Of a DNA stretch of 64,000 bases, positions 1 to 64,000 are shown piece after piece. Numbering within the stretch: the stretch's first letter is position 1; each line of letters begins with the position of its first letter. The position numbers were made by a program, and so were the translations under genes. The DNA lies in NCBI GenBank assembly GCA_015064955.1, contig SVRD01000002.1, forward strand, positions 14,188 to 78,187. The letters are read 5' to 3'. The notes beneath the pieces were generated by a model. The model did not search any database and had not been told where the DNA came from. It was given only the letters and a program-made list of their open reading frames with translations. Origin of the DNA: Oscillospiraceae bacterium (GTDB taxonomy: Bacteria; Bacillota; Clostridia; Oscillospirales; CAG-382).

Positions 1-876
1 GACCCTGAGATCATACGTCAGATCAACGAGCGGTACGAATATCTAAAAAAAGTCGACGCATACAATACGGCAAGTGTAAAATTGCGCCGAGTTTTATCTT
101 GGTTAATAGACTGGGTGATAATCTGGTTCTCGGTTTGTTGTTTTGTTGCTTTTGTTGCATCTGTATTGACTCACTATGCCGAGATTTATACACAAGCAGT
201 CATGTTTTTTGTTCTGCTTGTTTCTCTGACACCCTTGATCTGTTTCGTGCTGCGTGATCTGATTTTCGGCGGCAGATCATTGGGAAAGCGAATATTCGGG
301 TTGATCATACTTGACAAGCAAACGGAAGCTCCCGCAAAACTCGCCAAATGTGCCATACGCAACATATTTTATTTCCTTTTGCCAATCGACATCATCGTTT
401 TGTTAATAAGCGGCACCACCATCGGCGATCGAGTGGCACATACCGTGGTAGTTAAAAAAGACGCCTTGCGTCATTCGGATAGCGGCCATAGTATAGAAGA
501 AATCAACAAATATGATCCACCGAAAAAAGCAAACACAAAACGAACCGTTTGTATTGTTGTTGTGTCCTTGATTCTCGGTATTACTTTGCTTTTTTCCACT
601 GTTATGATTGTCTTGTCCACTACCAAAAATACAGAGGAATACAAACTCGCTTACACTTATCTTATCAAAAGTCAGGCGTTTGAAAGACTAAATGTCGACG
701 AATCGGCAATACGCTATAACCGTTATTCGCTGATACATCGCTCACAAGCAGGTACGGAAATTATAGAAACCGCCGAAATAGGATTTTCTGTAAAAGGAGA
801 ATCTTTTACGGTTGTTTGCCACAAGCTGAAGAACGACGTTTGGACTGTGTGTGATGACTGCACGGTTTTCGACTGA
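1..876 (+). CDS. RDD-family membrane protein (5' end probably outside the window)
   Basis: RRVLSWLID...GRSLGKRIFGLII...R...GDRVAHTVVV is the RDD pattern; frame 1 is open from base 1, so the TTG at 82 is probably not the true start. Confidence 0.75.
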   Translation, partial: DPEIIRQINERYEYLKKVDAYNTASVKLRRVLSWLIDWVIIWFSVCCFVAFVASVLTHYAEIYTQAVMFFVLLVSLTPLICFVLRDLIFGGRSLGKRIFGLIILDKQTEAPAKLAKCAIRNIFYFLLPIDIIVLLISGTTIGDRVAHTVVVKKDALRHSDSGHSIEEINKYDPPKKANTKRTVCIVVVSLILGITLLFSTVMIVLSTTKNTEEYKLAYTYLIKSQAFERLNVDESAIRYNRYSLIHRSQAGTEIIETAEIGFSVKGESFTVVCHKLKNDVWTVCDDCTVFD

Positions 877-932
877 TTTCCAAAATCGACTTTTCGATAT
901 CCCGATATTATACTGTTACTCTTTAACATTTT

Positions 933-957
933 GCCCCGTTTCGTACGGGGCTTTTTA
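933..957 (+). terminator. Intrinsic terminator
   Basis: GCCCCGT-ttcgt-ACGGGGC followed by a T-tract. Confidence 0.75.
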
Positions 958-1033
958 TTTTCGGGTGGTTTATGTATCGACGCACAATTGATTTTTGGCG
1001 GCGATGTGGTATAATCAACACGAGGTGAACGCT

Positions 1034-2026
1034 ATGGACACGGGTAATTTTGCAAGAATATTGAACGGCGGACTTGAAAACAACGCATTCCCCTGCTATG
1101 CCGCGGCTGTCGGCGACAAAGACCGAATAATATTCCGCGCTCTCGGCGGCGCTCGGTCGATCTGCCCCGAGCGCAAGGAATTGGAAGAGGGCACTCTTTT
1201 CGATATGGCATCGCTCTCAAAGCTTATTGCCACTACGATGGCGGCGCTGAGGCTTATCGAGAAAAACAGACTTTCGCTCGATGACAAAATCGGTGATTTT
1301 TTCGAAAACTGCTACGGCAAGGAAAACACGACCGTTTTCGAGCTGATGACACACACCTCGGGCATAAAAGCGCATTTTCCGCTTTGGCTTCGCGGGATCG
1401 CGCCAAGCGATGCGGCGGACGAGATACTGCGCGAGAATTTCGGATACACCCCGAAAACCGACGCGGTATACAGCTGTATGGGCTATATCCTGCTCGGCAG
1501 GATTCTCGAAATTATCGAGAACGAGCCGCTCGACAGTATTGTTTCGTGCAACGTGCTCGCGCCCTTGGGAATGAAGAATTCGTTTTACAACCCAAATAGC
1601 GAAACAGCTTGCGCCGCAACCGAAAGAGATTACGATTCGGGCGAGATAATATGCGGAAAAGTCCACGACGAAAACGCCCGATTTCTAAACGGCGTTGCCG
1701 GCAACGCGGGACTGTTTTGCGATCTTGACGACTGTATCCGATTTGCAAGAATGCTCTCGATGCGCGGCGAAGGATTTATAAGTACGGAGCTTTTCGATTA
1801 TGCGGTAACCGACCTCACGCCGAGCTTCAACGAGCACCGCGGACTTGGGTTCCAGATCGTCGGAAAGCGATACGGACACAACGGATTTACCGGGACGTCG
1901 ATATACGTACACCGCGAAAGCGGAGTTTTTGCAATACTTCTGACCAACCGTGTGCACCCGACGCGCGACAATCGCGGATTATTCGCAATACGCAACGAGT
2001 TTCACAAGGCGGTTTTCGGTGAATGA
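1034..2026 (+). CDS. Serine hydrolase, beta-lactamase class C / AmiE-like
   Basis: FDMASLSK (SxxK), LMTHTSG, YSCMGY, VHDENA, GVAGNAGLF, GHNGFTG, LTNRVHP; ATG 1034 follows GAGGTG. Confidence 0.85.
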   Translation: MDTGNFARILNGGLENNAFPCYAAAVGDKDRIIFRALGGARSICPERKELEEGTLFDMASLSKLIATTMAALRLIEKNRLSLDDKIGDFFENCYGKENTTVFELMTHTSGIKAHFPLWLRGIAPSDAADEILRENFGYTPKTDAVYSCMGYILLGRILEIIENEPLDSIVSCNVLAPLGMKNSFYNPNSETACAATERDYDSGEIICGKVHDENARFLNGVAGNAGLFCDLDDCIRFARMLSMRGEGFISTELFDYAVTDLTPSFNEHRGLGFQIVGKRYGHNGFTGTSIYVHRESGVFAILLTNRVHPTRDNRGLFAIRNEFHKAVFGE

Positions 2027-2027
2027 T

Positions 2028-3176
2028 ATGAAAAAAGCGATTATACGAAACGGAATCGACCGTTTGGACGAGATATTGCCCGAAATATCGGGCGCAAGGA
2101 TCGGACTGATAACCAACCAGACCGGTGTCGACAAAAGCGGACGCTCGACTATCGATCTGCTTTACAAAAACAAGCTTCTCTGCTGCTTGCTCGCACCCGA
2201 GCACGGTGTGCGCGATTTCAAGCAGGCGGGCGAGCATATCGACAGCTCAACAGACAGTGTAACCGGTGTTCCGATATACAGCCTTTACGGCGGCGACGTG
2301 CACATTCCGCGCCAAGTGCTCGAATCGCTCGATGCCGTCGCGTTTGATATTCAGGACGTCGGCGCGCGGTTTTATACCTATACAAGCACGCTTGCCTATG
2401 CGATGGAGGATTGTGCCGCGGCGGGCAGGAAAATGATCGTTTTCGACAGAATCAACCCGATCGGCGCCGTGCGCCCCGAGGGGAGCGTGCTCGAAGCGCG
2501 GTTTTCATCGTTTGTCGGCAGATACGAAACGGCGACCCGCCACAATCTCACCGTCGGCGAATATGCCCGATATATAAACGAGACCGAAGGAATCGGCTGT
2601 GATCTGACAATAGTAAAGCTCGATGGCTGGGAGCGCGATATGCTTTTTGCCGATACCGACCTTGATTGGATATCCCCCTCCCCGAATATAAAAAGCGCGA
2701 ACACCTGCTTTTACTATATCGGCACCTGTCTTGCCGAGGGAACGAATCTTTCGGAGGGCAGAGGGACAATTTCCCCGTTTGAGCTCATCGGCGCGCCCTG
2801 GCTCGATGCCGAAAAAATCGCAAGCGAGATGAGTTCGCAAGGATTTTCGGGAGTTTCCTTCCGCAGCGAAGAATTTGTTCCGACGTTTTCAAAATATTCC
2901 GGCATCAAATGCAACGGAATAAAGCTTTTGATGAGCGACGCAAGAGAATTTTTGCCGTTTGAAACGGCGCTCTGCCTTTTCGAGCTCATTCGCCGTACAC
3001 ACAAGGATTTCAGATTCCTGCCGCCTCACAAGGAGGGCGAACCGTATTTCGCCGACCTGCTTTTAGGCTGTGACGATTGGCGCAAGGACGATTTCGATAT
3101 TAGGCTGTTTTTGAAAAAGCAAAGAGCGCGAATAGATTTATACAAAAGCAAAATAAAGGATTTTTATTTGTATTAA
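2028..3176 (+). CDS. DUF1343 / NamZ-like exo-beta-N-acetylmuramidase
   Basis: GLITNQTG, APEHG, SLYG, FDIQDVGARFYTY, DRINP, SPSPN, LSEGRGT motifs. Confidence 0.85.
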   Translation: MKKAIIRNGIDRLDEILPEISGARIGLITNQTGVDKSGRSTIDLLYKNKLLCCLLAPEHGVRDFKQAGEHIDSSTDSVTGVPIYSLYGGDVHIPRQVLESLDAVAFDIQDVGARFYTYTSTLAYAMEDCAAAGRKMIVFDRINPIGAVRPEGSVLEARFSSFVGRYETATRHNLTVGEYARYINETEGIGCDLTIVKLDGWERDMLFADTDLDWISPSPNIKSANTCFYYIGTCLAEGTNLSEGRGTISPFELIGAPWLDAEKIASEMSSQGFSGVSFRSEEFVPTFSKYSGIKCNGIKLLMSDAREFLPFETALCLFELIRRTHKDFRFLPPHKEGEPYFADLLLGCDDWRKDDFDIRLFLKKQRARIDLYKSKIKDFYLY

Positions 3177-3290
3177 AGTCTAAAACGCGCTTTAAATCAA
3201 AACTCAACCGAGCGTTTATAAAAACTGTTTTTATTGACAATGTCTTATTATTATGTTAAAATGATTAAAATTTATCTGTGAGGTATTATT

Positions 3291-4097
3291 ATGACAAAGG
3301 CTACAAAAATCGTTGCGCTTATCGGCGCGGCAATTCTTATCATTTTGGGCGTTGCATTCGTTGCAACCTCGTTCTCCAAGCCCGAAGCTCCCGCAAATGC
3401 TTCCTCGCTTGCTTATACCGACTTTGAAAAGGGCAAAAGCTACAAGTTCGACACCCTTCTCGTTATCGACTGCTATGCTACCTACGGTAACGAAAACACC
3501 GAGAATTACGACACTCTCTATCTTATGTGCGCTTTCGGCGACGTAAATGTGAATTCGGTTATCGTTTCGGTTCCCGTTGCAAAGAGCGACGATATCTACG
3601 ACAAGGCATATGATTATATGATGGACGAAACCGCTGAGATCGGCGATTTCGTGCTTAACTGCTATCTCGAATACAGAAGCGATATCCGCGAATCCACCAT
3701 CAAGGATTATTACGACGAATGCTACGAGCAGTACAAGCCCATTCTTGCTACCGAGCTTGAGGGTATGCAGTGTCTCCAGGCACACTTCGGCTATGTTTGC
3801 GACGGCAACGAAAACTACGAGGAATTTATCGGCAACAAGAATACCACAAAGCTTATTATGGGTATCGCGTTTGTAGTTCTCGGCGGCTTGCTCGCGTTCT
3901 TTATCGTCCGCAAGAGCAAGGAAACCGAGCCCGCTGCAGAGGCTGAGATCTCCTACGTAAGCTATCCCACTCCCGAAGCTTATACCCCCGTTTCTACCGA
4001 GCCGGTTGTTGAAGACACTCCCGAAGAAGATGTCGAAGAAGCTGTCGAAGAAACCGCGGAAGAAGCTTCCGAGGAAAACAGCGAAGAACAGGAATGA
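3291..4097 (+). CDS. Hypothetical membrane protein (two hydrophobic helices, acidic C-terminal tail)
   Basis: 268-aa ORF with RBS GAGGT; N-terminal and late TM segments; Glu-rich tail. Confidence 0.7.
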   Translation: MTKATKIVALIGAAILIILGVAFVATSFSKPEAPANASSLAYTDFEKGKSYKFDTLLVIDCYATYGNENTENYDTLYLMCAFGDVNVNSVIVSVPVAKSDDIYDKAYDYMMDETAEIGDFVLNCYLEYRSDIRESTIKDYYDECYEQYKPILATELEGMQCLQAHFGYVCDGNENYEEFIGNKNTTKLIMGIAFVVLGGLLAFFIVRKSKETEPAAEAEISYVSYPTPEAYTPVSTEPVVEDTPEEDVEEAVEETAEEASEENSEEQE

Positions 4098-4402
4098 AAA
4101 AAGTACGTATAACGGTATTACGACGCACCGTTTACGAGGATCTTTGCGAAATATACGAAAACCCGTTGGAAAACCCTTGTGAAATGACGGTTGGCGAGAT
4201 TTTTTATTCCGAGGAAGGAAAGAAGCCCGAACGATTTTGCTCGAACGCATGGCGCTGTATCGAGAGCTACGTGACCGTGCTTGCAAACGGAAAAGGCAAT
4301 TTTTTCGACGGCTGGATGAAAAACCCTTATTCCGCGTTGGTCTCCTGTGACGACGGATTCCGCCCCGTATCATTTTTGTTGGAAGCGGAGGAAGATATAT
4401 GA
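4094..4402 (+). CDS. TIGR04076-family small Cys-containing protein
   Basis: KVRITV...PC...G...KPERFC..AW...SCDDGFRPVSF pattern; ATGA overlap. Confidence 0.75.
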   Translation: MKKVRITVLRRTVYEDLCEIYENPLENPCEMTVGEIFYSEEGKKPERFCSNAWRCIESYVTVLANGKGNFFDGWMKNPYSALVSCDDGFRPVSFLLEAEEDI

Positions 4403-4971
4403 AGCCGCGCGAGCTGATTGATTTTTTGAAGATTATCGAAAAGCTCAAATGCACCACAAGGCATTGTTACACCACAAGCGGAAGAAGGGAAAGCGTTGCC
4501 GAGCATTCCTGGCGATTGGCGGTAATGGCGATGCTTTGTAAGGACGAATACCCGAGCCTTGACATCGACCGAGTTGTAAAAATGTGTCTTATTCACGATT
4601 TCGGCGAGGCGATTACCGGCGATATCCCCGCGTTTTACAAAACCGAGGATCAGGAGCAGATCGAGGACAAGGCTGTCGACCGTATCCTTTCGATGCTTCC
4701 CGACGGATACAGAGCCGAATTTTCCTCGCTCTTTGACGAGATGGAAAAGCTCGAAACAGACGAAGCAAAGCTTTTCAAGGCGCTCGACAATATGGAAGCT
4801 GTAATCGCGCACAACGAATCGGATATTTCGACCTGGATACCGCTCGAATACGAGGAAAACCTGCGCTACGGCGAGGAAAACGTTGCTTGGTCGGAATGGA
4901 CAAGGGCGCTGAAGGCAGAAGCCAACAAGGACAGTATTCAAAAAATCTCCGAAAGCAAAGATAAACAATAA
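4399..4971 (+). CDS. HD-domain phosphohydrolase (YfbR/HDDC2-like 5'-deoxynucleotidase)
   Basis: LK...R...ESVAEHSWR, LIHDFGEAITGD, ALD motifs. Confidence 0.85.
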   Translation: MKPRELIDFLKIIEKLKCTTRHCYTTSGRRESVAEHSWRLAVMAMLCKDEYPSLDIDRVVKMCLIHDFGEAITGDIPAFYKTEDQEQIEDKAVDRILSMLPDGYRAEFSSLFDEMEKLETDEAKLFKALDNMEAVIAHNESDISTWIPLEYEENLRYGEENVAWSEWTRALKAEANKDSIQKISESKDKQ

Positions 4972-4979
4972 AAAACAAG

Positions 4980-5016
4980 CTGCGCTTCCCGCATTTAACG
5001 GAAAGCGCAGTTTTTT
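4980..5016. terminator. Bidirectional terminator between convergent genes
   Basis: CTGCGCTT...AAGCGCAG hairpin with A-tract before and T-tract after. Confidence 0.65.
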
Positions 5017-5024
5017 ATTGGGTT

Positions 5025-5492
5025 TCAGCCGGTCAAATTGTCAAGAAGCGCCAGACAGCCATCGTAAATATCGCGGTAGGCGATATCGAAGCGGTCGGAA
5101 TACCACGGGTCCGCAACGTCGCCCTTGCGCTCGGTGTAATCCATAAGCTTGCGAATTTTTCCCTCTTTGTCACCGCCGAGTATTTGGTGCATATTGCGGA
5201 TATTACGCGAATCCATACCGACAAAAAGGTCGTATTTTTCGTAGTCCGAGCGCTTTAGCTGTGTGGCACGCTTGCCCGCACAATCGATTCCGTGCGATTT
5301 CAGTTCCTCTCTCGCGGGCGGATAGACGGGGTTGCCGATACCGCCGAAGGATATTTCCTCGGTGCTTGTCGCGCTCGAAGCGATAACGAATTCGTTTTGC
5401 AATCCCCTCTCGGCAATCAGCTTTTTGAAAATAAACTCCGCCATCGGCGAACGGCAGATATTGCCGTGGCAGACAAACATTATTCTTTTCAT
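5025..5492 (-). CDS. Low-molecular-weight protein-tyrosine phosphatase
   Basis: MFVCHGNICRSPMAE (CX5R) and DPWY motifs; start moved to ATG 5492. Confidence 0.9.
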   Translation of the reverse strand: MKRIMFVCHGNICRSPMAEFIFKKLIAERGLQNEFVIASSATSTEEISFGGIGNPVYPPAREELKSHGIDCAGKRATQLKRSDYEKYDLFVGMDSRNIRNMHQILGGDKEGKIRKLMDYTERKGDVADPWYSDRFDIAYRDIYDGCLALLDNLTG

Positions 5493-6607
5493 TCTCTGCC
5501 CTCCGAAATATCTATAACCACGTATTCGGCGGGAGAAGCGGTCTTTATCGGATATGCCCAGCCGGCAAGCCCCGAGGAAACGATATACTGAGTGTCGTCG
5601 TCGAGATACCCGTGACCGTAGACCTTGTCGTTCATTTTGAATATTTCCTGAACCTGCTTCAGCGGCCATATCTGTCCGCCGTGGGTGTGGCCCGAAAGCA
5701 CGATATCGGTCGCGCTTGCCGCGGTCAAATCATATTCGCGCGGCTGGTGGTCGAGAGTGATTATCAGCTTGTCGGTGTCGGCACCTTTGAGCAGATCGGC
5801 AACAGATTTGCGCGAGCGGGCGCTCCTGTCCTCGCGTCCGACAAGAATTATCTCGTCGTTCGGAGAGCAGATCTCGTCCTGTAATATAACGATTCCGTTG
5901 CTTTCAATAGCTTCGCAAAGCTCGGATTCCGAAAACCCGCTTTCAAATCCCGCGAATCCAAACGGGCGATCGTGATTGCCGTGAACGTAAAAGATGCCGA
6001 GCTCGCTTTTTATTCCTCCGAATGCCTTGAATACCTGAAGCATTTCGCCGCGCGTGGTATTGTTGTCGACAATATCGCCGCAAAGTATCACTATATCGGG
6101 CTCTTTTCCGCTTATTTCAGAGCAGATTCGGCTAAGCTCATCATAATCGACGGATACGCCGAAGTGAACGTCGGAAATGAGAACGACGCGGTAGCCGTTA
6201 TCGCGGATATTTTTGTCGGTATATACCGTGTATTCGGTGGAAACGATATTGTGGAGATTGATATAGCCCGCGGTCATAATTATTGCAAAAATAATCAATA
6301 CCGCCGCGCCGCTTTTATAGATGCGGTTATAAAGCTTAAAGCCGTCGTACCGCTCCCGAGCGATACGCTTGACAATATAATTCACAAGCCGAAGCAGTGC
6401 CGAAATGAGCATAATATGAAGCACGGCAACAAGCAAAAATCCGAACGGCTTGAACGCCGCCGCACCGAAAAGCGCCGCAATAACCGCGACGATGATACGG
6501 ATATGAAGCTTTTTGACGTCGGCACCGAAAAATTCAAATATCTGCCTGATATAGAAATAAAAATACAGCGCGACAAGGAAAGCCGCAAGAGCAAGAACAA
6601 AATACAT
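5489..6607 (-). CDS. Membrane-anchored metallophosphoesterase (YkuE/YkoQ-like)
   Basis: SDVH, GDIVD, GNHD, LDHQP, LSGHTHGGQ; N-terminal TM helices. Confidence 0.88.
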   Translation of the reverse strand: MYFVLALAAFLVALYFYFYIRQIFEFFGADVKKLHIRIIVAVIAALFGAAAFKPFGFLLVAVLHIMLISALLRLVNYIVKRIARERYDGFKLYNRIYKSGAAVLIIFAIIMTAGYINLHNIVSTEYTVYTDKNIRDNGYRVVLISDVHFGVSVDYDELSRICSEISGKEPDIVILCGDIVDNNTTRGEMLQVFKAFGGIKSELGIFYVHGNHDRPFGFAGFESGFSESELCEAIESNGIVILQDEICSPNDEIILVGREDRSARSRKSVADLLKGADTDKLIITLDHQPREYDLTAASATDIVLSGHTHGGQIWPLKQVQEIFKMNDKVYGHGYLDDDTQYIVSSGLAGWAYPIKTASPAEYVVIDISEGRE

Positions 6608-6684
6608 ATAAATTCAACTCCCCGAGGCGATTAATTGACCGCCTCGGTTATTATTATACGCAAAACCGATATATTGTCAACGGC

Positions 6685-8859
6685 TCAGACTATCCTCAGC
6701 ACGCAGACCGACATATCGTCGCTCGTTTGATGGCTTTCCCTTGCTCTGCGGAGTATTTCGGCAGCGAGCGCCCGCGCACTCGGCATCGGCGGGAGTTCTC
6801 CGTCGGCAAAGAGAGAGTTTTCGCTTCCGGTTTGCAGAATCCCGTCGCTGAACATAGCTATCATATCGCCTCTTTCAAGCGTGAAATGCTTTTTGTCGGC
6901 AATTACGTTGCGCATTATTCCCGCTGGCGGCGTGCGCGATTCGATAAGCCTTGCCCTTCCGTTGCGTATGATAACCGTCGGGGCGGCGCCAACCTTTATA
7001 AGAGTTGCTCTCGAAAGCACGCGGTCGATCTCGATAAGGTCGACCGTGGCAAAAACCTCCTCCTGCTTTTCGACGAGCGCCTTGTTCAAAAGCTTCAGCG
7101 CGCTTTCCTTTTCCGCACCGACAGAAAGCAGCTTTTCGAGCATTATTGCCGAAAGCCTGCTTGTCAGCGCGGCATCGCGTCCGCTTCCCATTCCGTCGGA
7201 AACAAGGCAGTAAAAATACTTTTCGTCGTTTTCAAAGGTGCTCACGGTATCGCCGCAGACAGTCTCGCCGTTTTTCGCCTCGGAAAGCTTGGCGCATTCG
7301 ACTCTTATTGTCGGCACCGATTTCAGCTTCATCAGAGTATATTCGTCGTGGAGCAAAAGCTCGGGCGGCGAAACCGCAGTGCCGACTGTTTTTGAAACGG
7401 CTTGTGCGATCTCATTTGGCGAAGCGGTGATTTTTTCGGGCTTTACTCCGAAAACAGTTATCTCGCGCAGTCTTTCGCCGATAATTCTCACTCCGTCGCA
7501 GGAAACACCGATATCGGCAAGCTCGTGCTTGAGCTGTTGGGCGAGTGATTTATCATCGGTTATGCGTGCCTCCTGCTTTTTTGCGGCGTCGATAAGTATC
7601 GAGGAAAAGGCGGAATATTCGTCTGCCATCTGCTTCAATCCCTTTTCGCCTCCGCGGCGGCGCATTTCGGGCAAATTGTTCACGTCACGCGCGATTGCAA
7701 ACGCATTGGGACAGCGCAAGGTTATATGGGAGGGTATGCGCGAATAAGCGGCGACACCGCTTCGTCTTATCTCGCTTGTGAAAAAGTTGCTTATCTCGCT
7801 TTTGTCGAGCTCACAGCCGCCGCAACGCGAGCAATGGTTGTCCACCGCCGAAACGATATCGCGGTTCAGCTCGGTTATCCCAACCTCGCGCGTGGTGTCG
7901 GAAACGGTATAAAAAAGCGACGACAGCGAGGAAAACGCCGCGGCATAGCGCGAAAGACGGCGGTCGTGGGCACGGCGCTCGGCGAAAGCGCCCGAAACGG
8001 TCACGTTTATCGGGAGATGCTTTCTTATCGGAATAAATACCGAAAACACCGCGACAAGCATAATCATCGCCACGGCGACACCGCTTACTCCCGCAAGATA
8101 AAAATAACCGCAGACCGCAAGCATAAACGACAGCACGAGCGCAAGCGGCTCGATCTCGGACGCAAGCAGACCGTAGGACATTCCGAGCACTCCGAGCGCG
8201 CCCGTCGCCGCCCCGCCCGAAACCAATCCGCAAAGCACGCCGCAGGCTCCCCCAAAGGCAAACCCGCCCTTTCTCGCCGCGCAAAGAGTAAAGAGTGCGC
8301 CGACGGCAAACGAGGTCGGCACTCCGTTGATATCGAGCTCGGCGAAAAACATCGTTATCGCAAATGCAAACGCGAGCAGGGACATTTCGTACCGCTTGCG
8401 GTGAAGCTCTCTTTTCTTATCGAAAAAGCCGATAAAGGCATAGGTAAACGCGGGATAGGCTATGATCGCGGCGAGCAGTGCAAAAATGTCCGACATACCC
8501 TCGATCCCCTGCACAGCAAGATAGGCACATCGCAGTGCGCTCACCGAAAACGAAAGCAGGATTCGGGTATAGAGATGCACACCGCCGTTTTTCTCCTTTG
8601 CGTTCAGCACGGCAAAAAGATAGACGGCGCAAAACAGCGAAAGAAGGACGCTTTTGTCGAAAAACGACGACAGAAGCACCCCCGCAAACACCCCTTTCCG
8701 ATGCTTTTTCGGGATAGCGCAAAGCAGGGCACAGCCGAAAGGAAGCACCCCGTTTGCAAGCGGCGACAGTCCGAGCAGAAGCGCAAAAAGCGCAAAGCAA
8801 ATATTCTTTTTGTTGGTCGATGCGAATTTCTTTACACTTGTCAGATACATTTTCAACAT
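6685..8859 (-). CDS. spoIIE: Stage II sporulation protein E (membrane PP2C phosphatase)
   Basis: About 10 N-terminal TM helices, CxxC middle region, CGD...SDGMGSG...ATVD...KVGAAP...FSDG...DDMSV PP2C domain. Confidence 0.85.
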   Translation of the reverse strand: MLKMYLTSVKKFASTNKKNICFALFALLLGLSPLANGVLPFGCALLCAIPKKHRKGVFAGVLLSSFFDKSVLLSLFCAVYLFAVLNAKEKNGGVHLYTRILLSFSVSALRCAYLAVQGIEGMSDIFALLAAIIAYPAFTYAFIGFFDKKRELHRKRYEMSLLAFAFAITMFFAELDINGVPTSFAVGALFTLCAARKGGFAFGGACGVLCGLVSGGAATGALGVLGMSYGLLASEIEPLALVLSFMLAVCGYFYLAGVSGVAVAMIMLVAVFSVFIPIRKHLPINVTVSGAFAERRAHDRRLSRYAAAFSSLSSLFYTVSDTTREVGITELNRDIVSAVDNHCSRCGGCELDKSEISNFFTSEIRRSGVAAYSRIPSHITLRCPNAFAIARDVNNLPEMRRRGGEKGLKQMADEYSAFSSILIDAAKKQEARITDDKSLAQQLKHELADIGVSCDGVRIIGERLREITVFGVKPEKITASPNEIAQAVSKTVGTAVSPPELLLHDEYTLMKLKSVPTIRVECAKLSEAKNGETVCGDTVSTFENDEKYFYCLVSDGMGSGRDAALTSRLSAIMLEKLLSVGAEKESALKLLNKALVEKQEEVFATVDLIEIDRVLSRATLIKVGAAPTVIIRNGRARLIESRTPPAGIMRNVIADKKHFTLERGDMIAMFSDGILQTGSENSLFADGELPPMPSARALAAEILRRARESHQTSDDMSVCVLRIV

Positions 8860-8884
8860 TCCGTTCGTTTTTTATTGGGATTAC

Positions 8885-8919
8885 ATTATAACCGCAATCC
8901 AAAACTGCATTTTGTCGAA
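8885..8919 (-). promoter_or_regulatory. Spo0A-activated spoIIE promoter (0A box at -35, TATAAT -10)
   Basis: TGTCGAA at 8913-8919 and minus-strand TATAAT at 8885-8890, 22 bp apart; the same over-long spacing is known for B. subtilis spoIIE/spoIIG promoters. Confidence 0.65.
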
Positions 8920-9042
8920 GCGAAACCGATTTTTTTGAGTTGTTTTACCGCTTTTGCGAGTCCGAAAGCGAAAATGAAAAATCCGAAAGGAACGCTGAAA
9001 ATTCTTTTGTTCTTTTGGTCCGAAAGCGAAGAAAAATAGGTT

Positions 9043-10341
9043 TTATTGATTATTTGAGTACAAATCGAGGCTTTTTATATCAATCAGGCTGTTTATGGCG
9101 ACAAGGCTTTGATTGTTTTCGCGGTTCAGATTCCACCAAAGCGCCCCGCGCAGCCCTCTATCCGCCATAAGATTGAGCCGTGCGCTTATCGAGCGGACGT
9201 CCTCGAACCAGACGCGGTGGACATTTCCGTTTTCGGTATAATCGAAATAGGGCGCGAGCGCGACGGAATCGAAAAATATCTCCGCGCCGTAATTTGAGGC
9301 AAGATCAAAGGCGCGCCTTGTCGAAACCGAGGTCGCGCGCGAAACACCCTGAACGTAGGGCAAAATAAAGTCGTAGCCGTAATTCGATATTCCGAGCAAA
9401 ATCTTTTCTCTCGGAATCCGTGTAAGCGCATAATCGACCACGTCGGCAACCGGCTTTATCGGCGAAACCGCCATCGGAGGCCCATAGGTATAGCCCCACT
9501 CATAAGTCATAAGCAGTACCGCGTCCGCCGCCTCGCCGAGCAGTGCGTAATCGTGCCCCTCGTAGAGCGCGCCGGGCTGATTATCGCTCGTTTTGGGTGC
9601 AAGCGCGGTCATCACCCCGTATCCGTACGGCGAAAGCCTTGATTTGCAATATCTTATAAACTCGGCGTATTTATTCGCGTTTTCACCGCCGATGAATTCA
9701 AAATCGACGTCTAACGAGGTGTAGCCCTTGCTCTGCATATTTGCGATAACCGAATCGAGCAGAGATTGCTGAAGCAACGGCGAGTCAAAAAGCATTTTTG
9801 CGAGCTCGACCGAAAAAACGTCGTTTTCGTCGAGGGTGGAAAGGTGCATTATCGGCTCGCTTCGGTATTGCTTCGCAAGACCGATCATTTCCTCGTCGTC
9901 GGGCGGGATAAGGCTCCCGTCGGGCTTGAAGCCGTAGGTAAACGGCATAAGCGCCGCCATAAGCGGCAGAGCTCTCGAAAGAAGCTGTTTTCCGACAAAC
10001 GGATATGCATATCCTCCCGTCGCAAACTCACCCAGCGGAGCTCGCTCGATGACGATATACAAAAGCTGACCGATATTGATCTTGTCGCTCCCGTTGAGAA
10101 AGAGATTGTTTTTGTAAATCGTTTCGATGCTTACGCCATAGCACGAGGCGATCGAAGAAAGCGTTTCGCCAAGCGAAACGGTGTGGGTGACGGTCGGTAC
10201 CGCAACCGCGATCGGCTGTCCGACGGGTAGTCTGAGCGGGTCGGAAATATCGTTGTTGAAGGCAAGGATAGATTCATCGACGCCGTACCTTTCCGCGATT
10301 GAAAACAGAGTTTCGCCCCTGCTAACGATGTGAACAAGCAT
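9043..10341 (-). CDS. LysM x2 + GH18 spore cortex-lytic enzyme (SleL/YaaH/YdhD-like)
   Basis: Two LysM repeats; LDVDFE (DxxDxE), LMTYEWGY...GPP, WFED motifs. Confidence 0.85.
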   Translation of the reverse strand: MLVHIVSRGETLFSIAERYGVDESILAFNNDISDPLRLPVGQPIAVAVPTVTHTVSLGETLSSIASCYGVSIETIYKNNLFLNGSDKINIGQLLYIVIERAPLGEFATGGYAYPFVGKQLLSRALPLMAALMPFTYGFKPDGSLIPPDDEEMIGLAKQYRSEPIMHLSTLDENDVFSVELAKMLFDSPLLQQSLLDSVIANMQSKGYTSLDVDFEFIGGENANKYAEFIRYCKSRLSPYGYGVMTALAPKTSDNQPGALYEGHDYALLGEAADAVLLMTYEWGYTYGPPMAVSPIKPVADVVDYALTRIPREKILLGISNYGYDFILPYVQGVSRATSVSTRRAFDLASNYGAEIFFDSVALAPYFDYTENGNVHRVWFEDVRSISARLNLMADRGLRGALWWNLNRENNQSLVAINSLIDIKSLDLYSNNQ

Positions 10342-10492
10342 AATATCCCCCTTGTTTGCCGAAAAATCATATCATTAAGGAAGTAAATCCTTGTCACAGT
10401 CTTGATTTTCGGACGTTTATATGGTATTATATTTTAATAATTTATAAACCTTGCGGTGCTTTTTTGCTCCGCATAGAAAGCAGAGAATAAAT

Positions 10493-12190
10493 ATGAGTGA
10501 TATCAAGACCACAATATGCGAAAAGGTAAGTGAATATGTCGCCTCGAAGGGCGCAAGCCTTTCCCCCGAGGAAGCTGTATTGCTTTTGGAAACTCCTGCC
10601 GATTCCAAGCTCGGCGACCTTGCGTTGCCCTGCTTCAAGCTCTCGAAAACGCTCCGCTGCCGTCCCGACGGTATCGCAAGCGAGCTTGCTTTGAGCTTTG
10701 AATCGGTCGAAGGACTCGAGCGGGTCGAGGCTGTCGGCGGTTATCTCAACTTTTTCTTTGGCAGTGATAAATACAAAAACGACCTTTCGGAATTGCTGAA
10801 GGACGATTACAGCAAGCTTGCCGAAACAGGCGCGGGAAAAACGATAGTGCTCGACTTTTCCTCCCCCAACATCGCAAAGCGATTCCACCTCGGCCACCTC
10901 GGCACGACCGTTATCGGCAACGCGGTACGCAATATTTATAAATTCTGCGGCTACAACACCGTCGCACTGAACTATCTCGGCGACTGGGGCACTCAGAACG
11001 GCAAGCAGATCGTTGCTTATAAAAAATGGTCGAGCCGCGAAAAGCTCGAATCCGAGGGTATCAAGGAGCTCGAGCGTATCTACGTGCTCTTCGGCAAGGA
11101 AGCCGAAAAGGACCCCTCTCTCAACGATCAGGCACGTGCCGCATTCCGCGAATTAGAAAACGGCAACGAGGAATATCTCGAGATCTGGCAGCTTTTCAAG
11201 GATATTTCTCTGCGTGAGTATACAAAGACCTATGAAAGACTCGGAATCGACTTTGACGTTTGGGACGGCGAAAGCCTTTACACCGACAAAATGCCCGCGA
11301 TCGTCGACGAGCTCCGCGAAAAAGAGCTTTTGAAGATCGACGACGGCGCATCGATAGTCGACCTTTCGGAATACAATATGCCACCCGCGCTTATTTTGAA
11401 GCGCGACGGCAGTACACTCTACCCCACCCGTGATATCGCGGCGGCAAACTACCGCTACAACACCTACAAGTTCGATAAATGTGCATACGTCACCAGCGCA
11501 GGTCAATCGCTCCACTTCGCACAGTGGTTCAAGGTTACCGAAATGATGGGCAAGGAATGGGCAAAGGATCTTGTTCATATCCCCTACGGCACGATGAGCT
11601 TCGGCGGTGAAAAGCTTGCTTCGCGTACCGGCAACATCATTCTTCTCAACGACGTATTTGACGAAGCGGTTGCAAAGGCAAGAGCGATTATCGAGGAAAA
11701 GAACGTCGCACACGAAAACAAGGAATGGATATCCGAAGCGGTCGGTATCGGCGCGGTGGTATTCAGCGCACTCTCGAGCAGTCGTATAAAGGACACCAAC
11801 TTCACCTGGGAGGGAACACTCTCCTTTGAGGGCAACACCGGTCCCTATGTCCAATACACCTATGCACGTGCGGCAAGCGTGCTCCGCAGAGGAAACTCAG
11901 CCGGCGGTTATGACGGCTACACCCCCGAAGCAACCGAAACCGAGCTTATCCGCAAGCTTTGCGAATTTGAAGAAACGGTAAAGCGTGCCGCAAACGATTA
12001 TGAGCCCAGCCATATTTCGCGCTTTGCGCTCAACGTCTGCACATTGTTCAACCAATTCTACCACAACTGCCGTATCTTAGGCTCGGGCGGCGAGACCGAA
12101 CAGTTCCGTCTTGCGCTCACAAGCGCGGTAAGAAACATTCTCGGCAGATGCCTTGATATTCTCGGTATGAAGAGAACCGAGGAGATTTAA
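10493..12190 (+). CDS. argS: Arginine--tRNA ligase
   Basis: DFSSPNIAK..HLGH, NYLGDWGTQ, GNTGPYVQY, NQFYH. Confidence 0.96.
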   Translation: MSDIKTTICEKVSEYVASKGASLSPEEAVLLLETPADSKLGDLALPCFKLSKTLRCRPDGIASELALSFESVEGLERVEAVGGYLNFFFGSDKYKNDLSELLKDDYSKLAETGAGKTIVLDFSSPNIAKRFHLGHLGTTVIGNAVRNIYKFCGYNTVALNYLGDWGTQNGKQIVAYKKWSSREKLESEGIKELERIYVLFGKEAEKDPSLNDQARAAFRELENGNEEYLEIWQLFKDISLREYTKTYERLGIDFDVWDGESLYTDKMPAIVDELREKELLKIDDGASIVDLSEYNMPPALILKRDGSTLYPTRDIAAANYRYNTYKFDKCAYVTSAGQSLHFAQWFKVTEMMGKEWAKDLVHIPYGTMSFGGEKLASRTGNIILLNDVFDEAVAKARAIIEEKNVAHENKEWISEAVGIGAVVFSALSSSRIKDTNFTWEGTLSFEGNTGPYVQYTYARAASVLRRGNSAGGYDGYTPEATETELIRKLCEFEETVKRAANDYEPSHISRFALNVCTLFNQFYHNCRILGSGGETEQFRLALTSAVRNILGRCLDILGMKRTEEI

Positions 12191-12253
12191 TCTTCAATCA
12201 CAAAAATCAACCTATTCATCATAAACTATTCACTATATTAAGGAGTAAAAGAT

Positions 12254-12976
12254 ATGTCCGGACATTCCAAATGGAAAAATATAATGCACAAAAAGGAAAA
12301 GACCGACGCACAGCGCGCAAAGGTATTTACAAAGATCGGTAAGGAGATCGCTATTGCAGTACGCGACGGCGGTCCCGAGCCCGCCTCGAATACCCGTCTG
12401 CGCGACCTTATCGCAAAGGCGAAGAGTCTGAACGTGCCCAACGATAACATCGACAGAGTTATCAAAAAGGCTTCGGGTGCAGACAGCGTTCAGTACGAGG
12501 TCATCACCTATGAGGGCTACGGTCCCGGCGGAGTTGCAGTTATCGTTGAAGCGGCTACCGACAACCGCAACCGTACCGCAGGCGACGTCCGCCACTATTT
12601 CGACAAGTTCGGCGGAAATTTGGGCACCTCGGGCTGTGTATCCTATATGTTCGCCGAAAAGGGTGTTGTTGTCGTTTCGGGCGTGAACGACGAGGACGAC
12701 TTTATGGAAGCGGCACTCGATGCAGGCGCACTCGATTTCACCAGCGAGGACGGACACGGCGAGGTATTTACCGACGTGAGCGAGCTTTCGGCTGTCCGCG
12801 AGGCACTCGAGGCAAAGGGCTACACCGTTGAATCGGCAGACCCCGAAAAAATTCCCGCAAACTACGTTCGTCTTGACGACGAGGATCAGATAAAGATGAT
12901 GAACCGCCTGCTCGAAGCGTTGGAGGACAACGACGACGTTACAGAGGTATGGCACAACTGGGATGAGGAAGACTAA
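12254..12976 (+). CDS. yebC: YebC/PmpR-family protein
   Basis: MSGHSKWKNI, YEGYGPGG, TDNRNRT. Confidence 0.95.
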   Translation: MSGHSKWKNIMHKKEKTDAQRAKVFTKIGKEIAIAVRDGGPEPASNTRLRDLIAKAKSLNVPNDNIDRVIKKASGADSVQYEVITYEGYGPGGVAVIVEAATDNRNRTAGDVRHYFDKFGGNLGTSGCVSYMFAEKGVVVVSGVNDEDDFMEAALDAGALDFTSEDGHGEVFTDVSELSAVREALEAKGYTVESADPEKIPANYVRLDDEDQIKMMNRLLEALEDNDDVTEVWHNWDEED

Positions 12977-13547
12977 AATCGGGATCTTCGGCGGGACGTT
13001 CAATCCCGTTCATCTCGGTCACGTGAATATCGCAAAGGCTTTTATCGAACAGTTTATGCTCGATATTCTCTACGTTATCCCGAATAACATACCGCCGATA
13101 AAGGAATCCTACGGTGTGAGCGGACAAGACAGACTGAATATGCTGAAGCTCGCATTTGCCGATATTGAAAAGGCTATTGTGAACGACACCGAAATCAAAC
13201 GCGGCGGAATGAGCTACACCTGCGAAACCGTCGCCGAGCTGAAGGATATGCATCCCGAAAGCGAGCTGCTTTTGCTTATCGGTGACGATTGGGTCGACAG
13301 GTTCGACAAATGGAAGGATTGGCGTTATATCACCGACAACGTCACTCCGATAGTCGCCTGCCGCGGAAATATAGATATTTCCGAACCGTTGGAACGGCTT
13401 TATCGAATTTCGGGGAAGCGGTTTTTACTGCTTGAAAACGAAAGAATAAGCGCATCGTCGACCGAGTTCCGAGGAAGCAACAATTCACAGCTTTTACCGA
13501 AAGCGGTTTACGAATATATTGAAGAACGGGGGCTTTACCGAAAATGA
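12963..13547 (+). CDS. nadD: Nicotinate-nucleotide adenylyltransferase
   Basis: GIFGGTFNPVHLGH, SYT, IGDD, SSTEFR. Confidence 0.93.
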   Translation: MRKTKIGIFGGTFNPVHLGHVNIAKAFIEQFMLDILYVIPNNIPPIKESYGVSGQDRLNMLKLAFADIEKAIVNDTEIKRGGMSYTCETVAELKDMHPESELLLLIGDDWVDRFDKWKDWRYITDNVTPIVACRGNIDISEPLERLYRISGKRFLLLENERISASSTEFRGSNNSQLLPKAVYEYIEERGLYRK

Positions 13548-14143
13548 CAGATGCAAACGCTATTATTTCGGCTATGAATCTTTCCGAGCGCAGATTGAAG
13601 CATACCTTCGGCGTTGCCGATATGGCTAAGGAGCTTGCAAAGGCACACTTTCCCGCGCTCGATCTGAAAACTGTCGAGCTTGCCGCGCTTATGCACGATT
13701 TCACCAAGGAATACAGCGTTGAGCGCCAGCTTGAGCTTTGCGAGCTTTACCGAATCGAGCTGACCGACGACGAAAAAAACAACCCCAAGCTTTTACATTC
13801 AAAAACCGCGGCAATTATCGCAAGGGACCGTTTTATGCTCCCGACGGAAGCCTGCTCGGCTATATATTGGCACACAACGGGCAGAGCCGCGATGACTCCG
13901 TTTGAAATAGTTATCTACCTTGCCGACTATATCGAGGAATTCCGCGACGACCCGAGCTGTATCAAGCTTCGCGAATTTTATTTAAAGGCGATGAAAAAGG
14001 AGCGCAACAAAGCTATCGCGCTCACAAAAACCCTCGTCCGCTCGTTTGATACGACGATAAAGCATCTTATCGCAGATGAAAAAACCATCAACGTATCGAC
14101 CTTCGAGGCAAGAAATTACTACATAAACCTGCTTAACGTTTAG
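13544..14143 (+). CDS. yqeK: YqeK Ap4A hydrolase (HD domain)
   Basis: R..H..GV, MHDFTK, LLH, HTTG, YLADYIE; nadD-yqeK-rsfS synteny. Confidence 0.88.
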   Translation: MTDANAIISAMNLSERRLKHTFGVADMAKELAKAHFPALDLKTVELAALMHDFTKEYSVERQLELCELYRIELTDDEKNNPKLLHSKTAAIIARDRFMLPTEACSAIYWHTTGRAAMTPFEIVIYLADYIEEFRDDPSCIKLREFYLKAMKKERNKAIALTKTLVRSFDTTIKHLIADEKTINVSTFEARNYYINLLNV

Positions 14144-14187
14144 CAAAAGCATTGTGCTTCGGCTGACCGTATTGAAAGGATAAAACC

Positions 14188-14565
14188 ATGAAAGACGATA
14201 TTATGCAAAAGGAAGCCGCAAGGGCGATTGCAGAGCTTGCGGTAACAACGCTTGACAACAAAAAAGGACTTGACGTTACTCTGCTCGAGGTCGGCGACCA
14301 GACAGTGCTTGCCGATTACTTTGTGCTTGCAACCGGTACGTCAAACACCCACGTACGCGCACTTGCAGACGAAGTCGAATTCAAGCTCAAGGAGGAGCTT
14401 GCTGTTGAGCCGAGTCATATCGAGGGTGCATCGGGCAACGCTTGGACGTTACTCGACTACGGCTGTGTTGTAATTCATATATTTACCTCGCAGGCGCGTG
14501 ATTTTTACAAGCTCGAAAGACTTTGGAGCGGAACTCAGATAAAAATCGGAGGAAATGAAGAATAA
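14188..14565 (+). CDS. rsfS: Ribosome silencing factor
   Basis: DKKG-like, ADYFVLATG, WTLLDYG.VVIH, R.FYKLERLW. Confidence 0.93.
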   Translation: MKDDIMQKEAARAIAELAVTTLDNKKGLDVTLLEVGDQTVLADYFVLATGTSNTHVRALADEVEFKLKEELAVEPSHIEGASGNAWTLLDYGCVVIHIFTSQARDFYKLERLWSGTQIKIGGNEE

Positions 14566-16973
14566 TGAGACACGATTTTAAGAGTATCGAAAAGAAATGG
14601 CAGGATAAATGGGACGAGGCGAAGATATTCAACGCCGCAGATCCCGGCGAAAAGGGCAGCGAAAAGCCCAAATTCTTCGCGCTTGTCGAATTCCCCTACC
14701 CCAGCGGAGCAGGTATGCACGTCGGACATATCAAGGCTTATTCGGGATTGGAGGTTATCTCCCGCAAGAAGCGTATGGAGGGCTACAACGTTATGTTCCC
14801 CATGGGATTTGACGCATTTGGTCTTCCCACCGAAAACTACGCTATCAAAACCGGTATGCACCCGAGAGCAGTTACCGACAAAAATATCGAAAAGTTCACA
14901 AGCCAATTAAAGCGCGTCGGCTTTGCTTTCGACTGGTCGAGAGTTGTCGACACCACCGACGTCGACTATTACAAGTGGACACAGTGGATATTCCTCAAAA
15001 TGTTTGAGCAGGGTCTTGTTTTCCGCGACACCGCGCTTGTCAACTACTGCCCCGAATGTAAGGTCGTTCTCTCGAACGAGGACTCGCAGGGCGGCAAATG
15101 CGATATCTGCCACAGCGATATCGTTCAAAAGTCCAAGGACGTTTGGTATTTACGTATTACCGAGTACGCCGACAAGCTCTTAACCGGACTTGAAGAGGTC
15201 GATTATCTCCCGAACATAAAGCAACAGCAGGTCAACTGGATAGGTAAATCCGAGGGTGCGTTCGTTCAGTTTGCGCTCAACGGCAAGGAGGATAAGCTCC
15301 GCATCTACACCACAAGACCCGACACTCTATTCGGCGTTACCTTTATGGTTATGGCGCCCGAGCATCCGCTTATCGACAAATATTCCGAAAGCATCGCGAA
15401 TATGGCGGAGGTCGAAAATTACCGCGCAGAATGTGCAAAGAAGACCGAATTTGAGCGTACACAGCTTGTCAAGGAAAAGACGGGCGTCCGTCTCGACGGT
15501 CTCACCGCGATCAACCCCGTAAACAACAAGGAAATTCCTATTTATATTGCCGACTACGTAATGATGGGCTACGGCACCGGTGCGATAATGGCTGTTCCCG
15601 CGCACGATCAGCGCGACTGGGAATTTGCAAAGAAGTTCGGCATCGATATTATCGAGGTTATCAAGGGCGGCAATATCGAGGAGGAGGCATACACCGGCGA
15701 CGGCGAAATGATCAATTCCGGCTTCCTCAACGGATACAGCAATAAAAAGGACTCTATCCGCAAAGCAATCGACGAGCTCCAAGCGCTCGGCTGCGGCGAG
15801 GGCGGCGTTCAGTACAAGATGAAGGACTGGGCGTTCAACCGTCAAAGATATTGGGGCGAGCCTATTCCGATAGTTCACTGCGAAAAATGCGGTATGGTTG
15901 CCGTTCCCTATGAGGAGCTCCCCTTGAGACTGCCCGATATGGACGAATTCGCTCCCGGTCAGGGCGGCGAATCGCCCTTGGCGAGAATCGACTCCTATGT
16001 AAACTGCAAGTGCCCGAAGTGCGGCGGCGATGCAAGGCGCGAAACCGACACCATGCCCCAGTGGGCAGGCTCATCGTGGTACTTCCTCAGATACTGCGAT
16101 CCCCACAACGAAGACTGCTTCGCAAGCGAGGAAAAGCTCAAATATTGGCTTCCTATCGACTGGTACAACGGCGGTATGGAGCACGTAACACGCCATATGA
16201 TCTATTCGCGCTTCTGGCATAAATTCCTCTACGATCTCGGACTCGTTCCCGTCGCAGAGCCCTATGCAAAGCGTACCGCGCAGGGACTTATTCTCGGCCC
16301 CGACGGCGAAAAGATGAGTAAATCCAAGGGTAACGTTGTCGACCCCAACGACGTTGTCGACGAATACGGTGCAGACGTATTGCGTACCTACACTCTCTTT
16401 ATGGGTGACTACGCATCTGCGGCGCCCTGGTCACAAAGCTCGGTAAGAGGCTGCAAGCGATTCCTCGAACGCTTTGCCGCACTCGACGAAATGCTCGGCG
16501 CGAAGAACGACAAATTGATTCGCTCGCTCCACAAGACCATCAAAAAGGTCACAAGCGATATCGACGGTATGAAGTTCAACACCGCTATCGCGGCGATGAT
16601 GAGCTTTATGAATGAGATCTACGAAGTCGGCTCTATCGACAAGGAAAGTCTTATCTCGCTTACAAAGCTTCTTTCGCCGTTTGCTCCCCATATCTGTGAG
16701 GAAATGTGGACTTCTTTGGGCGGAAACGGCTTCTGCTCGACAGCGGCTTGGCCCGAATACGACGAAGCTCTCACCGTTGACGACGAAAAGGAAATCGCTG
16801 TTCAGGTATGCGGCAAGCTCAAGGGTGTTGTCGTTATTCCCGCGGGTGCAGAGGAAGACGTTGTTTGGGATATCATAACCAAAAACGAATCGATTATGGC
16901 ATCGCTCGACGGCAAGCAGATAATCAAGAAGATCTATATCAAGGATAAAATCTTCAATATCGTTGCAAAATAA
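14565..16973 (+). CDS. leuS: Leucine--tRNA ligase
   Basis: FPYPSGAGMHVGH, TTRPDTLFG, GTGAIMAVPAHD, RQRYWGEPIP, KMSKS. Confidence 0.97.
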   Translation: MRHDFKSIEKKWQDKWDEAKIFNAADPGEKGSEKPKFFALVEFPYPSGAGMHVGHIKAYSGLEVISRKKRMEGYNVMFPMGFDAFGLPTENYAIKTGMHPRAVTDKNIEKFTSQLKRVGFAFDWSRVVDTTDVDYYKWTQWIFLKMFEQGLVFRDTALVNYCPECKVVLSNEDSQGGKCDICHSDIVQKSKDVWYLRITEYADKLLTGLEEVDYLPNIKQQQVNWIGKSEGAFVQFALNGKEDKLRIYTTRPDTLFGVTFMVMAPEHPLIDKYSESIANMAEVENYRAECAKKTEFERTQLVKEKTGVRLDGLTAINPVNNKEIPIYIADYVMMGYGTGAIMAVPAHDQRDWEFAKKFGIDIIEVIKGGNIEEEAYTGDGEMINSGFLNGYSNKKDSIRKAIDELQALGCGEGGVQYKMKDWAFNRQRYWGEPIPIVHCEKCGMVAVPYEELPLRLPDMDEFAPGQGGESPLARIDSYVNCKCPKCGGDARRETDTMPQWAGSSWYFLRYCDPHNEDCFASEEKLKYWLPIDWYNGGMEHVTRHMIYSRFWHKFLYDLGLVPVAEPYAKRTAQGLILGPDGEKMSKSKGNVVDPNDVVDEYGADVLRTYTLFMGDYASAAPWSQSSVRGCKRFLERFAALDEMLGAKNDKLIRSLHKTIKKVTSDIDGMKFNTAIAAMMSFMNEIYEVGSIDKESLISLTKLLSPFAPHICEEMWTSLGGNGFCSTAAWPEYDEALTVDDEKEIAVQVCGKLKGVVVIPAGAEEDVVWDIITKNESIMASLDGKQIIKKIYIKDKIFNIVAK

Positions 16974-17030
16974 CCGAATTTCATACAAAATACAAATATA
17001 AATTTCCAGATCAATATTCGGAGGATTAAA

Positions 17031-17753
17031 ATGGATACCATTAAGATCAACAAAGGTAATGCTTTGATCGTCGCTCACAGAGGTCTTTCGGGACTTGAAA
17101 GAGAAAACACCGCGTCTGCATTTGTTGCGGCAGGCAACAGAAGCTATTTCGGTATCGAAACCGACGTTCGCGTTACCGCAGACGGCAATTTCGTTCTTCT
17201 TCACGATAACGATACAATGCGTTGCGGCGGCGATATGGTCGAGCCCGAAAAGTGCACTCTTCAAACCATTCAGTCGGTTCAGCTTTTCGATACCGACGGA
17301 AAGCGCGGCAGAGTCGATCTGCGCGTGCCCGAAATGGTGGATTATCTCCGTATCTGCAAGCGTTATGACAAGGTTTGCGTGCTCGAATTCAAGGGCTATT
17401 TCAGCGAAGAGAATATGCAGAGAGTCGTTGACATCGTAAAGGCTGAATATTGCCTCGAAAAGATGATATTCATCTCCTTCTCGTTCGACAATCTCTTAAA
17501 TCTCCGCAAGGTATGCCCCGAATCCCACTGCCAATTCCTCACCGGCGAATACAAGCAGGAGATCCTCGATATGCTCAAGGAGCACAAGATGGGACTCGAT
17601 ATCTGGTCGGGCGCACTCGACGAGGAAGCAAAGGTACGCCATATCCTCGAAGAAGGTATCGAGCTCAACGTATGGACTGTTGACAACAAGGAAGCTGCCG
17701 AAAAGCTTATTTCCTGGGGTGTTCAGTACGTAACGAGCAACATTTTGGAATAA
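17031..17753 (+). CDS. Glycerophosphodiester phosphodiesterase
   Basis: AHRG...ENT, IETDV...DG..V.LHD, LEFK, ISF, WTVD. Confidence 0.9.
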   Translation: MDTIKINKGNALIVAHRGLSGLERENTASAFVAAGNRSYFGIETDVRVTADGNFVLLHDNDTMRCGGDMVEPEKCTLQTIQSVQLFDTDGKRGRVDLRVPEMVDYLRICKRYDKVCVLEFKGYFSEENMQRVVDIVKAEYCLEKMIFISFSFDNLLNLRKVCPESHCQFLTGEYKQEILDMLKEHKMGLDIWSGALDEEAKVRHILEEGIELNVWTVDNKEAAEKLISWGVQYVTSNILE

Positions 17754-17770
17754 AATCAAATTTACACATC

Positions 17771-17810
17771 AAAAAAATCAAGCTTCAAATTAATGAAGCT
17801 TGATTTTTTT
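17771..17810. terminator. Bidirectional terminator
   Basis: AAAAAAATCAAGCTTCA-aattaa-TGAAGCTTGATTTTTTT between convergent genes. Confidence 0.8.
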
Positions 17811-17849
17811 ATTGAAAGTTATAAAGAACGAGTTTATCTCGGTCTGAAA

Positions 17850-19778
17850 TTAATCCAACTCAAATGCGCCGGTGTACAACCGATAATACTGTCCCTTTTC
17901 GGCGATAAGCTTTTCGTGGTCGCCGCGCTCGATTATTCTGCCCGCCGAAAGAACCATAATAACGTCGGAATTGCGAACAGTCGAAAGTCGATGGGCGATA
18001 ACGAATACGGTTCTGCCGTGCATAAGACTGTCCATACCCTTTTGAACGATCGATTCGGTACGGGTATCTATGCTCGACGTCGCCTCGTCAAGTATCATAA
18101 CGGGCGGGTCGGCAACTGCCGCGCGCGCAATCGCAAGAAGCTGTCTTTGTCCCTGCGAAAGTCCGCTTCCGTCGCCCTCGAGGAGAGTGTCGTAGCCGTC
18201 GGGCAGAAGCGTGATAAACGAATCCGCGTTTGCAAGCTTTGCCGCCGCGATACATTCCTCATCGGTCGCATCGAGTCTGCCGTAGCGGATATTTTCCATA
18301 ACCGTTCCGGTGAACAAATGAGTATCCTGAAGAACCATACCGAGCGAGCGGCGTAGGTCTGCCTTTTTGATCTTGTTGATGTTTATGCCGTCATAGCGGA
18401 TCTTGCCGTCGGCGATATCGTAAAAGCGGTTGATAAGATTTGTTATAGTAGTCTTGCCCGCGCCCGTCGCGCCGACAAAGGCAACCTTCTGGCCCGGCTC
18501 GGCGTAGAGCGTTACGTCGTGAAGCACCGTCTTTTCGGGGACGTAGCCGAAATCGACCTCAAACATTCTTACGTCGCCCTTGAGCTCGGTATAGGTCAGT
18601 GTTCCGTCGCCGTGGGGGTGCTTCCAAGCCCAAAGACCCGTGCGCCCGTCCGCCTCGACAAGCTCGCCGTTTTCGTTGTATTTCGCGTTGACAAGTGTCA
18701 CGTAGCCCTCGTCGGATTCGGGAGTTTCGTCCATAAGCTCAAAAATTCGCTTTGCGCCCGCGAGCGCCATAATAACCGCGTTGAGCTGTTGGGTGACCTG
18801 ATTTATCGGGTTGGTGAAGTTTTTGGAAAGCTGAAGAAAGGCAACAAGTCCGCCGGGAGTGAGTGTTTCGGTGAGAACAACGAGCAGACTGCCGAGCGTT
18901 GCCACAAGAATATACTGCAGATGACCGAGGTTGTTCGAAACGGGGCCGAGGATATTTGCAAAAATATTTGCACTTCGCGCGTTGGCGCAAAGCTCGTCGT
19001 TGAGCTTGTTGAATTCCGCCTTGGTCTTTTCCTCGCGGCAGAAGACCTGAACCACCTTCTGACCGTTTATCATTTCCTCGATATATCCGTTTACCTTACC
19101 GACAGAAGCCTGCTGCCGCACGAAGAATTTTCCGCTCTTGCCGCCGATCGACTTGACAAGCAGCATCGTAAGAAACGCCGCAATAACGACAAATATTGTG
19201 AGCCAGAGGTTTGTTGTTATCATCGCGAAGAAAACCGCGATAACGGTACAAAGCGACGAGAAGATATGGGGAAGGCTTTGCGAGATCATCATTCGCATCG
19301 TATCGGTATCGTTGGTGTATCGGCTCATCGTGTCGCCGAATGCGTGGGTGTCGAAATACTTTATCGGAAGCTTTTGCATCTTTGCAAACATCGTGTCGCG
19401 GATATCCTTTAAAACCGACTGCGAAACGATAACCATTATTCTGTTGTATGCAAAGGTCGAAAGCGCGCCGAGCACGTAAACTGCGGCGAGTACCAGAATT
19501 TCCTTTAAAAGCCCCGACATATCGTTGCTTTTTGCCGTGATAAGCGGTGTTATATAGCCGTCGACGAGTGTTTGAAGGAATTTCGAGCCGTAAACACCCG
19601 CCAATGCACTGAAAATGATGCAAAGAACGACGACAAGCAAGCGCCATTTATATGCGATAAGATAGGAAAGAACACGCTTTACCGTCTTTGCGTCGGGCTT
19701 TTGTCCGGGGATACGCACTCCCTTGCCGGGGCGCATTTGTTGCTGCTGCGGACGCGATTCTCTTTTTTCGTCGCTCAT
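17850..19778 (-). CDS. ABC exporter, fused permease/ATPase (heterodimer subunit)
   Basis: TM domain plus GATGAGKTT, LSQGQRQ, ILDEATS, AHRLST. Confidence 0.93.
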   Translation of the reverse strand: MSDEKRESRPQQQQMRPGKGVRIPGQKPDAKTVKRVLSYLIAYKWRLLVVVLCIIFSALAGVYGSKFLQTLVDGYITPLITAKSNDMSGLLKEILVLAAVYVLGALSTFAYNRIMVIVSQSVLKDIRDTMFAKMQKLPIKYFDTHAFGDTMSRYTNDTDTMRMMISQSLPHIFSSLCTVIAVFFAMITTNLWLTIFVVIAAFLTMLLVKSIGGKSGKFFVRQQASVGKVNGYIEEMINGQKVVQVFCREEKTKAEFNKLNDELCANARSANIFANILGPVSNNLGHLQYILVATLGSLLVVLTETLTPGGLVAFLQLSKNFTNPINQVTQQLNAVIMALAGAKRIFELMDETPESDEGYVTLVNAKYNENGELVEADGRTGLWAWKHPHGDGTLTYTELKGDVRMFEVDFGYVPEKTVLHDVTLYAEPGQKVAFVGATGAGKTTITNLINRFYDIADGKIRYDGININKIKKADLRRSLGMVLQDTHLFTGTVMENIRYGRLDATDEECIAAAKLANADSFITLLPDGYDTLLEGDGSGLSQGQRQLLAIARAAVADPPVMILDEATSSIDTRTESIVQKGMDSLMHGRTVFVIAHRLSTVRNSDVIMVLSAGRIIERGDHEKLIAEKGQYYRLYTGAFELD

Positions 19779-21595
19779 TCCTTGTCATCTCCCTTCATCT
19801 GTGATTCATATACCTCGCGGTAGATCTCGTTTCCTGCGAGAAGCTCGCCGTGTGTACCGATTCCGTTTATTTTGCCGTTGTCGATAACAATGATTCTGTC
19901 GCACTCCTGCACCGAAGAAATTCGCTGGGCGATAATCAGCTTTGTAGTGCCGGGGATACGGTTTGCCATAGTTTCGCGGAGCATCGCATCGGTTTTGGTA
20001 TCGACTGCACTCGTCGAGTCGTCCATAATCAGTATTTTCGGCTTTTTAAGCAGAGCACGAGCAATACAAAGTCTTTGCTTCTGTCCGCCCGAAACGTTGC
20101 TTCCTCCCTGCTCGATATAGGTATCGTAGCCGTCGGGGAAGGTAGAAATAAACTCGTCGGCGCAGGCGGCGATGCAAGCCGCCTTCATTTCCTCGTCGGT
20201 AGCGTTTTCGTTGCCCCAACGCAGATTTTCCTTTATCGTACCCGAAAACAGCACGTTCTTCTGGAGCACCATAGCAACAGAATCGCGAAGAGTGTGAATA
20301 TCATATTCTCTTACATCTCTGCCGCCGACGATCACACTGCCTCCGCTTACGTCGTAAAGACGCGGAATCAACTGAACAAGCGTCGATTTGCCGCTGCCCG
20401 TACCGCCGATAATGCCGATCGTTTCGCCCGATCTTATATCGAAGCTTATATCGGTCAGCACGTTTTTGCCCTCGTGGTAAGCAAACGAAACGTTATCAAA
20501 CCTGATGCTTCCGTCAGCAACGGCGTCGATTGCGTTTTCGGGGTCGGTTATGGTGCTTTCCTCATCGAGCACCTCACAAACACGCTCTGCCGAAGCGCGC
20601 GACATTACGATGGTGACGAAAATCATCGAAAGCATCATTAAGCTCATAAGTATCTGCATCGTATAGTTCAGAAGCGCGGTGAGCTCGCCCGTGTTCATCT
20701 TTTCGCCGATGCCGAACACGTTGTAATTGACAATAACGCTTGCGCCGAACCAGCAGATAAGCAAAATACAAGCATAAACCGTTATTTGCATAAGCGGCAT
20801 ATTATAAGAAAGTATCTTTTCCGCCTTTACGGTATCCTCATTGATCTCGCCCGATACCTCGTTGAACTTTTTGATCTCCTCTTCCTCGCGTACAAACGCC
20901 TTTACAACGCGGATACCGCGAAGATTTTCCTGAACGACGCGGTTGAGCTTGTCATAGCGCTTGAACATACGCTTGAATATCGGATGCGCCTTTGTCATTA
21001 TAAGCGTCAGACCGACAACAAGCACCGGCACAGCCGCCAAAAAGATAAGCGCGAGCTTTGAATTGATCGTAAACGCCATTATCAGCGAGAATATCATCAT
21101 CGATGGGCTTCTCACCGCGGTGCGTATTATCATATGAAAGGATTCCTGCAAGCGATTGACGTCGGTGGTCATTCTCGTAACAAGGCTTGAGGAGGAAAAT
21201 TTGTCGATATTTCTGAACGAAAAATGCGAAATGCGCTCAAACATACGCTTTCTCAGATTTTTCGCAAAGCCTGTGCTGGCAATAGCCGCACTTCTGCCCG
21301 CGAGCGAGCCGAAGATAAGCGAGATTATCGCACAAACCGCTATCGAGCCGCCGATAAGCAAGATATAATTCATATCGCCCGATTCGCTCGGTGTTCCGAT
21401 AAGCTTTTGGAAAAACACGGCGATAAAGTTCGTTTCGCCTTCTGCTCCCTCGCCCGTCGGAGCGATACAGTTGATAAGCATCGCGATAAGCACGGGGATT
21501 ATAACCTCCATAATCACCTCGCCCATTATCAGCAAGGGCGAAAGGATAGTGTGCTTCGTATAGCCCTTTATGCTTTGTGCAAGCTTTTTAAGCAT
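19775..21595 (-). CDS. ABC exporter, fused permease/ATPase (heterodimer subunit with degenerate site)
   Basis: GGTGSGKST, VSGGQKQR, IMDDSTS, AQRISS; start at ATG 21595 after GGAGG. Confidence 0.93.
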   Translation of the reverse strand: MLKKLAQSIKGYTKHTILSPLLIMGEVIMEVIIPVLIAMLINCIAPTGEGAEGETNFIAVFFQKLIGTPSESGDMNYILLIGGSIAVCAIISLIFGSLAGRSAAIASTGFAKNLRKRMFERISHFSFRNIDKFSSSSLVTRMTTDVNRLQESFHMIIRTAVRSPSMMIFSLIMAFTINSKLALIFLAAVPVLVVGLTLIMTKAHPIFKRMFKRYDKLNRVVQENLRGIRVVKAFVREEEEIKKFNEVSGEINEDTVKAEKILSYNMPLMQITVYACILLICWFGASVIVNYNVFGIGEKMNTGELTALLNYTMQILMSLMMLSMIFVTIVMSRASAERVCEVLDEESTITDPENAIDAVADGSIRFDNVSFAYHEGKNVLTDISFDIRSGETIGIIGGTGSGKSTLVQLIPRLYDVSGGSVIVGGRDVREYDIHTLRDSVAMVLQKNVLFSGTIKENLRWGNENATDEEMKAACIAACADEFISTFPDGYDTYIEQGGSNVSGGQKQRLCIARALLKKPKILIMDDSTSAVDTKTDAMLRETMANRIPGTTKLIIAQRISSVQECDRIIVIDNGKINGIGTHGELLAGNEIYREVYESQMKGDDKE

Positions 21596-22067
21596 TTTTG
21601 TTTTCCTCCCTGATATAAGTATGCTCCGCCTCGGCAAGCGCCGCGTTTTGCTTCATTCTGCCGATGATGTCGAAAAACTGCTCCAATTCCTCGTCGCTTA
21701 TACCCTTTCGCAGTGCTTTCTCGAATGATTCGATATGCTTTTCGTGCTGTTCGTGTATATCAAGCGCGGTTTTGGTCAGCCGAATCTTTTTCATTCTCGC
21801 GTCGCTTTCATCGCGCTCGCGGATTATCAGCCCGTTTTTCTCCATAAGCTGTAATATCTGCGTCATTGTCGGGCGGCGCACCGAAAACTGCTTTTCGATA
21901 TCGCGCTGGAAAACGTCGCGGTTGCGGTTTTCATACAAATACCCGATCACCCAGCCGTGAGTGCCGGTGCAGTTAAGCCCGCTTCTCGCCTTGCTCGCAT
22001 CGACAGCGCGCTTTATCGCGACCGAAAGAGTACGGGCACAAAAGCCAATCGTCTTTTCACGCTCCAT
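21588..22067 (-). CDS. MarR-family regulator of the ABC exporter
   Basis: QRDIEK...RRPTMT..L..MEKNGLI.R...DARMKKI.LT. Confidence 0.88.
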   Translation of the reverse strand: MEREKTIGFCARTLSVAIKRAVDASKARSGLNCTGTHGWVIGYLYENRNRDVFQRDIEKQFSVRRPTMTQILQLMEKNGLIIRERDESDARMKKIRLTKTALDIHEQHEKHIESFEKALRKGISDEELEQFFDIIGRMKQNAALAEAEHTYIREENKNA

Positions 22068-22069
22068 TA

Positions 22070-22126
22070 ATTAGCCTCCTAACAGTTAGTACCCTAACAT
22101 TATATTCCTTTTGCCCCAAATGTCAA
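22070..22126 (-). promoter_or_regulatory. sigmaA promoter plus tandem palindromic MarR operators
   Basis: TTGACA (22121-22126) -16 bp- TATAAT (22099-22104); two (G/A)TTAG-N4-CTAAC palindromes at 22070-22083 (covering the RBS) and 22085-22098. Confidence 0.7.
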
Positions 22127-22196
22127 TAGACTCCGATTCTGTTTACAAAAAATTAACGGCAAGCCGCAACGACTCGCCGTTATTTAATTTGATTAT

Positions 22197-23006
22197 TTAA
22201 TTAAGCTCGGAAAGAAGCGTGCCCTCGTAGAATTCGAGCTCGCCCTTATCGCAAAGCTGAGCAAGCTTCGGGTCGATAGGAAGCTTTGCAACCTTTTCGA
22301 TACCGTGGTCTGCCGCAACCGCATCAACGTTGCCCTCGCCGTAGATATAGTGCTTTTTGTTGCAATCGGGACATTCGAAATAAGAATAGTTTTCGACAAG
22401 ACCGAGTATCGGAATATTCATAAGCTCTGCCATTCTTACCGCCTTGCCGACGATCATCGAAACAAGGTCCTGAGGGCTTGTAACGATTATCATACCGTCA
22501 ACGGGAAGCGATTGGAATACGGTAAGCGGTACGTCGCCTGTTCCGGGAGGCATATCGATATACATAACGTCGTTTTCGCCCCAGTTCACGTCGGTCCAGA
22601 ACTGCTTTACACAGCCTGCGATGATCGGGCCTCTCCAAGCGACAGGATCGCTTTCGTTGGGGAGAAGGAGGTTAAGCGACATAACCTTGATTCCCGTCTT
22701 GCTTTCGGGGGGAAGCATCGCTTCGCCGTCGCTCAAAACACCGCTGTTCACGCCGAATATCTTCGGGATCGAGGGGCCGGTGATGTCCGCGTCGAGAATA
22801 CAGGTCTTTTTACCGCTTCTCTGTGCGTTTATCGCGAGCAAGCCGGTAACAAGCGATTTACCGACACCGCCCTTGCCGCTCACAACGGCGATAACCTTGC
22901 CGATCTTGCTGCCCTCGCGGAGCTTTTCGATCATACTTTCCTTGCTTTGTTCTCTGCTCGAGCAGTTTGCACTGCAGGTAGAGCAATCGTGTGTGCATTC
23001 ACTCAT
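22197..23006 (-). CDS. Mrp/NBP35 (ApbC) Fe-S cluster carrier ATPase
   Basis: N-terminal Cys cluster, SGKGGVGKS, DADITGPS, WRGP, DMPPGTGD, ENYS...CPDC. Confidence 0.92.
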   Translation of the reverse strand: MSECTHDCSTCSANCSSREQSKESMIEKLREGSKIGKVIAVVSGKGGVGKSLVTGLLAINAQRSGKKTCILDADITGPSIPKIFGVNSGVLSDGEAMLPPESKTGIKVMSLNLLLPNESDPVAWRGPIIAGCVKQFWTDVNWGENDVMYIDMPPGTGDVPLTVFQSLPVDGMIIVTSPQDLVSMIVGKAVRMAELMNIPILGLVENYSYFECPDCNKKHYIYGEGNVDAVAADHGIEKVAKLPIDPKLAQLCDKGELEFYEGTLLSELN

Positions 23007-23072
23007 TTTTTCAATTCCGCGGCAAGATCCAAAATCTCTTTCGGCTTTTTCCGCGTCACCTTTCTATCAAAC

Positions 23073-23897
23073 TTATCTGTTTTCTATCATCTTTTTAAGA
23101 TTTTCGATACTTTCTTTCGCGCATTCGAGGCGGCTCATATTCGGTGTGGGCTCGTCCTGCTCGACGATAAGCCACTCGACACCGCATTCCTTTGCCTTTT
23201 CGATTATCGGTAAAAAGCGCTGTACGCCGCTTCCGACAGGGCGGAATTCAAAAGCTCTTACCTCTTTTTCCTTTACCTCGCCGTCGACGCCGATGAGCGC
23301 ATACATATTATTGCTCTTTTCGCCGACATAATCCTTTAAATGAAGCAAAGGACAGCGATTTTTATATTTTTCGAGGTAATGGATCGGGCTTTGACCCGCA
23401 ACCGATACCCAGCAGGTATCCATCTGCATCTTCAAAAGTGCGGGATCGACCGTGTCGTAAAGGTTATCGAATCCGAAATTGCCGTTTTCCAATCTTTCGA
23501 ACTCGAAATCGTGGTTATGATAGCTCAGCGCGATGCCTGCTGCTGCGAGCTTTTTACCAAGCGCTTCGACAGTCTTGACAAAATTATCGTAATTGCTTCC
23601 GCCGGGACGGTCCTCGGCAGCGAGCCAAGGAATCGCGATATTCTTACAGCCGACCGTCGTGTAATCCTTGATCACCTTGTCGGTATCGGCAAGAAGCTCG
23701 GGAAGCGAAACATGCGCAGAAACGGGAACAAGTCCGATCTCCTTTAAAAGAGCCGCGATCTCGGCAGGGTCTTTGCCGTAAAGCCCCGCAAATTCAACGC
23801 CCTCATATCCGTATTCCTTCAATTCCCGAAGCGTTGCTTCAAAATCGCTTTGCGCCTCGTCACGTACCGAATATAATTGGATTGCTATAGGCAACAT
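23073..23897 (-). CDS. Sugar phosphate isomerase/epimerase (xylose isomerase-like TIM barrel)
   Basis: QLYSVRD, GVEFAG, YHNHDFEF, DTCW, HLKD, IVEQD. Confidence 0.88.
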   Translation of the reverse strand: MLPIAIQLYSVRDEAQSDFEATLRELKEYGYEGVEFAGLYGKDPAEIAALLKEIGLVPVSAHVSLPELLADTDKVIKDYTTVGCKNIAIPWLAAEDRPGGSNYDNFVKTVEALGKKLAAAGIALSYHNHDFEFERLENGNFGFDNLYDTVDPALLKMQMDTCWVSVAGQSPIHYLEKYKNRCPLLHLKDYVGEKSNNMYALIGVDGEVKEKEVRAFEFRPVGSGVQRFLPIIEKAKECGVEWLIVEQDEPTPNMSRLECAKESIENLKKMIENR

Positions 23898-23944
23898 TTT
23901 CTTTTTTCCTTTCCTGCGGTTAATTCTGAATACTCCGATCGCTA

Positions 23945-25168
23945 TTATGCCCACTTACCGTCGACAAATATCGGAGTCGCCTTGCCGTCCTTGTAGCCGG
24001 TGATGCAAAGGTCGTCGCTTCCGATCATAAAGTCGACGTGGATCATCGAATCGTTTACGCCGAGCTCGTGAAGCTCGTCGAGAGTCATATTCTCAAATCC
24101 CTTTACACAGCCGGTATAGCCCATACCGAGCGCCACGTGGCAGGATGCGTTTTCATCGAACAATGTGTTGTAATAAAGAAGTCCGCTCTCTGCGATCGCC
24201 GAATCCTTCGGAACAAGCGCGAGCTCGCCGAGCATTCTGCTGCCCTCGTCGGTGGTGATTATCTTACCCAAAGCCTCCTCGCCCTTTTCGGCGTGCCAAG
24301 CAACCGCTTTGCCGTCTTCAAAGTCGATATAAAAGTTTTCGATAAGAGTGCCTCTCGCCGAAAGCGGCATAGAAGAAACGAGTCTGCCGCTGCAGCTTGC
24401 CTTTTTGGGTGTGGTAAATATTTCCTCGGTGGGCATATTCGGGTTGTAGAAGGTGCCCGAGAGAGTATATTCTCCGCCGCCGCACCAAACGCTTTCCTTC
24501 ATAAGCTCGCACTTGAAGTCGGTACCGTTTTTCGAAACGTAATGGAGATAATCAAACTGCTGTGCATTGAGCCAATCGCACTTTTCGCGGAAGTTTTCGT
24601 TCTTCTTGTCCCAAGCGGCGATAGCGTCGTTTTCCTCGTCGCAAAGCACTGTCGCGAGTATTGCCTCCCAAAGCTTTTCGACAGCAACGCTTGTTCTTTC
24701 GTTCGGGAACACCTTTTTAGCCCAGGCTTTGCCGGGGATAGCGCAAACAAGCCACTGATGCTTGTTATCCATCGCGTCGCGGTAGGGCTTTACCTTTTTG
24801 GAGATTGCGATGCTTGCCTTGGATACCTTTTCCTGATTAACTCCCGCCAATCCGTCGGGGTCCTCACAGATAAGACGGATTCTTGCAGGCAAAATCTCGG
24901 AATCGTTCTTTACCTTTTCGACCTGCCAATCGGGCACGTTGCAAAGCGAGCGCACTGTACGGTGACGGTATGAAAGCTTGGTAAGCTGTGTCATCGACCA
25001 ATCCACTCTCACGTTGCCCGCGCCTGCGCGGTAAGCCTCCTCGGCAAGAATAGCAACGAAATCAGCCGCTTCAACGTCCGCGCCGATATTAAGCTGCTGT
25101 CCCTTCTGGATATTCACACCCTGCTTTATAAGCAATTTGGCGTATTTTCTCTGCAAACTCTTCTTCAT
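23945..25168 (-). CDS. M29 aminopeptidase (AmpS/PepS)
   Basis: PNMPTEEIFTTP, LGELAL, NTLFDENASCHVALG, SMIHVDFM. Confidence 0.93.
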   Translation of the reverse strand: MKKSLQRKYAKLLIKQGVNIQKGQQLNIGADVEAADFVAILAEEAYRAGAGNVRVDWSMTQLTKLSYRHRTVRSLCNVPDWQVEKVKNDSEILPARIRLICEDPDGLAGVNQEKVSKASIAISKKVKPYRDAMDNKHQWLVCAIPGKAWAKKVFPNERTSVAVEKLWEAILATVLCDEENDAIAAWDKKNENFREKCDWLNAQQFDYLHYVSKNGTDFKCELMKESVWCGGGEYTLSGTFYNPNMPTEEIFTTPKKASCSGRLVSSMPLSARGTLIENFYIDFEDGKAVAWHAEKGEEALGKIITTDEGSRMLGELALVPKDSAIAESGLLYYNTLFDENASCHVALGMGYTGCVKGFENMTLDELHELGVNDSMIHVDFMIGSDDLCITGYKDGKATPIFVDGKWA

Positions 25169-25190
25169 TTCTTTTTTAGTGCCCGCGTTG

Positions 25191-25453
25191 TAGGTTGGGT
25201 TTGAGCAAAACGCACTCTCCGCGAGGATTTTGCCTCATTCAGAGCGTTGCATTTTGAGCGTTCTCCAAAAATGCCTCTCCGCGAGGATTTTTCCTTCGTT
25301 CAAGGAGTTGCGTTTTATGAGCGTTCTCGAGATCGTACTCTCCGCGAGGATTCTCCCTCGTTCAGAATGTTGCGTTTTGAGCGTTCTCGAAATCGCGCTC
25401 TCCGCGAGGTTTTTGCCTCATTCAGAGCGTTGCGTTTTTTGAATCCCGACCTA
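25191..25453. repeat. Four degenerate ~60-bp tandem repeats enclosed by ~23-bp imperfect terminal inverted repeats (MITE/REP-like)
   Basis: CTCTCCGCGAGG at 25215, 25275, 25338 and 25398; ends TAGGTTGGGTTTGAGCAAAACGCA / TGCGTTTTTTGAATCCCGACCTA. Confidence 0.85.
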
Positions 25454-25515
25454 TTCTGCGGTGTTCTCCTTATTTATTTTCGTGAATAATGGGGCTGTTT
25501 TCACAGCCCCGATAA

Positions 25516-25938
25516 TTATTTTTCTTCCTTCTTTTTGGACTTGTCTTCCTTGGACTTCATCTTGACGCCGCTGTCCATACGCTTTGCGTCCTTTACCTCT
25601 TTAACGTCGGGCTCGTTAGCCTTTTCGATAACCGAGGAAACAGCCCATTTCTGAATCTGGATCTTGGTTCTGTTGCCGCTGGTTTCGACAAGAAGCATAT
25701 CTTCGGTGATCTTAACGACCATAGCCACGATACCGCCGGTAGTTACGATAACGTCGCCGAGCTCGATGGAATTACGCATATCTGCGGTTTCCTTTTCCTG
25801 CTTCTTCTGGGGACGGTAGATGATAAAATAGAAAACAAGCGCGAGCAACGCGAGGGGGAGAAGCATTGTCAAAAGACTGCCTGCGCCGGGCTGCTGTGTT
25901 GCAGCATCATCAACCATAAAAAGATTTGTAAAATTCAT
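25516..25938 (-). CDS. yajC: Preprotein translocase subunit YajC
   Basis: TM helix plus YFIIYRPQKKQ...GD.IVTTGGI. Confidence 0.9.
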   Translation of the reverse strand: MNFTNLFMVDDAATQQPGAGSLLTMLLPLALLALVFYFIIYRPQKKQEKETADMRNSIELGDVIVTTGGIVAMVVKITEDMLLVETSGNRTKIQIQKWAVSSVIEKANEPDVKEVKDAKRMDSGVKMKSKEDKSKKKEEK

Positions 25939-26729
25939 TTCAAATTACCTTCACTGTATTTTATTCTTTTTACATTTGTGCAATAGAGTGTTTTTTCATC
26001 AAGCTCGAAAACCGCGCCGCGAAGGCATACGTTTTCGCTCGACGGGATACCCTTCATTCGTACGTTTCGGGTGAATCGCGGCACCGCCGTTTCATAGGTG
26101 ACACCGATTATCGAATCCTCGCCGCCGCACATTCCGATATCGCTTATATATCCGCTTCCGCGCTCGGTCAATCGCTCGTCGGCGGTCTGCACGTGGGTGT
26201 GTGTTCCGAAAACAGCTTGTATTCTGCCGTCGAAGATATGCATAAACGCCTGCTTTTCGCTCGTTGCTTCGCCGTGAAAATCGCATATTGCGAAATCGTA
26301 TTTGCCCTTTACCTCATCGAGCAATCGCTCGACCGCGGTGAACGGTGAATCGATCGGGTCCATAAAGACCTGTCCGCAAACCGAAATAACCAATGCGCGC
26401 AAGCCGTTTTTGACCGGTATTATGCAATAGCCGTTGCCGGGGGATGCGGGCGGAAAATTCAGCGGCCGCAAAACAAATTGCTCCTCCTCGAGCAGATCGA
26501 ATATCGCATATCTGCGGAAGGAATGGTTGCCGCCGGTGATAACGTCTGCCCCGCTTTCGAAAAGCAGATTCGCATCGTTTCTGTCGAGTCCGCTCCCGTC
26601 GTGCGAGTTTTCGCCGTTTACGATAACCAAATCGGCGTTTTCGATATTCTTTATTCTCCGTAAATGCTTGCGGACAAATTCCATACCCGGTGTGCCGAAT
26701 ACGTCGCCCACTGCGAGAATCTTTATCAT
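25935..26729 (-). CDS. ymdB: YmdB / TIGR00282 metallophosphoesterase
   Basis: GDVFG, NGEN, ITGGNH, DFHGEATSEK, GTHTHVQT; downstream of rny. Confidence 0.9.
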   Translation of the reverse strand: MIKILAVGDVFGTPGMEFVRKHLRRIKNIENADLVIVNGENSHDGSGLDRNDANLLFESGADVITGGNHSFRRYAIFDLLEEEQFVLRPLNFPPASPGNGYCIIPVKNGLRALVISVCGQVFMDPIDSPFTAVERLLDEVKGKYDFAICDFHGEATSEKQAFMHIFDGRIQAVFGTHTHVQTADERLTERGSGYISDIGMCGGEDSIIGVTYETAVPRFTRNVRMKGIPSSENVCLRGAVFELDEKTLYCTNVKRIKYSEGNLK

Positions 26730-26843
26730 AACAACACCAATTTGCAAAAATTTTGATTACATTTCCGTGTGTTCACACAGCAAACCGCTCCGCTCACACT
26801 CATAAGATAAAATTCCATAAAAATCGGCGACATACGCATTTTG

Positions 26844-26876
26844 CCCCAAAACATAAATGTTTTCGGGGAGCCCGTT
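26844..26876. repeat. Mini-palindromic dispersed repeat (related copy at 63505-63538)
   Basis: CCCCAAAAcataaatgTTTTCGGGGagcccgtt resembles the reverse complement of aacggggtCCCCGAAAAtcgtaagaTTTTTGGGG. Confidence 0.6.
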
Positions 26877-26922
26877 CGATTTTTCCACCTATGATGACCG
26901 CGAGCGACTTCAATAATAATCC

Positions 26923-27073
26923 ATATTTTTCAAGGACATGCGCCTTGAAAAATATACCTCAGAGCGCCGAGGATTCGGACAACGAACGAAGTGAGGCGCA
27001 CGAATCCTATGCGAATGAACGGCGCTCACAAAAACCGATTAAAATCGCGAGATTTTAATCGAGAGCGAAGCGA
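26923..27073 (-). repeat. Structured dispersed repeat, copy 1 (copy 2 at 42680-42816)
   Basis: 37 identical nt ATATTTTTCAAGGACATGCGCCTTGAAAAATATACCT; shared CACAAAAACCGAT..ATCGAGAGCGAAGCGA end; covarying stems. Confidence 0.85.
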
Positions 27074-27144
27074 AGCTTCTCGTGCAAAATGAAATGCTCT
27101 GCGCCGCTATGGACTGCTTAAAAGGATGAAATGACTGCTTAAAA

Positions 27145-28698
27145 CTATTTTGCGTAGTCTACTTGACGCATTTCCCTGATAACGTTGATCTTGATCTGGC
27201 CGGGATACTCGAGCTCTTCCTCGATCTTGCGGGCGATGTCGCGGGCGATAAAGATCATTTCGTCGTCGTTGACCTCGTCGGGCTTGACCATTATGCGAAC
27301 CTCTCTGCCGGCTTGGATAGCAAAGGACTTTTCAACGCCGGTGAACGAGGTAGCGATTTCTTCGAGCTTCTGGAGACGCTTGATATAGGTTTCGAGATTT
27401 TCACGTCTTGCGCCGGGGCGTGCCGCCGAAACAGCGTCTGCCGCCTGAACGATCATAGCAACGAGAGTATGAGGCTCAACGTCGCCGTGGTGCGCTTCGA
27501 TAGCGTGGACGATTTCGCGGCTTTCCTTATACTTACGCGCAAGATCGACACCGATCTGCACGTGGGAGCCGTCGATTTCGTGAGTCATCGCTTTACCGAT
27601 ATCGTGAAGCAGGCCGGCACGCTTCGCCTGAGCAACGTCAACGCCGAGCTCGGAAGCGATCATTCCTGCGATATGTGCAACCTCAATAGAGTGCTTGAGC
27701 ACGTTCTGACCGTAGCTTGTACGGTATTTAAGTCTGCCGAGCAGCTTAACAAGCTCGGGGTTGATGCCGTGAACGCCGGTTTCGTAGGTGGCTTGTTCGC
27801 CCTCCTTCTTGATAACGGCTTCGACTTCCTTGCGGCTCTTTTCAACCGTTTCCTCGATTCTCGACGGGTGGATACGTCCGTCGGAGATGAGCTTTTCGAG
27901 AGTCATTCTCGCAACCTCGCGGCGAACCGGATCGAATGTCGAGATCGCGATAGCTTCGGGAGTATCGTCGATAATGAGGTCAACACCGGTGAGCGTTTCG
28001 ATAGCACGGATATTTCTGCCCTCACGGCCGATGATTCTGCCCTTCATTTCGTCGTTGGGAAGGTCGACTACCGAAACGGTAGCTTCCGCAACGCTGTCTG
28101 CCGCGCAACGCTGGATAGCGAGCGCGATTATGTTCTTGGCTTCGTCGTCTGCTTTGTCCTTGTATTCCTGCTCGACCTCAAGCAGCTTCATCGCCATTTC
28201 GTGTCTTGCTTCGGTTTCGACGCGCTCCATAAGTACGGCGCGTGCGTCTTCAGAGGACATACCCGAGATTTTCTGGAGCATTTCCTCCTGCTGTGCGACG
28301 ATTTCTTCGGCTTTCACGCGAAGCTCGTCGTTTTCGCGGATCTTGTTGTTGAGTACCTCTTCCTTCTTTTCGAGGTTTTCATACTTTTTGTCGAGATTTT
28401 CTTCCTTCTGGATCGCACGTCTTTCCATGCGCTGAAGGTCGTTTCTTCTCTCCTTGAGCTCGCGCTCGGTATCGTTCTTGATCTTGAGCGCTTCTTCCTT
28501 GGCTTCTACAAGCTTTTCTTTTTTTGCCGTTTCAGCGGCTTTTACTGCGTCTTCAACGATCCTTTTCGCTTCTGCTTCCGCACTGCCGATGGTTTTTTCA
28601 GCCGACTTTTTTCTTGCTATAAAGCCGACAAACCCGCCGACCGCGCCAAATACTATTGCGGCTGCAGCGATAAGACCGATAGCTAAATAAAGGTCCAT
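27145..28698 (-). CDS. rny: Ribonuclease Y
   Basis: N-terminal TM, coiled coil, KH ([14 protein letters not shown]), HD (LLHDIGK); ATG 28698 after GGAGG. Confidence 0.97.
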
Positions 28699-28995
28699 GT
28701 TTGCCTCCATGATATATATTTTATCCCGAATACGCGCACAAGATCCGGCTGATAAGTTCGGCTCGTCCTGCAAAAACACAGTCTGCTTTGTTATTTCGCC
28801 GCAATAATGGCGCGGGCATCGGTATTCATAATAATTATACATATTTTCAACCCGATTGTAAACCCCTATTGCATAAAAATATATGTAAATATCTTTAAAT
28901 TTTTATGTCGCGCACGGCGCACAACCGCCTTGACAAGTCACGCCTTTATGATATAATAAAATCAGCCGCAGTGTTGCGGTTTTAAGGAGATTTCT

Positions 28996-30120
28996 ATGGA
29001 TATGATATATTTTGATTCCGCGGCGACCGCAAGGCCGTTTGACTGTGCGCTGACAGCGGCGGCAGAGGCTTATTCGGTCTACGGAAATCCGTCGTCGGTT
29101 CATTCGGCGGGGATAAAGGCAAAGGCTATTATCGAGAATTCGAGAAAAAGCATCGCTACGGCGCTTTACTGCAAGCCCGAGGAGATAATATTCACCGGCG
29201 GCGGAAGCGAAAGCAACAACCAAGCGATATTTGGATTGGCAAAGCTCCGCGCAAGGAGATCAAAAAGAATAATCACCACCGACAGCGAGCACCCTTCTGT
29301 CGCGCGTCCGATCGAAGCGCTCGAAAAGGACGGATTTGAAATAGTCCGTATTGCCACAAAGGGCGGCGAGCTTGATATTGATTCACTCCAAAAGGAGCTT
29401 GAAAACGGTGCGGCTTTTGTGAGCATTATGCTTGCCAACAACGAAACCGGCGCAAAATACGATATTGCCGCTGTCAGACGGGCAATCGACAGAAGCGGAA
29501 GCGGCGCGATATTCCACTGCGACGCGGTGCAGGGATTTTTAAAAACGGCAGATATACGCGAGATCGCGAAAAACTGTGATCTTGCAAGCATTTCGGCGCA
29601 CAAGGTCGGCGGACTGAAGGGTGTCGGCGCGCTGTATTGCAAAGGCGGAATCAAGCTGCCCGCGTTTATTTTGGGCGGCGGTCAGGAAAACGGGCTTCGC
29701 TCGGGGACCGAAAACGTCGGCGGTATCGCGGCGTTCGGGGTTGCCTGCGGAGAATTTACAAAGCACCGCGAGCATATAAGCAGTCTTTACAACAAAGCAG
29801 TCGGGCTTCTTTCTGAGGAAAGCGGCTTGATAACTCTGAATATCCCGAAAACGCACATTGATTCGATCCTTTCGGTTTCGGTAAAGGGTGTTCGGAGCGA
29901 GGTTATGCTCAACGCGCTGAATCTCCACAATATCTGCATTTCTGCGGGCAGTGCCTGCTCGGCAAGAAAGGGTCCGAGCGGTGCGCTTTCGGCATACGGG
30001 CTCTCAAAGGAAGAAATCGAGGGCACGGTAAGGATCAGCTTCGGTGCATACAATACCGTGGAAGAGGTTTGTCAGCTTGCGGAAAAGCTTATTACAACAG
30101 CCAAAAGGCTCAAGAGGTAG
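28996..30120 (+). CDS. Cysteine desulfurase (NifZ/IscS-type, ThiI-associated)
   Basis: YFDSAAT, GNPSS, HCDAVQ, SAHKVGG, RSGTEN, SAGSACS. Confidence 0.92.
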   Translation: MDMIYFDSAATARPFDCALTAAAEAYSVYGNPSSVHSAGIKAKAIIENSRKSIATALYCKPEEIIFTGGGSESNNQAIFGLAKLRARRSKRIITTDSEHPSVARPIEALEKDGFEIVRIATKGGELDIDSLQKELENGAAFVSIMLANNETGAKYDIAAVRRAIDRSGSGAIFHCDAVQGFLKTADIREIAKNCDLASISAHKVGGLKGVGALYCKGGIKLPAFILGGGQENGLRSGTENVGGIAAFGVACGEFTKHREHISSLYNKAVGLLSEESGLITLNIPKTHIDSILSVSVKGVRSEVMLNALNLHNICISAGSACSARKGPSGALSAYGLSKEEIEGTVRISFGAYNTVEEVCQLAEKLITTAKRLKR

Positions 30121-30123
30121 ACA

Positions 30124-31293
30124 ATGAAGGAAGTATTGCTTTTAAAATACGGCGAAATCGTGCTGAAGGGGCTCAACAGAGGCTATTTCAACTCGGTGCT
30201 CGAAAGCCGAGTTAAGCGCGCACTCAAAAACGTTCAGGGCGAATTTTACTATGATTACGCGCAATCGACTCTTTGCATAACCCCCTCTGACGATGCGGAT
30301 ATCGACGCCGCATACGAGCGGGTGAAAAAGGTTTTCGGCGTTGCAACCGTTTGCCGCGGTATCGCTTGCGAAAAGGATATGGACGATATCCAAAGCAAGC
30401 TTGCCGAAAACGTCGATTTTCTGCTCGGCAACGCAAAGACGTTCAAGTGCGACGCGAAACGAAGCGACAAGAAGTTTCCGCTGAAATCGCCCGAGATCTG
30501 CGCGATCTGCGGCGGAACCGTGCTCGAAAACCGCCCCGATATGAAGGTCGACGTTATCAATCCCGAGCGTGTTATCACGATAGAGATCCGCGACCGCCAA
30601 GCGTTTATTCACGGCAACGGCGAAAAGGGCGCGGGCGGTGTTCCCGTCGGCTCGTCGGGCAGAGCGATGCTTATGCTTTCGGGCGGTATCGACAGCCCCG
30701 TTGCAGGTCATATGATCGCGCGGCGCGGTGCGGCTATCGACGCGGTTTATTTTGAAACTCCGCCCTATACGGGCGAAGCCGCCGCGATGAAGGTCCAGAC
30801 CCTTGCCGAAAAGCTCACCGAATACTGCGGAGAGATCTATCTCCACTCGGTTTCGCTGACCGAGATTCAGGAAACTCTCGTTTCGACCTGCAAGGAAAGG
30901 CTTTTCACCCTTCTTCTCAGACGTTTTATGGTCAGATGCGCCTCGAAAATAGCGAAAAAGTACGGTGCGGGCTGTCTTATCACCGGCGAAAGCTTGGCTC
31001 AGGTTGCGAGTCAGACGATGCTTGCACTCGGAGTGACCGACGCCGTTTCCGAGCTTCCGATATTGCGCCCCTGCATCGGGCTCGACAAGGAGGAGATCGT
31101 TGTCCGCGCACGCGAGATCGGAACATTTGAAACCTCGATACTTCCCTATGAGGACTGCTGTACCGTATTCACTCCCAAGCACCCCGACACACGTCCCGAT
31201 ATGGCAGAAATTCTCGAAGAGGAAGCCAAGCTCGACGTAGATGCGCTTGTAGAACGCGCACTCGCGACAGACAGATTTATAAAGCTCGGCTGA
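30124..31293 (+). CDS. thiI: tRNA 4-thiouridine synthase
   Basis: YGEIVLKG.NR, THUMP domain, LSGGIDSPVA, TGESLAQVASQT, EDCC. Confidence 0.94.
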   Translation: MKEVLLLKYGEIVLKGLNRGYFNSVLESRVKRALKNVQGEFYYDYAQSTLCITPSDDADIDAAYERVKKVFGVATVCRGIACEKDMDDIQSKLAENVDFLLGNAKTFKCDAKRSDKKFPLKSPEICAICGGTVLENRPDMKVDVINPERVITIEIRDRQAFIHGNGEKGAGGVPVGSSGRAMLMLSGGIDSPVAGHMIARRGAAIDAVYFETPPYTGEAAAMKVQTLAEKLTEYCGEIYLHSVSLTEIQETLVSTCKERLFTLLLRRFMVRCASKIAKKYGAGCLITGESLAQVASQTMLALGVTDAVSELPILRPCIGLDKEEIVVRAREIGTFETSILPYEDCCTVFTPKHPDTRPDMAEILEEEAKLDVDALVERALATDRFIKLG

Positions 31294-31328
31294 CGACCCC
31301 GAAAAACGACATTAAACGGAGGCTGTAA

Positions 31329-31907
31329 ATGAAATCACTTATAAACAGACTGAAAAAGCAAGATAAAAAAATCGCCGTCGCAGAATCCTGCACAGGCGGA
31401 CTTATCTCCAAAATGATAACCGACACCCCCGGTGCAAGCGCGGTTTTCAATATGGCTGTCACCACCTATTCCAACGAGGCAAAAACAAAGCTTTTGGATG
31501 TTTCGCCCGAAACACTCAAGAATCACGGCGCTGTTTCGGAGCAGACCGCGCGTGAAATGGCATCGGGAATACTCGCGCTGGCGGAATCGGATATCGCGGT
31601 CGCGGTGACCGGAATCGCAGGTCCCTCCAACGACGGCAGTCAAAAGCCTGTCGGCACGGTATGCATCGGCGTTGCGACAAAGGAAAAATGCTATGCAACC
31701 ACCTTTGTTTTTGCGGGAAGCCGTGCACAGATCCGCAGAATGACGGCAAAAATGGCTTTGAATATGGCGTACAGTGAGCTCGGTCCGAGCAAAAGAGCTC
31801 CCTTTCGCACGAAATCAAAAAAGAGAGATACTATTAAAAACGGCGCCGGCAAGGCTGTTAAGAAAACAAAGAACGCTATCGGAAAGCTTATTAAAAAGGA
31901 CAAATAA
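31329..31907 (+). CDS. CinA C-terminal / PncC NMN deamidase, with Lys-rich C-terminal extension
   Basis: AESCTGG, TYSNEAK, GAVS, TGIAGP, KPVGTV. Confidence 0.88.
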   Translation: MKSLINRLKKQDKKIAVAESCTGGLISKMITDTPGASAVFNMAVTTYSNEAKTKLLDVSPETLKNHGAVSEQTAREMASGILALAESDIAVAVTGIAGPSNDGSQKPVGTVCIGVATKEKCYATTFVFAGSRAQIRRMTAKMALNMAYSELGPSKRAPFRTKSKKRDTIKNGAGKAVKKTKNAIGKLIKKDK

Positions 31908-31922
31908 CGAAAGGGTAAAATC

Positions 31923-32855
31923 ATGTTCAGAATCGGCACAGTTAACATCGACACATCGCACGCTCCCTCATTCGCGGAAATTCTCGAAAAGGGTGACGAG
32001 GGCCGTTATACCGCGATCTATAACGACGCATTCAGAACCGACGACGAGGTAAACAGCTTTATCGAGCGATTCAAGCTCGACAAAAGGTATTATGACCTTT
32101 CGGAAATGGCAAAGAATATTGATATTGCCTTTATTCAAAGCTGTAATTGGGACAATCATCTGAAGCAGGCGCTCCCCTTCATCGAAGCAAATATCCCCGT
32201 ATTTATCGACAAGCCGATCGCCGGCAATCTCAAGGATATCCGCGAGTTCGAGCGGCTCGATGCCGAGGGCAAGGTGATTCTCGGCACCAGCGCGATGCGC
32301 TATACCTATGAGCACGAATCGTTTTTTGCCATTCCCGAGGAGGAAAGAGGCGAAATTATTCATATTTCGGTTATGGTCGGTGTTGACGAATTCAACTACG
32401 CTATCCACGCGGTCGAATCTATTATGGGCTTTGTCGGCGACGTCAGTCCGATCTCGACACGTTACCTCGGCACAAACACGGTAAACGGTGCCGATTGCGA
32501 CAGCTATTATATTCTTTTCGAAAACGGAATTTCCGCCTGCTACCACATCTGCAAAAAATGCTGGCAGCCCTCCACCGCGCTCGTTATGACAAGCAAAACG
32601 AGCTTTGCATATAAGATCGACAGCAGCAAGGTCTACGAGGCAATGCTGAAGCAGGTCTGCGCTTATATGGCAGGCAGAGAAAACAAGCTTGCAAGCGTGA
32701 AGCAGATGACCGATTCGATAAAAATAATGCTCGCAGGAAAGAAGAGCGCGGCAAACGGCGGCAACGCAGAGCTGATTTCCGAGCTTTGCGAAAGCGACCC
32801 TTCGTTTGACGGAGGCGTTTTCGAGGAATTTTACGCCGCATCGCAGAGAAAATAG
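31923..32855 (+). CDS. Gfo/Idh/MocA-family oxidoreductase
   Basis: DTSHA, PVFIDKP, SAMRY, YAIHAVE. Confidence 0.8.
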   Translation: MFRIGTVNIDTSHAPSFAEILEKGDEGRYTAIYNDAFRTDDEVNSFIERFKLDKRYYDLSEMAKNIDIAFIQSCNWDNHLKQALPFIEANIPVFIDKPIAGNLKDIREFERLDAEGKVILGTSAMRYTYEHESFFAIPEEERGEIIHISVMVGVDEFNYAIHAVESIMGFVGDVSPISTRYLGTNTVNGADCDSYYILFENGISACYHICKKCWQPSTALVMTSKTSFAYKIDSSKVYEAMLKQVCAYMAGRENKLASVKQMTDSIKIMLAGKKSAANGGNAELISELCESDPSFDGGVFEEFYAASQRK

Positions 32856-32863
32856 ATCGCTTA

Positions 32864-33120
32864 CGCTCCGACTTTTGAAAAAGTCGGACAAAATCTTTTT
32901 CCTCCCGCTCAAACTTTTAAAAAAGTTTGACAAAAATTTTATCCTCCCGCGTTTCAGGGTTATAACATTTGTATCGCTCACACCGCGAGGGTGTTTTGTA
33001 CTTCAAACTCAAAAAACAAAGCCACGTTGTTTTAACGTGGCTTTCTTTTTTGTTTTTATTCTGTTTTAAGAGTTTTTGGGGAGAGCACGAGAGGACCTTT
33101 TTGCAAAAAGGTCCTCTCGT
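32864..33120 (-). repeat. Multi-hairpin 3' trailer of dockerin gene A (homologous to 63260-63563)
   Basis: Palindrome CGAGAGGACCTTTTTGCAAAAAGGTCCTCTCG, terminator GCCACGTT..AACGTGGC, a 58-nt block (56/58 identical to 63386-63443) and two 42-bp hairpin units. Confidence 0.85.
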
Positions 33121-33133
33121 AATAATATCGTTA

Positions 33134-34747
33134 TTAGCCTATTGTATAAGTGCCGAAGTAGTGGCGCTTGATGAGGATATAGTCGTACTGATTTACTGTG
33201 CCGTCGGAGTTGACGTCGGCGGGGAGCAGTTCGTTATCGGTGAGATAACGTGTGCCGAAGTAGTGGCGCTTGACGAGGAGGTAGTCGTACTGATTGATCG
33301 CTCCGTCGTCGTTAACGTCTCCGAGAGTGTATTCGGGCTCGGGAACAACGGGCTTGTCCTCGGCGGGATTGCGGAGAACCTCTGCCTCGTCGATCCAGAT
33401 GAACGAATTGCCGCCGCTTGGGGTGACGGTAAATCGGATATAGCGTGCTGTGTTGACGGTATCGGAGATTGCGGTGAAGGTATACATCACGGACTGTGAT
33501 CCGTCGATAACCTTACCGTCGTGAAGCTTTTCCGCCTTTGTGCAGACAGCGAGCTCCTCGCTGAAGTTGATCGCATCATCCGAAACGGCGACGCTCATCT
33601 TTGCAGGGGCTGATATTCCCCAGAATCCGCCCGCCGCATAGAGTCGGTAAACGTTGGAGTCCTTTGCGCTGCCGAGGTCGATGGTAATTTCCAAAACACC
33701 GCTTTCGGTCTTGTTCCAGCCCGAATAGAAGCTTGTTCCGGGGTCGGTTCCGCCCTTTATGCCGTCGACAAGGCGCAAGCCGTCGTCGTTGTGTGCGTTG
33801 CCGCTTCCGCGGTTGGGAGCGGTGGTGGTATATTTCGCGCCGCGGGAAAGAATTATTTCGTTTTCAAATATCATTTCGTAGCTCGCGCCGTCGGTAAGCG
33901 ATACCGCGATATCGTCACTTTTGCTGTTACAGCCGAGATGCGAAGGGGTGGAAAGAATAATATTTGCGCCGCTTGCGCCGATATAGTCCTGACTGCCGAT
34001 AAGGTTGCCGTTTTCGTTTTTGTAATTAACGGTAACGCTCGCGGTGTTTACACCGTCGTAAACCGCGCGGAGATAATTCGCGATACAGTCGGCATAGAGC
34101 TTATGTCCCTCGACAGTTTGATGGATACCGTCGGTGCTGACGTAGGTCGATACACCGCGTTTTGTGATCTCATAATTGATATCGACGAGACCGCAACCGT
34201 ATTCAAGCGCGATCTCGCGCATTTCGTTACAGTATTCGTCCATTAGTCCGTATTCGTAGTTGTTGTATTCGGTAGGTTTATATGCCTCCTCATATACGGG
34301 ATTGGGTGTAACGAGGATAACGTCGGTGCCGATAGTCTGAAGCTCTCTTATAAAATGAACGAGCTGAACTCTGTATCTGTCGAGAGTCTGAATAGGGCGG
34401 TTGTACTGAACCTCCCACGCCTGATCGTTCATACCGAAGCAGATAATAGCGATATCGGGGGCTTTTGAAAGCACGTCGTTTTCAAAGCGCAGATATGCGT
34501 TGTAGGTCGAATCGCCGCGAACGCCCGCGTTGATGATCTCTGCTCCCGAAAAAGTATCTTGGAGTATGTCGGGGTAGGTATCGAGTCCCTGATTGTTCCA
34601 CCAGACAGTGCCTTGCGTGAGGCTGTCGCCAAACGCGATTATCTTCTTGCCGTCGAGCGCGCTTGCGGCACTCGAATAAACGGGAATGCAGAAAACGAGC
34701 AGTGCCGAAACGAGAAGAAGCGAAACGATTCTTTTGATACGGTTCAT
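33134..34747 (-). CDS. Secreted SGNH/GDSL esterase + discoidin (F5/8C/CBM32-like) module + C-terminal dockerin
   Basis: Signal peptide; FGDSLT, NAGVRG, FGMND, DGIH; EITIDLG...ARYIRF...WIDEAEV; duplicated DVNxDGxxNQYDY. Confidence 0.85.
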   Translation of the reverse strand: MNRIKRIVSLLLVSALLVFCIPVYSSAASALDGKKIIAFGDSLTQGTVWWNNQGLDTYPDILQDTFSGAEIINAGVRGDSTYNAYLRFENDVLSKAPDIAIICFGMNDQAWEVQYNRPIQTLDRYRVQLVHFIRELQTIGTDVILVTPNPVYEEAYKPTEYNNYEYGLMDEYCNEMREIALEYGCGLVDINYEITKRGVSTYVSTDGIHQTVEGHKLYADCIANYLRAVYDGVNTASVTVNYKNENGNLIGSQDYIGASGANIILSTPSHLGCNSKSDDIAVSLTDGASYEMIFENEIILSRGAKYTTTAPNRGSGNAHNDDGLRLVDGIKGGTDPGTSFYSGWNKTESGVLEITIDLGSAKDSNVYRLYAAGGFWGISAPAKMSVAVSDDAINFSEELAVCTKAEKLHDGKVIDGSQSVMYTFTAISDTVNTARYIRFTVTPSGGNSFIWIDEAEVLRNPAEDKPVVPEPEYTLGDVNDDGAINQYDYLLVKRHYFGTRYLTDNELLPADVNSDGTVNQYDYILIKRHYFGTYTIG

Positions 34748-34895
34748 AAAAATTCTCCTTTTCAATAAATGACGAAAAGCATTTTCCACAGTATACCACA
34801 CAAAAATCAAACTTTCAAGAAGATAAAAGCAAAGAAAAAACGCCTTTGAGTCCTTCAGAGTCCTTCAAAGGCGTTATTTTTTATTAAAAAGACGG

Positions 34896-35723
34896 TTACG
34901 CTTCCGCTGTGCTTTCTTCCTTTTCGCAAAGCTTTGCCGAGCTGAGCTTTACCGCAATATAGACTGCCAACGCGAGATCGACGATCGAATACGCGGTGTA
35001 ATAGTTGAAAACAAACGTACCGAAGCAGTGCAAAACAAGATTCGGAAGCGAATAAACAAACAAGAAATAGATCGCAACGTAGCCGAACGCTGTACAGCTC
35101 GATGCCGAGGTTTCGGATACGTAGGATTTGCCTTCGCAAAGGAAATAGAGCAATACCGCAACAAGACCGACTATATGGTAAGCGCCCGACGACGCAAGCG
35201 GTGCGGCACTTGAACGGATAAAATCGCCGAGAAGGCGGAAGGTCGAAAGCAAAATGGGAAGAAGCGCCGCGAGAGCGTGGAGCTCCTGCTTTTTACATTC
35301 CTTGTGGTAAAAAAGACCCGAATAGAGAAATTTAAATGCCGAAAGGAAAGTAAAAACAAGCACACAGCCGCCGATAACTGTGGGGAAAATATACTCTCTT
35401 TCCAAAAGCGACATAACGTATATTACGCCCGCGCCGATCAGTGCAAAGCCCAAAATCAGCGAACCCGCAGGAACAGCGCCGTAGGAGCGGCAAAAGCTGA
35501 TTGTTTTCTTCTTGCCGAGAGTAAAAGCAGAATAGATAAATACCAGAACGAACAATATCGTTACGGCGGTAAAGGCTTTTACCTCGAGTGTGTCGGGGAG
35601 ATAGTACGTGTCGGTATCGACGGCGTTCTTTTCGAGCTCAAAGGTGATGATAACAAGACGCAGTAACGCCATTATCAGCGATATTACCGTGACCGCAAGA
35701 ATTCTCATCTTTTGCGAACGCAT
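34896..35723 (-). CDS. Hypothetical polytopic membrane protein
   Basis: 275-aa ORF with about 8 hydrophobic segments; RBS AAGGAG. Confidence 0.7.
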   Translation of the reverse strand: MRSQKMRILAVTVISLIMALLRLVIITFELEKNAVDTDTYYLPDTLEVKAFTAVTILFVLVFIYSAFTLGKKKTISFCRSYGAVPAGSLILGFALIGAGVIYVMSLLEREYIFPTVIGGCVLVFTFLSAFKFLYSGLFYHKECKKQELHALAALLPILLSTFRLLGDFIRSSAAPLASSGAYHIVGLVAVLLYFLCEGKSYVSETSASSCTAFGYVAIYFLFVYSLPNLVLHCFGTFVFNYYTAYSIVDLALAVYIAVKLSSAKLCEKEESTAEA

Positions 35724-35817
35724 ACTCTTCTCCTTTCAAAGCTTTGCTTTTCTTTATTATAATCGCGCAAACCGCCTTTGTAAAGCGCAAACGCCATTTT
35801 TAACATTTTCTTTACTT

Positions 35818-36549
35818 TTAAATTTCGGGCTTAAAGCATGGCATAAAGCTCAGCTTGAACAAATTCGCCTTGTGCCTTTTATCGATGATCTCCTTTGTTT
35901 TCAAATCGTCGATGATTCCGGTTCTGATGTATTTGTCGAGAGTTTCGTAGGAAAAACCGAGGTTTTCCTCGTCGCTTTTCCCGCAAAGCCCGTCGATAGG
36001 TGTTTTTTCGACAAGCTCATAGGGCAGACCGAGCAAATGTCCGATCGCCTTTACCTCGGTGACCGTAAGAAACGACATCGGCGAAAGATCGCCCGCCGCA
36101 TCGCCGTAGCGGGTGGAATATCCGACCCAATCCTCCGAAAGATTGCAGGTGTTGACAACCCTGCCGTTTCGGCTTTGGGACACCGCATAAAGTGTCGACA
36201 TTCTGATTCTCGGAGGGAGATTCACTTTCGACTGCTCGCAAAGCGGGAGCGATTTTGGAATAGCGTTTACGACCGCGTCGACCGCTTCCTTGATATTCAC
36301 GGTATAATGCTCGATTCCGAGATGCTCGACAAGGCGGTATGCCATATCGATATCCTCCTGAACGCCGTTGGGCATAAGCACGCCGATAACTCTTTCTTTT
36401 CCGAGTGCTTCGACACAAAGCGCCGCGGCGACCGAGCTGTCCTTTCCGCCGGAGATTCCGATAACGGCGTTACAGCCCTTTCCGTTTTCCTCGAAAAAGT
36501 CTCTTATCCAGCGGACACAATCGTTTTTTACCTTTAAAGCATCGAACAT
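35818..36549 (-). CDS. nadE: NH3-dependent NAD+ synthetase
   Basis: GISGGKDSS, RIRMS.LY, NLSE..VGYST.YGD, SDEENLG. Confidence 0.92.
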   Translation of the reverse strand: MFDALKVKNDCVRWIRDFFEENGKGCNAVIGISGGKDSSVAAALCVEALGKERVIGVLMPNGVQEDIDMAYRLVEHLGIEHYTVNIKEAVDAVVNAIPKSLPLCEQSKVNLPPRIRMSTLYAVSQSRNGRVVNTCNLSEDWVGYSTRYGDAAGDLSPMSFLTVTEVKAIGHLLGLPYELVEKTPIDGLCGKSDEENLGFSYETLDKYIRTGIIDDLKTKEIIDKRHKANLFKLSFMPCFKPEI

Positions 36550-36582
36550 TTTGTTCCTCCGCATTATTTCGATAAACAGTTA

Positions 36583-38199
36583 TCAGTGAGCGTATTCGAG
36601 AGTTGTGCCGTTGAAGAAAAATTCGAGAATATACTTATAGCTGTAACCGTCCTTGGAGAGCTTTTCGCTTCCGGTTGCCGAGAATCCGACACCGTGGCCG
36701 ACACCCGAGCCGTTTACAGTAACTGTATCGGGGGTTACCGAGCTGCCCATTACGGTTTTGTAGCTCTCGCCGAAGCCGTCGAACTCCTCGATTCCGTTTG
36801 CGGTGAGAACGCTTGTCACGTTGCGCTCCTCGACGTTTCCGTTTGAAGTGAGCACTTTTGTCTTTGCCGAGAACTCAACGTCGAAATTCGCACTGCTGAA
36901 TCCGCAAGCCGAGCGCACGTCCTCGCTGGTTTCGATCTCTACTACGTTGCCGCTTCCGTCGCTTACCGAAAGAATGGTTATATAGCTCGAGCCGTAAGGA
37001 TCGGTCTCGAGTATCTTCATCGAGATCTCCTCGTCGGAAAGCTTCGAGAAGCTGTTGCGCGAGGTGAGATATTTATAAAATTCCTGCTTGGTGTATACTC
37101 TCTGCCACTTGTCGCCGTCCTCGTATTCCTCTTGGAAAACGGTGGTGAGATATGGCACCTCGGTGCCGCCCCAAGCCGCAACCGAAGAACAGCTTGCGCC
37201 GCCGTTGGAGTTGTGGTAGAGCACCATTATCGGTGCGCCCTTGTATGCGCAGAAAAGTCCGCGGGTGGCATCGACGATTTGATTGTTTTCCTCGCTCATA
37301 CGGTAAAGTCCGTGATAAACCTGACAGCACGCCGAGTTGGTGCAAACGTCAAATCCCTGCTTTGAGTGCTTTGCATAGAGCGGAACGGTTCTTGCGAGCA
37401 CGGCAAACGCCTTTCTCGTTTCGACCGAATAATTCGTGCCGATCTCGTTTGCCATAACACACTTGGTGTAATCCTCGAGACCGATGATATTTTCCATCCA
37501 CAAGCGTCCGTCGCGGACAGAATATTCAAAAATGCCGCTGTAATCGTAATAGTTGATGCTTCCCGAGCGGTGACGCATCGGAAGATTGACCGCACCGCCA
37601 TTCTGTGCACGGAGCGCAAGCGGCTTGCCGTTTTCGATGCTTGCGATTATCTTGCCGTCGGAAGAGAGGATAAAGATATTGCTTGCCGAGGGAGAAGCAA
37701 CACTTCTTCCGCCCGAAGCCTTCTTTGCCGCTTCGGCACTGTTCGAGGAATATGCGCGCGCCTCGTAACCGCCGTTTACGACAGCAACAAAGCCGTTTTT
37801 GCTCTTTGCCGCCGACAATGCCGACGAATAGCTCGAAAATTTGCCGATGACTGCGCTGTATGCGCCGATATTGCCGTTTTCGTCGGCAACGCATTTGCCA
37901 TTTTCAAAACGGGAATTCACCTGGGGTACGATAATAATTGCTTTTTCGGAGAGCGAAAAGAGCTTCCGGAAGCTTTCGCCCTGAAGATATCCGAGCTCAA
38001 ATCCGTTTGCCGACTGATTGAGCGACGAAAAATGACGTGTATCGAGCAGGGAGGTGGTTACGTACATACCGACGCGAACGTTGGGCTCGTTATATACGAC
38101 TGTTTTTGCCGAAGCGGGAACAGCCGCCGCATACGCGCTTATGCAGAATACGATTGCCAGCGCGAGCGAGAGGAGGCGATTCAAGCTACGCGATCTCAT
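36583..38199 (-). CDS. Secreted SpoIID/LytB-domain protein (lytic transglycosylase-like)
   Basis: Signal peptide; LEDY..CVMANEIG, KAFAVLART, CCQVYHG, GHGVG.S, YKYILEFF. Confidence 0.85.
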   Translation of the reverse strand: MRSRSLNRLLSLALAIVFCISAYAAAVPASAKTVVYNEPNVRVGMYVTTSLLDTRHFSSLNQSANGFELGYLQGESFRKLFSLSEKAIIIVPQVNSRFENGKCVADENGNIGAYSAVIGKFSSYSSALSAAKSKNGFVAVVNGGYEARAYSSNSAEAAKKASGGRSVASPSASNIFILSSDGKIIASIENGKPLALRAQNGGAVNLPMRHRSGSINYYDYSGIFEYSVRDGRLWMENIIGLEDYTKCVMANEIGTNYSVETRKAFAVLARTVPLYAKHSKQGFDVCTNSACCQVYHGLYRMSEENNQIVDATRGLFCAYKGAPIMVLYHNSNGGASCSSVAAWGGTEVPYLTTVFQEEYEDGDKWQRVYTKQEFYKYLTSRNSFSKLSDEEISMKILETDPYGSSYITILSVSDGSGNVVEIETSEDVRSACGFSSANFDVEFSAKTKVLTSNGNVEERNVTSVLTANGIEEFDGFGESYKTVMGSSVTPDTVTVNGSGVGHGVGFSATGSEKLSKDGYSYKYILEFFFNGTTLEYAH

Positions 38200-38674
38200 A
38201 ATAGCCCCTCACAGTGAAATATGCAGTGTCACCCGTGACAAGTATCGCCCTGCGCGAGCTGCCCTCGGATGCAAAATAGATATGTCCGTATTCAAGAGAT
38301 TCGCCCGAGAAAAGCTCGGTATTCTCCGACATATCTGTAATACCCTCCCCGGAATCGTTGGAGGAGGTGACAGCGGCAGCGCCGCCGCCGCGATAGATGA
38401 TCTCGCTGTCGGCGGAAAGAATGATTATCTGTCCTTGTTTCAGCGAAATGTCCTCGTAAGCCGTTGTTACTGTAATACCGCCGTTTGCGGTAAGCTCGTC
38501 GATTATCTCCTGCTTCAATTCTTCCTTGAACTGTTGGAGATAGCCATAAGTGATCAGCGTGTCCGGATCGATCGTTGCCGACGACTCGTTCTTTGCGAAT
38601 GTATTTACCGCATAGAAGGGCACGACTGCCACAAGCAAAACGGCAAGAACAAGCAAAACGTTGATTTTCTTCAC
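38186..38674 (-). CDS. Conserved hypothetical exported protein
   Basis: GTG start after AAGGAG; signal peptide; DPLIT.xYL-like motif; overlaps the next gene. Confidence 0.65.
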   Translation of the reverse strand: MKKINVLLVLAVLLVAVVPFYAVNTFAKNESSATIDPDTLITYGYLQQFKEELKQEIIDELTANGGITVTTAYEDISLKQGQIIILSADSEIIYRGGGAAAVTSSNDSGEGITDMSENTELFSGESLEYGHIYFASEGSSRRAILVTGDTAYFTVRGYYEIA

Positions 38675-38992
38675 AGAATAATTCTCCTTAAAAATTTTTC
38701 GGGAGCGGTAAATAAAATGTGCGGTATTGAATAATATGCGTCTCCCGTCGGAAATATGCACGAAATGAAAGATATTTTTATGTGCGGAATAACCTAAAAA
38801 TCCATCGGTTTTCTGCAAGCGCAAGAATTTCCAATTAATATTATAACACACCTTGTCAAGTCCCATAGAGTGTAGTCGCACATAACGCACCGTCTATATC
38901 TTGGGTTTTGATTTGACGCTTTAGCAAGCCAAAACGTTTTTACAAACAAAAAGTCCGCGGTCGTTAAAAACCGCGGACAAGTTGACATTGTA

Positions 38993-40879
38993 TTAAAACT
39001 CAGAGAAATATTCGGGGTTGGGGTTAAAGAAGAATCGCTTTATCAGCAGATAATCGAGAGTGTCGATCCTGCCGTTGCCCGAAACGTCGCAGGCAACCGT
39101 TTGAAGCTCGGAAAGCTTCAAGGTACCCATATATGCACGCTTTGCCATAATATAATCGCCGACGTCGAGCACGCCGTTGCAGTTTATATCCCCCGCAATA
39201 CAGACCTTTGCGCTGTCGATAAGCTTGCCGTTTACCGCAAGCCGTACCTCACAGCCTGTCGTGACCCGAGCCGTCTGACCGAGCTCCTCGCCCTCGGGAG
39301 AAACAAGGGTTATACTCTGCTTGTCGAAATGCTCGGCGAAGGAATCGAAATTCAGCTTCCATTCGGTAACGTGAAGATATCCGTCGTCGTCGAGTCTGAC
39401 CGAGCCGCTCGACGAAATTATCTCGGCACGGCTGAAAAAGGTGGTATATTCAAGAAATACCCAGCCGACCGTTCCGTAGTAATCGGTCTTGCCCCAGAAG
39501 CCGTCGACCTCGGTGATCTCGATAATGCTTCCGTTGGAAAGGATCGAGAGCGATTCCGAAGCGGTGTTTGCTTCGGCGCGGAGATTCAGATTCGCCTTGA
39601 GCTTATAAAACCCAACCTCTTTTTTGGTGAGTATCACCTCGGAATCGGGGTAATTATAGGGCATATTTACATAAAGAATACCTCTTGAGCAGGCAGATGC
39701 AAACTGCTCCCAGGTATAACGTCTTGTCGAAACGACACAAGGCGAGGAAACCACGCCGTCGCCGCCCGCGTTGCCGTGGTATATGACGATAAAGTCCTCG
39801 TCCATCGTCAATATCGAAACCGAGTGGCCTGCCGCAAGGCGAACGTGCGCGCCGGGCGCCGCCTTCATAAGCAAAGCCTTGACCGAATTCGCCGTTACCG
39901 CGCCGCTCGAAAGCGAGCCGACGCTGTAATAAAGCGATTCGTTCATCGAATGGTCGATAAATCCGAAGCATTTCCAGAATATCATTCTCGCAAAGGCGAA
40001 GCACTGCGCGCCCAAAAGGTCGACCTCGCAGGTGGATTTCTGCCCCGTCGGGTAATACCGCATACAGTTGCAGTTGCCCACCGACTGTATACAATAGGTA
40101 GATGAGGTGTTATGGCAGGTGCACGCCTGACCGTTTTTCGAGAAATAGGTTCCGGGCATATGATTTTCGAGCGGGAGAGTTATGTTTCCGACCTGAACGT
40201 AGGGGCCGGAATAATCTCCGCTTGCCGCCGCGAGCGAAACTCCGTATTCCTCCTCGCCCGCCGCGATATCATCTTCTCTTTCGCTTCCGACAGTTGCGAT
40301 ATATTGATTATAAAGCTCGTTTCCGTCTGCAAACATTTCGTCGCCGCTTTCGGAAATATAGCTGTAATCGGGGTTTCTTTCAGCCCAGCGTATTTTTCCG
40401 TCGGGCAGAGGAACAAATCCCTCGATACCATCTCGTGTGAGCAAAAGCGTTTCGCCAAAAGCGTTGTCCTTTCGGTAAACGCTGTCGCCCTTTAAATACA
40501 TAATGCCGTTTTCGGTTACGTAAAGGCATTTTATTTCGGTATCAAAGCTGTAAACAATATCAAATTCGCTTCCGTCGGGCGAGCCGCAAAGAATATCGTT
40601 CCCCGAAACGAACCACAAAAGACCGTCGTGATAATTTATGTAGGCGGCATCGAGCTCGGCAAGCTTAAATGTTTCGCCGTCTTGTGAGCGTCTGAAAAGT
40701 GCGCCGTTTTCCGAAAAAACGGTGTCCCCGCCGACGTCGACGGCATAACCGCCATAAAGTATTCGGTCGTCAAAAATCGCAACCTTCTCACCGCCGCCGA
40801 CGGCAAAGAACGAAAGCGGAAGCACCGCAAGCACGGCACAAACACAAACGACCAACGAAACAATACGCCTGAGCATCAA
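38993..40879 (-). CDS. Secreted CHAP/NlpC-like Cys hydrolase + SH3b + dockerin
   Basis: Signal peptide; GAQCFAFAR...GHSVSI...VIYHGN (Cys/His); LNLRAEA...WGK.DY.G.VGWV (SH3b); GDINCNG..D..DY / CDVSGNGRID..DY dockerin. Confidence 0.7.
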   Translation of the reverse strand: MMLRRIVSLVVCVCAVLAVLPLSFFAVGGGEKVAIFDDRILYGGYAVDVGGDTVFSENGALFRRSQDGETFKLAELDAAYINYHDGLLWFVSGNDILCGSPDGSEFDIVYSFDTEIKCLYVTENGIMYLKGDSVYRKDNAFGETLLLTRDGIEGFVPLPDGKIRWAERNPDYSYISESGDEMFADGNELYNQYIATVGSEREDDIAAGEEEYGVSLAAASGDYSGPYVQVGNITLPLENHMPGTYFSKNGQACTCHNTSSTYCIQSVGNCNCMRYYPTGQKSTCEVDLLGAQCFAFARMIFWKCFGFIDHSMNESLYYSVGSLSSGAVTANSVKALLMKAAPGAHVRLAAGHSVSILTMDEDFIVIYHGNAGGDGVVSSPCVVSTRRYTWEQFASACSRGILYVNMPYNYPDSEVILTKKEVGFYKLKANLNLRAEANTASESLSILSNGSIIEITEVDGFWGKTDYYGTVGWVFLEYTTFFSRAEIISSSGSVRLDDDGYLHVTEWKLNFDSFAEHFDKQSITLVSPEGEELGQTARVTTGCEVRLAVNGKLIDSAKVCIAGDINCNGVLDVGDYIMAKRAYMGTLKLSELQTVACDVSGNGRIDTLDYLLIKRFFFNPNPEYFSEF

Positions 40880-40906
40880 TTTCCCTCCGTTTTAATCTTC
40901 CTTTTT

Positions 40907-40935
40907 ATCTTATCACACGATTCGACATTTTTCAA
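40907..40935 (-). promoter_or_regulatory. Putative sigmaA promoter with a Spo0A box in the spacer
   Basis: TTGAAA-17 bp-TAAGAT with extended TG; TGTCGAA (minus strand) at 40921-40927. Confidence 0.45.
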
Positions 40936-41024
40936 TAGTTTTCGCGGGTTGGAAACAAACACCTTTTTGTTATATTCCGCACCGAAAGCGAATATAGTTT
41001 TATAAAAAACAAAGGAATGTTGAT

Positions 41025-41882
41025 ATGAAAAGCTGGCTTTTATATTTTCTGGCAATATTAATAGCGGTAATTACGCTTCCGCTTATCGCAAAAAACAGCA
41101 TCGCCGCGCAAAAGGAGCCGATGATAACCGTTTGCATAAACGGACAGACGAGCGAAATGAGCATCGAGGAATATTCGCTTCGCGCGATGGCGGCTGTCGG
41201 TATGCACTGCGGCGAAAACGATTCGCTTTGCGCTCTGGCGATTGCGGCGAGATCGTGCGGATATTATTTTTCGCTTTACGGCGGAAAGCACGATTCGTTC
41301 GACGTTTGCGGAAGCGGAGATTGCTGTATCGCGCTTGCCGACCCGACAGAATGCGATGGAGACAAGCTCGCTTTGTATATCGCGGCGCTCGAAAAAACCT
41401 ACGGCGAGATACTTTTTTACGAAAACGATGCCGTCTGCACTCTCTTTACTCTTTGCGCGGGGAGCGGAACTGCGGATTGCGAGAGCTTTCCTTATTTGAT
41501 ATCCGTCGGCGAAGATATAATTTGCGATACCCACGTAACCGAAAAGCAGATCGACAAATCGGCTTTTTCCGAGGAATTTCCGAATCTCGCATCGGAAAAC
41601 ACCTGCTTTGTTTACGGCGATCACGGAAGCTGTGAGTTCGGTGTTGTGAACGGCAAGCTTGTCGATTCCGAAAAAATTGCCGAAATGCTTTCGCTTCCCT
41701 GCACCGAATTTTCGCTGACAAGTGTTGAAAACGATATTGTAATAACTGCGCAGGGTGTCGGGCACGATCACGGACTGAGCCTTTGCGGCGCGAGCGAAAA
41801 GGCAAGCCGCGGATACACCTATGAAAAAATACTTGAATTTTATTTTCCGCTTTTGAAATTAAGAAAATTATACACAAGCTGA
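41025..41882 (+). CDS. spoIID: Stage II sporulation protein D homolog (divergent)
   Basis: IEEY...ALAIAARS, T.GEIL.Y, G.GH..GLS..GA, YEKILEFYFP; directly upstream of the spoIIQ-like gene. Confidence 0.7.
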   Translation: MKSWLLYFLAILIAVITLPLIAKNSIAAQKEPMITVCINGQTSEMSIEEYSLRAMAAVGMHCGENDSLCALAIAARSCGYYFSLYGGKHDSFDVCGSGDCCIALADPTECDGDKLALYIAALEKTYGEILFYENDAVCTLFTLCAGSGTADCESFPYLISVGEDIICDTHVTEKQIDKSAFSEEFPNLASENTCFVYGDHGSCEFGVVNGKLVDSEKIAEMLSLPCTEFSLTSVENDIVITAQGVGHDHGLSLCGASEKASRGYTYEKILEFYFPLLKLRKLYTS

Positions 41883-41942
41883 ATAATTCCCCCTGAAAAA
41901 GCAAACAATAGCATCGACAAAACACTTTCAGGGGGAAAACCT

Positions 41943-42677
41943 ATGAACGACAATCAAGAAAACAAAAATCCCGTCGAGGAAGCCGACGGGCAGGAGCCTA
42001 TTGTAAAAAAGGTCGCCAAGTATTCCGCATTTATATATCTCGGGCTTGCGATAACGGTAGTGATAGTCGCAACGGTGGGTATTTTCAGCATCTCTTATGA
42101 TTATGAAGCCTCACTTCCGCCAATTTCCTTCCCCGAGATAAACACAAGCTTCGACGTTTCGGTTCCGCAAAACGTAATCACCCCGCCCGAAATTTCGGAC
42201 ACTCCCGTTATCAACGAGCAAAGCGGTATCGAGGACATGTCCGAGCCCGAGCAGGAAACACCGCGGGTTATGTTTTACTGTCCCGTCGAAGGCGAAATCA
42301 TCAAGCAGCACAGTCCGGACAAGCTCGTTTTTTCTGAAACGATGAGCGATTACCGAGTGCACAACGGCATTGATATCGGCTGTGAGCTCGGCGCAGAGGT
42401 GGTTTCCTTCTCCGACGGTGTGATCTCTGCCGTCACGAGCGATTATTTCAACGGCACAACGGTTGCGATAACACATTCTCAGGGCGTTGTTTCCTATTAT
42501 ATGAATCTTGATCCCGCACTCGCCGAGGGTATCGCGGTCGGAAGCGAGGTTCTGGCAGGTCAGGTTATCGGCTCGGTCGGCACGAGCGCACGAATCGAGG
42601 CAAAGGACCCGCCCCATCTTCATTTCGAGCTTTACGTGAACGGAACTCCCGTCGATCCCGAGCACGAGATGCCTTGA
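41943..42677 (+). CDS. spoIIQ: Membrane-anchored M23 peptidase, SpoIIQ-like
   Basis: Single TM; HNGID and PHLHFE motifs; spoIID-spoIIQ synteny. Confidence 0.72.
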   Translation: MNDNQENKNPVEEADGQEPIVKKVAKYSAFIYLGLAITVVIVATVGIFSISYDYEASLPPISFPEINTSFDVSVPQNVITPPEISDTPVINEQSGIEDMSEPEQETPRVMFYCPVEGEIIKQHSPDKLVFSETMSDYRVHNGIDIGCELGAEVVSFSDGVISAVTSDYFNGTTVAITHSQGVVSYYMNLDPALAEGIAVGSEVLAGQVIGSVGTSARIEAKDPPHLHFELYVNGTPVDPEHEMP

Positions 42678-42679
42678 GG

Positions 42680-42816
42680 TCGCTTCGCTCTCGATGAAAA
42701 TTTGCAATTTTCATCGGTTTTTGTGAACATCGTGCGCTCGCGCCTCACTCCGCATAAATGCGTCGCTCGCGATGTTCTAAGGTATATTTTTCAAGGCGCA
42801 TGTCCTTGAAAAATAT
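42680..42816 (+). repeat. Structured dispersed repeat, copy 2
   Basis: Reverse-complement homolog of 26923-27073; begins 3 nt after the spoIIQ stop. Confidence 0.85.
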
Positions 42817-42853
42817 AGAATCTTTATTGTATATATAAACGAATCAAATATTT

Positions 42854-42878
42854 GTAGGGCGGGGGCTTGTCTCCCGCC
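42854..42878 (+). repeat. GTAG-type REP-like palindrome
   Basis: GTAG-GGCGGGGG-cttgt-CTCCCGCC. Confidence 0.5.
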
Positions 42879-42894
42879 GAAATGCTTTTTATTG

Positions 42895-42963
42895 ACAAAA
42901 CACTCTCGCGGTGCGGGCGATACAAACAAAAACCGCCTACACCGCGAGAGGTGTTATTTTTTT
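42895..42963. terminator. Hairpin/terminator related to the 58-nt dockerin-trailer block
   Basis: ACAAAACACTCTCGCGGTGCGGGCGATACAAA...CACCGCGAGAGGTGTT followed by a T-tract. Confidence 0.6.
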
Positions 42964-43180
42964 ATTCGTGCAAAACGCCGAGCAGGTCGTCAACTGTCAC
43001 GTTAAAAAACGACGCTATATACGGCAACAGCGTAATATCGGGGTAAGCCTCGCCGCGTTCCCATTTGGAAACCGCCTGAACGGATACGCCGATATAATCG
43101 GCAAGCGTTTGTTGGGTAATATTCTTCTGCTTTCTGTATTTTCTTAATTGTTCGTTTATCCGTAGCGTCAAAGCTGTCAT
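42962..43180 (-). CDS. Small XRE-family HTH regulator
   Basis: LRKYRK...TQQTLA..IGVSVQAVSKWERG..YPDI. Confidence 0.88.
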   Translation of the reverse strand: MTALTLRINEQLRKYRKQKNITQQTLADYIGVSVQAVSKWERGEAYPDITLLPYIASFFNVTVDDLLGVLHE

Positions 43181-43677
43181 TTTTCCTTCAATTCAGACAA
43201 AAACTTTTCAGCAAAATAGAATTCACCCTCGGGCGTTTTATCGCGTGTGCCTATTTCGACCCTTTGCATTTGCGCCGTTTCGCTTCTGACTGTCACCTTC
43301 ACACTGTCGGGAATCATAACTATACAGGGCTTCGTTTTCTTTTCAAATCGATAGGGCTCTTTCTGCTTTACAACGTATTCAAAGCTGTCCATAGTATGTG
43401 CCAACGCAAAGGTATAATCCTTTATCTCGTAATAATTCTCATCTATAAAGCCATACAATATACGTTTACTGCGAACACCCACAAGCTTTACACAATAGCT
43501 TTTGTCCTTGCAAATTACCGTGAAATTACATTTTCCGCTTTTATTTTTGCCCGACCACCACAATAATCCGCTTTTCTTTAACACAAACGCTTTTTTCTTG
43601 CAAAGGCGTTTGATTCTTTGACAAAACAAATACCGCTTTACTGCCATTGTTACCCAACCCGTTACAGCGCCGGTCAT
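43177..43677 (-). CDS. Hypothetical protein
   Basis: ORF coupled by ATGA overlaps to both neighbours; AT-richer. Confidence 0.55.
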   Translation of the reverse strand: MTGAVTGWVTMAVKRYLFCQRIKRLCKKKAFVLKKSGLLWWSGKNKSGKCNFTVICKDKSYCVKLVGVRSKRILYGFIDENYYEIKDYTFALAHTMDSFEYVVKQKEPYRFEKKTKPCIVMIPDSVKVTVRSETAQMQRVEIGTRDKTPEGEFYFAEKFLSELKEK

Positions 43678-44483
43678 CCCATAAATCCTCTGTAGCTTTC
43701 AACATAATTGCCCAAGCGCGAAGCAATCGACAGCATCGAATAAACCAATAGCAATTTATGAGTTCCCCACGCACTGTAAACGTAAATTATTCCATCGTCG
43801 CTGTCAACGTCGTTTCTGCTGATCAAGCTCATTCTCAAAAGATTATCAAGAGCCCGCTCTGCAAGCTGTATTTCTATCCCGCATTTTGCAGCTATGAACG
43901 ATGCGGTAAATGATCTGCCGCGATTATCCAATATGAATTTGTATACTTCCCTTGTTCTGCCGTCGGCAAAACGCTTTATAACACTCCACGCCGCTTCATC
44001 ATCAAAAAGACCCTCTATTTCATTTTTATTCTTATTAAAGCAAAGCGCTATATCGCGGTCGACAAACACTCCGTTTCCCTCGACGTTACTTAATACCATT
44101 GTCTGCGTGCTCGGCTCGTTTTTAATGCGTTCACGTTTTTCAAGTGCGCGTTTTTTCAGTTCTGCTTCCGATATTTCCGGTTCTGCTTCGGTCGAATAAA
44201 AGAATCTTTGGAGCAATTCCAAAACCGCATCGTATGCCGCCTCGTGAACGTTTTCCTTTGCAATCTTGGACTGCTTTGCCTTTTCTTCTCTGCCGAACAA
44301 ATAATCGATGTCTGTCTCAAACACATCGGCAATTATCGGCAACAGCATTATATCGGGCATTGTAATCCCCGTTTCCCATTTTGAAACGGTCTGTGCAGAT
44401 ACACCGATCATATTCGCAAGCTGTTCCTGAGTAAAGCCTGCCTCCTTGCGTAATCCCGCAATAATATTTCCCGTGTTGTTCAT
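43674..44483 (-). CDS. XRE-family regulator with C-terminal winged-helix-like region
   Basis: LRKEAGFTQEQLA..IGVSAQTVSKWETG..MPDI. Confidence 0.85.
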   Translation of the reverse strand: MNNTGNIIAGLRKEAGFTQEQLANMIGVSAQTVSKWETGITMPDIMLLPIIADVFETDIDYLFGREEKAKQSKIAKENVHEAAYDAVLELLQRFFYSTEAEPEISEAELKKRALEKRERIKNEPSTQTMVLSNVEGNGVFVDRDIALCFNKNKNEIEGLFDDEAAWSVIKRFADGRTREVYKFILDNRGRSFTASFIAAKCGIEIQLAERALDNLLRMSLISRNDVDSDDGIIYVYSAWGTHKLLLVYSMLSIASRLGNYVESYRGFMG

Positions 44484-44751
44484 CAATTTACCCACCTTTT
44501 TATATCATCTGAGTATATTATACAACCAAATCCTATTAATAACAATAACGCACTACGCGAAAAAATCGCTTGTTTTGATACACAATCTCACTCATTCCGA
44601 ATTTTTTGTTGTGTTTTTTGATTTATTTTTCTCGCACAGAACAAGATAATCGCACACAAAAACCAACCGCCGAGAAAGGACGATGCGTCACTGTGGCGCA
44701 CCGCCCAACTCGGCGGTTTTGCTGTTTTATTGTGTTTTTGCGGTTTTTGAC

Positions 44752-45540
44752 TTAAAACTTGCCGCTGTAGGTTCTTCCGCCGCCCGATGATCTGCCCGAG
44801 CTGCTCGAATTGTCTTTCGGCTTTGCAGTGCGGGTGATATTGCGGTAAAGGAAGAAATCACGCGATACGGTGACGTTCATACTGCCGTCCTTGACGTAAT
44901 TCGATGCGGCAGACTGAAATCTTACCGATTTGAGCTTGCCCTTCATAACGCTTGTTGCGATCAATGCCACAACAAGACCGATTATGAGCGAAATTATAAG
45001 CTTCTTTCCGTAATCAAAGGGGAATCCGTTGATCTCGCCGTTTATGTAATACTCACATTCATCGGCAAATGCTACAAAAGCGGTATAAAAGTTATCGCTG
45101 CGAAGCGAGGGAAGCACCTCGTCCATAATACTTTCGTATTCGCTGTCGCCGATAGCGTCGAGTGCGGTGTCGCCGTAAATACGTACCGCATAGTCGCGTC
45201 CGTCTTCGCCCAATTCCTCATCGACCGAGATAAGCAGCATTACGCCGTTTCTCTCCTCGCCGACGCCGAAGCTGTACTTATCGTAAAGCGCATCGGCAAC
45301 GTCCTTTGCGTCCTCGCCGTCAAGTCCGTCGATAGTAACGATCGCGATCTGAACGTCGTGCATTTCGGTGTAATCCTTGAGCTTGGAGCTCAATTTCGCT
45401 TTCTCGCTGTCGGAAAGAAGGTTCGCGCCGTCTTTAAGGCTTTCGGCAGGCTCTCCCGGAATTGTTGCAGATACTGCTATACAAAGCAGAGAGCAAACGG
45501 TTATCAGGCACAAAACAAAGCAAAAAATTCGTTTCTTCAT
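44752..45540 (-). CDS. TPM-domain membrane protein (YdjH-like)
   Basis: D.ANLLS...IAIVTI...ADALYD...NGVMLLIS; TM helix; Ser/Gly-rich tail ending GKF. Confidence 0.85.
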   Translation of the reverse strand: MKKRIFCFVLCLITVCSLLCIAVSATIPGEPAESLKDGANLLSDSEKAKLSSKLKDYTEMHDVQIAIVTIDGLDGEDAKDVADALYDKYSFGVGEERNGVMLLISVDEELGEDGRDYAVRIYGDTALDAIGDSEYESIMDEVLPSLRSDNFYTAFVAFADECEYYINGEINGFPFDYGKKLIISLIIGLVVALIATSVMKGKLKSVRFQSAASNYVKDGSMNVTVSRDFFLYRNITRTAKPKDNSSSSGRSSGGGRTYSGKF

Positions 45541-45552
45541 ATCCGCCACCCC

Positions 45553-46641
45553 CTAAAACAATATATGGGCAAGGTAGGTCAATGCGAAAACGCCTGCACC
45601 GACTGCCGCCGTGAGTCCGAAAAGCCATTTCTTATACGCCGATTTATCCATCGGAAGATCGCCGACAAGCTTGCCGGTCTGACCGTTCATCGCAAAGGTA
45701 TATTTTTGGCCGTTCCAGGTGGTATTTAATATCCAGACGGGGAAAAGCGCATATTTCGCCCTGCCGTTTTGGAGCTGAACGCTCGAAAATTCGGGCATAA
45801 CGCTTGTGTATCCCTGCACCGTTGCGGCAAAAGCGTCCTCGGTGCTCTTTTTAATACGAGTATTTGCGCGCTCGATGCTTTGCTCGGCATCGACATCGTA
45901 TTTATCGGCAAGATATCCCGCGAGGTAAGCGGTCTGGAAATCCACTGCCTGCGAAAAATCATAGGGCTCGATGGATTCCATCAAATCGTCCGCCATTTTC
46001 GTGCTTCCGTCGACGGGAACCCGCTCGAATCCGATATTGCCGCCGCGCACTACCGAGAAAAAGCTGGTTTCGGTATAGTTATAATTGCTATCGCTCCAGG
46101 CTCTCACACGGGTCGCCTTGTAGCGAATATTTGCATCGGCATCGGCATCAAAAAGCCAAAACGGAACGTAGAGTCCCTTGATCTCGTTGATATGGTTCTG
46201 ATCCTTGAACACCTTGGGAAGCAACCGCTTTCCCTCGTAATGCTTATTGAGTGCCTTTTTAGCCGCTTCCTTATCGAGCTTGAAGGGGATAACGTAATCG
46301 GGCTTCAGCGCACCGCTGAACTGACCCATCATAACTACGGGGTTTCCGCAGAAGGGGCACTCGGTCGCGCCGACTGTTTCGTCGCCGACGATCTCGCCGC
46401 CGCAAGATTCGCAAGAGTAGACTCTCATTCCCTCGGTCTCCCCCTCGCGCCATTCACAGCCCGCGTTGGTTTCCCAATTCATATTGTCCTCGCCCTCGGC
46501 TTTGAGCACCTCGTCGTAGGATTTAAGCGTTTCTACCTCGAACTCGGTGTCGCAATAGGGACATTTCATATTTTGAGTTTCAACGTCAAATTCGATAGCG
46601 CCGCCGCAGCAGGGGCACTTATATTCCTGTAATGTCGACAA
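45553..46641 (-). CDS. Zinc-ribbon membrane protein (YdjG-like)
   Basis: CPCCGG, CPYC, CESCGG, CPFCG, PD.VIPF, YVPFWLFD, MNGQTGKLVG; TTG start after GAAGGAG. Confidence 0.8.
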   Translation of the reverse strand: MSTLQEYKCPCCGGAIEFDVETQNMKCPYCDTEFEVETLKSYDEVLKAEGEDNMNWETNAGCEWREGETEGMRVYSCESCGGEIVGDETVGATECPFCGNPVVMMGQFSGALKPDYVIPFKLDKEAAKKALNKHYEGKRLLPKVFKDQNHINEIKGLYVPFWLFDADADANIRYKATRVRAWSDSNYNYTETSFFSVVRGGNIGFERVPVDGSTKMADDLMESIEPYDFSQAVDFQTAYLAGYLADKYDVDAEQSIERANTRIKKSTEDAFAATVQGYTSVMPEFSSVQLQNGRAKYALFPVWILNTTWNGQKYTFAMNGQTGKLVGDLPMDKSAYKKWLFGLTAAVGAGVFALTYLAHILF

Positions 46642-46707
46642 ATCATTCACTCCTTCACGCAAGATTCTTCGGACGAAACCGCCCGAAGAATCGCTCAGAT
46701 TATGTGA

Positions 46708-48117
46708 TTATTTAATATCTCCGTTGTCAAAGCGGTCGCCGCATTCGGGACAGAATTTGGGAACTACGGTGTCGTCATCGGGCTCCCAACCGCAGTTACT
46801 GCACTTATATTTGGGTGCGGCTTCGGGCTTTTTTGCGCCGCAATCGGCACAGAATTTACCCTTGTTTACCGCGCCGCAAGCGCATTTCCAACTGTCGTCA
46901 GCCGGTTTTTTCGCGCCGCACTCGGTGCAGAAATTACCGCTCACTGTTGCGCCGCAAGCGCATTTCCAACCGCCGGCTGCCTCGGGCTCGGGCTTCTTTG
47001 CGCCGCATTCGGGGCAGAATTTGCCGCTCGCCGTTGCACCGCAAGCGCATTTCCAAGTGTTTGCCGCCGCCTGAGCTGCCTGCTGAGCCGCCTGCTGTTG
47101 CTGACCCATACCGTAAAACTGCTGAGCCGCATTGAATCCGCCGCCCATAGCGTTGCTTGCCATTCCCAAGCCCATAAAGCCGGTGAGCGCGCCCGCTTCG
47201 TTGGAAGCAGCCGCTTCCATAGCGTTTGCGCTGGCGGTGGTCATCCTGCCCGCCATCATATAAGCGTTGCTGCCGTAGGACATAGATTCTTCCATTTCGT
47301 TGATCTTCTGCATATCCTCTGCAGTCAGCGTAATGGGATTGAGGGCGATATTTTCAACGCTGATACCGCGCTCGTCGTTCCAGTCGGTCTTCAGTGCGTC
47401 GTTCATCGCGCCCTTGAGTTCTCTTGCCTTTGCGGGAAGCTGATCGGGACGCAAGCCAAGCTCGGAAAGCGCGCCCAATGCAGGCTGGAGTGCGTCGATG
47501 AACTCGGTCTTGAGCTGCTCGTCGATCATATCTCTTGTGAATTGATCCGCTACGTTGCCGCAAAGTCTGGTATAGAACAAAAGCGGGTTGGAGATAATAT
47601 AGGAATAGATACCGTTGCATCTTACCTGAACGGTTCTCGACATATTGATCTCTTTGTTGACAACTCTGAACATTATCGGGTTCGGAGTGCCGAATTTATT
47701 GTTGAGAATTTCCTTGGTGTTGAAATAGTAAACGCGCTGATCCTTGCCGGTGTCGCCGCCGAAGGTGAAACGCTTACCGATAGTCTTGAAGGTGTCGATA
47801 ATGCTCTTGCCGAGCTTGCCGGAGAAAAGGCTGGGCTCGGTCGAGGAGTCGTAAACAAATTCGCCGGGCTCTGCACAAAATTCAACAACCTTGCCCTGCT
47901 CGACGATAAGCATACACTGTCCGTCCGCAACCGCGATAACAGAGCCGTTCGAGATGATATTGTCCTCGCCCTTGGTGTTCGAGGATCTCGAGGAAGTGCG
48001 CTTGCTGCCCTTCTTCATAAGTACGTTGTTGTCCAAAGCGTCACAATAGAAAAACTCCTTCCACTGATCAGCCAAGGTGCCGCCAATCGCGCCGCCGATT
48101 GCTTTTATAAGTCCCAT
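46708..48117 (-). CDS. SPFH/band-7 protein with C-terminal tandem zinc ribbons (YdjI-like)
   Basis: LADQWKE, IISNGS, KFGTPNP; three WKCACGA...FCxxCG repeats plus a fourth ribbon. Confidence 0.85.
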   Translation of the reverse strand: MGLIKAIGGAIGGTLADQWKEFFYCDALDNNVLMKKGSKRTSSRSSNTKGEDNIISNGSVIAVADGQCMLIVEQGKVVEFCAEPGEFVYDSSTEPSLFSGKLGKSIIDTFKTIGKRFTFGGDTGKDQRVYYFNTKEILNNKFGTPNPIMFRVVNKEINMSRTVQVRCNGIYSYIISNPLLFYTRLCGNVADQFTRDMIDEQLKTEFIDALQPALGALSELGLRPDQLPAKARELKGAMNDALKTDWNDERGISVENIALNPITLTAEDMQKINEMEESMSYGSNAYMMAGRMTTASANAMEAAASNEAGALTGFMGLGMASNAMGGGFNAAQQFYGMGQQQQAAQQAAQAAANTWKCACGATASGKFCPECGAKKPEPEAAGGWKCACGATVSGNFCTECGAKKPADDSWKCACGAVNKGKFCADCGAKKPEAAPKYKCSNCGWEPDDDTVVPKFCPECGDRFDNGDIK

Positions 48118-48428
48118 AGTCATGTCCCTTTCGTAAATCTATATTTACAAGCACTCCTCATTCGATTCACAAATGAAGCGCGATTGCATTTTACAATAGT
48201 ATTATAACATATTTTTTCAGCAAATCAATGCGTTTCGCTGCCTTTTTTCAACCACTTGGCACGTTTTTTGCCGAATTTTGCGGTTTTTTTGCCAAAAATC
48301 CGCCGCCGTGTGAAAAATTTCCCGCTTTGCCCACCGTGAACAAAGCCTCTGCTGCCGCCGATTTTTTTCAAAAAGGTATTGATTTTTACAAATATATATG
48401 ATAGAATAGCCGAGCGACAAATGAATAT

Positions 48429-48505
48429 GTGGGTGTAGCTCAGTTGGTTAGAGCACTTGCTTGACATGCAAGGGGTCGTTGGTTCAAGTCCATTCATCCA
48501 CACCA
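48429..48505 (+). tRNA. tRNA-Val (anticodon GAC)
   Basis: Acceptor GTGGGTG/CATCCAC, D-arm GCTC/GAGC, anticodon arm CTTGC-TTGACAT-GCAAG, TTCAAGT loop, encoded CCA. Confidence 0.93.
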
Positions 48506-48535
48506 GAAAAAACCTTGTCTATGACAAGGTTTTTT
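48506..48535 (+). terminator. tRNA terminator
   Basis: AAAAAACCTTGTC-tat-GACAAGGTTTTTT. Confidence 0.8.
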
Positions 48536-48730
48536 CAGCTAAATCCACCCTTTCGGGTGGGCTAAATCGCCTTTGGCGGCTAAATTGCCCTTCGGGCAGC
48601 TATATTCACCTCGACGGCGAGTTGGTGGATTTAATTTAGCTGTAAGCGTTAGCGCACAATTTAGCTATCGAGCGAAGCGGGATAATTTCGCTATTGCAGA
48701 GCAATAATTTAGCTAAAAGAAAGGTTTTAG
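48536..48730 (+). other. Multibranched 'fishbone' structured element (RNA or ssDNA) leading into the four-helix-bundle gene
   Basis: 4x GCTA(A/T)AT each followed by a hairpin, then 4x ATTT(A/C)GC each followed by a hairpin. Confidence 0.75.
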
Positions 48731-48732
48731 AT

Positions 48733-49092
48733 ATGGCAGAAAGCATAATGCTCGACAAGGCAAAGGATTTTGCTGTTGAAATAGTAAACCTTTGCCGTAA
48801 TATAAAAGAAACAAAACGTGAAAGCGTTTTGACAAACCAACTTTTGCGTTCGGGAACTTCTATCGGTGCAAACATACATGAGTCAAAGTATGGTCACGGT
48901 ACAGCAGATTTTATCGCAAAAATGCAAATAGCGCTAAAAGAATGTTATGAATCTGAATATTGGCTCGAACTTTTGAATCGCACGGGATATATCCCCGACG
49001 AGCAATATAAATCACTTCAAAACACTTGCGGTTCTATCCGTAGAATGTTGATTTCTTCTATAAACACAACGAAAAGTAATGCGAATAAATAA
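48733..49092 (+). CDS. Four-helix-bundle protein (TIGR02436 / 23S-rRNA-IVP family, Avd-like fold)
   Basis: QLLRSGTSIGANIHE...DFIAKMQIALKECYESEYWLELL. Confidence 0.9.
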   Translation: MAESIMLDKAKDFAVEIVNLCRNIKETKRESVLTNQLLRSGTSIGANIHESKYGHGTADFIAKMQIALKECYESEYWLELLNRTGYIPDEQYKSLQNTCGSIRRMLISSINTTKSNANK

Positions 49093-49109
49093 CCTAAATA
49101 ACAACACAA

Positions 49110-49141
49110 AAACCGATTTGACGTAAAAATCAAATCGGTTT
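49110..49141. terminator. AACCGATTTG hairpin, copy 1
   Basis: AAACCGATTTGA-cgtaaaaa-TCAAATCGGTTT. Confidence 0.7.
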
Positions 49142-49200
49142 CGTGCTTTTTGTTTCTTTGTAGAATTCAATTTTCCAAAAGGCCAACAAATTCTGCAAAA

Positions 49201-50133
49201 CTATGTTTTATGATCAATTTTTGGTACTCTTTTTATCTTGCGGCTAATCCTCGTTATGAATTTTTTTATTGAAAAGGAGATTTGCAAAATACCATAACGT
49301 AATTTATAATCATAATATATTTTTTTCAAAAATGGACGCGAGTGGTTTTCGTATTTGATTCTGTATCGTAAGCACTCTACATTAAAGCGATATAGCGGCT
49401 CATATGTTTGAATAGTTCCCCAGTGCAACCATATCCCCTTCTCCGTCATATCAGCCCAATCGGTTTTATATTTCAACCTATCGTGCAAAATATCCGCTTT
49501 CAAATATGTAAGACATGGATACGCTGCCATCATATGCGGGACTTCATGTATAGCCTTCATGTTGTTCATCGGCATTGCAACGCCTAAAATACACTCGTCC
49601 TTAGATGCCGAGAACGAATGAAAGCGAAGCTGAGAATAATTGTCCGACAATTCCTTGCAGTTTTGGTACATTTTATTGAGACTATCGCTTTTTCTAATAA
49701 AACAAACACCGGCATGAACACGGGTTTTGTATTCCAAATTTTCGCCATATTTTCCGATATCTTCTACGTTATACCAAGTTCCGTATTTGCTGTGGCGATC
49801 GACATTGACACCTATCGCGGAAAAGTCCGTAGCATCCTTAAAAAAATCCCAATATTCATTCAAGTCTCCATATGCCAACGAATCCGCATCAAAGAAAATA
49901 GTTTCATCATATGGGCATAACTTCAATAATAAAAACTTGTCCATAAACGAATGCGTAGATTCGTCGGTAATAACTACATCGTCAAATAGCTTGGTATATT
50001 CATTTTCCTCTTCTGCTATAATAGCAAAAGGGTAACGCTCTTTTGCAAAAAAACGATAAGACATAAGTAAATTGGCCGCAATTTTATAATAATGCTCTTT
50101 TCCTGTTGCAATAGTTATAAAACCCCTTCTCAT
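49201..50133 (-). CDS. GT-A fold (GT8-like) glycosyltransferase, AT-rich
   Basis: GFITIATG...A..L..S, DK..L...PYDETIFFDADS (DxD). Confidence 0.65.
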   Translation of the reverse strand: MRRGFITIATGKEHYYKIAANLLMSYRFFAKERYPFAIIAEEENEYTKLFDDVVITDESTHSFMDKFLLLKLCPYDETIFFDADSLAYGDLNEYWDFFKDATDFSAIGVNVDRHSKYGTWYNVEDIGKYGENLEYKTRVHAGVCFIRKSDSLNKMYQNCKELSDNYSQLRFHSFSASKDECILGVAMPMNNMKAIHEVPHMMAAYPCLTYLKADILHDRLKYKTDWADMTEKGIWLHWGTIQTYEPLYRFNVECLRYRIKYENHSRPFLKKIYYDYKLRYGILQISFSIKKFITRISRKIKRVPKIDHKT

Positions 50134-50275
50134 AATACCATATCTCCATAAATCACCGTTTTTATAAATATATCATATTTTATATTTCTGTGCAAGTACA
50201 AATTCGTTCCACGCACATGTCGCGGATTTTTACAGATTTTGTTGAATAACAAACCCCGATCGTTTTACCTTATTG

Positions 50276-50475
50276 ACATACTGTGGAAAAAGGGGTAGAA
50301 TGAAAGCACAGTAACAAAAGGGAGAATGAACAATGAAAAAAGCGTTGATATTTTTACTTTTGACATGTCTGGTCGCGTCGCTTGCGGCTTGCGGCGGCGG
50401 AGAAAGCGAAAGCTCCTCGAAGGCGGAAGCGGTATCGAGCGAGAGTCCCGCCGAATCGTCCGCGGTATCCGAGCC
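50276..50475 (+). repeat. 200-bp direct repeat, copy 1 (promoter + RBS + lipoprotein signal/linker)
   Basis: About 7 mismatches against 51403-51602. Confidence 0.92.
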
Positions 50476-51367
50476 CGAGGTTAGTGAATCGCCTAACTAC
50501 ACTAGCGAAGTGCGCGAGGCGTTAAAACTTATTGAGGAAGGCAACTATGTAGATGCCTACAAGCTTCTTTATGACCAAAAATCCAATGACGATGCCAAAA
50601 AACTATTAGAAGACTTTATCTGGGTTTATGAAAAAGAAGATTTTGTGTCTTCTTACAGTTATTTCTACCCATATTCCGCCGAGTACATCTATGATGAAAA
50701 CGGAACATTGATCAAAAAGGTTTGCAATAATCTCATATTAGACTCCGTCCTTAATGTTGTTACCGAATACACCTACAACAACGGAAGGTTGATTAAAGAA
50801 ACACAAGTATCCACCCCTGAAAACCCAGATGTTCCTCAATCCACCGAAACCATCGACTATTTCTATGATGAAGCCGGAAGGTTGGTTAAAAGCGTTCATA
50901 CAAACTTCCAAGGTGGTATCGAAACCCGACACTACACGTATAACGAAAACGGAGATTTGATCAAAGAAATCCGTACACATACCGACAATGATGCGACATA
51001 TAATGCAGAGTATACTTACGACAAAAACGGAGATTTGATCGAAGAAGTTTATACAGACTTTTCCGGTACTACGGTGATCAATAACTATTCCTATGCAAGA
51101 AAGGGGCTTTTGGTAAAAGTAGTTTGTTCAGAATCCGAGGATGGCTCGCATACCATGAAAAAGCTCTATGAAATTGAAAAGATATATGACGCAAACGATA
51201 TGTTGTTTGTAGAAATCACGAAATATCCCGACGGCGATACCTCTGATTCCAAATACACCTACGACGAAAATGGAAATTTGATCAAACTCGTATATACCGA
51301 CGATAACCGCGATACAAGAACCTACGAATACAGCGAATACAAACTATTTTATAACCCCAAGAAATAA
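50333..51367 (+). CDS. Lipoprotein with YD/RHS-like beta-strand repeats
   Basis: Lipobox LAAC; Ser/Glu linker; repeated YxYDENGxLIK. Confidence 0.8.
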   Translation: MKKALIFLLLTCLVASLAACGGGESESSSKAEAVSSESPAESSAVSEPEVSESPNYTSEVREALKLIEEGNYVDAYKLLYDQKSNDDAKKLLEDFIWVYEKEDFVSSYSYFYPYSAEYIYDENGTLIKKVCNNLILDSVLNVVTEYTYNNGRLIKETQVSTPENPDVPQSTETIDYFYDEAGRLVKSVHTNFQGGIETRHYTYNENGDLIKEIRTHTDNDATYNAEYTYDKNGDLIEEVYTDFSGTTVINNYSYARKGLLVKVVCSESEDGSHTMKKLYEIEKIYDANDMLFVEITKYPDGDTSDSKYTYDENGNLIKLVYTDDNRDTRTYEYSEYKLFYNPKK

Positions 51368-51402
51368 CACACAAACCGATTTGACAAATACTCCGATCGG
51401 TT

Positions 51403-51602
51403 ACATACTGTGGAAAAAGGGGTAGAATGAAAGCACAGTAACAAAAGGAAGAATGAACAATGAAAAAAGCGTTGATATTTATACTTTTGACATGTCTGGT
51501 CGCGTCGCTTGCGGCTTGCGGTGGCGGAGAGAGCGAAAACTCCTCGAAGGCGGAACCGGTATCAAGCGAGAGTCCCGCCGAATCGTCCGCGGTATCCGAG
51601 CC
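51403..51602 (+). repeat. 200-bp direct repeat, copy 2
   Basis: Near-identical to 50276-50475, but the -35 reads GTTACA instead of TTGACA. Confidence 0.92.
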
Positions 51603-52098
51603 TATTTCGGAATCCGAAAGCTCGGTCGCTGACGAATCGAGCGAAATCGTCGGCGAGGAAAGCGAAAACGTATCCGAACCCGAAGCAAGCGAACCCGAAG
51701 CAAGCGAACCCGAAGCAAGCGAACCCGAGGAATTTGACGTCGGCACGCTTATCGGCAGCTGGAAGCGGATCGGTGTCGAGGTCGAGGGCGACGTGAACGA
51801 CGGCGGCAACTGCACGATCACCATCACCGGCACGAGCAAGGACGACTTGAAGATCAGCTACGACGACAAGGACTTCACCGACAATTCATTTTCGGACAAG
51901 ACGGTTACGATCGTCGACAGCGGAAGCGACACCGATCTTTCAGAGGGCGAATGGTACGCGGTCATCGACCACGTCGGACCGTTTGAAACCACCTATGATT
52001 TCGAAATCGCAGAGGACGGAACGCTTGTATTTTACAACAACTTTGAAATCGACGGCGCGCCTGCCATAAGCGTCGAAATCTTCGAGAAGGCAGAATAA
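51460..52098 (+). CDS. Acidic lipoprotein (lipocalin-like C-terminus by inference)
   Basis: Same signal/lipobox as 50333; EPEAS repeats; LIGSWK motif. Confidence 0.78.
   Translation: MKKALIFILLTCLVASLAACGGGESENSSKAEPVSSESPAESSAVSEPISESESSVADESSEIVGEESENVSEPEASEPEASEPEASEPEEFDVGTLIGSWKRIGVEVEGDVNDGGNCTITITGTSKDDLKISYDDKDFTDNSFSDKTVTIVDSGSDTDLSEGEWYAVIDHVGPFETTYDFEIAEDGTLVFYNNFEIDGAPAISVEIFEKAE
51675..51728 (+). repeat. In-frame 15-bp tandem repeat (EPEAS x3.6)
   Basis: CGAACCCGAAGCAAG x3 plus a partial unit. Confidence 0.9.
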
Positions 52099-52102
52099 AG
52101 AG

Positions 52103-52133
52103 AAAACCGATTTGGAATCACCAAATCGGTTTT
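52103..52133. terminator. AACCGATTTG hairpin, identical to 54559-54589
   Basis: AAAACCGATTTGG-aatca-CCAAATCGGTTTT. Confidence 0.8.
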
Positions 52134-52344
52134 ATTTTTCGTCGCTCAGTCCGAGAATATAATCGGTGCTGACGTTATAAAGCTTCGCAAGCGTGATCAA
52201 ATGGCGTATCGGGAGCTCGTTTGCGCCGCGCTCATAACGCGCATACATCGTTTGCGAGGTGCAAAGTATTTCGGCAATTTCCTGTTGCGTTTTGTCGTGA
52301 TCCTCGCGCAGATCGCGAAGTCTTTTCAGATAACCCGCCTTCAT
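52132..52344 (-). CDS. Small XRE-family HTH regulator
   Basis: RLRDLREDHDKTQQEIA..L...QTMYARYERG...YNVSTDYILG. Confidence 0.88.
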   Translation of the reverse strand: MKAGYLKRLRDLREDHDKTQQEIAEILCTSQTMYARYERGANELPIRHLITLAKLYNVSTDYILGLSDEK

Positions 52345-52388
52345 CGCGCATCTCCTTTTATCTTCTCTGTGCTTATTATATCAAGTAA

Positions 52389-52429
52389 AAATATTTACTA
52401 TTGACATTAGTAAATATTTGTACTATAAT
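52389..52429 (+). promoter_or_regulatory. Consensus sigmaA promoter covered by a 12-bp-arm operator palindrome
   Basis: TTGACA-17 bp-TATAAT (52401-52429); AAATATTTACTA-ttgacat-TAGTAAATATTT. Confidence 0.75.
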
Positions 52430-52633
52430 TTGTTCAAAACAAGAGAAAATGGCACAAAAGCGGCAAAACTCAACGCACGGTTTATAAACTTCGCGTTGAT
52501 ATACGATTACAAAGCCGCAAAACAGCGGGATATGAACGTCACGACTAAACTCTGCGGTTATTGATTATTCGTCAAATCCGTAGTATACTTAATCCGACGT
52601 ACACCGCGGCATAAAAACGGGAGGAAATCAGAA

Positions 52634-53854
52634 ATGAACAACCAAAAGACAGAAAATATCGGCAGGATAATCGCAGAAAAGCGAAAGCTCGCCGGAATGA
52701 CACAGGAGGCGCTCGCCTCGAAGCTGAATATCACCCCGCAAGCGATCTCAAAATGGGAAAACGGAGTCGGTTTGCCCGATCTGACACTTGTTCCGCAGAT
52801 CGCCTCGACACTCGGGATATCGTTATCCGAGCTTTTCGGCGCAGAGGAATCACGCCAAGCACCTGTCCCCCGCGAATATATGGGATTGAGCTTGATATCG
52901 ACCAACGGTAAACGCGCGGTATATTCGAGCAAGTCTGTACTTTCGGTCCGTGCGGGCGACGTTACCTTTACCGACGGAAGCAGTGCCGATATTCTGACAA
53001 ACACCGTCATCAACTGCGGCTCGGGCGAGATACGCATTTTCGACCTTTACGATATAATCCCCGATACTTCGATCGGCGGATATGAGCGCGACACTATGAC
53101 AAAGCTGTTCGGCGTCACTCACTCGCTCGAAATTTCCAATTCGACGATGTGCAATATCGAGATAATCCGCGGCAACGACGGCGAAACGAAAATCACCGCC
53201 GAGGGAAGCAAGCTGTTTTTGGAGCGTTTGGAGATTGCGGAGTCGAACGGAGTGCTCGTCGTCAACGCACAGCAATACACAAAAAATTCATCGGAAACCG
53301 AAAACCGCATAACTATCGCAGTCGGTTATGAAAGCGGCAAATTCTTCGATGCAAAGATAAGCGGTTGCGGCTCGGTAAAATCGGTTCAGTCCTTTGACCG
53401 CGCCGAGCTCACGGTAAACGGATCGGGCGAGATCAACGCGCGCAATATCGGTGACTGCAAGGTGACTATTGCGGGCTCGGGACAGATCGCAACCGAGGAC
53501 GTGAGCGAATCGCTCGACGTTACGATAAGCGGCTCGGGCGCGGTGGCTTGCGCGAACGTACACAACCTGACTGCTCGTATTTCGGGCTCGGGCGATCTTG
53601 CTGCTATGCGGCTGGACGGATTTTTGAACGCGAAGATATCGGGCTGCGGAAATATTGCCTGCACGGGCGGCGAGGTCGAGTCCTTTAACGCCGCAATCAG
53701 CGGAATGGGCGATCTGGCTTGCGAAAGGCTCACTGTGCGGGACGCGGATATTTCCATACGCGGAAGCGGAAATATTTCGATCGGCAGAATAATCGGAAAA
53801 TCGGTGGAAAAGCTATCGAGAGCATCGACTCTGACAGTCGGAAAGCGCGGATAG
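52634..53854 (+). CDS. XRE HTH fused to a GIN/DUF2807/DUF4097-like beta-solenoid
   Basis: MTQEALA...QAISKWENG..LPD, followed by repeated (I/V)SGSGxI strands. Confidence 0.8.
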   Translation: MNNQKTENIGRIIAEKRKLAGMTQEALASKLNITPQAISKWENGVGLPDLTLVPQIASTLGISLSELFGAEESRQAPVPREYMGLSLISTNGKRAVYSSKSVLSVRAGDVTFTDGSSADILTNTVINCGSGEIRIFDLYDIIPDTSIGGYERDTMTKLFGVTHSLEISNSTMCNIEIIRGNDGETKITAEGSKLFLERLEIAESNGVLVVNAQQYTKNSSETENRITIAVGYESGKFFDAKISGCGSVKSVQSFDRAELTVNGSGEINARNIGDCKVTIAGSGQIATEDVSESLDVTISGSGAVACANVHNLTARISGSGDLAAMRLDGFLNAKISGCGNIACTGGEVESFNAAISGMGDLACERLTVRDADISIRGSGNISIGRIIGKSVEKLSRASTLTVGKRG

Positions 53855-53950
53855 AACTATATTTTTAAATTTTTCCGCAAAATATTGTGACAAAACCGCA
53901 ATTCAGGCGTCTATATGTGTGTAAACGATATTTTCGGAGGAAAAAAAACA

Positions 53951-54553
53951 ATGAAAAAATGCATTATTATTCTTTTGATTGCGGCTCTGTCCGTTTGTGC
54001 ACTCGTCTCCTGCAAGGAAGACAAAGAAATTTCTGTTGACGAAAGCAGCTCGGCAGCAGAGCAGAGCGCCTCGGAGTCAGTCACCGAAAGCTCGGTCGCT
54101 GACGAATCGAGCGAAGAACCCGAAAGCGAAACCGTAAGCGAAGAATCGAAGGTTCCGACGGGTGAAGAGATCGACGTTACGATAAGCACAGAATACGCAA
54201 GCGACGCACTTCTCGCAGACAAGGATTCCTATATTTTATACGACGATCCCGACGAAGATTTTTCAAAAATCGCGTTCACGACCGACACCGAGGTAAAGAA
54301 TTTTAGATATTTCAGTATAATCTCGACAGACACCTGGTCGGACGACGGTGCACCCAAGGTTGACACTGTGCTCTATACGCTTGAAAGCTTCACTCCCGAT
54401 ATGATATTTGTCGCCGAAGCAGTCTTTGCCGACGTTTATGCAATAAGAGGAATCTCCTTTGAGGACGCAAACGGCAATATTCAGTATTACAGTCTTTACG
54501 ACAGCGCAGTCGACGCCACTATCGGCTTGCAGAAGTCCGACATCGCGGAATAA
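53951..54553 (+). CDS. Acidic lipoprotein
   Basis: MKK signal, lipobox LVSC, Ser/Glu linker sharing 32 identical bp with the 51460 gene. Confidence 0.75.
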   Translation: MKKCIIILLIAALSVCALVSCKEDKEISVDESSSAAEQSASESVTESSVADESSEEPESETVSEESKVPTGEEIDVTISTEYASDALLADKDSYILYDDPDEDFSKIAFTTDTEVKNFRYFSIISTDTWSDDGAPKVDTVLYTLESFTPDMIFVAEAVFADVYAIRGISFEDANGNIQYYSLYDSAVDATIGLQKSDIAE

Positions 54554-54558
54554 AACAA

Positions 54559-54728
54559 AAAACCGATTTGGAATCACCAAATCGGTTTTTCTTATCCCAA
54601 AAGCAAGGGGGTGCTTTGGGGGTGGTCCCGCTTCCAAGGGGAGAAATGAAAGCGGGAGTCAAGGAGATACACATTTATGAAAAAATCTTACTCAAATAAA
54701 CGAAGAGATTGTCGCCAAGACGACTGTA
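54559..54728 (-). ncRNA. Candidate C-rich small RNA / structured 3' UTR
   Basis: Two hairpins with C-rich loops (AUUUCUCCCCUU, CCCCCU), single-stranded UAUCUCCUU, ending in a terminator. Confidence 0.4.
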
Positions 54729-56435
54729 TTACATAGGAGAGCCGTCTTTTGCGCGGCGGATCTTTTTGGACGAGGTGATAACAAAGGGAGTTTCGCGAAT
54801 GATAACCTTTGTTACCTGCTTGTAGGTGGGGAGCTTTTCGAGGGTTGCAAACACGTCGTGCTTCAATTTTGCCTCGAGTGCTTCCTTGCCCTCTTTTTCG
54901 AGAAGCTCGGGATCGACAGAGCACTGTACAGCAAGTGCGCCCTCGCTTCCGTCTTCATCGCGGTATGCATAAACGATATTTTCGAGAACGTAGGGGATAC
55001 CGCCGATATAATCCTCCAATTCCTCGGGATAGATATTTTTGCCGTTGCCGAGAATGATTATATTCTTCTTTCTGCCGGTGATAAGGATCTGACCCTTTTT
55101 GTTCACCTTACCGAAGTCGCCGGTACGGAAATAGCCGTCGGCGGTGAATACCTCTGCGGTTGCTTCGGGGTTTTTGTAGTAGCCGAGCATTACGATATCG
55201 CCCTTGACGCAGATCTCGCCCTCGCCGTCCTCGTTGGGATCGTCGATGCGGACGTCGACACATTCCATCGGGAAGCCGACGGTTTTGGGATCGTTGACAA
55301 AGTCGGTATTTACCGAAACGAGAGGCGAGCATTCGGTGATGCCGTAGCCGTTGGTGCAGATGATACCGATATCCTCGAAGAAGTCTGCGATCTCTGCACG
55401 GAGAGGTGCGCCGCCGCAAACGAGCTTTTCAAGTCTGCCGCCCAATGCGTTATGAAGCTCTGCAAATATCTTTCTTCTTATATCGATACCGATAGCGCGG
55501 AGGAAGCGCGAAAGCTTGATCGCGATCTTTATTGTCTTTGCCTTGCCCTTTTCCTCGATACTTGCCCACATTCTGCGGTAGAGAACCTCCATAAGTGCGG
55601 GAACAACGTACATATACTGAGGCTGATAGAGCGCAAGGTTTTTAACGATACGCTTCAAGCTGTCGTTGATGCAAAGGGTGGCGTGGCGGTGGATCGCAAC
55701 GAGAATACCCGCAACCGCCTCGTAGGAATGGTGGTAAGGAAGCACCGAAAGTCCGACGTCGCGGATGGAAGCGAGCTTCAAGCCGTAGTGAACAAGCGAA
55801 AGGAGATTGTGCTCGGAAAGCATAACACCCTTTGCAAGTCCTGTCGTGCCCGAGGTGTATATAAGCATTTTGAGCGCATTAAGATCCTTGGTCTGCATAT
55901 TGCAGAATTCGTATTCGCCCTCCTCATAAAGCTTTTTGCCCTTTTCGAGAAGCTTATTGAAGGAAAGGAAGATGCCGTCGTCCTCTTCTCTGTCGAAGCA
56001 AACGAAATATTTAACGTTGGGGAGCTGTTCGATAATATTGCGGAAGCTTTCCTCGCGCTTTTTATCGCAGAATACGATATCGTCGTCACCGCCGTGGATA
56101 ACGTTTACAAAGTCGCTGTCGGGGAGCTCCTTGTCGATAGGACAGAAAACGCCCTCGCTCTGAAGCGCGGTGAGATATACGAGGATCCAATTATAGCTGT
56201 TCTCGCCCGAGCAGCCGATATGACCGCGTGCCATACCGAGCGAATTGAGCGCGGTGCCGAGATAGAATGTTTCTTTTTGGAATTCGGCGAAGCTTACCTC
56301 ACGGATACCCTCTTTTGTGCGGTATTTGAATGCGATTCTTTCTGCCGCCTCGTCAACCGCGATCTGTAAAAGATGCTTCATGCTTTCGGGCCTTTTGAGC
56401 TCGGGAGAATTCTTCGCCAACACGTTTCTTGCCAT
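54729..56435 (-). CDS. Long-chain fatty acid--CoA ligase (AMP-binding)
   Basis: YTSGTTGLAKG, NGYGITE, FRTGD, GRKKN...GKNIYPEE. Confidence 0.9.
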   Translation of the reverse strand: MARNVLAKNSPELKRPESMKHLLQIAVDEAAERIAFKYRTKEGIREVSFAEFQKETFYLGTALNSLGMARGHIGCSGENSYNWILVYLTALQSEGVFCPIDKELPDSDFVNVIHGGDDDIVFCDKKREESFRNIIEQLPNVKYFVCFDREEDDGIFLSFNKLLEKGKKLYEEGEYEFCNMQTKDLNALKMLIYTSGTTGLAKGVMLSEHNLLSLVHYGLKLASIRDVGLSVLPYHHSYEAVAGILVAIHRHATLCINDSLKRIVKNLALYQPQYMYVVPALMEVLYRRMWASIEEKGKAKTIKIAIKLSRFLRAIGIDIRRKIFAELHNALGGRLEKLVCGGAPLRAEIADFFEDIGIICTNGYGITECSPLVSVNTDFVNDPKTVGFPMECVDVRIDDPNEDGEGEICVKGDIVMLGYYKNPEATAEVFTADGYFRTGDFGKVNKKGQILITGRKKNIIILGNGKNIYPEELEDYIGGIPYVLENIVYAYRDEDGSEGALAVQCSVDPELLEKEGKEALEAKLKHDVFATLEKLPTYKQVTKVIIRETPFVITSSKKIRRAKDGSPM

Positions 56436-56616
56436 TGTACGCATTACTCCTTACAAATCTGATTGTTATTTCGTTGACTATTATACATAGTTTTGAAAAC
56501 TATGTCAACAGTTTTTATAAATTATTTTTTGTTTTTTGTAAAAGATTCTGCTTGTTCTGTTGACAATATTGTTAATTGATGCTATGATATCTCAAAAGAT
56601 ACAAAACGGAGCAGAT

Positions 56617-57153
56617 ATGAACATAAAAAACGACGAGCTTATGAACCTACACCTGCCGCGGTGGGAGGAGTTCCCTACCTTTGAATTATATATCGATCAG
56701 GTGCTGGCGTTTATTTGCGACAGGCTTGAAATATTCAACCGTACCCCCGACGAGCCGTTTATAACTCAGTCGATGGTGAACAACTACGTCAAAAACGGTG
56801 TGCTTCTGCCCCCGATAAAAAAGAAATACAACCGCGAGCATCTCGCAAAGCTCGCTGTGATCTGTATCGCAAAGCGTATGCTTCCCCTCTCGTATATTTC
56901 GGAGGCGATAACGGTTATGTCGCGGGTATATGAGATCGGAGAGGGCTACAACGCCTTCTGCGATGAGGTGGAATACGAGGTAAAAAGCGCACTTTCGCCC
57001 GAGGAATACCCTCCGCGCGCGATATTTGATGCCGAAAGCCGCAATCTCGCGATGTTCCGCTCGCTCGCGTCGGCTGTCGCAAGAGTTTTGGTATGCGACC
57101 GTATCATCGAACGCCGCAGAAGAATCAGCAATATCGCTCTGAACAACAAATAA
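56617..57153 (+). CDS. DUF1836-family putative regulator
   Basis: LPRWEE.P...LYIDQV...T.SMVNNYVK.G...PP.KKKY...H. Confidence 0.85.
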   Translation: MNIKNDELMNLHLPRWEEFPTFELYIDQVLAFICDRLEIFNRTPDEPFITQSMVNNYVKNGVLLPPIKKKYNREHLAKLAVICIAKRMLPLSYISEAITVMSRVYEIGEGYNAFCDEVEYEVKSALSPEEYPPRAIFDAESRNLAMFRSLASAVARVLVCDRIIERRRRISNIALNNK

Positions 57154-57158
57154 TCAAA

Positions 57159-57196
57159 CACGCTTTCCGCGAACAAAACGGAAAGCGTGCTTTTTT
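57159..57196. terminator. Bidirectional terminator
   Basis: CACGCTTTCCG...CGGAAAGCGTG followed by a T-tract. Confidence 0.7.
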
Positions 57197-57237
57197 AATC
57201 GTTATTTCAAAGTTGCTTGGAGATTTTCGACCGATAA

Positions 57238-58464
57238 TTATCTTATCTGACCGTTTCCCTCGATAACGTATTTATAGGTAGTCATCTCGGGCAAGCCCAT
57301 CGGGCCGCGGGCGTGCATTTTTTGGGTGGAAATGCCGATTTCGGCACCGAAGCCGAACTCCTCGCCGTCGGTGAAGCGGGTCGATGCGTTTACGTACACC
57401 GCCGCCGCGTCGATACGGCTGCAGAAATATTCCGCGTTTTCGCTGTTTTCGGTGATTATCGCCTCGCTGTGACCTGTTCCGTGGATATTGATATGCTCTA
57501 CCGCCTCGCAAACCGAGCCGACGACCTTTACCGAAAGGATATAATCGTTGTATTCGGTGAAGAAATCCTCGTCGGTCGCCCTCTCGCAATCAATGATTTC
57601 GGCAGTTTTTTCACAACCGCGGAGAATCACGTTATCGAGTCTTGCCTTAACAAGCGGTAGAATCTTGCTTGCGATCTTTTCGTGAACAAGAAGACTTTCC
57701 GCCGCGTTACACACCGAGGGGCGCTGACGCTTTGCGTTGTCAATGATCTCTATCGCCTTTTCGATATCGGCGCTTTCGTCGATAAACACGTGGCAGTTGC
57801 CCGCACCGGTTTCGATAACCGGAACGGTTGCGTTTTCGACTACCGAGCGTATAAGCGATTTGCCGCCGCGCGGGATAAGCAGATCAATACTTCCCTTCAT
57901 CTTCATCAAACGGTTTGCCGTCTCACGAGAAGTATCGGGGATCACCGCGACACAGTCCTTGGGCAGACCGATTCCGAAAAGCGCATCGGAAAGCACCTCG
58001 GCGATCTTCAGATTCGAGTCGATCGCCTCCTTGCCGCCGCGCAATATTACCGCGTTGCCCGATTTCACACAAAGCGCCGCCGCATCTGCGGTGACGTTGG
58101 GGCGCGCCTCGTAGATAATTGCGATAACGCCGAAGGGAACACGCTTTTTTGTTATTTTCAGCCCGTTGGGGCGGGTGAATTTTTCGCTGTTTTCGAGCGG
58201 GTCGGGCAGAGCGATAACCTTTCTCACACTTGCCGCAATAGCATTTATACGGGCAGATGTAAGAGTAAGACGGTCGAGCATCGCTTCGCTCATATTATTC
58301 TCTCTCGCACGCTTGATATCGAGCTCGTTCGCCACGATTATCTCATCACATCTTGCAACAAGCGCGCAAGCCATCGCCTCGAGTGCCTCGTTGCGCTTTG
58401 CGCTGTCGGTGTTTCCGAGCACAAAGGAAGCCTCTCTTGCGTTTTTACACATTATATCGAGCAT
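57238..58464 (-). CDS. proA: Gamma-glutamyl phosphate reductase
   Basis: IYEARPNVT, LRGGKEA, IPRGG, GNCH, VCNAAE, NASTRFTDG, HARGPMGL. Confidence 0.95.
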   Translation of the reverse strand: MLDIMCKNAREASFVLGNTDSAKRNEALEAMACALVARCDEIIVANELDIKRARENNMSEAMLDRLTLTSARINAIAASVRKVIALPDPLENSEKFTRPNGLKITKKRVPFGVIAIIYEARPNVTADAAALCVKSGNAVILRGGKEAIDSNLKIAEVLSDALFGIGLPKDCVAVIPDTSRETANRLMKMKGSIDLLIPRGGKSLIRSVVENATVPVIETGAGNCHVFIDESADIEKAIEIIDNAKRQRPSVCNAAESLLVHEKIASKILPLVKARLDNVILRGCEKTAEIIDCERATDEDFFTEYNDYILSVKVVGSVCEAVEHINIHGTGHSEAIITENSENAEYFCSRIDAAAVYVNASTRFTDGEEFGFGAEIGISTQKMHARGPMGLPEMTTYKYVIEGNGQIR

Positions 58465-58478
58465 AAGAATCCTCCTGT

Positions 58479-59273
58479 TTATTGCTTTTGAGGAGCAAAA
58501 TAGGTGCCGACGAATTCGCCGTCGAACACGTTATAGAGTATTTCGGGGTCTGCGCCGTTCAGAATTATCATCGCAATACCGCGCTCGGTGATATACTTCG
58601 CGCTTTCGAGCTTCGTAGCCATACCGCCGGTGCCGCGTGCGGTACCCGCGCCTGCGCCCATCGCAAAAATTTCGTCGGTTACAGCTTCGACGTATTCGAT
58701 AAATCTTGCGTCCTTGTTGCTTCTCGGGTCGGAATCGTAAAGTCCGTCGATATCCGACATATTTATAAGCAGATCGGCGTTGCAAAGTCTTGCAACCGAT
58801 GCCGCGAGGGTATCGTTCGAGCCGATCTTTATCTGCTCGTTGGAGAGAGTGTCGTTTTCGTTTACGATCGGGATAATGCGCTGACCGATAAGAAGCTCGA
58901 GAGTTGTGCTTGCGTTCAAGCGGCGCTCCTTGTTGTCAATAACGCTTCGGGTGAGCAATATCTGGGCGATAGTGATGCCGAAATCCGAAAATCTGCGGTC
59001 GTACATATCAATAAGCTGGCACTGACCGACTGCCGCCGCCGCCTGCTTTTGCTCGGTGGAGAGCGTTTTGCGGTCGAATCCGATCTTTGCGAGTCCGCAG
59101 CTGACCGCGCCCGACGAAACGAGGATTATTTCCATACCGCTGTTATGAAGGTCGGAAAGGCAGCTGACCAATCTTTCGACCTTGCGGATATTTATATAGC
59201 CCGACGTGTGAGTAAGGGTCGAGGTACCGACCTTTACAACGACTCGCTTTATATTTTCGGTGTTGATTTTCAT
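58479..59273 (-). CDS. proB: Glutamate 5-kinase (no PUA domain)
   Basis: VVKVGTS, VSSGAV, QAAAAVGQ, NEND, GTGGMATK. Confidence 0.95.
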   Translation of the reverse strand: MKINTENIKRVVVKVGTSTLTHTSGYINIRKVERLVSCLSDLHNSGMEIILVSSGAVSCGLAKIGFDRKTLSTEQKQAAAAVGQCQLIDMYDRRFSDFGITIAQILLTRSVIDNKERRLNASTTLELLIGQRIIPIVNENDTLSNEQIKIGSNDTLAASVARLCNADLLINMSDIDGLYDSDPRSNKDARFIEYVEAVTDEIFAMGAGAGTARGTGGMATKLESAKYITERGIAMIILNGADPEILYNVFDGEFVGTYFAPQKQ

Positions 59274-59358
59274 ATTTTGCCTCTTTACACTTTGATAATT
59301 CAGTATTATAATATAATGTAATAAAAATTTCAAGGCTTTTTTGAGAGGAACCTACCCA

Positions 59359-59949
59359 ATGAGCAAAAAACTGATACTCGCTTCGGCTTCTCCGAGGCGG
59401 AAGGAGATATTATCCACCGCGGGCTACCGTTTTGAAGCTATGATCTCCTATGCCGACGAGGCAAGCGGAGGATTACCCGCCGAAGAGCTTGTTGCCGAAA
59501 ACGCAAAGCTCAAGGCATTGGAGATTCTGAACCGCAAAGGAAACGAAGATTCTATCGTGCTCGGTGCAGATACCGTCGTTTGCCTGAACGGGAAAATACT
59601 CGGCAAGCCGACCGACGAAGCCGACGCTTTTGCGATGCTGAAATCGCTTTCCTCGAGTATTCACGAGGTTCTCACCGGATACTGTGTTGCCGATTCGGAA
59701 TCGGTAATTGTCGGATACTGCACCTCCGAGGTGAAGTTCAAGCCCCTCTCCGACGGCGAGATAAACGCCTATATCGCGACAAAAGAGCCACTCGATAAGG
59801 CGGGCGCATACGGAATACAGGAGCGCGCGGGAATCTTTGTCGAATGGATAAAGGGCGATTACTTCAACATAATGGGTCTGCCGATCTCGGCTGTATCCGA
59901 CGAGCTAAAGAAAAAGGGTATCTTCCCCGAGTGGCTGAAAGATGTATAA
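59359..59949 (+). CDS. maf: Maf nucleoside triphosphate pyrophosphatase
   Basis: LILASASPRR, GADTVV, LGKP, DKAGAYGIQ, GLP. Confidence 0.93.
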   Translation: MSKKLILASASPRRKEILSTAGYRFEAMISYADEASGGLPAEELVAENAKLKALEILNRKGNEDSIVLGADTVVCLNGKILGKPTDEADAFAMLKSLSSSIHEVLTGYCVADSESVIVGYCTSEVKFKPLSDGEINAYIATKEPLDKAGAYGIQERAGIFVEWIKGDYFNIMGLPISAVSDELKKKGIFPEWLKDV

Positions 59950-60040
59950 AACATCAACAAATTTTGCAAAGTTATTGACTTACACAACTGTTTTGTAGTA
60001 AAATAATCAGTAAGCGATATTATATTTAAGGAGAGAAAAA

Positions 60041-63000
60041 ATGAAACAGGCAAAAAGACTTCTCGCGCTCTTGCTTTGCGCGGTAATGATCGTTCCCTGC
60101 TGTATTTTTGCAAACGCCGCTTCGGTAAGTATGTCCGTTGCGACAAACTTCAACGTCACCTCGGGCGTTTCTTATGCAAAATACAACGTATACGGAAGCC
60201 AGAGCGGACACACCGAGGCTTGTACCGTTCTCGAATTTTCCACCGATGAGTATCTCCCCATGCCCTTTATTGCAAATGCGGGCTCTGCGGGATTGCTCAC
60301 CACACAGTACAGCACCGCTGTAAACAAATACGGCTATGAGGTTGCCGGCGTTATCAACGGCTCGTTCTTCGGCACGGCCGACGAAGCACTTATCGGCCAC
60401 GTCATCACCAACGGCGTTCTTACCTGCGCACACGTTGCCGATCCTATGGAAATGGTAACCTTCGATGCAAACGGCAAGATGCAGTCGGTCACAAGTACTC
60501 TTAACTCCTCACTCAACGTAAACGGCACCGTTTACACCAACGCGATCCACTACATCAACAAGCGTCAGGATTGCGCATGGGAAGGCGCGGCGGACAGAAT
60601 TTTCTATTTCGACACCTCCTGCGGCACAATCGCAGACACCACCGGCACAAACTACGAAATCCTCTTCAACAAGCTCGACAACACCAACCTTTCCGTTGGT
60701 CAGTCCCTTACCGGTCAGGTAGTTTCTGTCAAGACCGGTAATTCTTCCTCTATCGGAAGCAATCAGTTCGTTCTTTCGGTCAAGACCACCTCGGCTTACG
60801 CCGCATATATCAAGGATCTCAAGGCCGGCGATACCGTTACCATCACCATCAACGAAACCAACGCTTCCGCAAAGGCTGCGATGACAAGCGCGGTCGGCGC
60901 TATCACCAACGTCGGCTTCCTTGTAAAAGACGGTGTTGACCTTACTCTTACTCAGTCCTCCATCGGTACTCACAGCGTTACCGGCACCTATGCACGCTGG
61001 ACCGCATTCGGTCAGAAGGCAGACGGCTCTTACGTCTTCTTTACCTCCGAAGGCGGAAGCACCGGTGTTTCCTCCCGCTCGCTCACTCTGCGTGACGTTG
61101 CGGCGGCGATGATCAAGCTCGGCTGTGTAAACGTTATCCGTATGGACGGCGGCGGATCGAGTGCGATGTACGTCTCCAATACCGGCGGCGGCAGCCCCGG
61201 CTACGTTCAGTCGGCTTCGCGTGCGGTTTGCGACTCTATTCTTATCGTAAAGAAATCCAGCCTTGCCGACGCTAATCTTACCGCAGCGCTCAAAACCGCT
61301 ATCGCAGATGCAAAGGCTATCGTAGCGGCTACCCCCAACGCAAACCTTTCCGCTACTATCGCAGAGGCTGAAGCACTTATCAATTCCGGCGTTGTTATCG
61401 GCGCAGAAGCAAGAAGATATCTCCAAAAGCTTTCTGTTTCGGGCAAGAGCGGCCTTAAATCGCTTCTCGATTCCGCTCTCGCATTGAACTACTCGCTCTA
61501 CACCGAAGAAGCTCTCTCGGTACTCCGTTCTCATTACAACAAAGCATATAATGTATATTCCTCTTCAGACGCTACCGCAGACGAGGTTTCCGCAGCATAC
61601 AAATCGCTCAACGACGCGATGACTCTTACCGGCAAAAAGGTTCTCTCCACTCATAAATCCTATACTCTCGGCGGCACACTTCACAGCACGTTCGGCGACG
61701 ACGGTATCCGTCTTACCAACGGTGTGAAATCGCAATCCGCAGGCGGCGATGTCAAATTCTATTCCGGCTGGGACAAGGGCGCTGTTGCCGAAATCACGAT
61801 CGATCTCGGAAGCTCGCTTTACAGCGATACCTATACAGTTTACGGTGCATACGGCTTCTATGGCATTTCCGCACCGCAATCGCTCAAGGTTTCTGTCTCG
61901 AACGACGGCAAGAACTTCACCTCTGCCGGCACTACGACAGTTATCACCAACGTCGGCAACGGCGATGTTATCGACGGCGAGCAGTCGAAGCTCATCTCGC
62001 TTACCGTAAAGACCGCGTCGTTCAACAAGGCTCGCTACGTCAAGTTCGAGGTAACCCCCACTAACTTCATCTGGCTCGATGAGGTCGAGGTTATCGCAAG
62101 CAGTGTAAACAGTCTCCAAAAGGTCGGCAACGCAGTTATTTTCAACGGCTTCAACAGCTACGTTTATGACAGCAACTGCTTTATCTACACTCCCGACTTC
62201 GGCACACTTACCGCCGACAAGATCAACCACAGATACACAAAGAACGTTATCCTCACCAAGACGAGCGATCCCAACGCATACACCATTAAATCGATCAACT
62301 TCTACAACGGCTCGGCTCCCAACGTGACTCTCGCTTCAAACGAGATCATGATCGGCTGCCACAAGGGCGAATCTGCGGCAAGCGTTATCAGCGACAGCAT
62401 TTTCAGCGCGGCTGAGGTCGGCGATACCGTAAGATTCTACGGTGTAGATATCGCGAACAAGTTTATCAGCGCCTGCGCTTATGCAAAGGTTGAATCGGCA
62501 AGCGGCGACACTCCCGATATTCCCGACGTTCCCGACGTTCCCGATACTCCCACCTACGTCCCCTCCGATCCCAAACCCTTCTGGATCACCCACGTTAACG
62601 ACAACACCACCGAAGGCGCGGGCGTTATCTTCACTCAGGCTTACGAGGGCGCGGCTTGGTGGCTGCACGTTGCATTTGCTCCCACCGAAGAAAGCGGAGT
62701 TTATAAAATCGTAGCTATCTCCAACGGTCTCTCCTACGGCGACGCTACCCCGCTCTCTATCCCCTCGGGCGGTTTTGTCTGGGCTTCCAACTACGGTAAC
62801 AACTATCCCGAGCTCTACCCCGACGATCCCACCGGTATCGACTATACCTCGGACAACTGCACCAACGCGATCAACGACGCGGCTACTTGGACTGTCGGTA
62901 TGAGATTCTCGTTCAACGGATTTGATCCGCTCAACCCGACCGCTCCCACCACTACCCCGAGCACCAACTGGTACGATGATGCATACGTTTGCACCGCTAC

Positions 63001-63253
63001 CTACGTTACATATTCCCTCGCACCCGTCGATCCTCCCGTCAACCCGCCCGTAAGCGGCGCAAGCGGCGACGTTAACGCAGACGGCGCAATCAACCAGTAC
63101 GACTACATTCTCGTTAAGCGTCACTACTTCGGCACCCGTTGCCTCACAGATGACGAAATGCCCCGCGCTGACGTTAACTCCGACGGAATCGTAAATCAGT
63201 ACGACTACATTTTGATCAAGCGCCACTACTTCGGAACTTATACAATAGGCTAA
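60041..63253 (+). CDS. Large secreted phosphodiester glycosidase (NAGPA-like) + helical (FIVAR-like) + discoidin module + dockerin
   Basis: Signal peptide; INGSFF, ARWTAFG, MDGGGSS; EITIDLG...ARYVKF...WLDEVEV; PDIPDVPDVP linker; QYDY dockerin. Confidence 0.82.
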   Translation: MKQAKRLLALLLCAVMIVPCCIFANAASVSMSVATNFNVTSGVSYAKYNVYGSQSGHTEACTVLEFSTDEYLPMPFIANAGSAGLLTTQYSTAVNKYGYEVAGVINGSFFGTADEALIGHVITNGVLTCAHVADPMEMVTFDANGKMQSVTSTLNSSLNVNGTVYTNAIHYINKRQDCAWEGAADRIFYFDTSCGTIADTTGTNYEILFNKLDNTNLSVGQSLTGQVVSVKTGNSSSIGSNQFVLSVKTTSAYAAYIKDLKAGDTVTITINETNASAKAAMTSAVGAITNVGFLVKDGVDLTLTQSSIGTHSVTGTYARWTAFGQKADGSYVFFTSEGGSTGVSSRSLTLRDVAAAMIKLGCVNVIRMDGGGSSAMYVSNTGGGSPGYVQSASRAVCDSILIVKKSSLADANLTAALKTAIADAKAIVAATPNANLSATIAEAEALINSGVVIGAEARRYLQKLSVSGKSGLKSLLDSALALNYSLYTEEALSVLRSHYNKAYNVYSSSDATADEVSAAYKSLNDAMTLTGKKVLSTHKSYTLGGTLHSTFGDDGIRLTNGVKSQSAGGDVKFYSGWDKGAVAEITIDLGSSLYSDTYTVYGAYGFYGISAPQSLKVSVSNDGKNFTSAGTTTVITNVGNGDVIDGEQSKLISLTVKTASFNKARYVKFEVTPTNFIWLDEVEVIASSVNSLQKVGNAVIFNGFNSYVYDSNCFIYTPDFGTLTADKINHRYTKNVILTKTSDPNAYTIKSINFYNGSAPNVTLASNEIMIGCHKGESAASVISDSIFSAAEVGDTVRFYGVDIANKFISACAYAKVESASGDTPDIPDVPDVPDTPTYVPSDPKPFWITHVNDNTTEGAGVIFTQAYEGAAWWLHVAFAPTEESGVYKIVAISNGLSYGDATPLSIPSGGFVWASNYGNNYPELYPDDPTGIDYTSDNCTNAINDAATWTVGMRFSFNGFDPLNPTAPTTTPSTNWYDDAYVCTATYVTYSLAPVDPPVNPPVSGASGDVNADGAINQYDYILVKRHYFGTRCLTDDEMPRADVNSDGIVNQYDYILIKRHYFGTYTIG

Positions 63254-63259
63254 ATTTTC

Positions 63260-63563
63260 CGAGAGAGAACCTTTTGCAAAAGGTTCTCTCTCGTACTCTC
63301 TCTCCAAAACTCTTAAAAACACAATAAAACAAATTAAAATTGCCGCGTTATTTTAACGTGGCTTTCTTTTTTCTGAATTTGAATAACAAAACATCCTCGC
63401 GGTGTGAGCGATACAAATGTTATAACCCTGCAACGCGGGAGGAAAAAGCTTTTGTCCGACTTTTTCAAAAGTCGGAGCGGGAGGATAAAATTTTTGTCAA
63501 ACTTAACGGGGTCCCCGAAAATCGTAAGATTTTTGGGGGAATATCAAAAGTTTGAGAGGGAGG
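63260..63563 (+). repeat. Multi-hairpin 3' trailer of dockerin gene B (homologous to 32864-33120)
   Basis: Same ordered modules as the first copy; 42-bp units swapped; one unit carries an insertion. Confidence 0.85.
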
Positions 63564-63639
63564 AATTTTTCCATTTGTGTGCATATACTGACAAGGAAGA
63601 CCGAAATTCGCGGTTTTCAAGAAAAACAACACAGAACGG

Positions 63640-63876
63640 ATGAATCAAATAATGACCCCGAAGGACTACGGACTTTTCTGCATCGACCAATCCCCCGTAA
63701 CTCCCGAGATGCCGCACAACAGCACCTTCCCCGCGCACGTTTCGCTCGCGATGATGTACGTTCCGTATCAGCGGTTTGAAAATCTCTACGACGAGGAAAA
63801 AGCGCTTTCCCGCGGTACGCTTTTCGCGGAGCTCGATTTCCCGTTTTACGGAAGCAAGAGAGGTAATATGAAATGA
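63640..63876 (+). CDS. cotJA: Spore coat-associated protein CotJA
   Basis: LAMMYVPYQ....Y....AL.RGTLF.ELD.PF; sigmaE-like CATATACT upstream at 63582. Confidence 0.88.
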   Translation: MNQIMTPKDYGLFCIDQSPVTPEMPHNSTFPAHVSLAMMYVPYQRFENLYDEEKALSRGTLFAELDFPFYGSKRGNMK

Positions 63877-64000
63877 CGCACGATTCAAGACGCGAAAGCC
63901 TTATGAACAAGGTTCAGATGTATGCCTTTGTCGCGCACGAATGCGCGCTTTACCTCGACTGCCACCCCGACAACCGCCAAGCACTCGAAAAATTCCAAAA
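63873..64000 (+). CDS. cotJB: Spore coat protein CotJB (partial, runs off the window)
   Basis: MTHDSRRESLMNKVQMYAFVAHECALYLDCHPDNRQAL; ATGA overlap with cotJA. Confidence 0.85.
   Translation, partial: MTHDSRRESLMNKVQMYAFVAHECALYLDCHPDNRQALEKFQ

Follow-up and report, generated by a model that had tools for sequence, protein, structure and literature searches.

A mosaic of repeats behind dockerin genes of an Oscillospiraceae bacterium includes a hairpin with a mirror-symmetric pyrimidine tract that may form a triple helix at mRNA 3' ends

Dockerins of the cellulosome-like type I systems are built of two repeats, stand at the C-termini of diverse secreted enzymes and carry species-specific residues. 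Among the sequences that follow bacterial genes, the REP/BIME elements are extragenic palindromes present in many copies that act as barriers to 3' exonucleases, as 3' stem-loop stabilisers of mRNA do. Intrastrand triplex motifs are also abundant in bacteria; to our knowledge, no function has been assigned to them, and neither an orientation nor a gene association was found in the case of Escherichia coli. The E. coli motifs go by the names BoxC, PIT elements and TM_ECO (Holder et al., 2015, PMC4666352; Hoyne/Maher, 2000, as cited there), and the former paper names class III as the one intrastrand triplex class that is said to form in RNA too. Triple helices of the ENE/MALAT1 type are major-groove, pyrimidine-motif structures of about ten triples near the RNA 3' end that protect against decay (PMC13541005, PMC4836648 and PMC6379651). 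In the passages of PMC13541005 consulted, the bacterial examples of RNA triplexes are riboswitches and a group II intron, and the word 'terminator' is absent from that review.

The locus considered here lies in a window of 64,000 nucleotides, the whole stretch analysed, from a draft genome built from metagenome reads (32 contigs, 82% complete) in which the dockerin type I family PF00404 has 40 matches. The dockerin enzymes of this genome resemble the cellulosome-like type I set in their two-repeat C-terminal dockerins with species-specific residues, but by Pfam they are GDSL esterases, NAGPA, GDPD, CHAP, GH25 and phosphoesterases, not cellulases. The likeness between dockerins here reaches into the 3' untranslated DNA, as it is not known to do in the cellulosome-like systems. 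A literature search, part of which matched loosely on records without the word dockerin, returned no report of such likeness in titles or abstract openings.

A preliminary description of the window had proposed that two enzyme genes with unrelated catalytic domains share a dockerin together with its 3' trailer, and BLASTN and alignment bear this out. The genes are a GDSL/SGNH gene (ORF 33134..34810, minus strand) and a NAGPA-like gene (60041..63253, plus strand), both assigned by Pfam. Copy A of the shared segment (32864-33322, minus) and copy B (63065-63563) are 81.7% identical over 449 nt (E 1e-118), and about 250-300 nt of the alignment lie 3' of the stop codon, as had been described; a repeat scan returns the arm pairs 33134-33323/63064-63253 (190 nt, 85%) and 32881-33016/63369-63504 (136 nt, 86%). 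The dockerin coding part spans 33137..33322 on the minus strand in copy A (PF00404 at residues 475-529, stop 33134-33136) and 63065..63250 on the plus strand in copy B (residues 1009-1062, stop 63251-63253). Both domains are C-terminal type I dockerins, scoring 48.8 bits (A) and 41.9 bits (B) at a cut-off of 22.9, and the count of 54 identical residues out of 62 holds. Homology sets in sharply at the first dockerin codon in the A/B alignment and across 15 such genes, the mean pairwise identity among the 15 dockerin genes that carry the element M1 described below being 0.29 upstream and 0.82 from about -180. The third dockerin gene of the window (38993..40879) does lack such a trailer, with only a plain hairpin and a T run behind it.

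The first module of the trailer, which we call M1, is a 15-bp hairpin followed by a CT tract. Its 5' part consists of a purine-rich 5' arm, an upper stem of the form TTTT-loop-AAAA and a pyrimidine 3' arm; its 3' part consists of a linker of 1-4 nt, a second pyrimidine tract in mirror symmetry with the 3' arm, and then AAAA(A)CTTT, a tail conserved across M1 families. Copy A (33063..33120, minus) matches our model R1 and comprises a hairpin at 33087-33120, a one-base linker and a CT tract at 33078-33085 that mirrors the 3' arm, followed by AAAAACTCTTAAAAC. Copy B (63260..63320, plus; R1 match C20:77442-77509) comprises a hairpin at 63260-63293, the linker TA and a CT tract at 63296-63305, followed by AAAACTCTTAAAAAC. 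The arm of copy B is longer than that of copy A by two GA steps, and its tract is longer by the same. The hairpin is the palindrome for which a compensatory change had been noted, and the paired A/B differences are indeed present, with GAGAGGACC/GGTCCTCTC in A and GAGAGAGAACC/GGTTCTCTCTC in B. Counting Watson-Crick and G-U pairs only, so that the third strand stands outside the folding model, the palindrome folds at -25.4 kcal/mol in copy A (z -7.4) and at -18.0 kcal/mol in copy B (z -5.1), and 0 of 200 shuffles equal either value. Across 32 sequences, 11 of the 15 hairpin pairs show pair-keeping changes on both sides.

When copies were divided into arms and tract with an RNAfold-based parser, 933 of 1073 purine levels (0.870) were matched in mirror order by the tract of the same element, over 128 unique arm/tract combinations. 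Permuted tracts reach a mean of 0.782 and a maximum of 0.811, and 0 of 2000 permutations attain the observed value, while level-by-level association of G with C and of A with T between arm and tract gives p values of 4e-15 at level 4, 5e-9 at level 8 and 2e-6 at level 9; the permutation and Fisher tests count related copies as independent, and these significances are overstated to that extent. M1 subfamilies include the GAGAGAGGGG and GAGGGAGG types, and the mirror is kept on different sequences in other genera (GGGGAAAA/CCCCTTTC, GGGGAGGG/CCCCTCCC and GGGGGAGA/CCCCCTCA). The notion that the tract is an alternative Watson-Crick partner or a direct copy of the 3' arm was discarded, as the direct-repeat or antiparallel model matches 0.705 of levels vs 0.870 for the mirror and fails outright for GGGGAAAA with CCCCTTTC. 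A prolongation of a triplex by the AAAAACTTT tail onto the TTTT/AAAA upper stem was likewise set aside, these columns being invariant and incapable of a covariation signal.

The order of blocks in M1, namely purine strand, Watson-Crick pyrimidine strand and Hoogsteen pyrimidine strand, is the class III or pyrimidine-motif layout. M1 thus has the class III order of the ITxF scheme, in which the 3' Hoogsteen block runs parallel to the purine block in T.A-T and C.G-C triplets, as seen in the mirror tract, in the G:C and A:T levels and in other genera. Its purine runs of 6-11 nt and second loop of 1-4 nt lie within the range of the ITxF search settings (stems 6-15 nt, loops 1-6 nt; PMC4666352), but the place of its first 'loop' is taken by another stem-loop, of about 12-20 nt, which falls outside them. 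Two observations tell against a triplex. About half of the M1 triples would be C+.G-C, often in runs, a kind of triple that is weak at neutral pH. The mirror is also imperfect in the commonest dockerin subfamily: only 6 of 7 purine levels match between arm GAGAGAACCC and tract CTCTCTCCC, and the final CCC stands opposite C-G pairs.

How M1 relates to described elements can be stated with some precision. Like BoxC/PIT/TM_ECO, as these are presented in PMC4666352, it is intergenic and multi-copy, places purine, pyrimidine and mirror-symmetric Hoogsteen blocks on one strand, has a short second loop, varies widely in copy number among close relatives and occurs where rearrangements cluster. TM_ECO, however, is described there as G/C-rich and class II, with 9-nt stems and a first loop of 3-6 nt, whereas M1 has arms of mixed G and A, a TTTT-loop-AAAA stem-loop for its first loop and the conserved tail, is found in one order, and bears no sequence likeness to TM_ECO. 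The consensus given in the same source, CCCTCNCCC-N3-6-GGGNGAGGG-N3-GGGNGAGGG, does not describe M1, from which it differs in sequence and block order, and membership was rejected on that ground. M1 is an element that resembles TM_ECO in kind without being a member. It is also an extragenic palindrome in many copies behind genes, as REP is, but REP has neither the purine/pyrimidine strand asymmetry nor the mirror tract; a search of this 82% complete genome for the RAYT-type Y1 transposase (PF01797) expected on a REP reading found none. As with Rho-independent terminators, M1 stands where genes end and has an A/U-rich run behind it, but its T run begins about 17-20 nt past the stem, and a terminator scan does not call it. 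The likeness to ENE/MALAT1 that we propose is one of function: in the ENE, a U-rich internal loop clamps an A-rich tail, whereas M1 would be a purine-pyrimidine-pyrimidine fold-back with many C+.G-C triples.

M1 lies on the sense strand, from a few to about 50 nt beyond stop codons. It directly follows 15 of the 40 dockerin ORFs (15 of the 24 of QYDY type); elsewhere, among about 1,389 genes, it has 20 sites (odds ratio 41 and p 6e-16 by Fisher's test). The genes upstream of those other copies include pnp, gyrB, a thioredoxin-reductase-like gene, a symporter and a Mn catalase; a scan of 14 of them gave 12 Pfam matches, among them PNPase, GyrB, a kinase, a peptidase, transporters and Mn catalase. 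Model R1 matches 47 of 61 genomes of the genus, with up to 82 matches per genome (84 candidates scored), and 10 of 120 other genomes of the order, so that the element is sparse beyond the genus. A canonical terminator lies within about 100 nt downstream of 16 of 18 dockerin-linked copies, vs 6 of 20 other copies and 161 of 760 random windows, and M1 is thus not required as a terminator at the dockerin genes.

Taking these observations together, the explanation that we consider probable is a homology in two layers, one of dockerin, linker and M1 and the other of the remaining modules M2 to M4, with M1 as a class III triplex-type element of mRNA 3' ends. From the sequences we infer that M1 would fold as a triplex, that RNA and not DNA would be its active form, and that it would have a function there. 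In the transcript, the CT tract would fold back into the major groove of the hairpin, forming C+.G-C and U.A-U triples, and M1 clamped in this way would contribute to the formation or protection of mRNA 3' ends: it could stop 3' exonucleases, or it could assist termination at the A/U-rich run just behind it. What counts against this explanation is that the related E. coli motif, TM_ECO, is reported to have no promoter or terminator activity and to give no triplex signal in double-stranded DNA or in in vivo footprints (PMC4666352). A fuller reading, which we put forward only tentatively, would have M1 as a triple helix at mRNA 3' ends, built of 8-10 C+.G-C and U.A-U triples in a row, which determines or shields the ends of many transcripts in an order of spore-forming anaerobes and is exchanged together with dockerin modules within the genus. 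If this were true, a single recombination event would supply a newly tagged secreted enzyme with both anchor and 3'-end element, and, as half of the triples need protonated cytosine, M1 could tie the fate of an mRNA to cytoplasmic pH. Formation of the fold in RNA would make M1 a new class among bacterial 3'-end elements and one of the longest natural RNA triplexes. Three strands that co-vary across genera, the sense bias just after stop codons and the retention at orthologous genes make its function testable.

The alternative that survives best, though we think it unlikely, is that M1 acts at the level of DNA, as a repeat of the BoxC/PIT kind, selfish or structural, that has no role in RNA, adopts intrastrand or H-type triplexes when the DNA is single-stranded or supercoiled and promotes rearrangement, its position after genes being a tolerated insertion. 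Its three-block layout is that of motifs found in many bacteria and linked to genomic instability (PMC4666352); in the scheme of that paper the sense strand fits class III while the antisense strand would be the class I purine motif, stable at neutral pH. M1 neighbourhoods are, moreover, rich in insertions and duplications, and species of one genus carry anything between no copy and more than 80. A tolerated DNA repeat sits less easily with the orientation, for at least 30 of 38 elements point the same way as the gene before them and at least 26 lie within 60 nt of its stop, these counts being lower bounds as the gene caller mislabels some neighbours (C15:6390, for example), whereas TM_ECO is reported to lack orientation bias and to stand more often upstream of ORFs. 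Two face-to-face copies between convergent genes (C31:18249 and 18412) each lie behind their own gene, the AAAA(A)CTTT tail is kept across families, and M1 occupies orthologous positions across species: orthologues of the SGNH gene at C16:8898, 72-83% identical in amino acids over about 810 residues, carry dockerin and M1 in three other species.

Behind M1 the trailer changes in character. M2 is an intrinsic terminator, at 33008..33051 in copy A (minus, readable on both strands; stem 33018-33044 with a T run on either strand, -23.4 kcal/mol, z -6.3) and at 63342..63372 in copy B (plus; stem 63342-63362 in the terminator scan), and the terminator of the preliminary description is thereby confirmed; M2 alone has the G+C-rich stem directly before a T run that marks Rho-independent terminators. 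M3 lies at 32942..33004 in copy A (minus, 95-98% identical across four dockerin trailers) and at 63386..63443 in copy B (plus), and its 58-nt core (32942-32999 in A) differs at 2 positions between the copies (96.6% identity), just as reported. The 42-nt hairpin units, which together with the 58-nt block make up M3, are present in both copies as claimed, but their order is reversed between A and B: two units at 32864..32950 (minus) come within 9 nt of the stop codon of the convergent gene 31923..32855, while those of copy B (63435..63563, plus) have the last unit split by M4, and a cotJA-like ORF starts near 63641. This is a 41-nt hairpin-bearing insert in the unit loop (63505..63545, plus) that is absent at the matching place in copy A; it has 19 BLAST matches in the genome, many copies and insertion within a hairpin loop thus being seen.

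M3 belongs to a family of about 13 members in the genome, and of 9 M3-like blocks at other sites, 8 precede an unrelated gene in the same orientation; copy B itself stands upstream of the cotJ-like operon. As a single sequence the block folds no better than chance (z -1.7; 11 of 200 shuffles equal it), RNAalifold recovers a conserved structure of only a 6-bp clamp (-7.7 kcal/mol; 15 regex matches, one apparently spurious), and a promoter consensus scan gives nothing in copy A and, in copy B, which is A/T-rich, no more than 9-of-12 matches. Searches of the whole window against Rfam returned only a tRNA at gathering score and matched no module, and at E up to 1 the region 26700-43000 gave two sub-threshold matches, both on the terminator.

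The shared trailer is a mosaic of repeats found genome-wide and not one cassette, since M1, M2, M3 and M4 each have their own distribution. In the two-layer explanation, the first layer would be the dockerin, a short species-specific linker and M1, common to 15 enzyme genes with unrelated catalytic domains and kept alike within a species by sequence exchange between paralogues, through gene conversion or module shuffling. The second would consist of M2 as an ordinary terminator, M3 as a leader-type intergenic repeat that normally stands before genes, and M4 as a small insert, pieces that would have spread or been homogenised separately from dockerins. In dockerin, linker and M1 alike, paralogues of one genome are more alike than orthologues: dockerin DNA identity is 0.73-0.82 among the C16:8898 orthologues and averages 0.83-0.93 among paralogues within the same genome, and the linkers from stop to M1 are species-specific. 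Selection for the cohesin of the species, as distinct from gene conversion, could account for part of the dockerin likeness within a genome. Compared in this way, the histories of dockerin, linker and M1 are concerted, while those of M2 and M3 are discordant with the dockerins: the trailers of A and C27 share 95% identity over 261 nt, their dockerins are only 0.61 identical at third codon positions, and the dockerin closest to A is that of B. Given this disagreement between trailer and dockerin histories, the roughly 300 nt of trailer were neither inherited nor mobilised as a single cassette.

Both readings offered in the preliminary description, a portable dockerin-tagging cassette and a shared RNA module, are partly upheld by the enrichment of M1, the composite and the concerted evolution, and weakened by the modules found elsewhere and by the discordant histories. 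A cassette in which the dockerin and the whole trailer move as one unit onto new enzymes would explain why homology begins exactly at the dockerin and runs on into the trailer, and why the full M1-M2-M3 composite occurs behind exactly four genes, all four with dockerins. Dockerin 3' remnants of about 33-36 nt with their own M1 or terminator also lie downstream of four dockerin genes, where they flank an inserted repeat of about 160-210 nt (C16:11382, C13:598, C21:27446 and, twice in tandem, C25:36131), which demonstrates recombination at dockerin 3' ends. Besides the discordance of trailers A and C27, however, what comes after M1 is different at 11 other dockerin genes, M3, M4 and the inserted repeat are each present at many dockerin-free sites, and no recombinase is tied to the unit, the search of the 82% complete genome for a Y1 transposase included; we regard the cassette as distinctly unlikely.

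The same low probability attaches, in our judgement, to a shared post-transcriptional regulon, in which M1, M3 or both would be an RNA module co-regulating one cohesin-dockerin complex. M1 does show, genome-wide, the enrichment behind dockerin genes (41-fold) that the preliminary description would lead one to expect, but every module is also found away from them. In relatives, 27 of 121 sampled M1 copies stand behind a dockerin, in 8 of 21 genomes, and four species retain M1 behind orthologous dockerin genes; yet 20 of the 38 copies in this genome are at other places beside genes of diverse function, 25 of the 40 dockerin genes have no M1, and M3 lies beyond a strong terminator and folds at chance level. 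The repeated GGGAGGA units of M3 were considered as a CsrA sponge, a reading that we dropped when no CsrA (PF02599), the kind of titratable regulator required, was found in the 82% complete genome. That repeats were collapsed or mis-joined in the draft assembly, with its 32 contigs and tandem structures such as C25:36131 that could in principle be mis-assemblies, is scarcely credible, as the same architecture recurs on 12 contigs and in 46 separately assembled genomes with copies that differ.

For annotation, it follows that repeat mosaics behind dockerin genes can mimic a dedicated cassette. That dockerin modules evolve in concert within species, 3' flank included, bears on how enzymes are recruited to cohesin-dockerin complexes. 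Within M3, the sequence TGTGAGCGATACAA might be read as a LacI/cre-type operator, with two mismatches to the consensus. MITEs are marked by terminal inverted repeats and short target-site duplications; unlike the usual short MITE duplication, the direct repeats that flank the repeat E2 (about 160 nt) at dockerin ends are 33-36 nt long.

The genome that carries the window (contig C20, 14188-78187) is a 1.76-Mb draft in 32 contigs, 82% complete, with 40 dockerin reading frames (PF00404; phmmer). Copy A of the shared dockerin and trailer (32864-33322, minus strand) ends a GDSL/SGNH esterase gene with a C-terminal type I dockerin (ORF 33134..34810, minus strand; Pfam), and copy B (63065-63563) ends a NAGPA-like gene that encodes an F5/8 type C domain and again a C-terminal type I dockerin (60041..63253, plus strand; Pfam). 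The preliminary description had reported this sharing, and the observation is confirmed in every listed detail: the copies are 81.7% identical over 449 nt (BLASTN, E 1e-118), a repeat search of the window finds a coding arm of 190 nt at 85% and an arm past the stop of 136 nt at 86%, and the dockerins, 62 residues each, agree at 54/62. The third dockerin gene (38993..40879), said to lack such a trailer, indeed has only a plain terminator at its 3' end.

The trailer is a mosaic. In gene direction, M1 is separated from the stop codon by about 9 nt in B and 14 nt in A and consists of a hairpin, 1-3 nt of linker, the CT tract and AAAAACTCTTAAAAC; M2 is a stem with a T run that is called an intrinsic terminator by the scan; M3 begins with a 58-nt block and continues in 42-nt units that combine GCGGGAGGA with an A/T stretch and a small hairpin; and M4, present in copy B only, is a 41-nt insert in the loop of one unit, with 19 BLAST matches. 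The complete M1-M2-M3 composite stands behind four genes, all of them dockerin genes (A, B, and those on contigs C27 and C17, at C27:73973 and C17:39983). M3-like blocks lie at nine more places in the genome, with a co-oriented gene start within about 150 nt at eight of the nine and with the last GGGAG(G)A forming the ribosome-binding site at several. M3 is absent from 11 of the 15 M1-bearing dockerin genes; the one at C16:8898 has M1 and M2 only, and most of the remainder run on from M1 into E2, a separate repeat of about 160 nt with 40 merged BLAST places, partial ones included. Past M1, the trailer consists of unrelated intergenic repeats stacked one after another.

Within the window, E2 copies occur at 26915-27075 (plus strand) and 42690-42830 (minus strand), members of inverted-repeat pairs; both are intergenic, one adjoins the stop of a convergent gene, and neither has a match in Rfam. 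An M3-like block at 42888-42964, without link to any dockerin, takes the form of a long perfect hairpin (ACACTCTCGCGGTG...CACCGCGAGAGGTGT) adjoined by the G/C hairpin GGGCGGGGGCTTGTCTCCCGCC. Tandem (AAAAGTGAAGAGTG)n-like repeats lie directly upstream of several M3-like blocks (C14:150-190, C17:10470-10500, C17:4830-4860).

The part of the trailer that is linked to the dockerin is M1. A profile search (E up to 1e-3) places it at 38 non-overlapping sites in the genome, 15 directly behind intact dockerin reading frames, three behind short dockerin 3' remnants and 20 elsewhere. The expected enrichment behind dockerins of the QYDY subtype holds in that 15/24 of these carry M1, and for all dockerins the contrast is 15/40 against 20/~1,389 other genes (odds ratio 41, p 6e-16); the 20 non-dockerin places show, however, that the link is not exclusive. 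In relatives, a dockerin precedes 27 of the 121 sampled M1 copies, in 8 of 21 genomes. The 15 genes have unrelated catalytic domains (GDSL, NAGPA, GDPD, CHAP, GH25, metallophosphoesterase, GHL10), and where the dockerin begins their identity climbs from 0.29 to 0.82. Codon positions 1 and 2 of the dockerin reach 0.90 and third positions 0.68, compared with 0.75-0.81 for the first 60 nt past the stop, so the M1 region is more conserved than synonymous sites. Five relatives have an orthologue of the SGNH gene at C16:8898 (66-83% amino acid identity over ~810 residues), and all three orthologues whose 3' end is covered (genomes G018, G062 and G052) end in a dockerin followed by M1. These orthologous dockerins are 0.73-0.82 identical in DNA, each averages 0.83-0.93 identity to the paralogues of its own genome, and the stop-to-M1 linker is distinct in each species. 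Dockerin, linker and M1 thus evolve in concert as one unit; selection by the species' cohesin may add to the likeness of the dockerins at the protein level.

M1 is also a general gene-end element. It is co-oriented with its upstream gene at 30/38 places and lies within 60 nt of that gene's stop at 26/38, both counts being lower bounds since the simple gene caller errs; where convergent genes carry face-to-face copies, each copy stands behind its own gene. Of 14 genes scanned before non-dockerin copies, 12 have a Pfam match (PNPase, GyrB, pyridine-nucleotide disulphide oxidoreductase, kinases, peptidase, MgtC, symporter, ThuA, Mn catalase and others). Within about 200 nt downstream, 22/38 places have a terminator-like site (16/18 dockerin-linked, 6/20 others; 161/760 random windows). 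The copy at C20:106954, placed after gyrB and before the following gene on the same strand, possibly lies inside an operon, and the copy at C11:32801 follows the PNPase gene, which encodes a 3' exonuclease. A covariance model finds M1 in 47/61 genomes of the genus (at most 82 matches per genome, with 84 candidates scored) and in 10/120 genomes from elsewhere in the order. With the whole trailer as query, BLAST finds matches in 10/24 genomes of the genus; 16 genomes from as many other families have none. Nearly all matches cover M1, and a small number of weak ones from three genomes fall in the M3-unit part.

M2-M3 have a separate history. When the relationships of dockerins and trailers are compared, they disagree: trailer A is nearest C27 (95% over 261 nt; C17 89%, B 82%), yet dockerin A is closest to dockerin B (0.93 at positions 1 and 2, 0.69 at position 3; 0.87 and 0.61 to C27), and the M3 block is 95-98% identical across all four composites. 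Hence the trailer beyond M1 spread or was homogenised independently of the dockerins. Recombination at dockerin ends is directly visible at E2 loci outside the window, where the final 33-36 nt of the dockerin frame recur as direct repeats on either side of E2, a structured element that measures about 160-210 nt at these loci (C16:11382-11580, C13:598-835, C21:27446-27113 and, twice in tandem, C25:36131-35750), and the displaced dockerin-end copy retains its own M1 or terminator. The pattern resembles an integration event at the conserved end of the dockerin, or recombination across it, in which the end of the gene was rebuilt. The earlier proposal of a portable dockerin-tagging cassette or a shared RNA stability or regulatory module is partly supported: a dockerin-linked 3' unit exists, but it stops after M1, and the trailer does not behave as one module.

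The three-strand covariation of M1 is the most interesting thing to come out of the finding. The M1 hairpin has a folding energy of -25.4 kcal/mol (z -7.4) in copy A and -18.0 kcal/mol (z -5.1) in copy B, and an RNAalifold consensus of 32 copies from this genome has 15 pairs, 11 with both-sided changes that preserve the pair. The CT tract mirrors the 3' arm and so runs parallel to the purine 5' arm, with C in place of G and T in place of A; it neither copies nor complements an arm (direct-repeat/antiparallel model 0.705 vs mirror 0.870). Subfamilies differ jointly in all three strands, pairing 5' arm GAGAGAGGGG with tract CTCTCTCCCC, GAGGGAGG with CTCCCTCC, GAGAGAAAAC with CTCTCTTTTC, GAGAAAACC with CTCTTTTCC and, in copy B, GAGAGAGAACC with CTCTCTCTCC. 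Among 158 parsed elements (37 from this genome and 121 from relatives, the best-scoring among the matches listed), reduced to 128 unique combinations, the own tract matches 933/1073 purine levels (0.870), a value reached in 0/2000 permutations (mean 0.782, maximum 0.811). At levels 5 and above the figure is 0.832 (mean on permutation 0.708), and G:C and A:T are associated at levels 4, 7, 8 and 9 with p 4e-15 to 2e-5, statistics that overstate independence because the copies are related. A stronger argument is that other families follow the mirror rule with unrelated arm sequences (arm/tract GGGGAAAA/CCCCTTTC, GGGGAGGG/CCCCTCCC and GGGGGAGA/CCCCCTCA in other genera).

This layout recalls the intrastrand triplex motifs, of which Holder et al. 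2015 (PMC4666352) define four classes. Class III, according to that paper a pyrimidine motif also able to form in RNA, runs from a 5' purine block through a pyrimidine block to a 3' Hoogsteen block; the sense strand of M1 has the same order, and its antisense strand would be class I in that scheme. The E. coli motif TM_ECO (also BoxC or PIT) is described there as short-looped, unbiased in orientation and inactive as a promoter or terminator, and as tied to local genome instability. M1 differs from it in sequence and class, and is set apart by an extended upper stem, sense orientation after stop codons and a conserved A/U-rich tail. M1 is thus a new family of a known kind. The literature searches listed no description of the M1 family or of a dockerin 3' flank; the ITxF tables in the supplements of PMC4666352 could list motifs from related genomes. 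If M1 folds as a triplex, as its layout would allow, it might act in RNA as a clamped barrier against 3' exonucleases; alternatively, it might aid termination at the AAAAACUUU run after the tract.

Downstream of the copy B array, from 63641-64000 onward (C20:78330-78929), lie a 78-aa cotJA-like ORF and a cotJB-like one, then, just past the window end, a Mn-catalase (CotJC-type) gene followed by an M1 variant (arm AAAAGGGGC, tract TCCCC); the organism is probably a spore former. Other repeats in the window include a further intergenic family, an 85-nt direct repeat present three times at 25211-25478 (core CTCTCCGCGAGGATTTT), a 200-nt direct repeat at 50276-50475 and 51403-51602 (97% identity), and four 45-nt repeats at 50684-51298 that resemble YD/RHS-type coding repeats.

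What the first reader, a model, noticed from the sequence alone, without database searches (positions are those of the whole stretch)
48536..49092. tRNA-linked 'fishbone' structure fused to an Avd-like four-helix-bundle gene: candidate undescribed RNA/protein element
Seen: immediately after the tRNA terminator come GCTAAAT-ccaccc/gggtgg, GCTAAAT-cgcc/ggcg, GCTAAAT-tgccc/gggca and GCTATAT-tcacc/ggtgg, then ATTTAGC-tgt/aca, ATTTAGC-tatc/gata, ATTTCGC-tattgc/gcaata and ATTTAGC-taaaa/ttttag. The 7-mers are reverse complements, so the region can fold into a central helix of four 7-bp segments joined by four-way junctions, with side hairpins that all differ in sequence. The last hairpin has the gene's SD (GAAAGG) as its loop, just upstream of the ATG, and no separate promoter is evident, so expression would need tRNA read-through. 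Known: TIGR02436/IVP proteins share a fold with Avd, the pentameric nucleic-acid-binding partner of DGR reverse transcriptase, and their function is unknown. Inference: the repeated junctions are binding sites for the oligomeric protein (autoregulation or an RNP), and the pair may be a minimal tRNA-targeted mobile unit mobilised in trans.
Basis: partly seen in the sequence, partly recalled or inferred. Interest (0 to 1): 0.85.

Follow-up and report, generated by a model that had tools for sequence, protein, structure and literature searches.

The report
Heptamer-array element beside Avd-like gene
The odd "fishbone" after the tRNA is a real, multi-copy repeat element, half of which is already catalogued as the Gut-1 RNA motif; it appears to be the partner site of the small four-helix-bundle gene next to it, and similar repeat-plus-gene pairs turned up in several other bacterial phyla.

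Summary
After tRNA-Val and its terminator hairpin lie four GCTAAAT-type heptamers, each followed by a hairpin. A centre segment comes next, then four ATTTAGC-type heptamers with hairpins, then a TIGR02436/PF05635 four-helix-bundle (4HB) gene.

It is only partly undescribed. The left arm is a sub-threshold match to Rfam Gut-1 (40.4 bits, cut-off 50), and the genome holds 51 Gut-1 matches in 33 loci. Three things seem to be new:
- Gut-1 is half of a two-armed inverted element.
- All 3 4HB genes of this genome, and 80 of 102 examined in gut Clostridia, directly follow such an array. The heptamer changes with the protein subfamily.
- 4HB genes in the four other phyla sampled on named plasmids (10 of 10), and in an order reached through a MAG titled Victivallaceae, carry plain tandem 7- or 8-mers. 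These are usually inverted on either side of the ORF, as published once for the Coxiella 23S rRNA intervening sequence.

At the identical tRNA-Val in 27 congeners the site is empty (11), holds this cassette (3), or holds gene-less arrays of other heptamer families (13). The element therefore turns over at this site.

Best reading (about 0.5): a selfish cassette that settles after terminators, whose heptamers are read by the Avd-like pentamer. RNA versus DNA level is unresolved, and binding is inferred only.

The parts
48379..48407 (+). sigma70-like promoter (TTGATT-17-TAGAAT, TG-extended) of tRNA-Val. It is the only promoter-like site upstream of the array on this strand, other than a weaker 9-of-12 match at 48289-48318.
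48429..48505 (+). tRNA-Val(GAC), ending in an encoded CCA
   Evidence: 66.4 bits
48506..48536 (+). H0: a 14-bp perfect hairpin flanked by an A-run and a T-run (bidirectional terminator shape). The element starts right after ...TTTTTTCA.
   Evidence: I1; the same junction is seen in other copies
48538..48623 (+). Left arm. Heptamers at 48538, 48561, 48579 (GCTAAAT) and 48599 (GCTATAT), each followed by a hairpin: H1 48545-48560, H2 48568-48578, H3 48586-48598, H4 48606-48621. This arm is the Rfam Gut-1-like part.
   Evidence: (RF01706, 40.4 bits, E 4e-6, 48536-48610)
48540..48549 (+). X (TAAATCCACC): heptamer 1 plus the 5' arm of H1. It pairs either locally (H1) or with the centre segment.
   Evidence: I8; 4 of 10 pairs compensatory, 96.2% of cells paired
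48624..48633 (+). Centre segment X'long (GGTGGATTTA), complementary to X
48634..48730 (+). Right arm. Reverse-complement heptamers at 48634, 48659, 48707 (ATTTAGC) and 48685 (ATTTCGC), with hairpins H5 48641-48658, H6 48666-48684, H7 48692-48706, H8 48714-48730. The loop of H8 (GAAAGG) is the SD.
   Evidence: H5-H7 have compensatory changes; H8 is not conserved
48733..49092 (+). 4HB gene, 119 aa: TIGR02436 / PF05635 (23S_rRNA_IVP, 'S23p'), Avd-like fold
49110..49141 (+). Terminator-like hairpin after the 4HB gene (scored on both strands)

Best explanation
Window 48506-49092 is one gene-bearing copy of a cassette made of two parts. The first is two inverted arrays of a family-specific heptamer, here spaced by small hairpins; the left arm is the Rfam Gut-1 motif. 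The second is a gene for a small Avd-like, probably pentameric, four-helix-bundle protein.

The cassette is a Clostridial elaboration of a much wider arrangement, in which tandem 7- or 8-mers flank or precede TIGR02436/S23p genes, including the S23p-type 23S rRNA intervening sequence.

Proposed working:
- The cassette settles immediately 3' of terminator hairpins, here that of tRNA-Val.
- The heptamers are the recognition units of the protein encoded next door, one protomer per heptamer and typically four per arm.
- The two arms can zip into a segmented stem of 7-bp rungs, from which the spacer hairpins stick out.
- Binding would control or protect the cassette, through autoregulation of the abutting promoter or RBS, or RNP formation and processing of read-through RNA.
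- Gene-less copies are decayed or non-autonomous derivatives.

Shown: anatomy, copy number, complementarity, hairpin covariation, gene-array linkage, co-divergence, site polymorphism and protein fold.

Inferred: that the protein binds the heptamers, whether the active form is RNA or DNA, and how copies spread.
For: 1. Repeat family.
- The own genome has 51 Gut-1 matches, 23 over the cut-off, in 33 loci. Plus-strand and minus-strand hits often lie about 20 nt apart, which marks the two arms.
- There are tandem units of 243 nt at C15:1-700.

2. Complementarity without circularity. In 122 elements the second most repeated 7-mer family is the reverse complement of the first:
- at 7/7 positions in 43 elements, and at 6/7 or better in 69;
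- permuted partners give 64 and 280 of 2422;
- the direct-orientation control gives 2 of 122 at 7/7;
- the 7/7 cases involve 31 distinct 7-mers.

3. Heptamers are held constant while spacers drift. In 8 GCTAAAT-family elements from different genomes (protein identity to the window 82-91% for the six taken) all eight heptamer blocks are essentially invariant. Mean column identity is 56%. Hairpins H1, H2, H5, H6 and H7 carry 3-5 compensatory pairs each. Overall, 22 pairs have double changes against 12.3 in shuffles (0 of 500 shuffles reach the observed value).

4. Gene linkage.
- 3 of 3 4HB genes in the own genome follow an array.
- 80 of 102 Clostridial 4HB upstream regions have at least 3 forward and at least 3 reverse-complement heptamers, against 9 of 150 random windows. 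With exact copies the figures are 34 of 102 against 0 of 150.
- 6 of 7 full-length genes in the 98%-complete G011 have a Gut-1 model hit upstream.
- Genome co-occurrence in 60 relatives: both 35, Gut-1 only 8, 4HB only 3, neither 14.

5. Co-divergence. The same heptamer (7/7) occurs in 101 of 150 locus pairs with at least 80% protein identity, but in only 18 of 1914 pairs at 50-60%. In G011 the solo families TGAAATC (7 copies), GTGATAT (about 20) and ATGAATT (1) each have a gene-linked copy in the same genome.

6. Generality.
- 10 of 10 4HB genes on named plasmids (Spirochaetota, Cyanobacteriota, Bacteroidota, Chloroflexota) have tandem heptamers upstream and the reverse complement downstream.
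- In an order reached through a MAG titled Victivallaceae, 7 of 25 genes have 8 or more contiguous 7- or 8-mers before the RBS.
- In the same order, 15 of 20 have at least 3 reverse-complement copies downstream (the criterion is permissive and no control was run).
- The Coxiella IVS has 2-3 GACAGAT repeats before its S23p ORF and a 28-bp terminal stem cut by RNase III (passages read).

7. Protein.
- TIGR02436 at 114 bits; PDB 2rld at E 1.7e-32.
- AF2 model pLDDT 95.5.
- TM 0.92/0.97 to 2rld and 0.79/0.87 to Avd 4dwl.
- 2rld and 2gsc each hold five chains. The Xanthomonas homologue is described as a homopentameric toroid. Avd is described as a positively charged pentamer with an Avd-binding RNA element.

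8. Copies per arm: the mode is 4 (47 and 50 of 98 elements).

9. Turnover. At the 100%-identical tRNA-Val(GAC) of 27 congeners the site shows 11 plain terminators, 3 copies of this cassette and 13 gene-less arrays of at least 6 heptamer families. Decayed 4HB starts or remnants lie next to arrays in L188 and L072.
Against: - No binding experiment or expression data exist.
- Co-divergence of gene and array is also what simple physical linkage predicts.
- Gene-less arrays occur in genomes where no 4HB gene was found: 8 of 60, for example G030 with 11 Gut-1 matches at 85% completeness.
- In the own genome (82% complete) the GTGATAT and ATGAAAT solo families have no gene-linked copy.
- The array lies in the 5' UTR in some loci (about 33 of 80 have 19 nt or less before the ATG) and upstream of a promoter in others (26 of 80). 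One molecular mode therefore has to cover both positions.
- Heptamer spacing is irregular (16-26 nt, or 7), which argues against phased binding to plain duplex DNA.
- The third right-arm heptamer is ATTTCGC or ATTTTGC in 4 of 8 family members without a compensating change on the left. In 3 of them the pair is not standard, and in one it is a G-U pair (pair 47-179).
- For the window RNA, the fishbone fold is 8 kcal/mol worse than the MFE (-77.6 against -85.7). It is near-optimal only with DNA parameters (-53.0 against -53.8).
- The Coxiella authors concluded that S23p is probably not made there and that the ORF is decaying.
- Known Avd works with a reverse transcriptase. Here the only RT hit in the genome is on another contig.
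Confidence: 0.5

Rival explanations
1. Structure only. The inverted arrays exist to form a long, segmented double-stranded RNA stem in read-through transcripts. RNase III or other host factors cut or stall at this stem, insulating neighbouring genes from the insert, as in 23S rRNA intervening sequences. The heptamer period is a by-product of replication slippage, and the protein does not read the heptamers.
For: - The Coxiella IVS stem of 28 bp (4 x 7) is cut by RNase III at the start of the first heptamer repeat. Repeat number varies between strains, and the authors judge the RNA more relevant than the protein.
- Type-A relatives place the ORF between inverted arrays inside operons.
- Heptanucleotide repeats are reported to be the commonest long simple-sequence repeats and are ascribed to slippage (passage citing Mrazek 2007).
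- Gene-less arrays persist in some genomes without a 4HB gene.
Against: - In hairpin-spaced arrays the heptamers are identical while the intervening hairpins all differ. Slippage of units cannot homogenise the 7-mers alone.
- A pure pairing constraint would let each rung drift independently.
- In 26 of 80 loci a promoter lies downstream of both arms, and H0 is a strong terminator shape upstream, so the stem may be little transcribed.
- Loop polarity is mirrored between the arms rather than optimised on one RNA strand.
Confidence: 0.2
2. Independent structured non-coding RNA. Gut-1 and its full two-armed form is a trans-acting small RNA gene, as Rfam files it. The 4HB genes merely share its preferred neighbourhood, after terminators and tRNAs.
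For: - It was proposed as a non-coding RNA from covariation in gut metagenomes.
- There is strong hairpin covariation.
- About 30 copies per genome lie mostly in 3' regions of genes on the same strand.
- In two orthologues a sigma70 promoter sits directly upstream of the array: L077 (TTGACT-17-TAGAAT) and L075.
Against: - The heptamer differs between copies in one genome (at least 6 families), which is unlike a single trans-acting RNA.
- Hairpins are dispensable in relatives.
- The arms are mirror images in loop type. The left arm has 0 GNRA loops on the forward strand against 22 on the reverse; the right arm has 27 against 1.
- The linkage to 4HB genes is far above what 33 sites among an estimated 1,700 genes (my rough figure for a 1.76-Mb genome, not counted in any call) would give by chance (3 of 3).
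- In most copies the element begins behind a terminator-shaped hairpin and has no promoter of its own.
Confidence: 0.1
3. REP/MITE-like selfish DNA. The two-armed element is a non-autonomous DNA repeat moved by an unlinked host or transposon enzyme that recognises hairpinned single-stranded DNA at terminators. The 4HB gene is a passenger that uses the element's promoter-bearing tail.
For: - Inverted two-arm design, extragenic position after genes, tandem clusters and breaks at contig ends.
- Different families occupy the same tRNA site in sister species.
- GAA triloops of the GCGAAGC type are common, but on opposite strands in the two arms. That this mini-hairpin is exceptionally stable in DNA is recalled, not tested.
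- With DNA parameters the fishbone is essentially the MFE.
- Promoter-bearing tails drive unrelated genes in L182 and L191.
Against: - No Y1 (IS200/RAYT) transposase was found in the own genome (the genome is 82% complete).
- No target-site duplication was identified.
- This reading does not explain why 4HB genes in four other phyla carry plain tandem heptamers, or why the heptamer tracks the protein clade.
Confidence: 0.1

Closest known systems
Rfam RF01706, Gut-1 RNA motif (Weinberg et al. 2010, PMC2864571; table and passages seen)
   Same: The left arm is three hairpins separated by a conserved heptamer. Canonical copies in this genome score up to 91.4 bits. The source is also gut metagenomes.
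   Different: - The window copy scores below the cut-off (40.4 against 50) because its heptamer is GCUAAAU rather than GUGAAAU.
- The model covers only one arm.
- I saw no mention of the inverted second arm, the centre pairing, the terminator and tRNA context, or the 4HB gene. The motif's own description is in a supplement I could not open.
S23p-type intervening sequence of 23S rRNA (Coxiella burnetii IVS, PMC4990558; Leptospira, Brucella and Xanthomonas as cited there)
   Same: It has an ORF of the same protein family, tandem heptamers directly before the ORF with variable copy number, complementary termini forming a stem, and a selfish-element interpretation.
   Different: - It sits inside a 23S rRNA helix, not after a tRNA.
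- Its ORF lies inside the stem-loop, whereas here both arms are upstream of the ORF.
- It has no spacer hairpins.
- It has no family of gene-less copies.
- RNase III cleavage is shown there and untested here.
Avd, the accessory protein of diversity-generating retroelements (4DWL; DGR RNP 8UB7)
   Same: The fold matches (TM 0.79/0.87). Avd is a pentameric, basic barrel that binds a structured RNA element.
   Different: Sequence identity is 13%. There is no adjacent reverse transcriptase and no template/variable repeat pair. The genome's only RT hit is on contig C6.
REP/REPIN elements with their cognate RAYT genes (recalled from memory, not tested here)
   Same: Short palindromic units in inverted doublets, placed after genes and in clusters. 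Several sequence families occur per genome, each tied to its own single-copy gene.
   Different: The linked gene is a 119-aa helical bundle with no known nuclease motif. No Y1 transposase was found in the genome. The units are heptamer-plus-hairpin arrays rather than single palindromes.
Intergenic tandem heptamer repeats: TAACTGA repeats of Beggiatoaceae, Cyanobacteria and Bacteroidetes (PMC4679880, passages seen), and cyanobacterial STRR heptamers (recalled)
   Same: Tandem heptamers just upstream of start codons, with a patchy distribution across the same phyla that are rich in 4HB genes. The Nostoc, Planktothrix and Euhalothece 4HB genes I read are flanked by such arrays.
   Different: That paper has no occurrence of '23S' or 'helix bundle'. 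Whether those repeats are linked to 4HB genes was not tested here.
Heptad operator arrays of the omega repressor of pSM19035 (recalled from memory)
   Same: Contiguous 7-bp units in direct and inverted orientation next to promoters, read cooperatively by an oligomerising protein. This is a 'works like' model for the contiguous-heptamer relatives.
   Different: The protein fold is unrelated (ribbon-helix-helix). That system has no spacer hairpins and no dispersal as a repeat family.

Membership tests
Rfam Gut-1 (RF01706) | Covariance-model score at or above the gathering cut-off (50 bits) | tested here: not met
   The window copy scores 40.4 bits, E 4e-6, over the full model length 1-77. Twenty-three other copies in the same genome pass, with a best score of 91.4 bits.
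Rfam Gut-1 (RF01706) | Three short hairpins separated by a repeated conserved heptamer | tested here: met
   See the alignment to the model. The window has GCUAAAU where the model has GUGAAAU. The first unit and the centre segment are nearly identical to canonical copies.
TIGR02436 / PF05635 (four helix bundle protein, 23S_rRNA_IVP, 'S23p') | HMM score above the curated cut-offs | tested here: met
   TIGR02436 at 114.2 bits (cut-off 24); PF05635 at 101.5 bits (cut-off 33.8).
TIGR02436 / PF05635 | Four-helix bundle fold like the solved family members | tested here: met
   AF2 model pLDDT 95.5 with four helices. TM 0.92/0.97 and 51% identity to 2rld_B; TM 0.72-0.78 to 2gsc.
TIGR02436 / PF05635 | Conserved motif GxxRxxxSxxxNxxE (as reported in PMC3936711) | tested here: met
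   R39, S43 and N47 are nearly invariant, and E50 is invariant, in the 20-sequence alignment. The leading residue in the window is Q36, not G.
TIGR02436 / PF05635 | Homopentameric ring | not tested
   Inferred only. 2rld and 2gsc each hold five chains, and the literature describes a homopentamer.
DGR accessory protein Avd | Encoded next to a DGR reverse transcriptase with a template/variable repeat pair | tested here: not met
   The neighbouring ORFs are unrelated. The only RVT_1 hit in the genome is at C6:23640-24134, on another contig.
DGR accessory protein Avd | Avd fold | tested here: met
   4dwl_D gives TMq 0.79, TMt 0.87, rmsd 1.9 A, 13% identity, Foldseek E 0.064.
S23p-type 23S rRNA intervening sequence | Inserted in a helix of the 23S rRNA gene | tested here: not met
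   It lies 1 nt after the terminator hairpin of tRNA-Val. No rRNA match was found in 48000-49400.
S23p-type 23S rRNA intervening sequence | ORF enclosed by complementary termini | tested here: not met
   Both arms are upstream of the ORF. Only a single CTAAAT follows the stop codon. The feature is met in relatives L043, L058 and L060 and in 10 of 10 plasmid loci.
S23p-type 23S rRNA intervening sequence | Tandem heptamers immediately before the S23p ORF | tested here: met
   The last heptamer ends 19 nt before the ATG. Compare the Coxiella description.
REPIN/RAYT system | Cognate Y1 (HUH) transposase gene flanked by the repeats | tested here: not met
   PF01797 gave 0 matches in the own genome, which is 82% complete.
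MITE / transposon with terminal inverted repeats | Target-site duplication at the ends | tested here: inconclusive
   Filled and empty tRNA-Val sites were compared by eye. The junction ...TTTTCA|heptamer recurs, but no duplication was identified. The centre segment repeats the 3' arm of the first hairpin.

The most novel reading that the evidence does not exclude
TIGR02436/S23p four-helix-bundle pentamers are sequence-specific readers of tandem 7-8-nt repeats. Each paralogue would be matched to its own repeat word, forming a small array-plus-reader module found across bacterial phyla. The module would spread as a minimal selfish cassette to sites behind terminators, between operon genes and into rRNA helices. 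This would account at once for the Gut-1 motif, for S23p-type intervening sequences, and for at least part of the unexplained intergenic heptamer arrays of cyanobacteria, Bacteroidota and Beggiatoaceae. The Clostridial fishbone, with spacer hairpins that loop out so that 7-bp rungs stack, would be a new nucleic-acid architecture for presenting such sites.
Probability: 0.3. Interest if true: 0.9.

Novelty: new variant of a known kind. Interest (0 to 1): 0.8.

Why it matters
The S23p/IVP/TIGR02436 family is large and widespread, and it has had solved structures since 2006-2007. Outside DGR Avd, however, it has no known function. Gut-1 has been an orphan RNA motif since 2010. The origin of 23S rRNA intervening sequences and of intergenic heptamer arrays is also open.

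The data here tie these four loose ends to one testable proposal: a repeat word and the small protein encoded beside it form a matched pair. Natural swap controls exist, because several families occur within one genome.

If binding is specific, the family offers compact, orthogonal nucleic-acid readers. It would also explain a common cause of assembly breaks and tRNA-flank variation in gut Clostridia.

If binding is not specific, the element is still worth recording. It is a multi-copy, terminator-seeking repeat that Rfam models only by half, and genome annotators currently miss it.

Tried and rejected
- Expression. The look-up of sequencing runs listed no RNA holder. Read laying was not used, because only contigs of probable DNA runs were on offer. 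Nothing can be said about transcription.
- Promoters. No promoter was found inside the window element or between it and the ATG, and none pointing leftward from the 5' end of the gene.
- Strand assignment from loop classes, G-U counts and folding energies gave no single preferred strand.
  - Left arm: forward -519 against reverse -561 kcal/mol; G-U 7 against 9.
  - Right arm: forward -891 against reverse -820 kcal/mol; G-U 22 against 11.
  - I therefore dropped the idea of a one-strand RNA optimised throughout.
- Empty-site search through the upstream neighbour gene (window 46708-48123). Of 21 orthologue loci scanned, including the own one, none of the 20 in relatives has a tRNA or any DNA similarity on that side, so synteny ends there. 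It was replaced by the search with the tRNA itself.
- The SD-in-loop hairpin as a conserved translational operator was rejected (56.8% of cells paired).
- DGR membership was rejected: there is no adjacent RT.
- RAYT/IS200 partner: not found.
- The recurrent 90-nt unit after some solo copies has no Rfam match.
- Simultaneous formation of the X:X'long stem and the rungs would be a pseudoknot with no linker between the centre segment and the first right-arm heptamer. I treat the two as alternatives. This was not modelled.
- Rows dropped.
  - Of the 80 genome-contig loci, 10 were left out. L078 and L139 had too little upstream sequence. L109, L112, L121, L125, L126, L127, L145 and L150 had matches that did not start at residue 1.
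  - In one search, five hairpin-type loci of the Victivallaceae-titled order were left out.
  - In one search, L290, L294 and L303 had no usable flank.
Paper supplements were closed, so Additional file 1 of PMC2864571, which describes Gut-1, was not seen and may already note features I call new.
- Literature checks for a published link between heptamer arrays and this protein family were made. Only the single Coxiella observation was found. The library lacks most subscription journals.
Full report
**Observation.**

- tRNA-Val(GAC) occupies 48429-48505.
- A perfect 14-bp hairpin with flanking A- and T-runs follows at 48506-48536.
- Next come four heptamers (GCTAAAT three times, GCTATAT once), each followed by a small hairpin.
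- A 10-nt centre segment follows, then four reverse-complement heptamers (ATTTAGC three times, ATTTCGC once), each followed by a hairpin.
- The ATG of a 119-aa ORF lies at 48733.

Six of the eight exact GCTAAAT sites in the 64-kb window fall within 176 nt. A generic detector of [quoted passage not shown] found none in a shuffled genome. The segment folds with z = -5.2.

Hairpin 4 is TCACC/GGCGA with one mismatch, and it is perfect in orthologues.

**What it is.**

An E-value scan of Rfam places 48536-48610 on Gut-1 (RF01706) over the full model length, at 40.4 bits against a cut-off of 50. The window copy has GCUAAAU where the model has GUGAAAU.

The window's own genome is a MAG of 1.76 Mb and 82% completeness. 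Relatives carry titles such as Oscillospiraceae and Acutalibacteraceae. This genome holds 51 Gut-1 matches, 23 of them over the cut-off, in 33 loci. In 10 loci a strong plus-strand hit is followed about 20 nt later by a weaker minus-strand hit. Gut-1 as modelled is therefore one arm of a two-armed inverted element.

Reading all copies gives a common plan:
- a long hairpin, H0, that is shaped like a terminator;
- a left arm of 3-5 heptamer-plus-hairpin units;
- a centre segment;
- a right arm of 3-5 units with the reverse-complement heptamer;
- a tail.

Ten of the 33 loci start 31-44 nt after a tRNA on the same strand. At least 13 others start 21-69 nt after the stop codon of a same-strand ORF. 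The gene beyond can point either way. Copies occur in tandem (three 243-nt units at C15:1-700) and at many contig ends.

**Heptamer families and complementarity.**

Within one element all heptamers are alike. Between elements they differ: GTGAAAT, GTGATAT, ATGAAAT, GCTAAAT, GTTATGA and GTGATGT in this genome alone. The right arm always carries the reverse complement.

A test that picks the two most repeated 7-mer families of each region independently gave these results:
- In 43 of 122 elements the two families are exact reverse complements; in 69 of 122 they match at 6/7 or better.
- Permuted partners give 64 and 280 of 2422.
- The same-orientation control gives 2 of 122 at 7/7.
- The exact cases involve 31 distinct words.

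In an alignment of eight GCTAAAT-family elements from different genomes the heptamer blocks are invariant, while overall column identity is 56%. Hairpins H1, H2, H5, H6 and H7 show 3-5 compensatory pairs each. Across the whole structure 22 pairs have changes on both sides against 12.3 in shuffles, a value reached by 0 of 500 shuffles. Sliding the partners drops pairing from 89.8% to 24-51%.

The rungs themselves never vary within this family, so they say nothing there. Their support comes from the between-family comparison.

The centre pairing (X:X'long) has 4 of 10 compensatory pairs and 96% of cells paired. It shares its 5' strand with hairpin 1, so two mutually exclusive pairings are both conserved. 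The last hairpin, whose loop is the SD, is not conserved (56.8% of cells paired).

**Mirror symmetry.**

The analysis used 197 unique left-arm spacers and 216 unique right-arm spacers.
- Left arm, forward strand: loops are UUC (42), UGC (12) and UUGC (9), with 0 GNRA. Its reverse complement has GAA (43) and 22 GNRA.
- Right arm, forward strand: loops are GAA (28), GUAA (14) and GCA (14), with 27 GNRA. Its reverse complement has 1 GNRA.

Folding energies and G-U counts flip in the same way. The arms are therefore true inverted copies down to loop type. A transcript crossing the element in either direction looks the same, and no single strand is favoured. This speaks against a one-strand RNA optimised throughout. 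It leaves open three possibilities: recognition of both arms in inverted orientation, folding of either strand, or use of opposite strands in the two arms.

Constrained folding of the window copy gives:
- RNA parameters: fishbone -77.6, X:X'long -76.8, MFE -85.7 kcal/mol.
- DNA parameters: fishbone -53.0, MFE -53.8 kcal/mol.

**Link to the gene.**

The ORF is a clear TIGR02436/PF05635 member. All three such genes in the genome directly follow an array, each with a different heptamer.

Among 60 relatives, Gut-1 and TIGR02436 co-occur: both 35, Gut-1 only 8, 4HB only 3, neither 14. Across the 24 other families the split is 9/2/2/11. Relatives are not independent, and the Gut-1 model sees only some heptamer families.

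Of 102 Clostridial 4HB upstream regions, 80 have at least 3 forward and at least 3 reverse-complement heptamers, allowing one mismatch. The same holds for 9 of 150 random windows. With exact copies the figures are 34 of 102 against 0 of 150.

Heptamer identity tracks protein identity:

| Protein identity of the locus pair | Pairs sharing the same 7/7 heptamer |
|---|---|
| at least 80% | 101 of 150 |
| 70-80% | 64 of 201 |
| 60-70% | 41 of 388 |
| 50-60% | 18 of 1914 |

In the 98%-complete relative G011, 6 of 7 full-length genes have a Gut-1 hit upstream, and the seventh has contiguous heptamers after a tRNA. The three main solo families each have a gene-linked copy in that genome.

Some relatives have contiguous heptamers without spacer hairpins (for example L064, L065/66/68, L130-L142), so the hairpins are dispensable.

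**Position relative to promoters.**

In the window and about 33 of 80 parsed loci the last heptamer ends 19 nt or less before the start codon. In 26 of 80 a sigma70-like promoter lies in between, against 21 of 500 random windows. Its -35 element starts within -4 to +8 of the last heptamer in 24 of those 26.

The window copy has no promoter of its own. Two orthologues (L075, L077) have a promoter directly upstream of the left arm instead of a tRNA. Promoter-bearing tails of gene-less copies drive unrelated genes (L182, L191) or a decayed 4HB start (L188). L072 has a 4HB remnant upstream of its array.

**Beyond Clostridia.**

In an order reached through a MAG titled Victivallaceae, 25 full-length 4HB genes were read.
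- Seven have 8-15 contiguous 7- or 8-mers just before the RBS.
- Most others have shorter arrays, five have the hairpin type, and three show nothing obvious.
- Fifteen of 20 have at least 3 reverse-complement copies within 200 nt downstream. This criterion is permissive and no control was run.

On named plasmids I read ten genes, from Treponema, Euhalothece, Bernardetia, Chondrinema, three Nostoc strains, Planktothrix, Gloeocapsa and Chlorohelix. All ten have tandem heptamers upstream and their reverse complement downstream. Several sit between genes of an operon.

The Coxiella IVS paper (passages read) reports:
- two to three GACAGAT repeats before the S23p ORF, varying between strains;
- a 28-bp terminal stem;
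- RNase III cleavage at the start of the first repeat.

The TAACTGA-repeat paper on Beggiatoaceae, Cyanobacteria and Bacteroidetes never mentions this protein family. I found no paper that combines heptamer-repeat terms with "four helix bundle protein".

**Turnover.**

The 77-nt tRNA-Val(GAC) is 100% identical in 30 congeners. For 27 of them at least 120 nt of 3' flank was available.
- Eleven have a plain terminator.
- Three have this GCTAAAT cassette with the gene.
- Thirteen have gene-less arrays of at least six heptamer families, some of them inverted or truncated.

Arrays begin right after ...TTTTCA. This is presence/absence and family replacement at one orthologous site. I did not find a target duplication or an enzyme. 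The genome lacks a Y1 transposase hit, and its one RT hit is elsewhere.

**Protein.**

The AF2 model (pLDDT 95.5) is a four-helix bundle. Foldseek gives TM 0.92/0.97 to BT_0352 (2rld), 0.72-0.78 to Xcc0516 (2gsc) and 0.79/0.87 to Avd (4dwl), and it also matches Avd chains of the DGR RNP. Both family crystal entries hold five chains. The literature describes a homopentameric toroid and, for Avd, a basic pentamer that binds a defined RNA element. The commonest number of heptamers per arm is four.

**Mechanism.**

The key argument is that, in hairpin-spaced arrays, about eight 7-mers stay identical to each other while everything between them drifts, and that they change together between families.
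- Unit duplication cannot explain this, because the hairpins within an element differ.
- Pairwise rung constraints cannot explain it either, because each rung could then drift on its own.
- A trans reader that differs between families can explain it, and the only family-specific linked gene is the 4HB gene.

I therefore favour heptamers as protomer-sized sites for the pentamer. The inverted arms would allow a stacked stem from which the spacers loop out. I put this at about 0.5.

Against it stand several points: linkage alone predicts co-divergence; gene-less arrays exist in genomes without a detected 4HB gene; the array's position relative to the promoter varies; one right-arm variant is uncompensated; and the Coxiella authors regard the protein as dispensable.

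The rivals are a structure-only stem (0.2), an independent non-coding RNA (0.1) and REP/MITE-like DNA with a passenger gene (0.1).

**Novelty and limits.**

The parts are known: the Gut-1 motif, the S23p family, and one note of heptamers in an IVS. As far as my searches reach, three things are new: the two-armed architecture, the dispersed families, the systematic gene-array pairing with co-varying words, and the cross-phylum pattern.

All functional statements are inferences from sequence. Sampling outside Clostridia is small (25 + 10 loci) and partly judged by eye. No expression data could be obtained.

Noticed in passing
Own genome C2, C4, C15, C16, C18, C20 (C20:81153 = window about 66966, just outside the window), C25; relatives L190, L192, L199, L210, L211, L214: A conserved unit of about 90 nt (GGGTTTGGGC-loop-GCCCA, then GCATTTGT-loop-ACAAATGCGATGCCGG...) follows the promoter-like tail of GTGATAT- and ATGAAAT-type gene-less arrays. 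There are 7 copies in the own genome. It has two covarying small hairpins and no Rfam match. It may be a small RNA or a leader driven by the element's tail.
   Followed up: partly
Relatives G026:C25, G009:C26, G002:C17, G023:C30, G063:C57, G012:C84; L275, L282: Perfect copies of the 3' 44-47 nt of tRNA-Val(GAC) lie 1.2-13 kb from the intact gene (five of the six are on the same contig). In L275 and L282 an ORF beginning MANIQVNKRNGK / MASIQEKRKNGK starts soon after the tRNA. I read its N-terminus as integrase-like by eye and did not test it. If so, the same tRNA would also be an attachment site for integrase-type islands.
   Followed up: no
Own genome C17:159265 region: A gene-less array is preceded by what looks like only the 3' end of a tRNA-Ser (ccttctccgCCA, as at C27:67387). 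ARAGORN calls no tRNA there.
   Followed up: no
window 46708-48123 (-): The 471-aa ORF divergent from the tRNA ends in four tandem zinc-ribbon-like repeats (WKCACGA..GKFCPECGAKKP). The adjacent ORF at 45553-46662 (-) also starts with CxxC pairs.
   Followed up: no
window 50333-51367 and 51460-52098 (+): Two neighbouring lipoprotein-like ORFs share an almost identical signal and lipobox N-terminus (MKKALIF.LLTCLVASLAACGGGESE). Similar N-termini recur next to arrays elsewhere in the genome.
   Followed up: no
Own genome contig ends: C5:1-270, C7:315, C10:10966-11102, C15:1-700, C31:24592-24685, C32:24206-24585: Arrays sit at many contig ends, and C15 starts with three tandem 243-nt units. The element is probably a common cause of assembly breaks in these MAGs, so copy numbers are lower bounds.
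   Followed up: partly
Plasmid loci L271 (Gloeocapsa) and L272 (Chlorohelix): In two different phyla a 4HB gene with TTTTAGA-type heptamers sits in the same place, between a DUF1156 gene and a Swt1-family HEPN gene. The insert may travel with that gene pair, or it may target it.
   Followed up: no
L263, Treponema saccharophilum plasmid pTS1: More than 25 tandem GAAAG-rich heptamers are followed by the reverse-complement array upstream of the 4HB gene. A further array lies downstream. This is the longest example seen.
   Followed up: no
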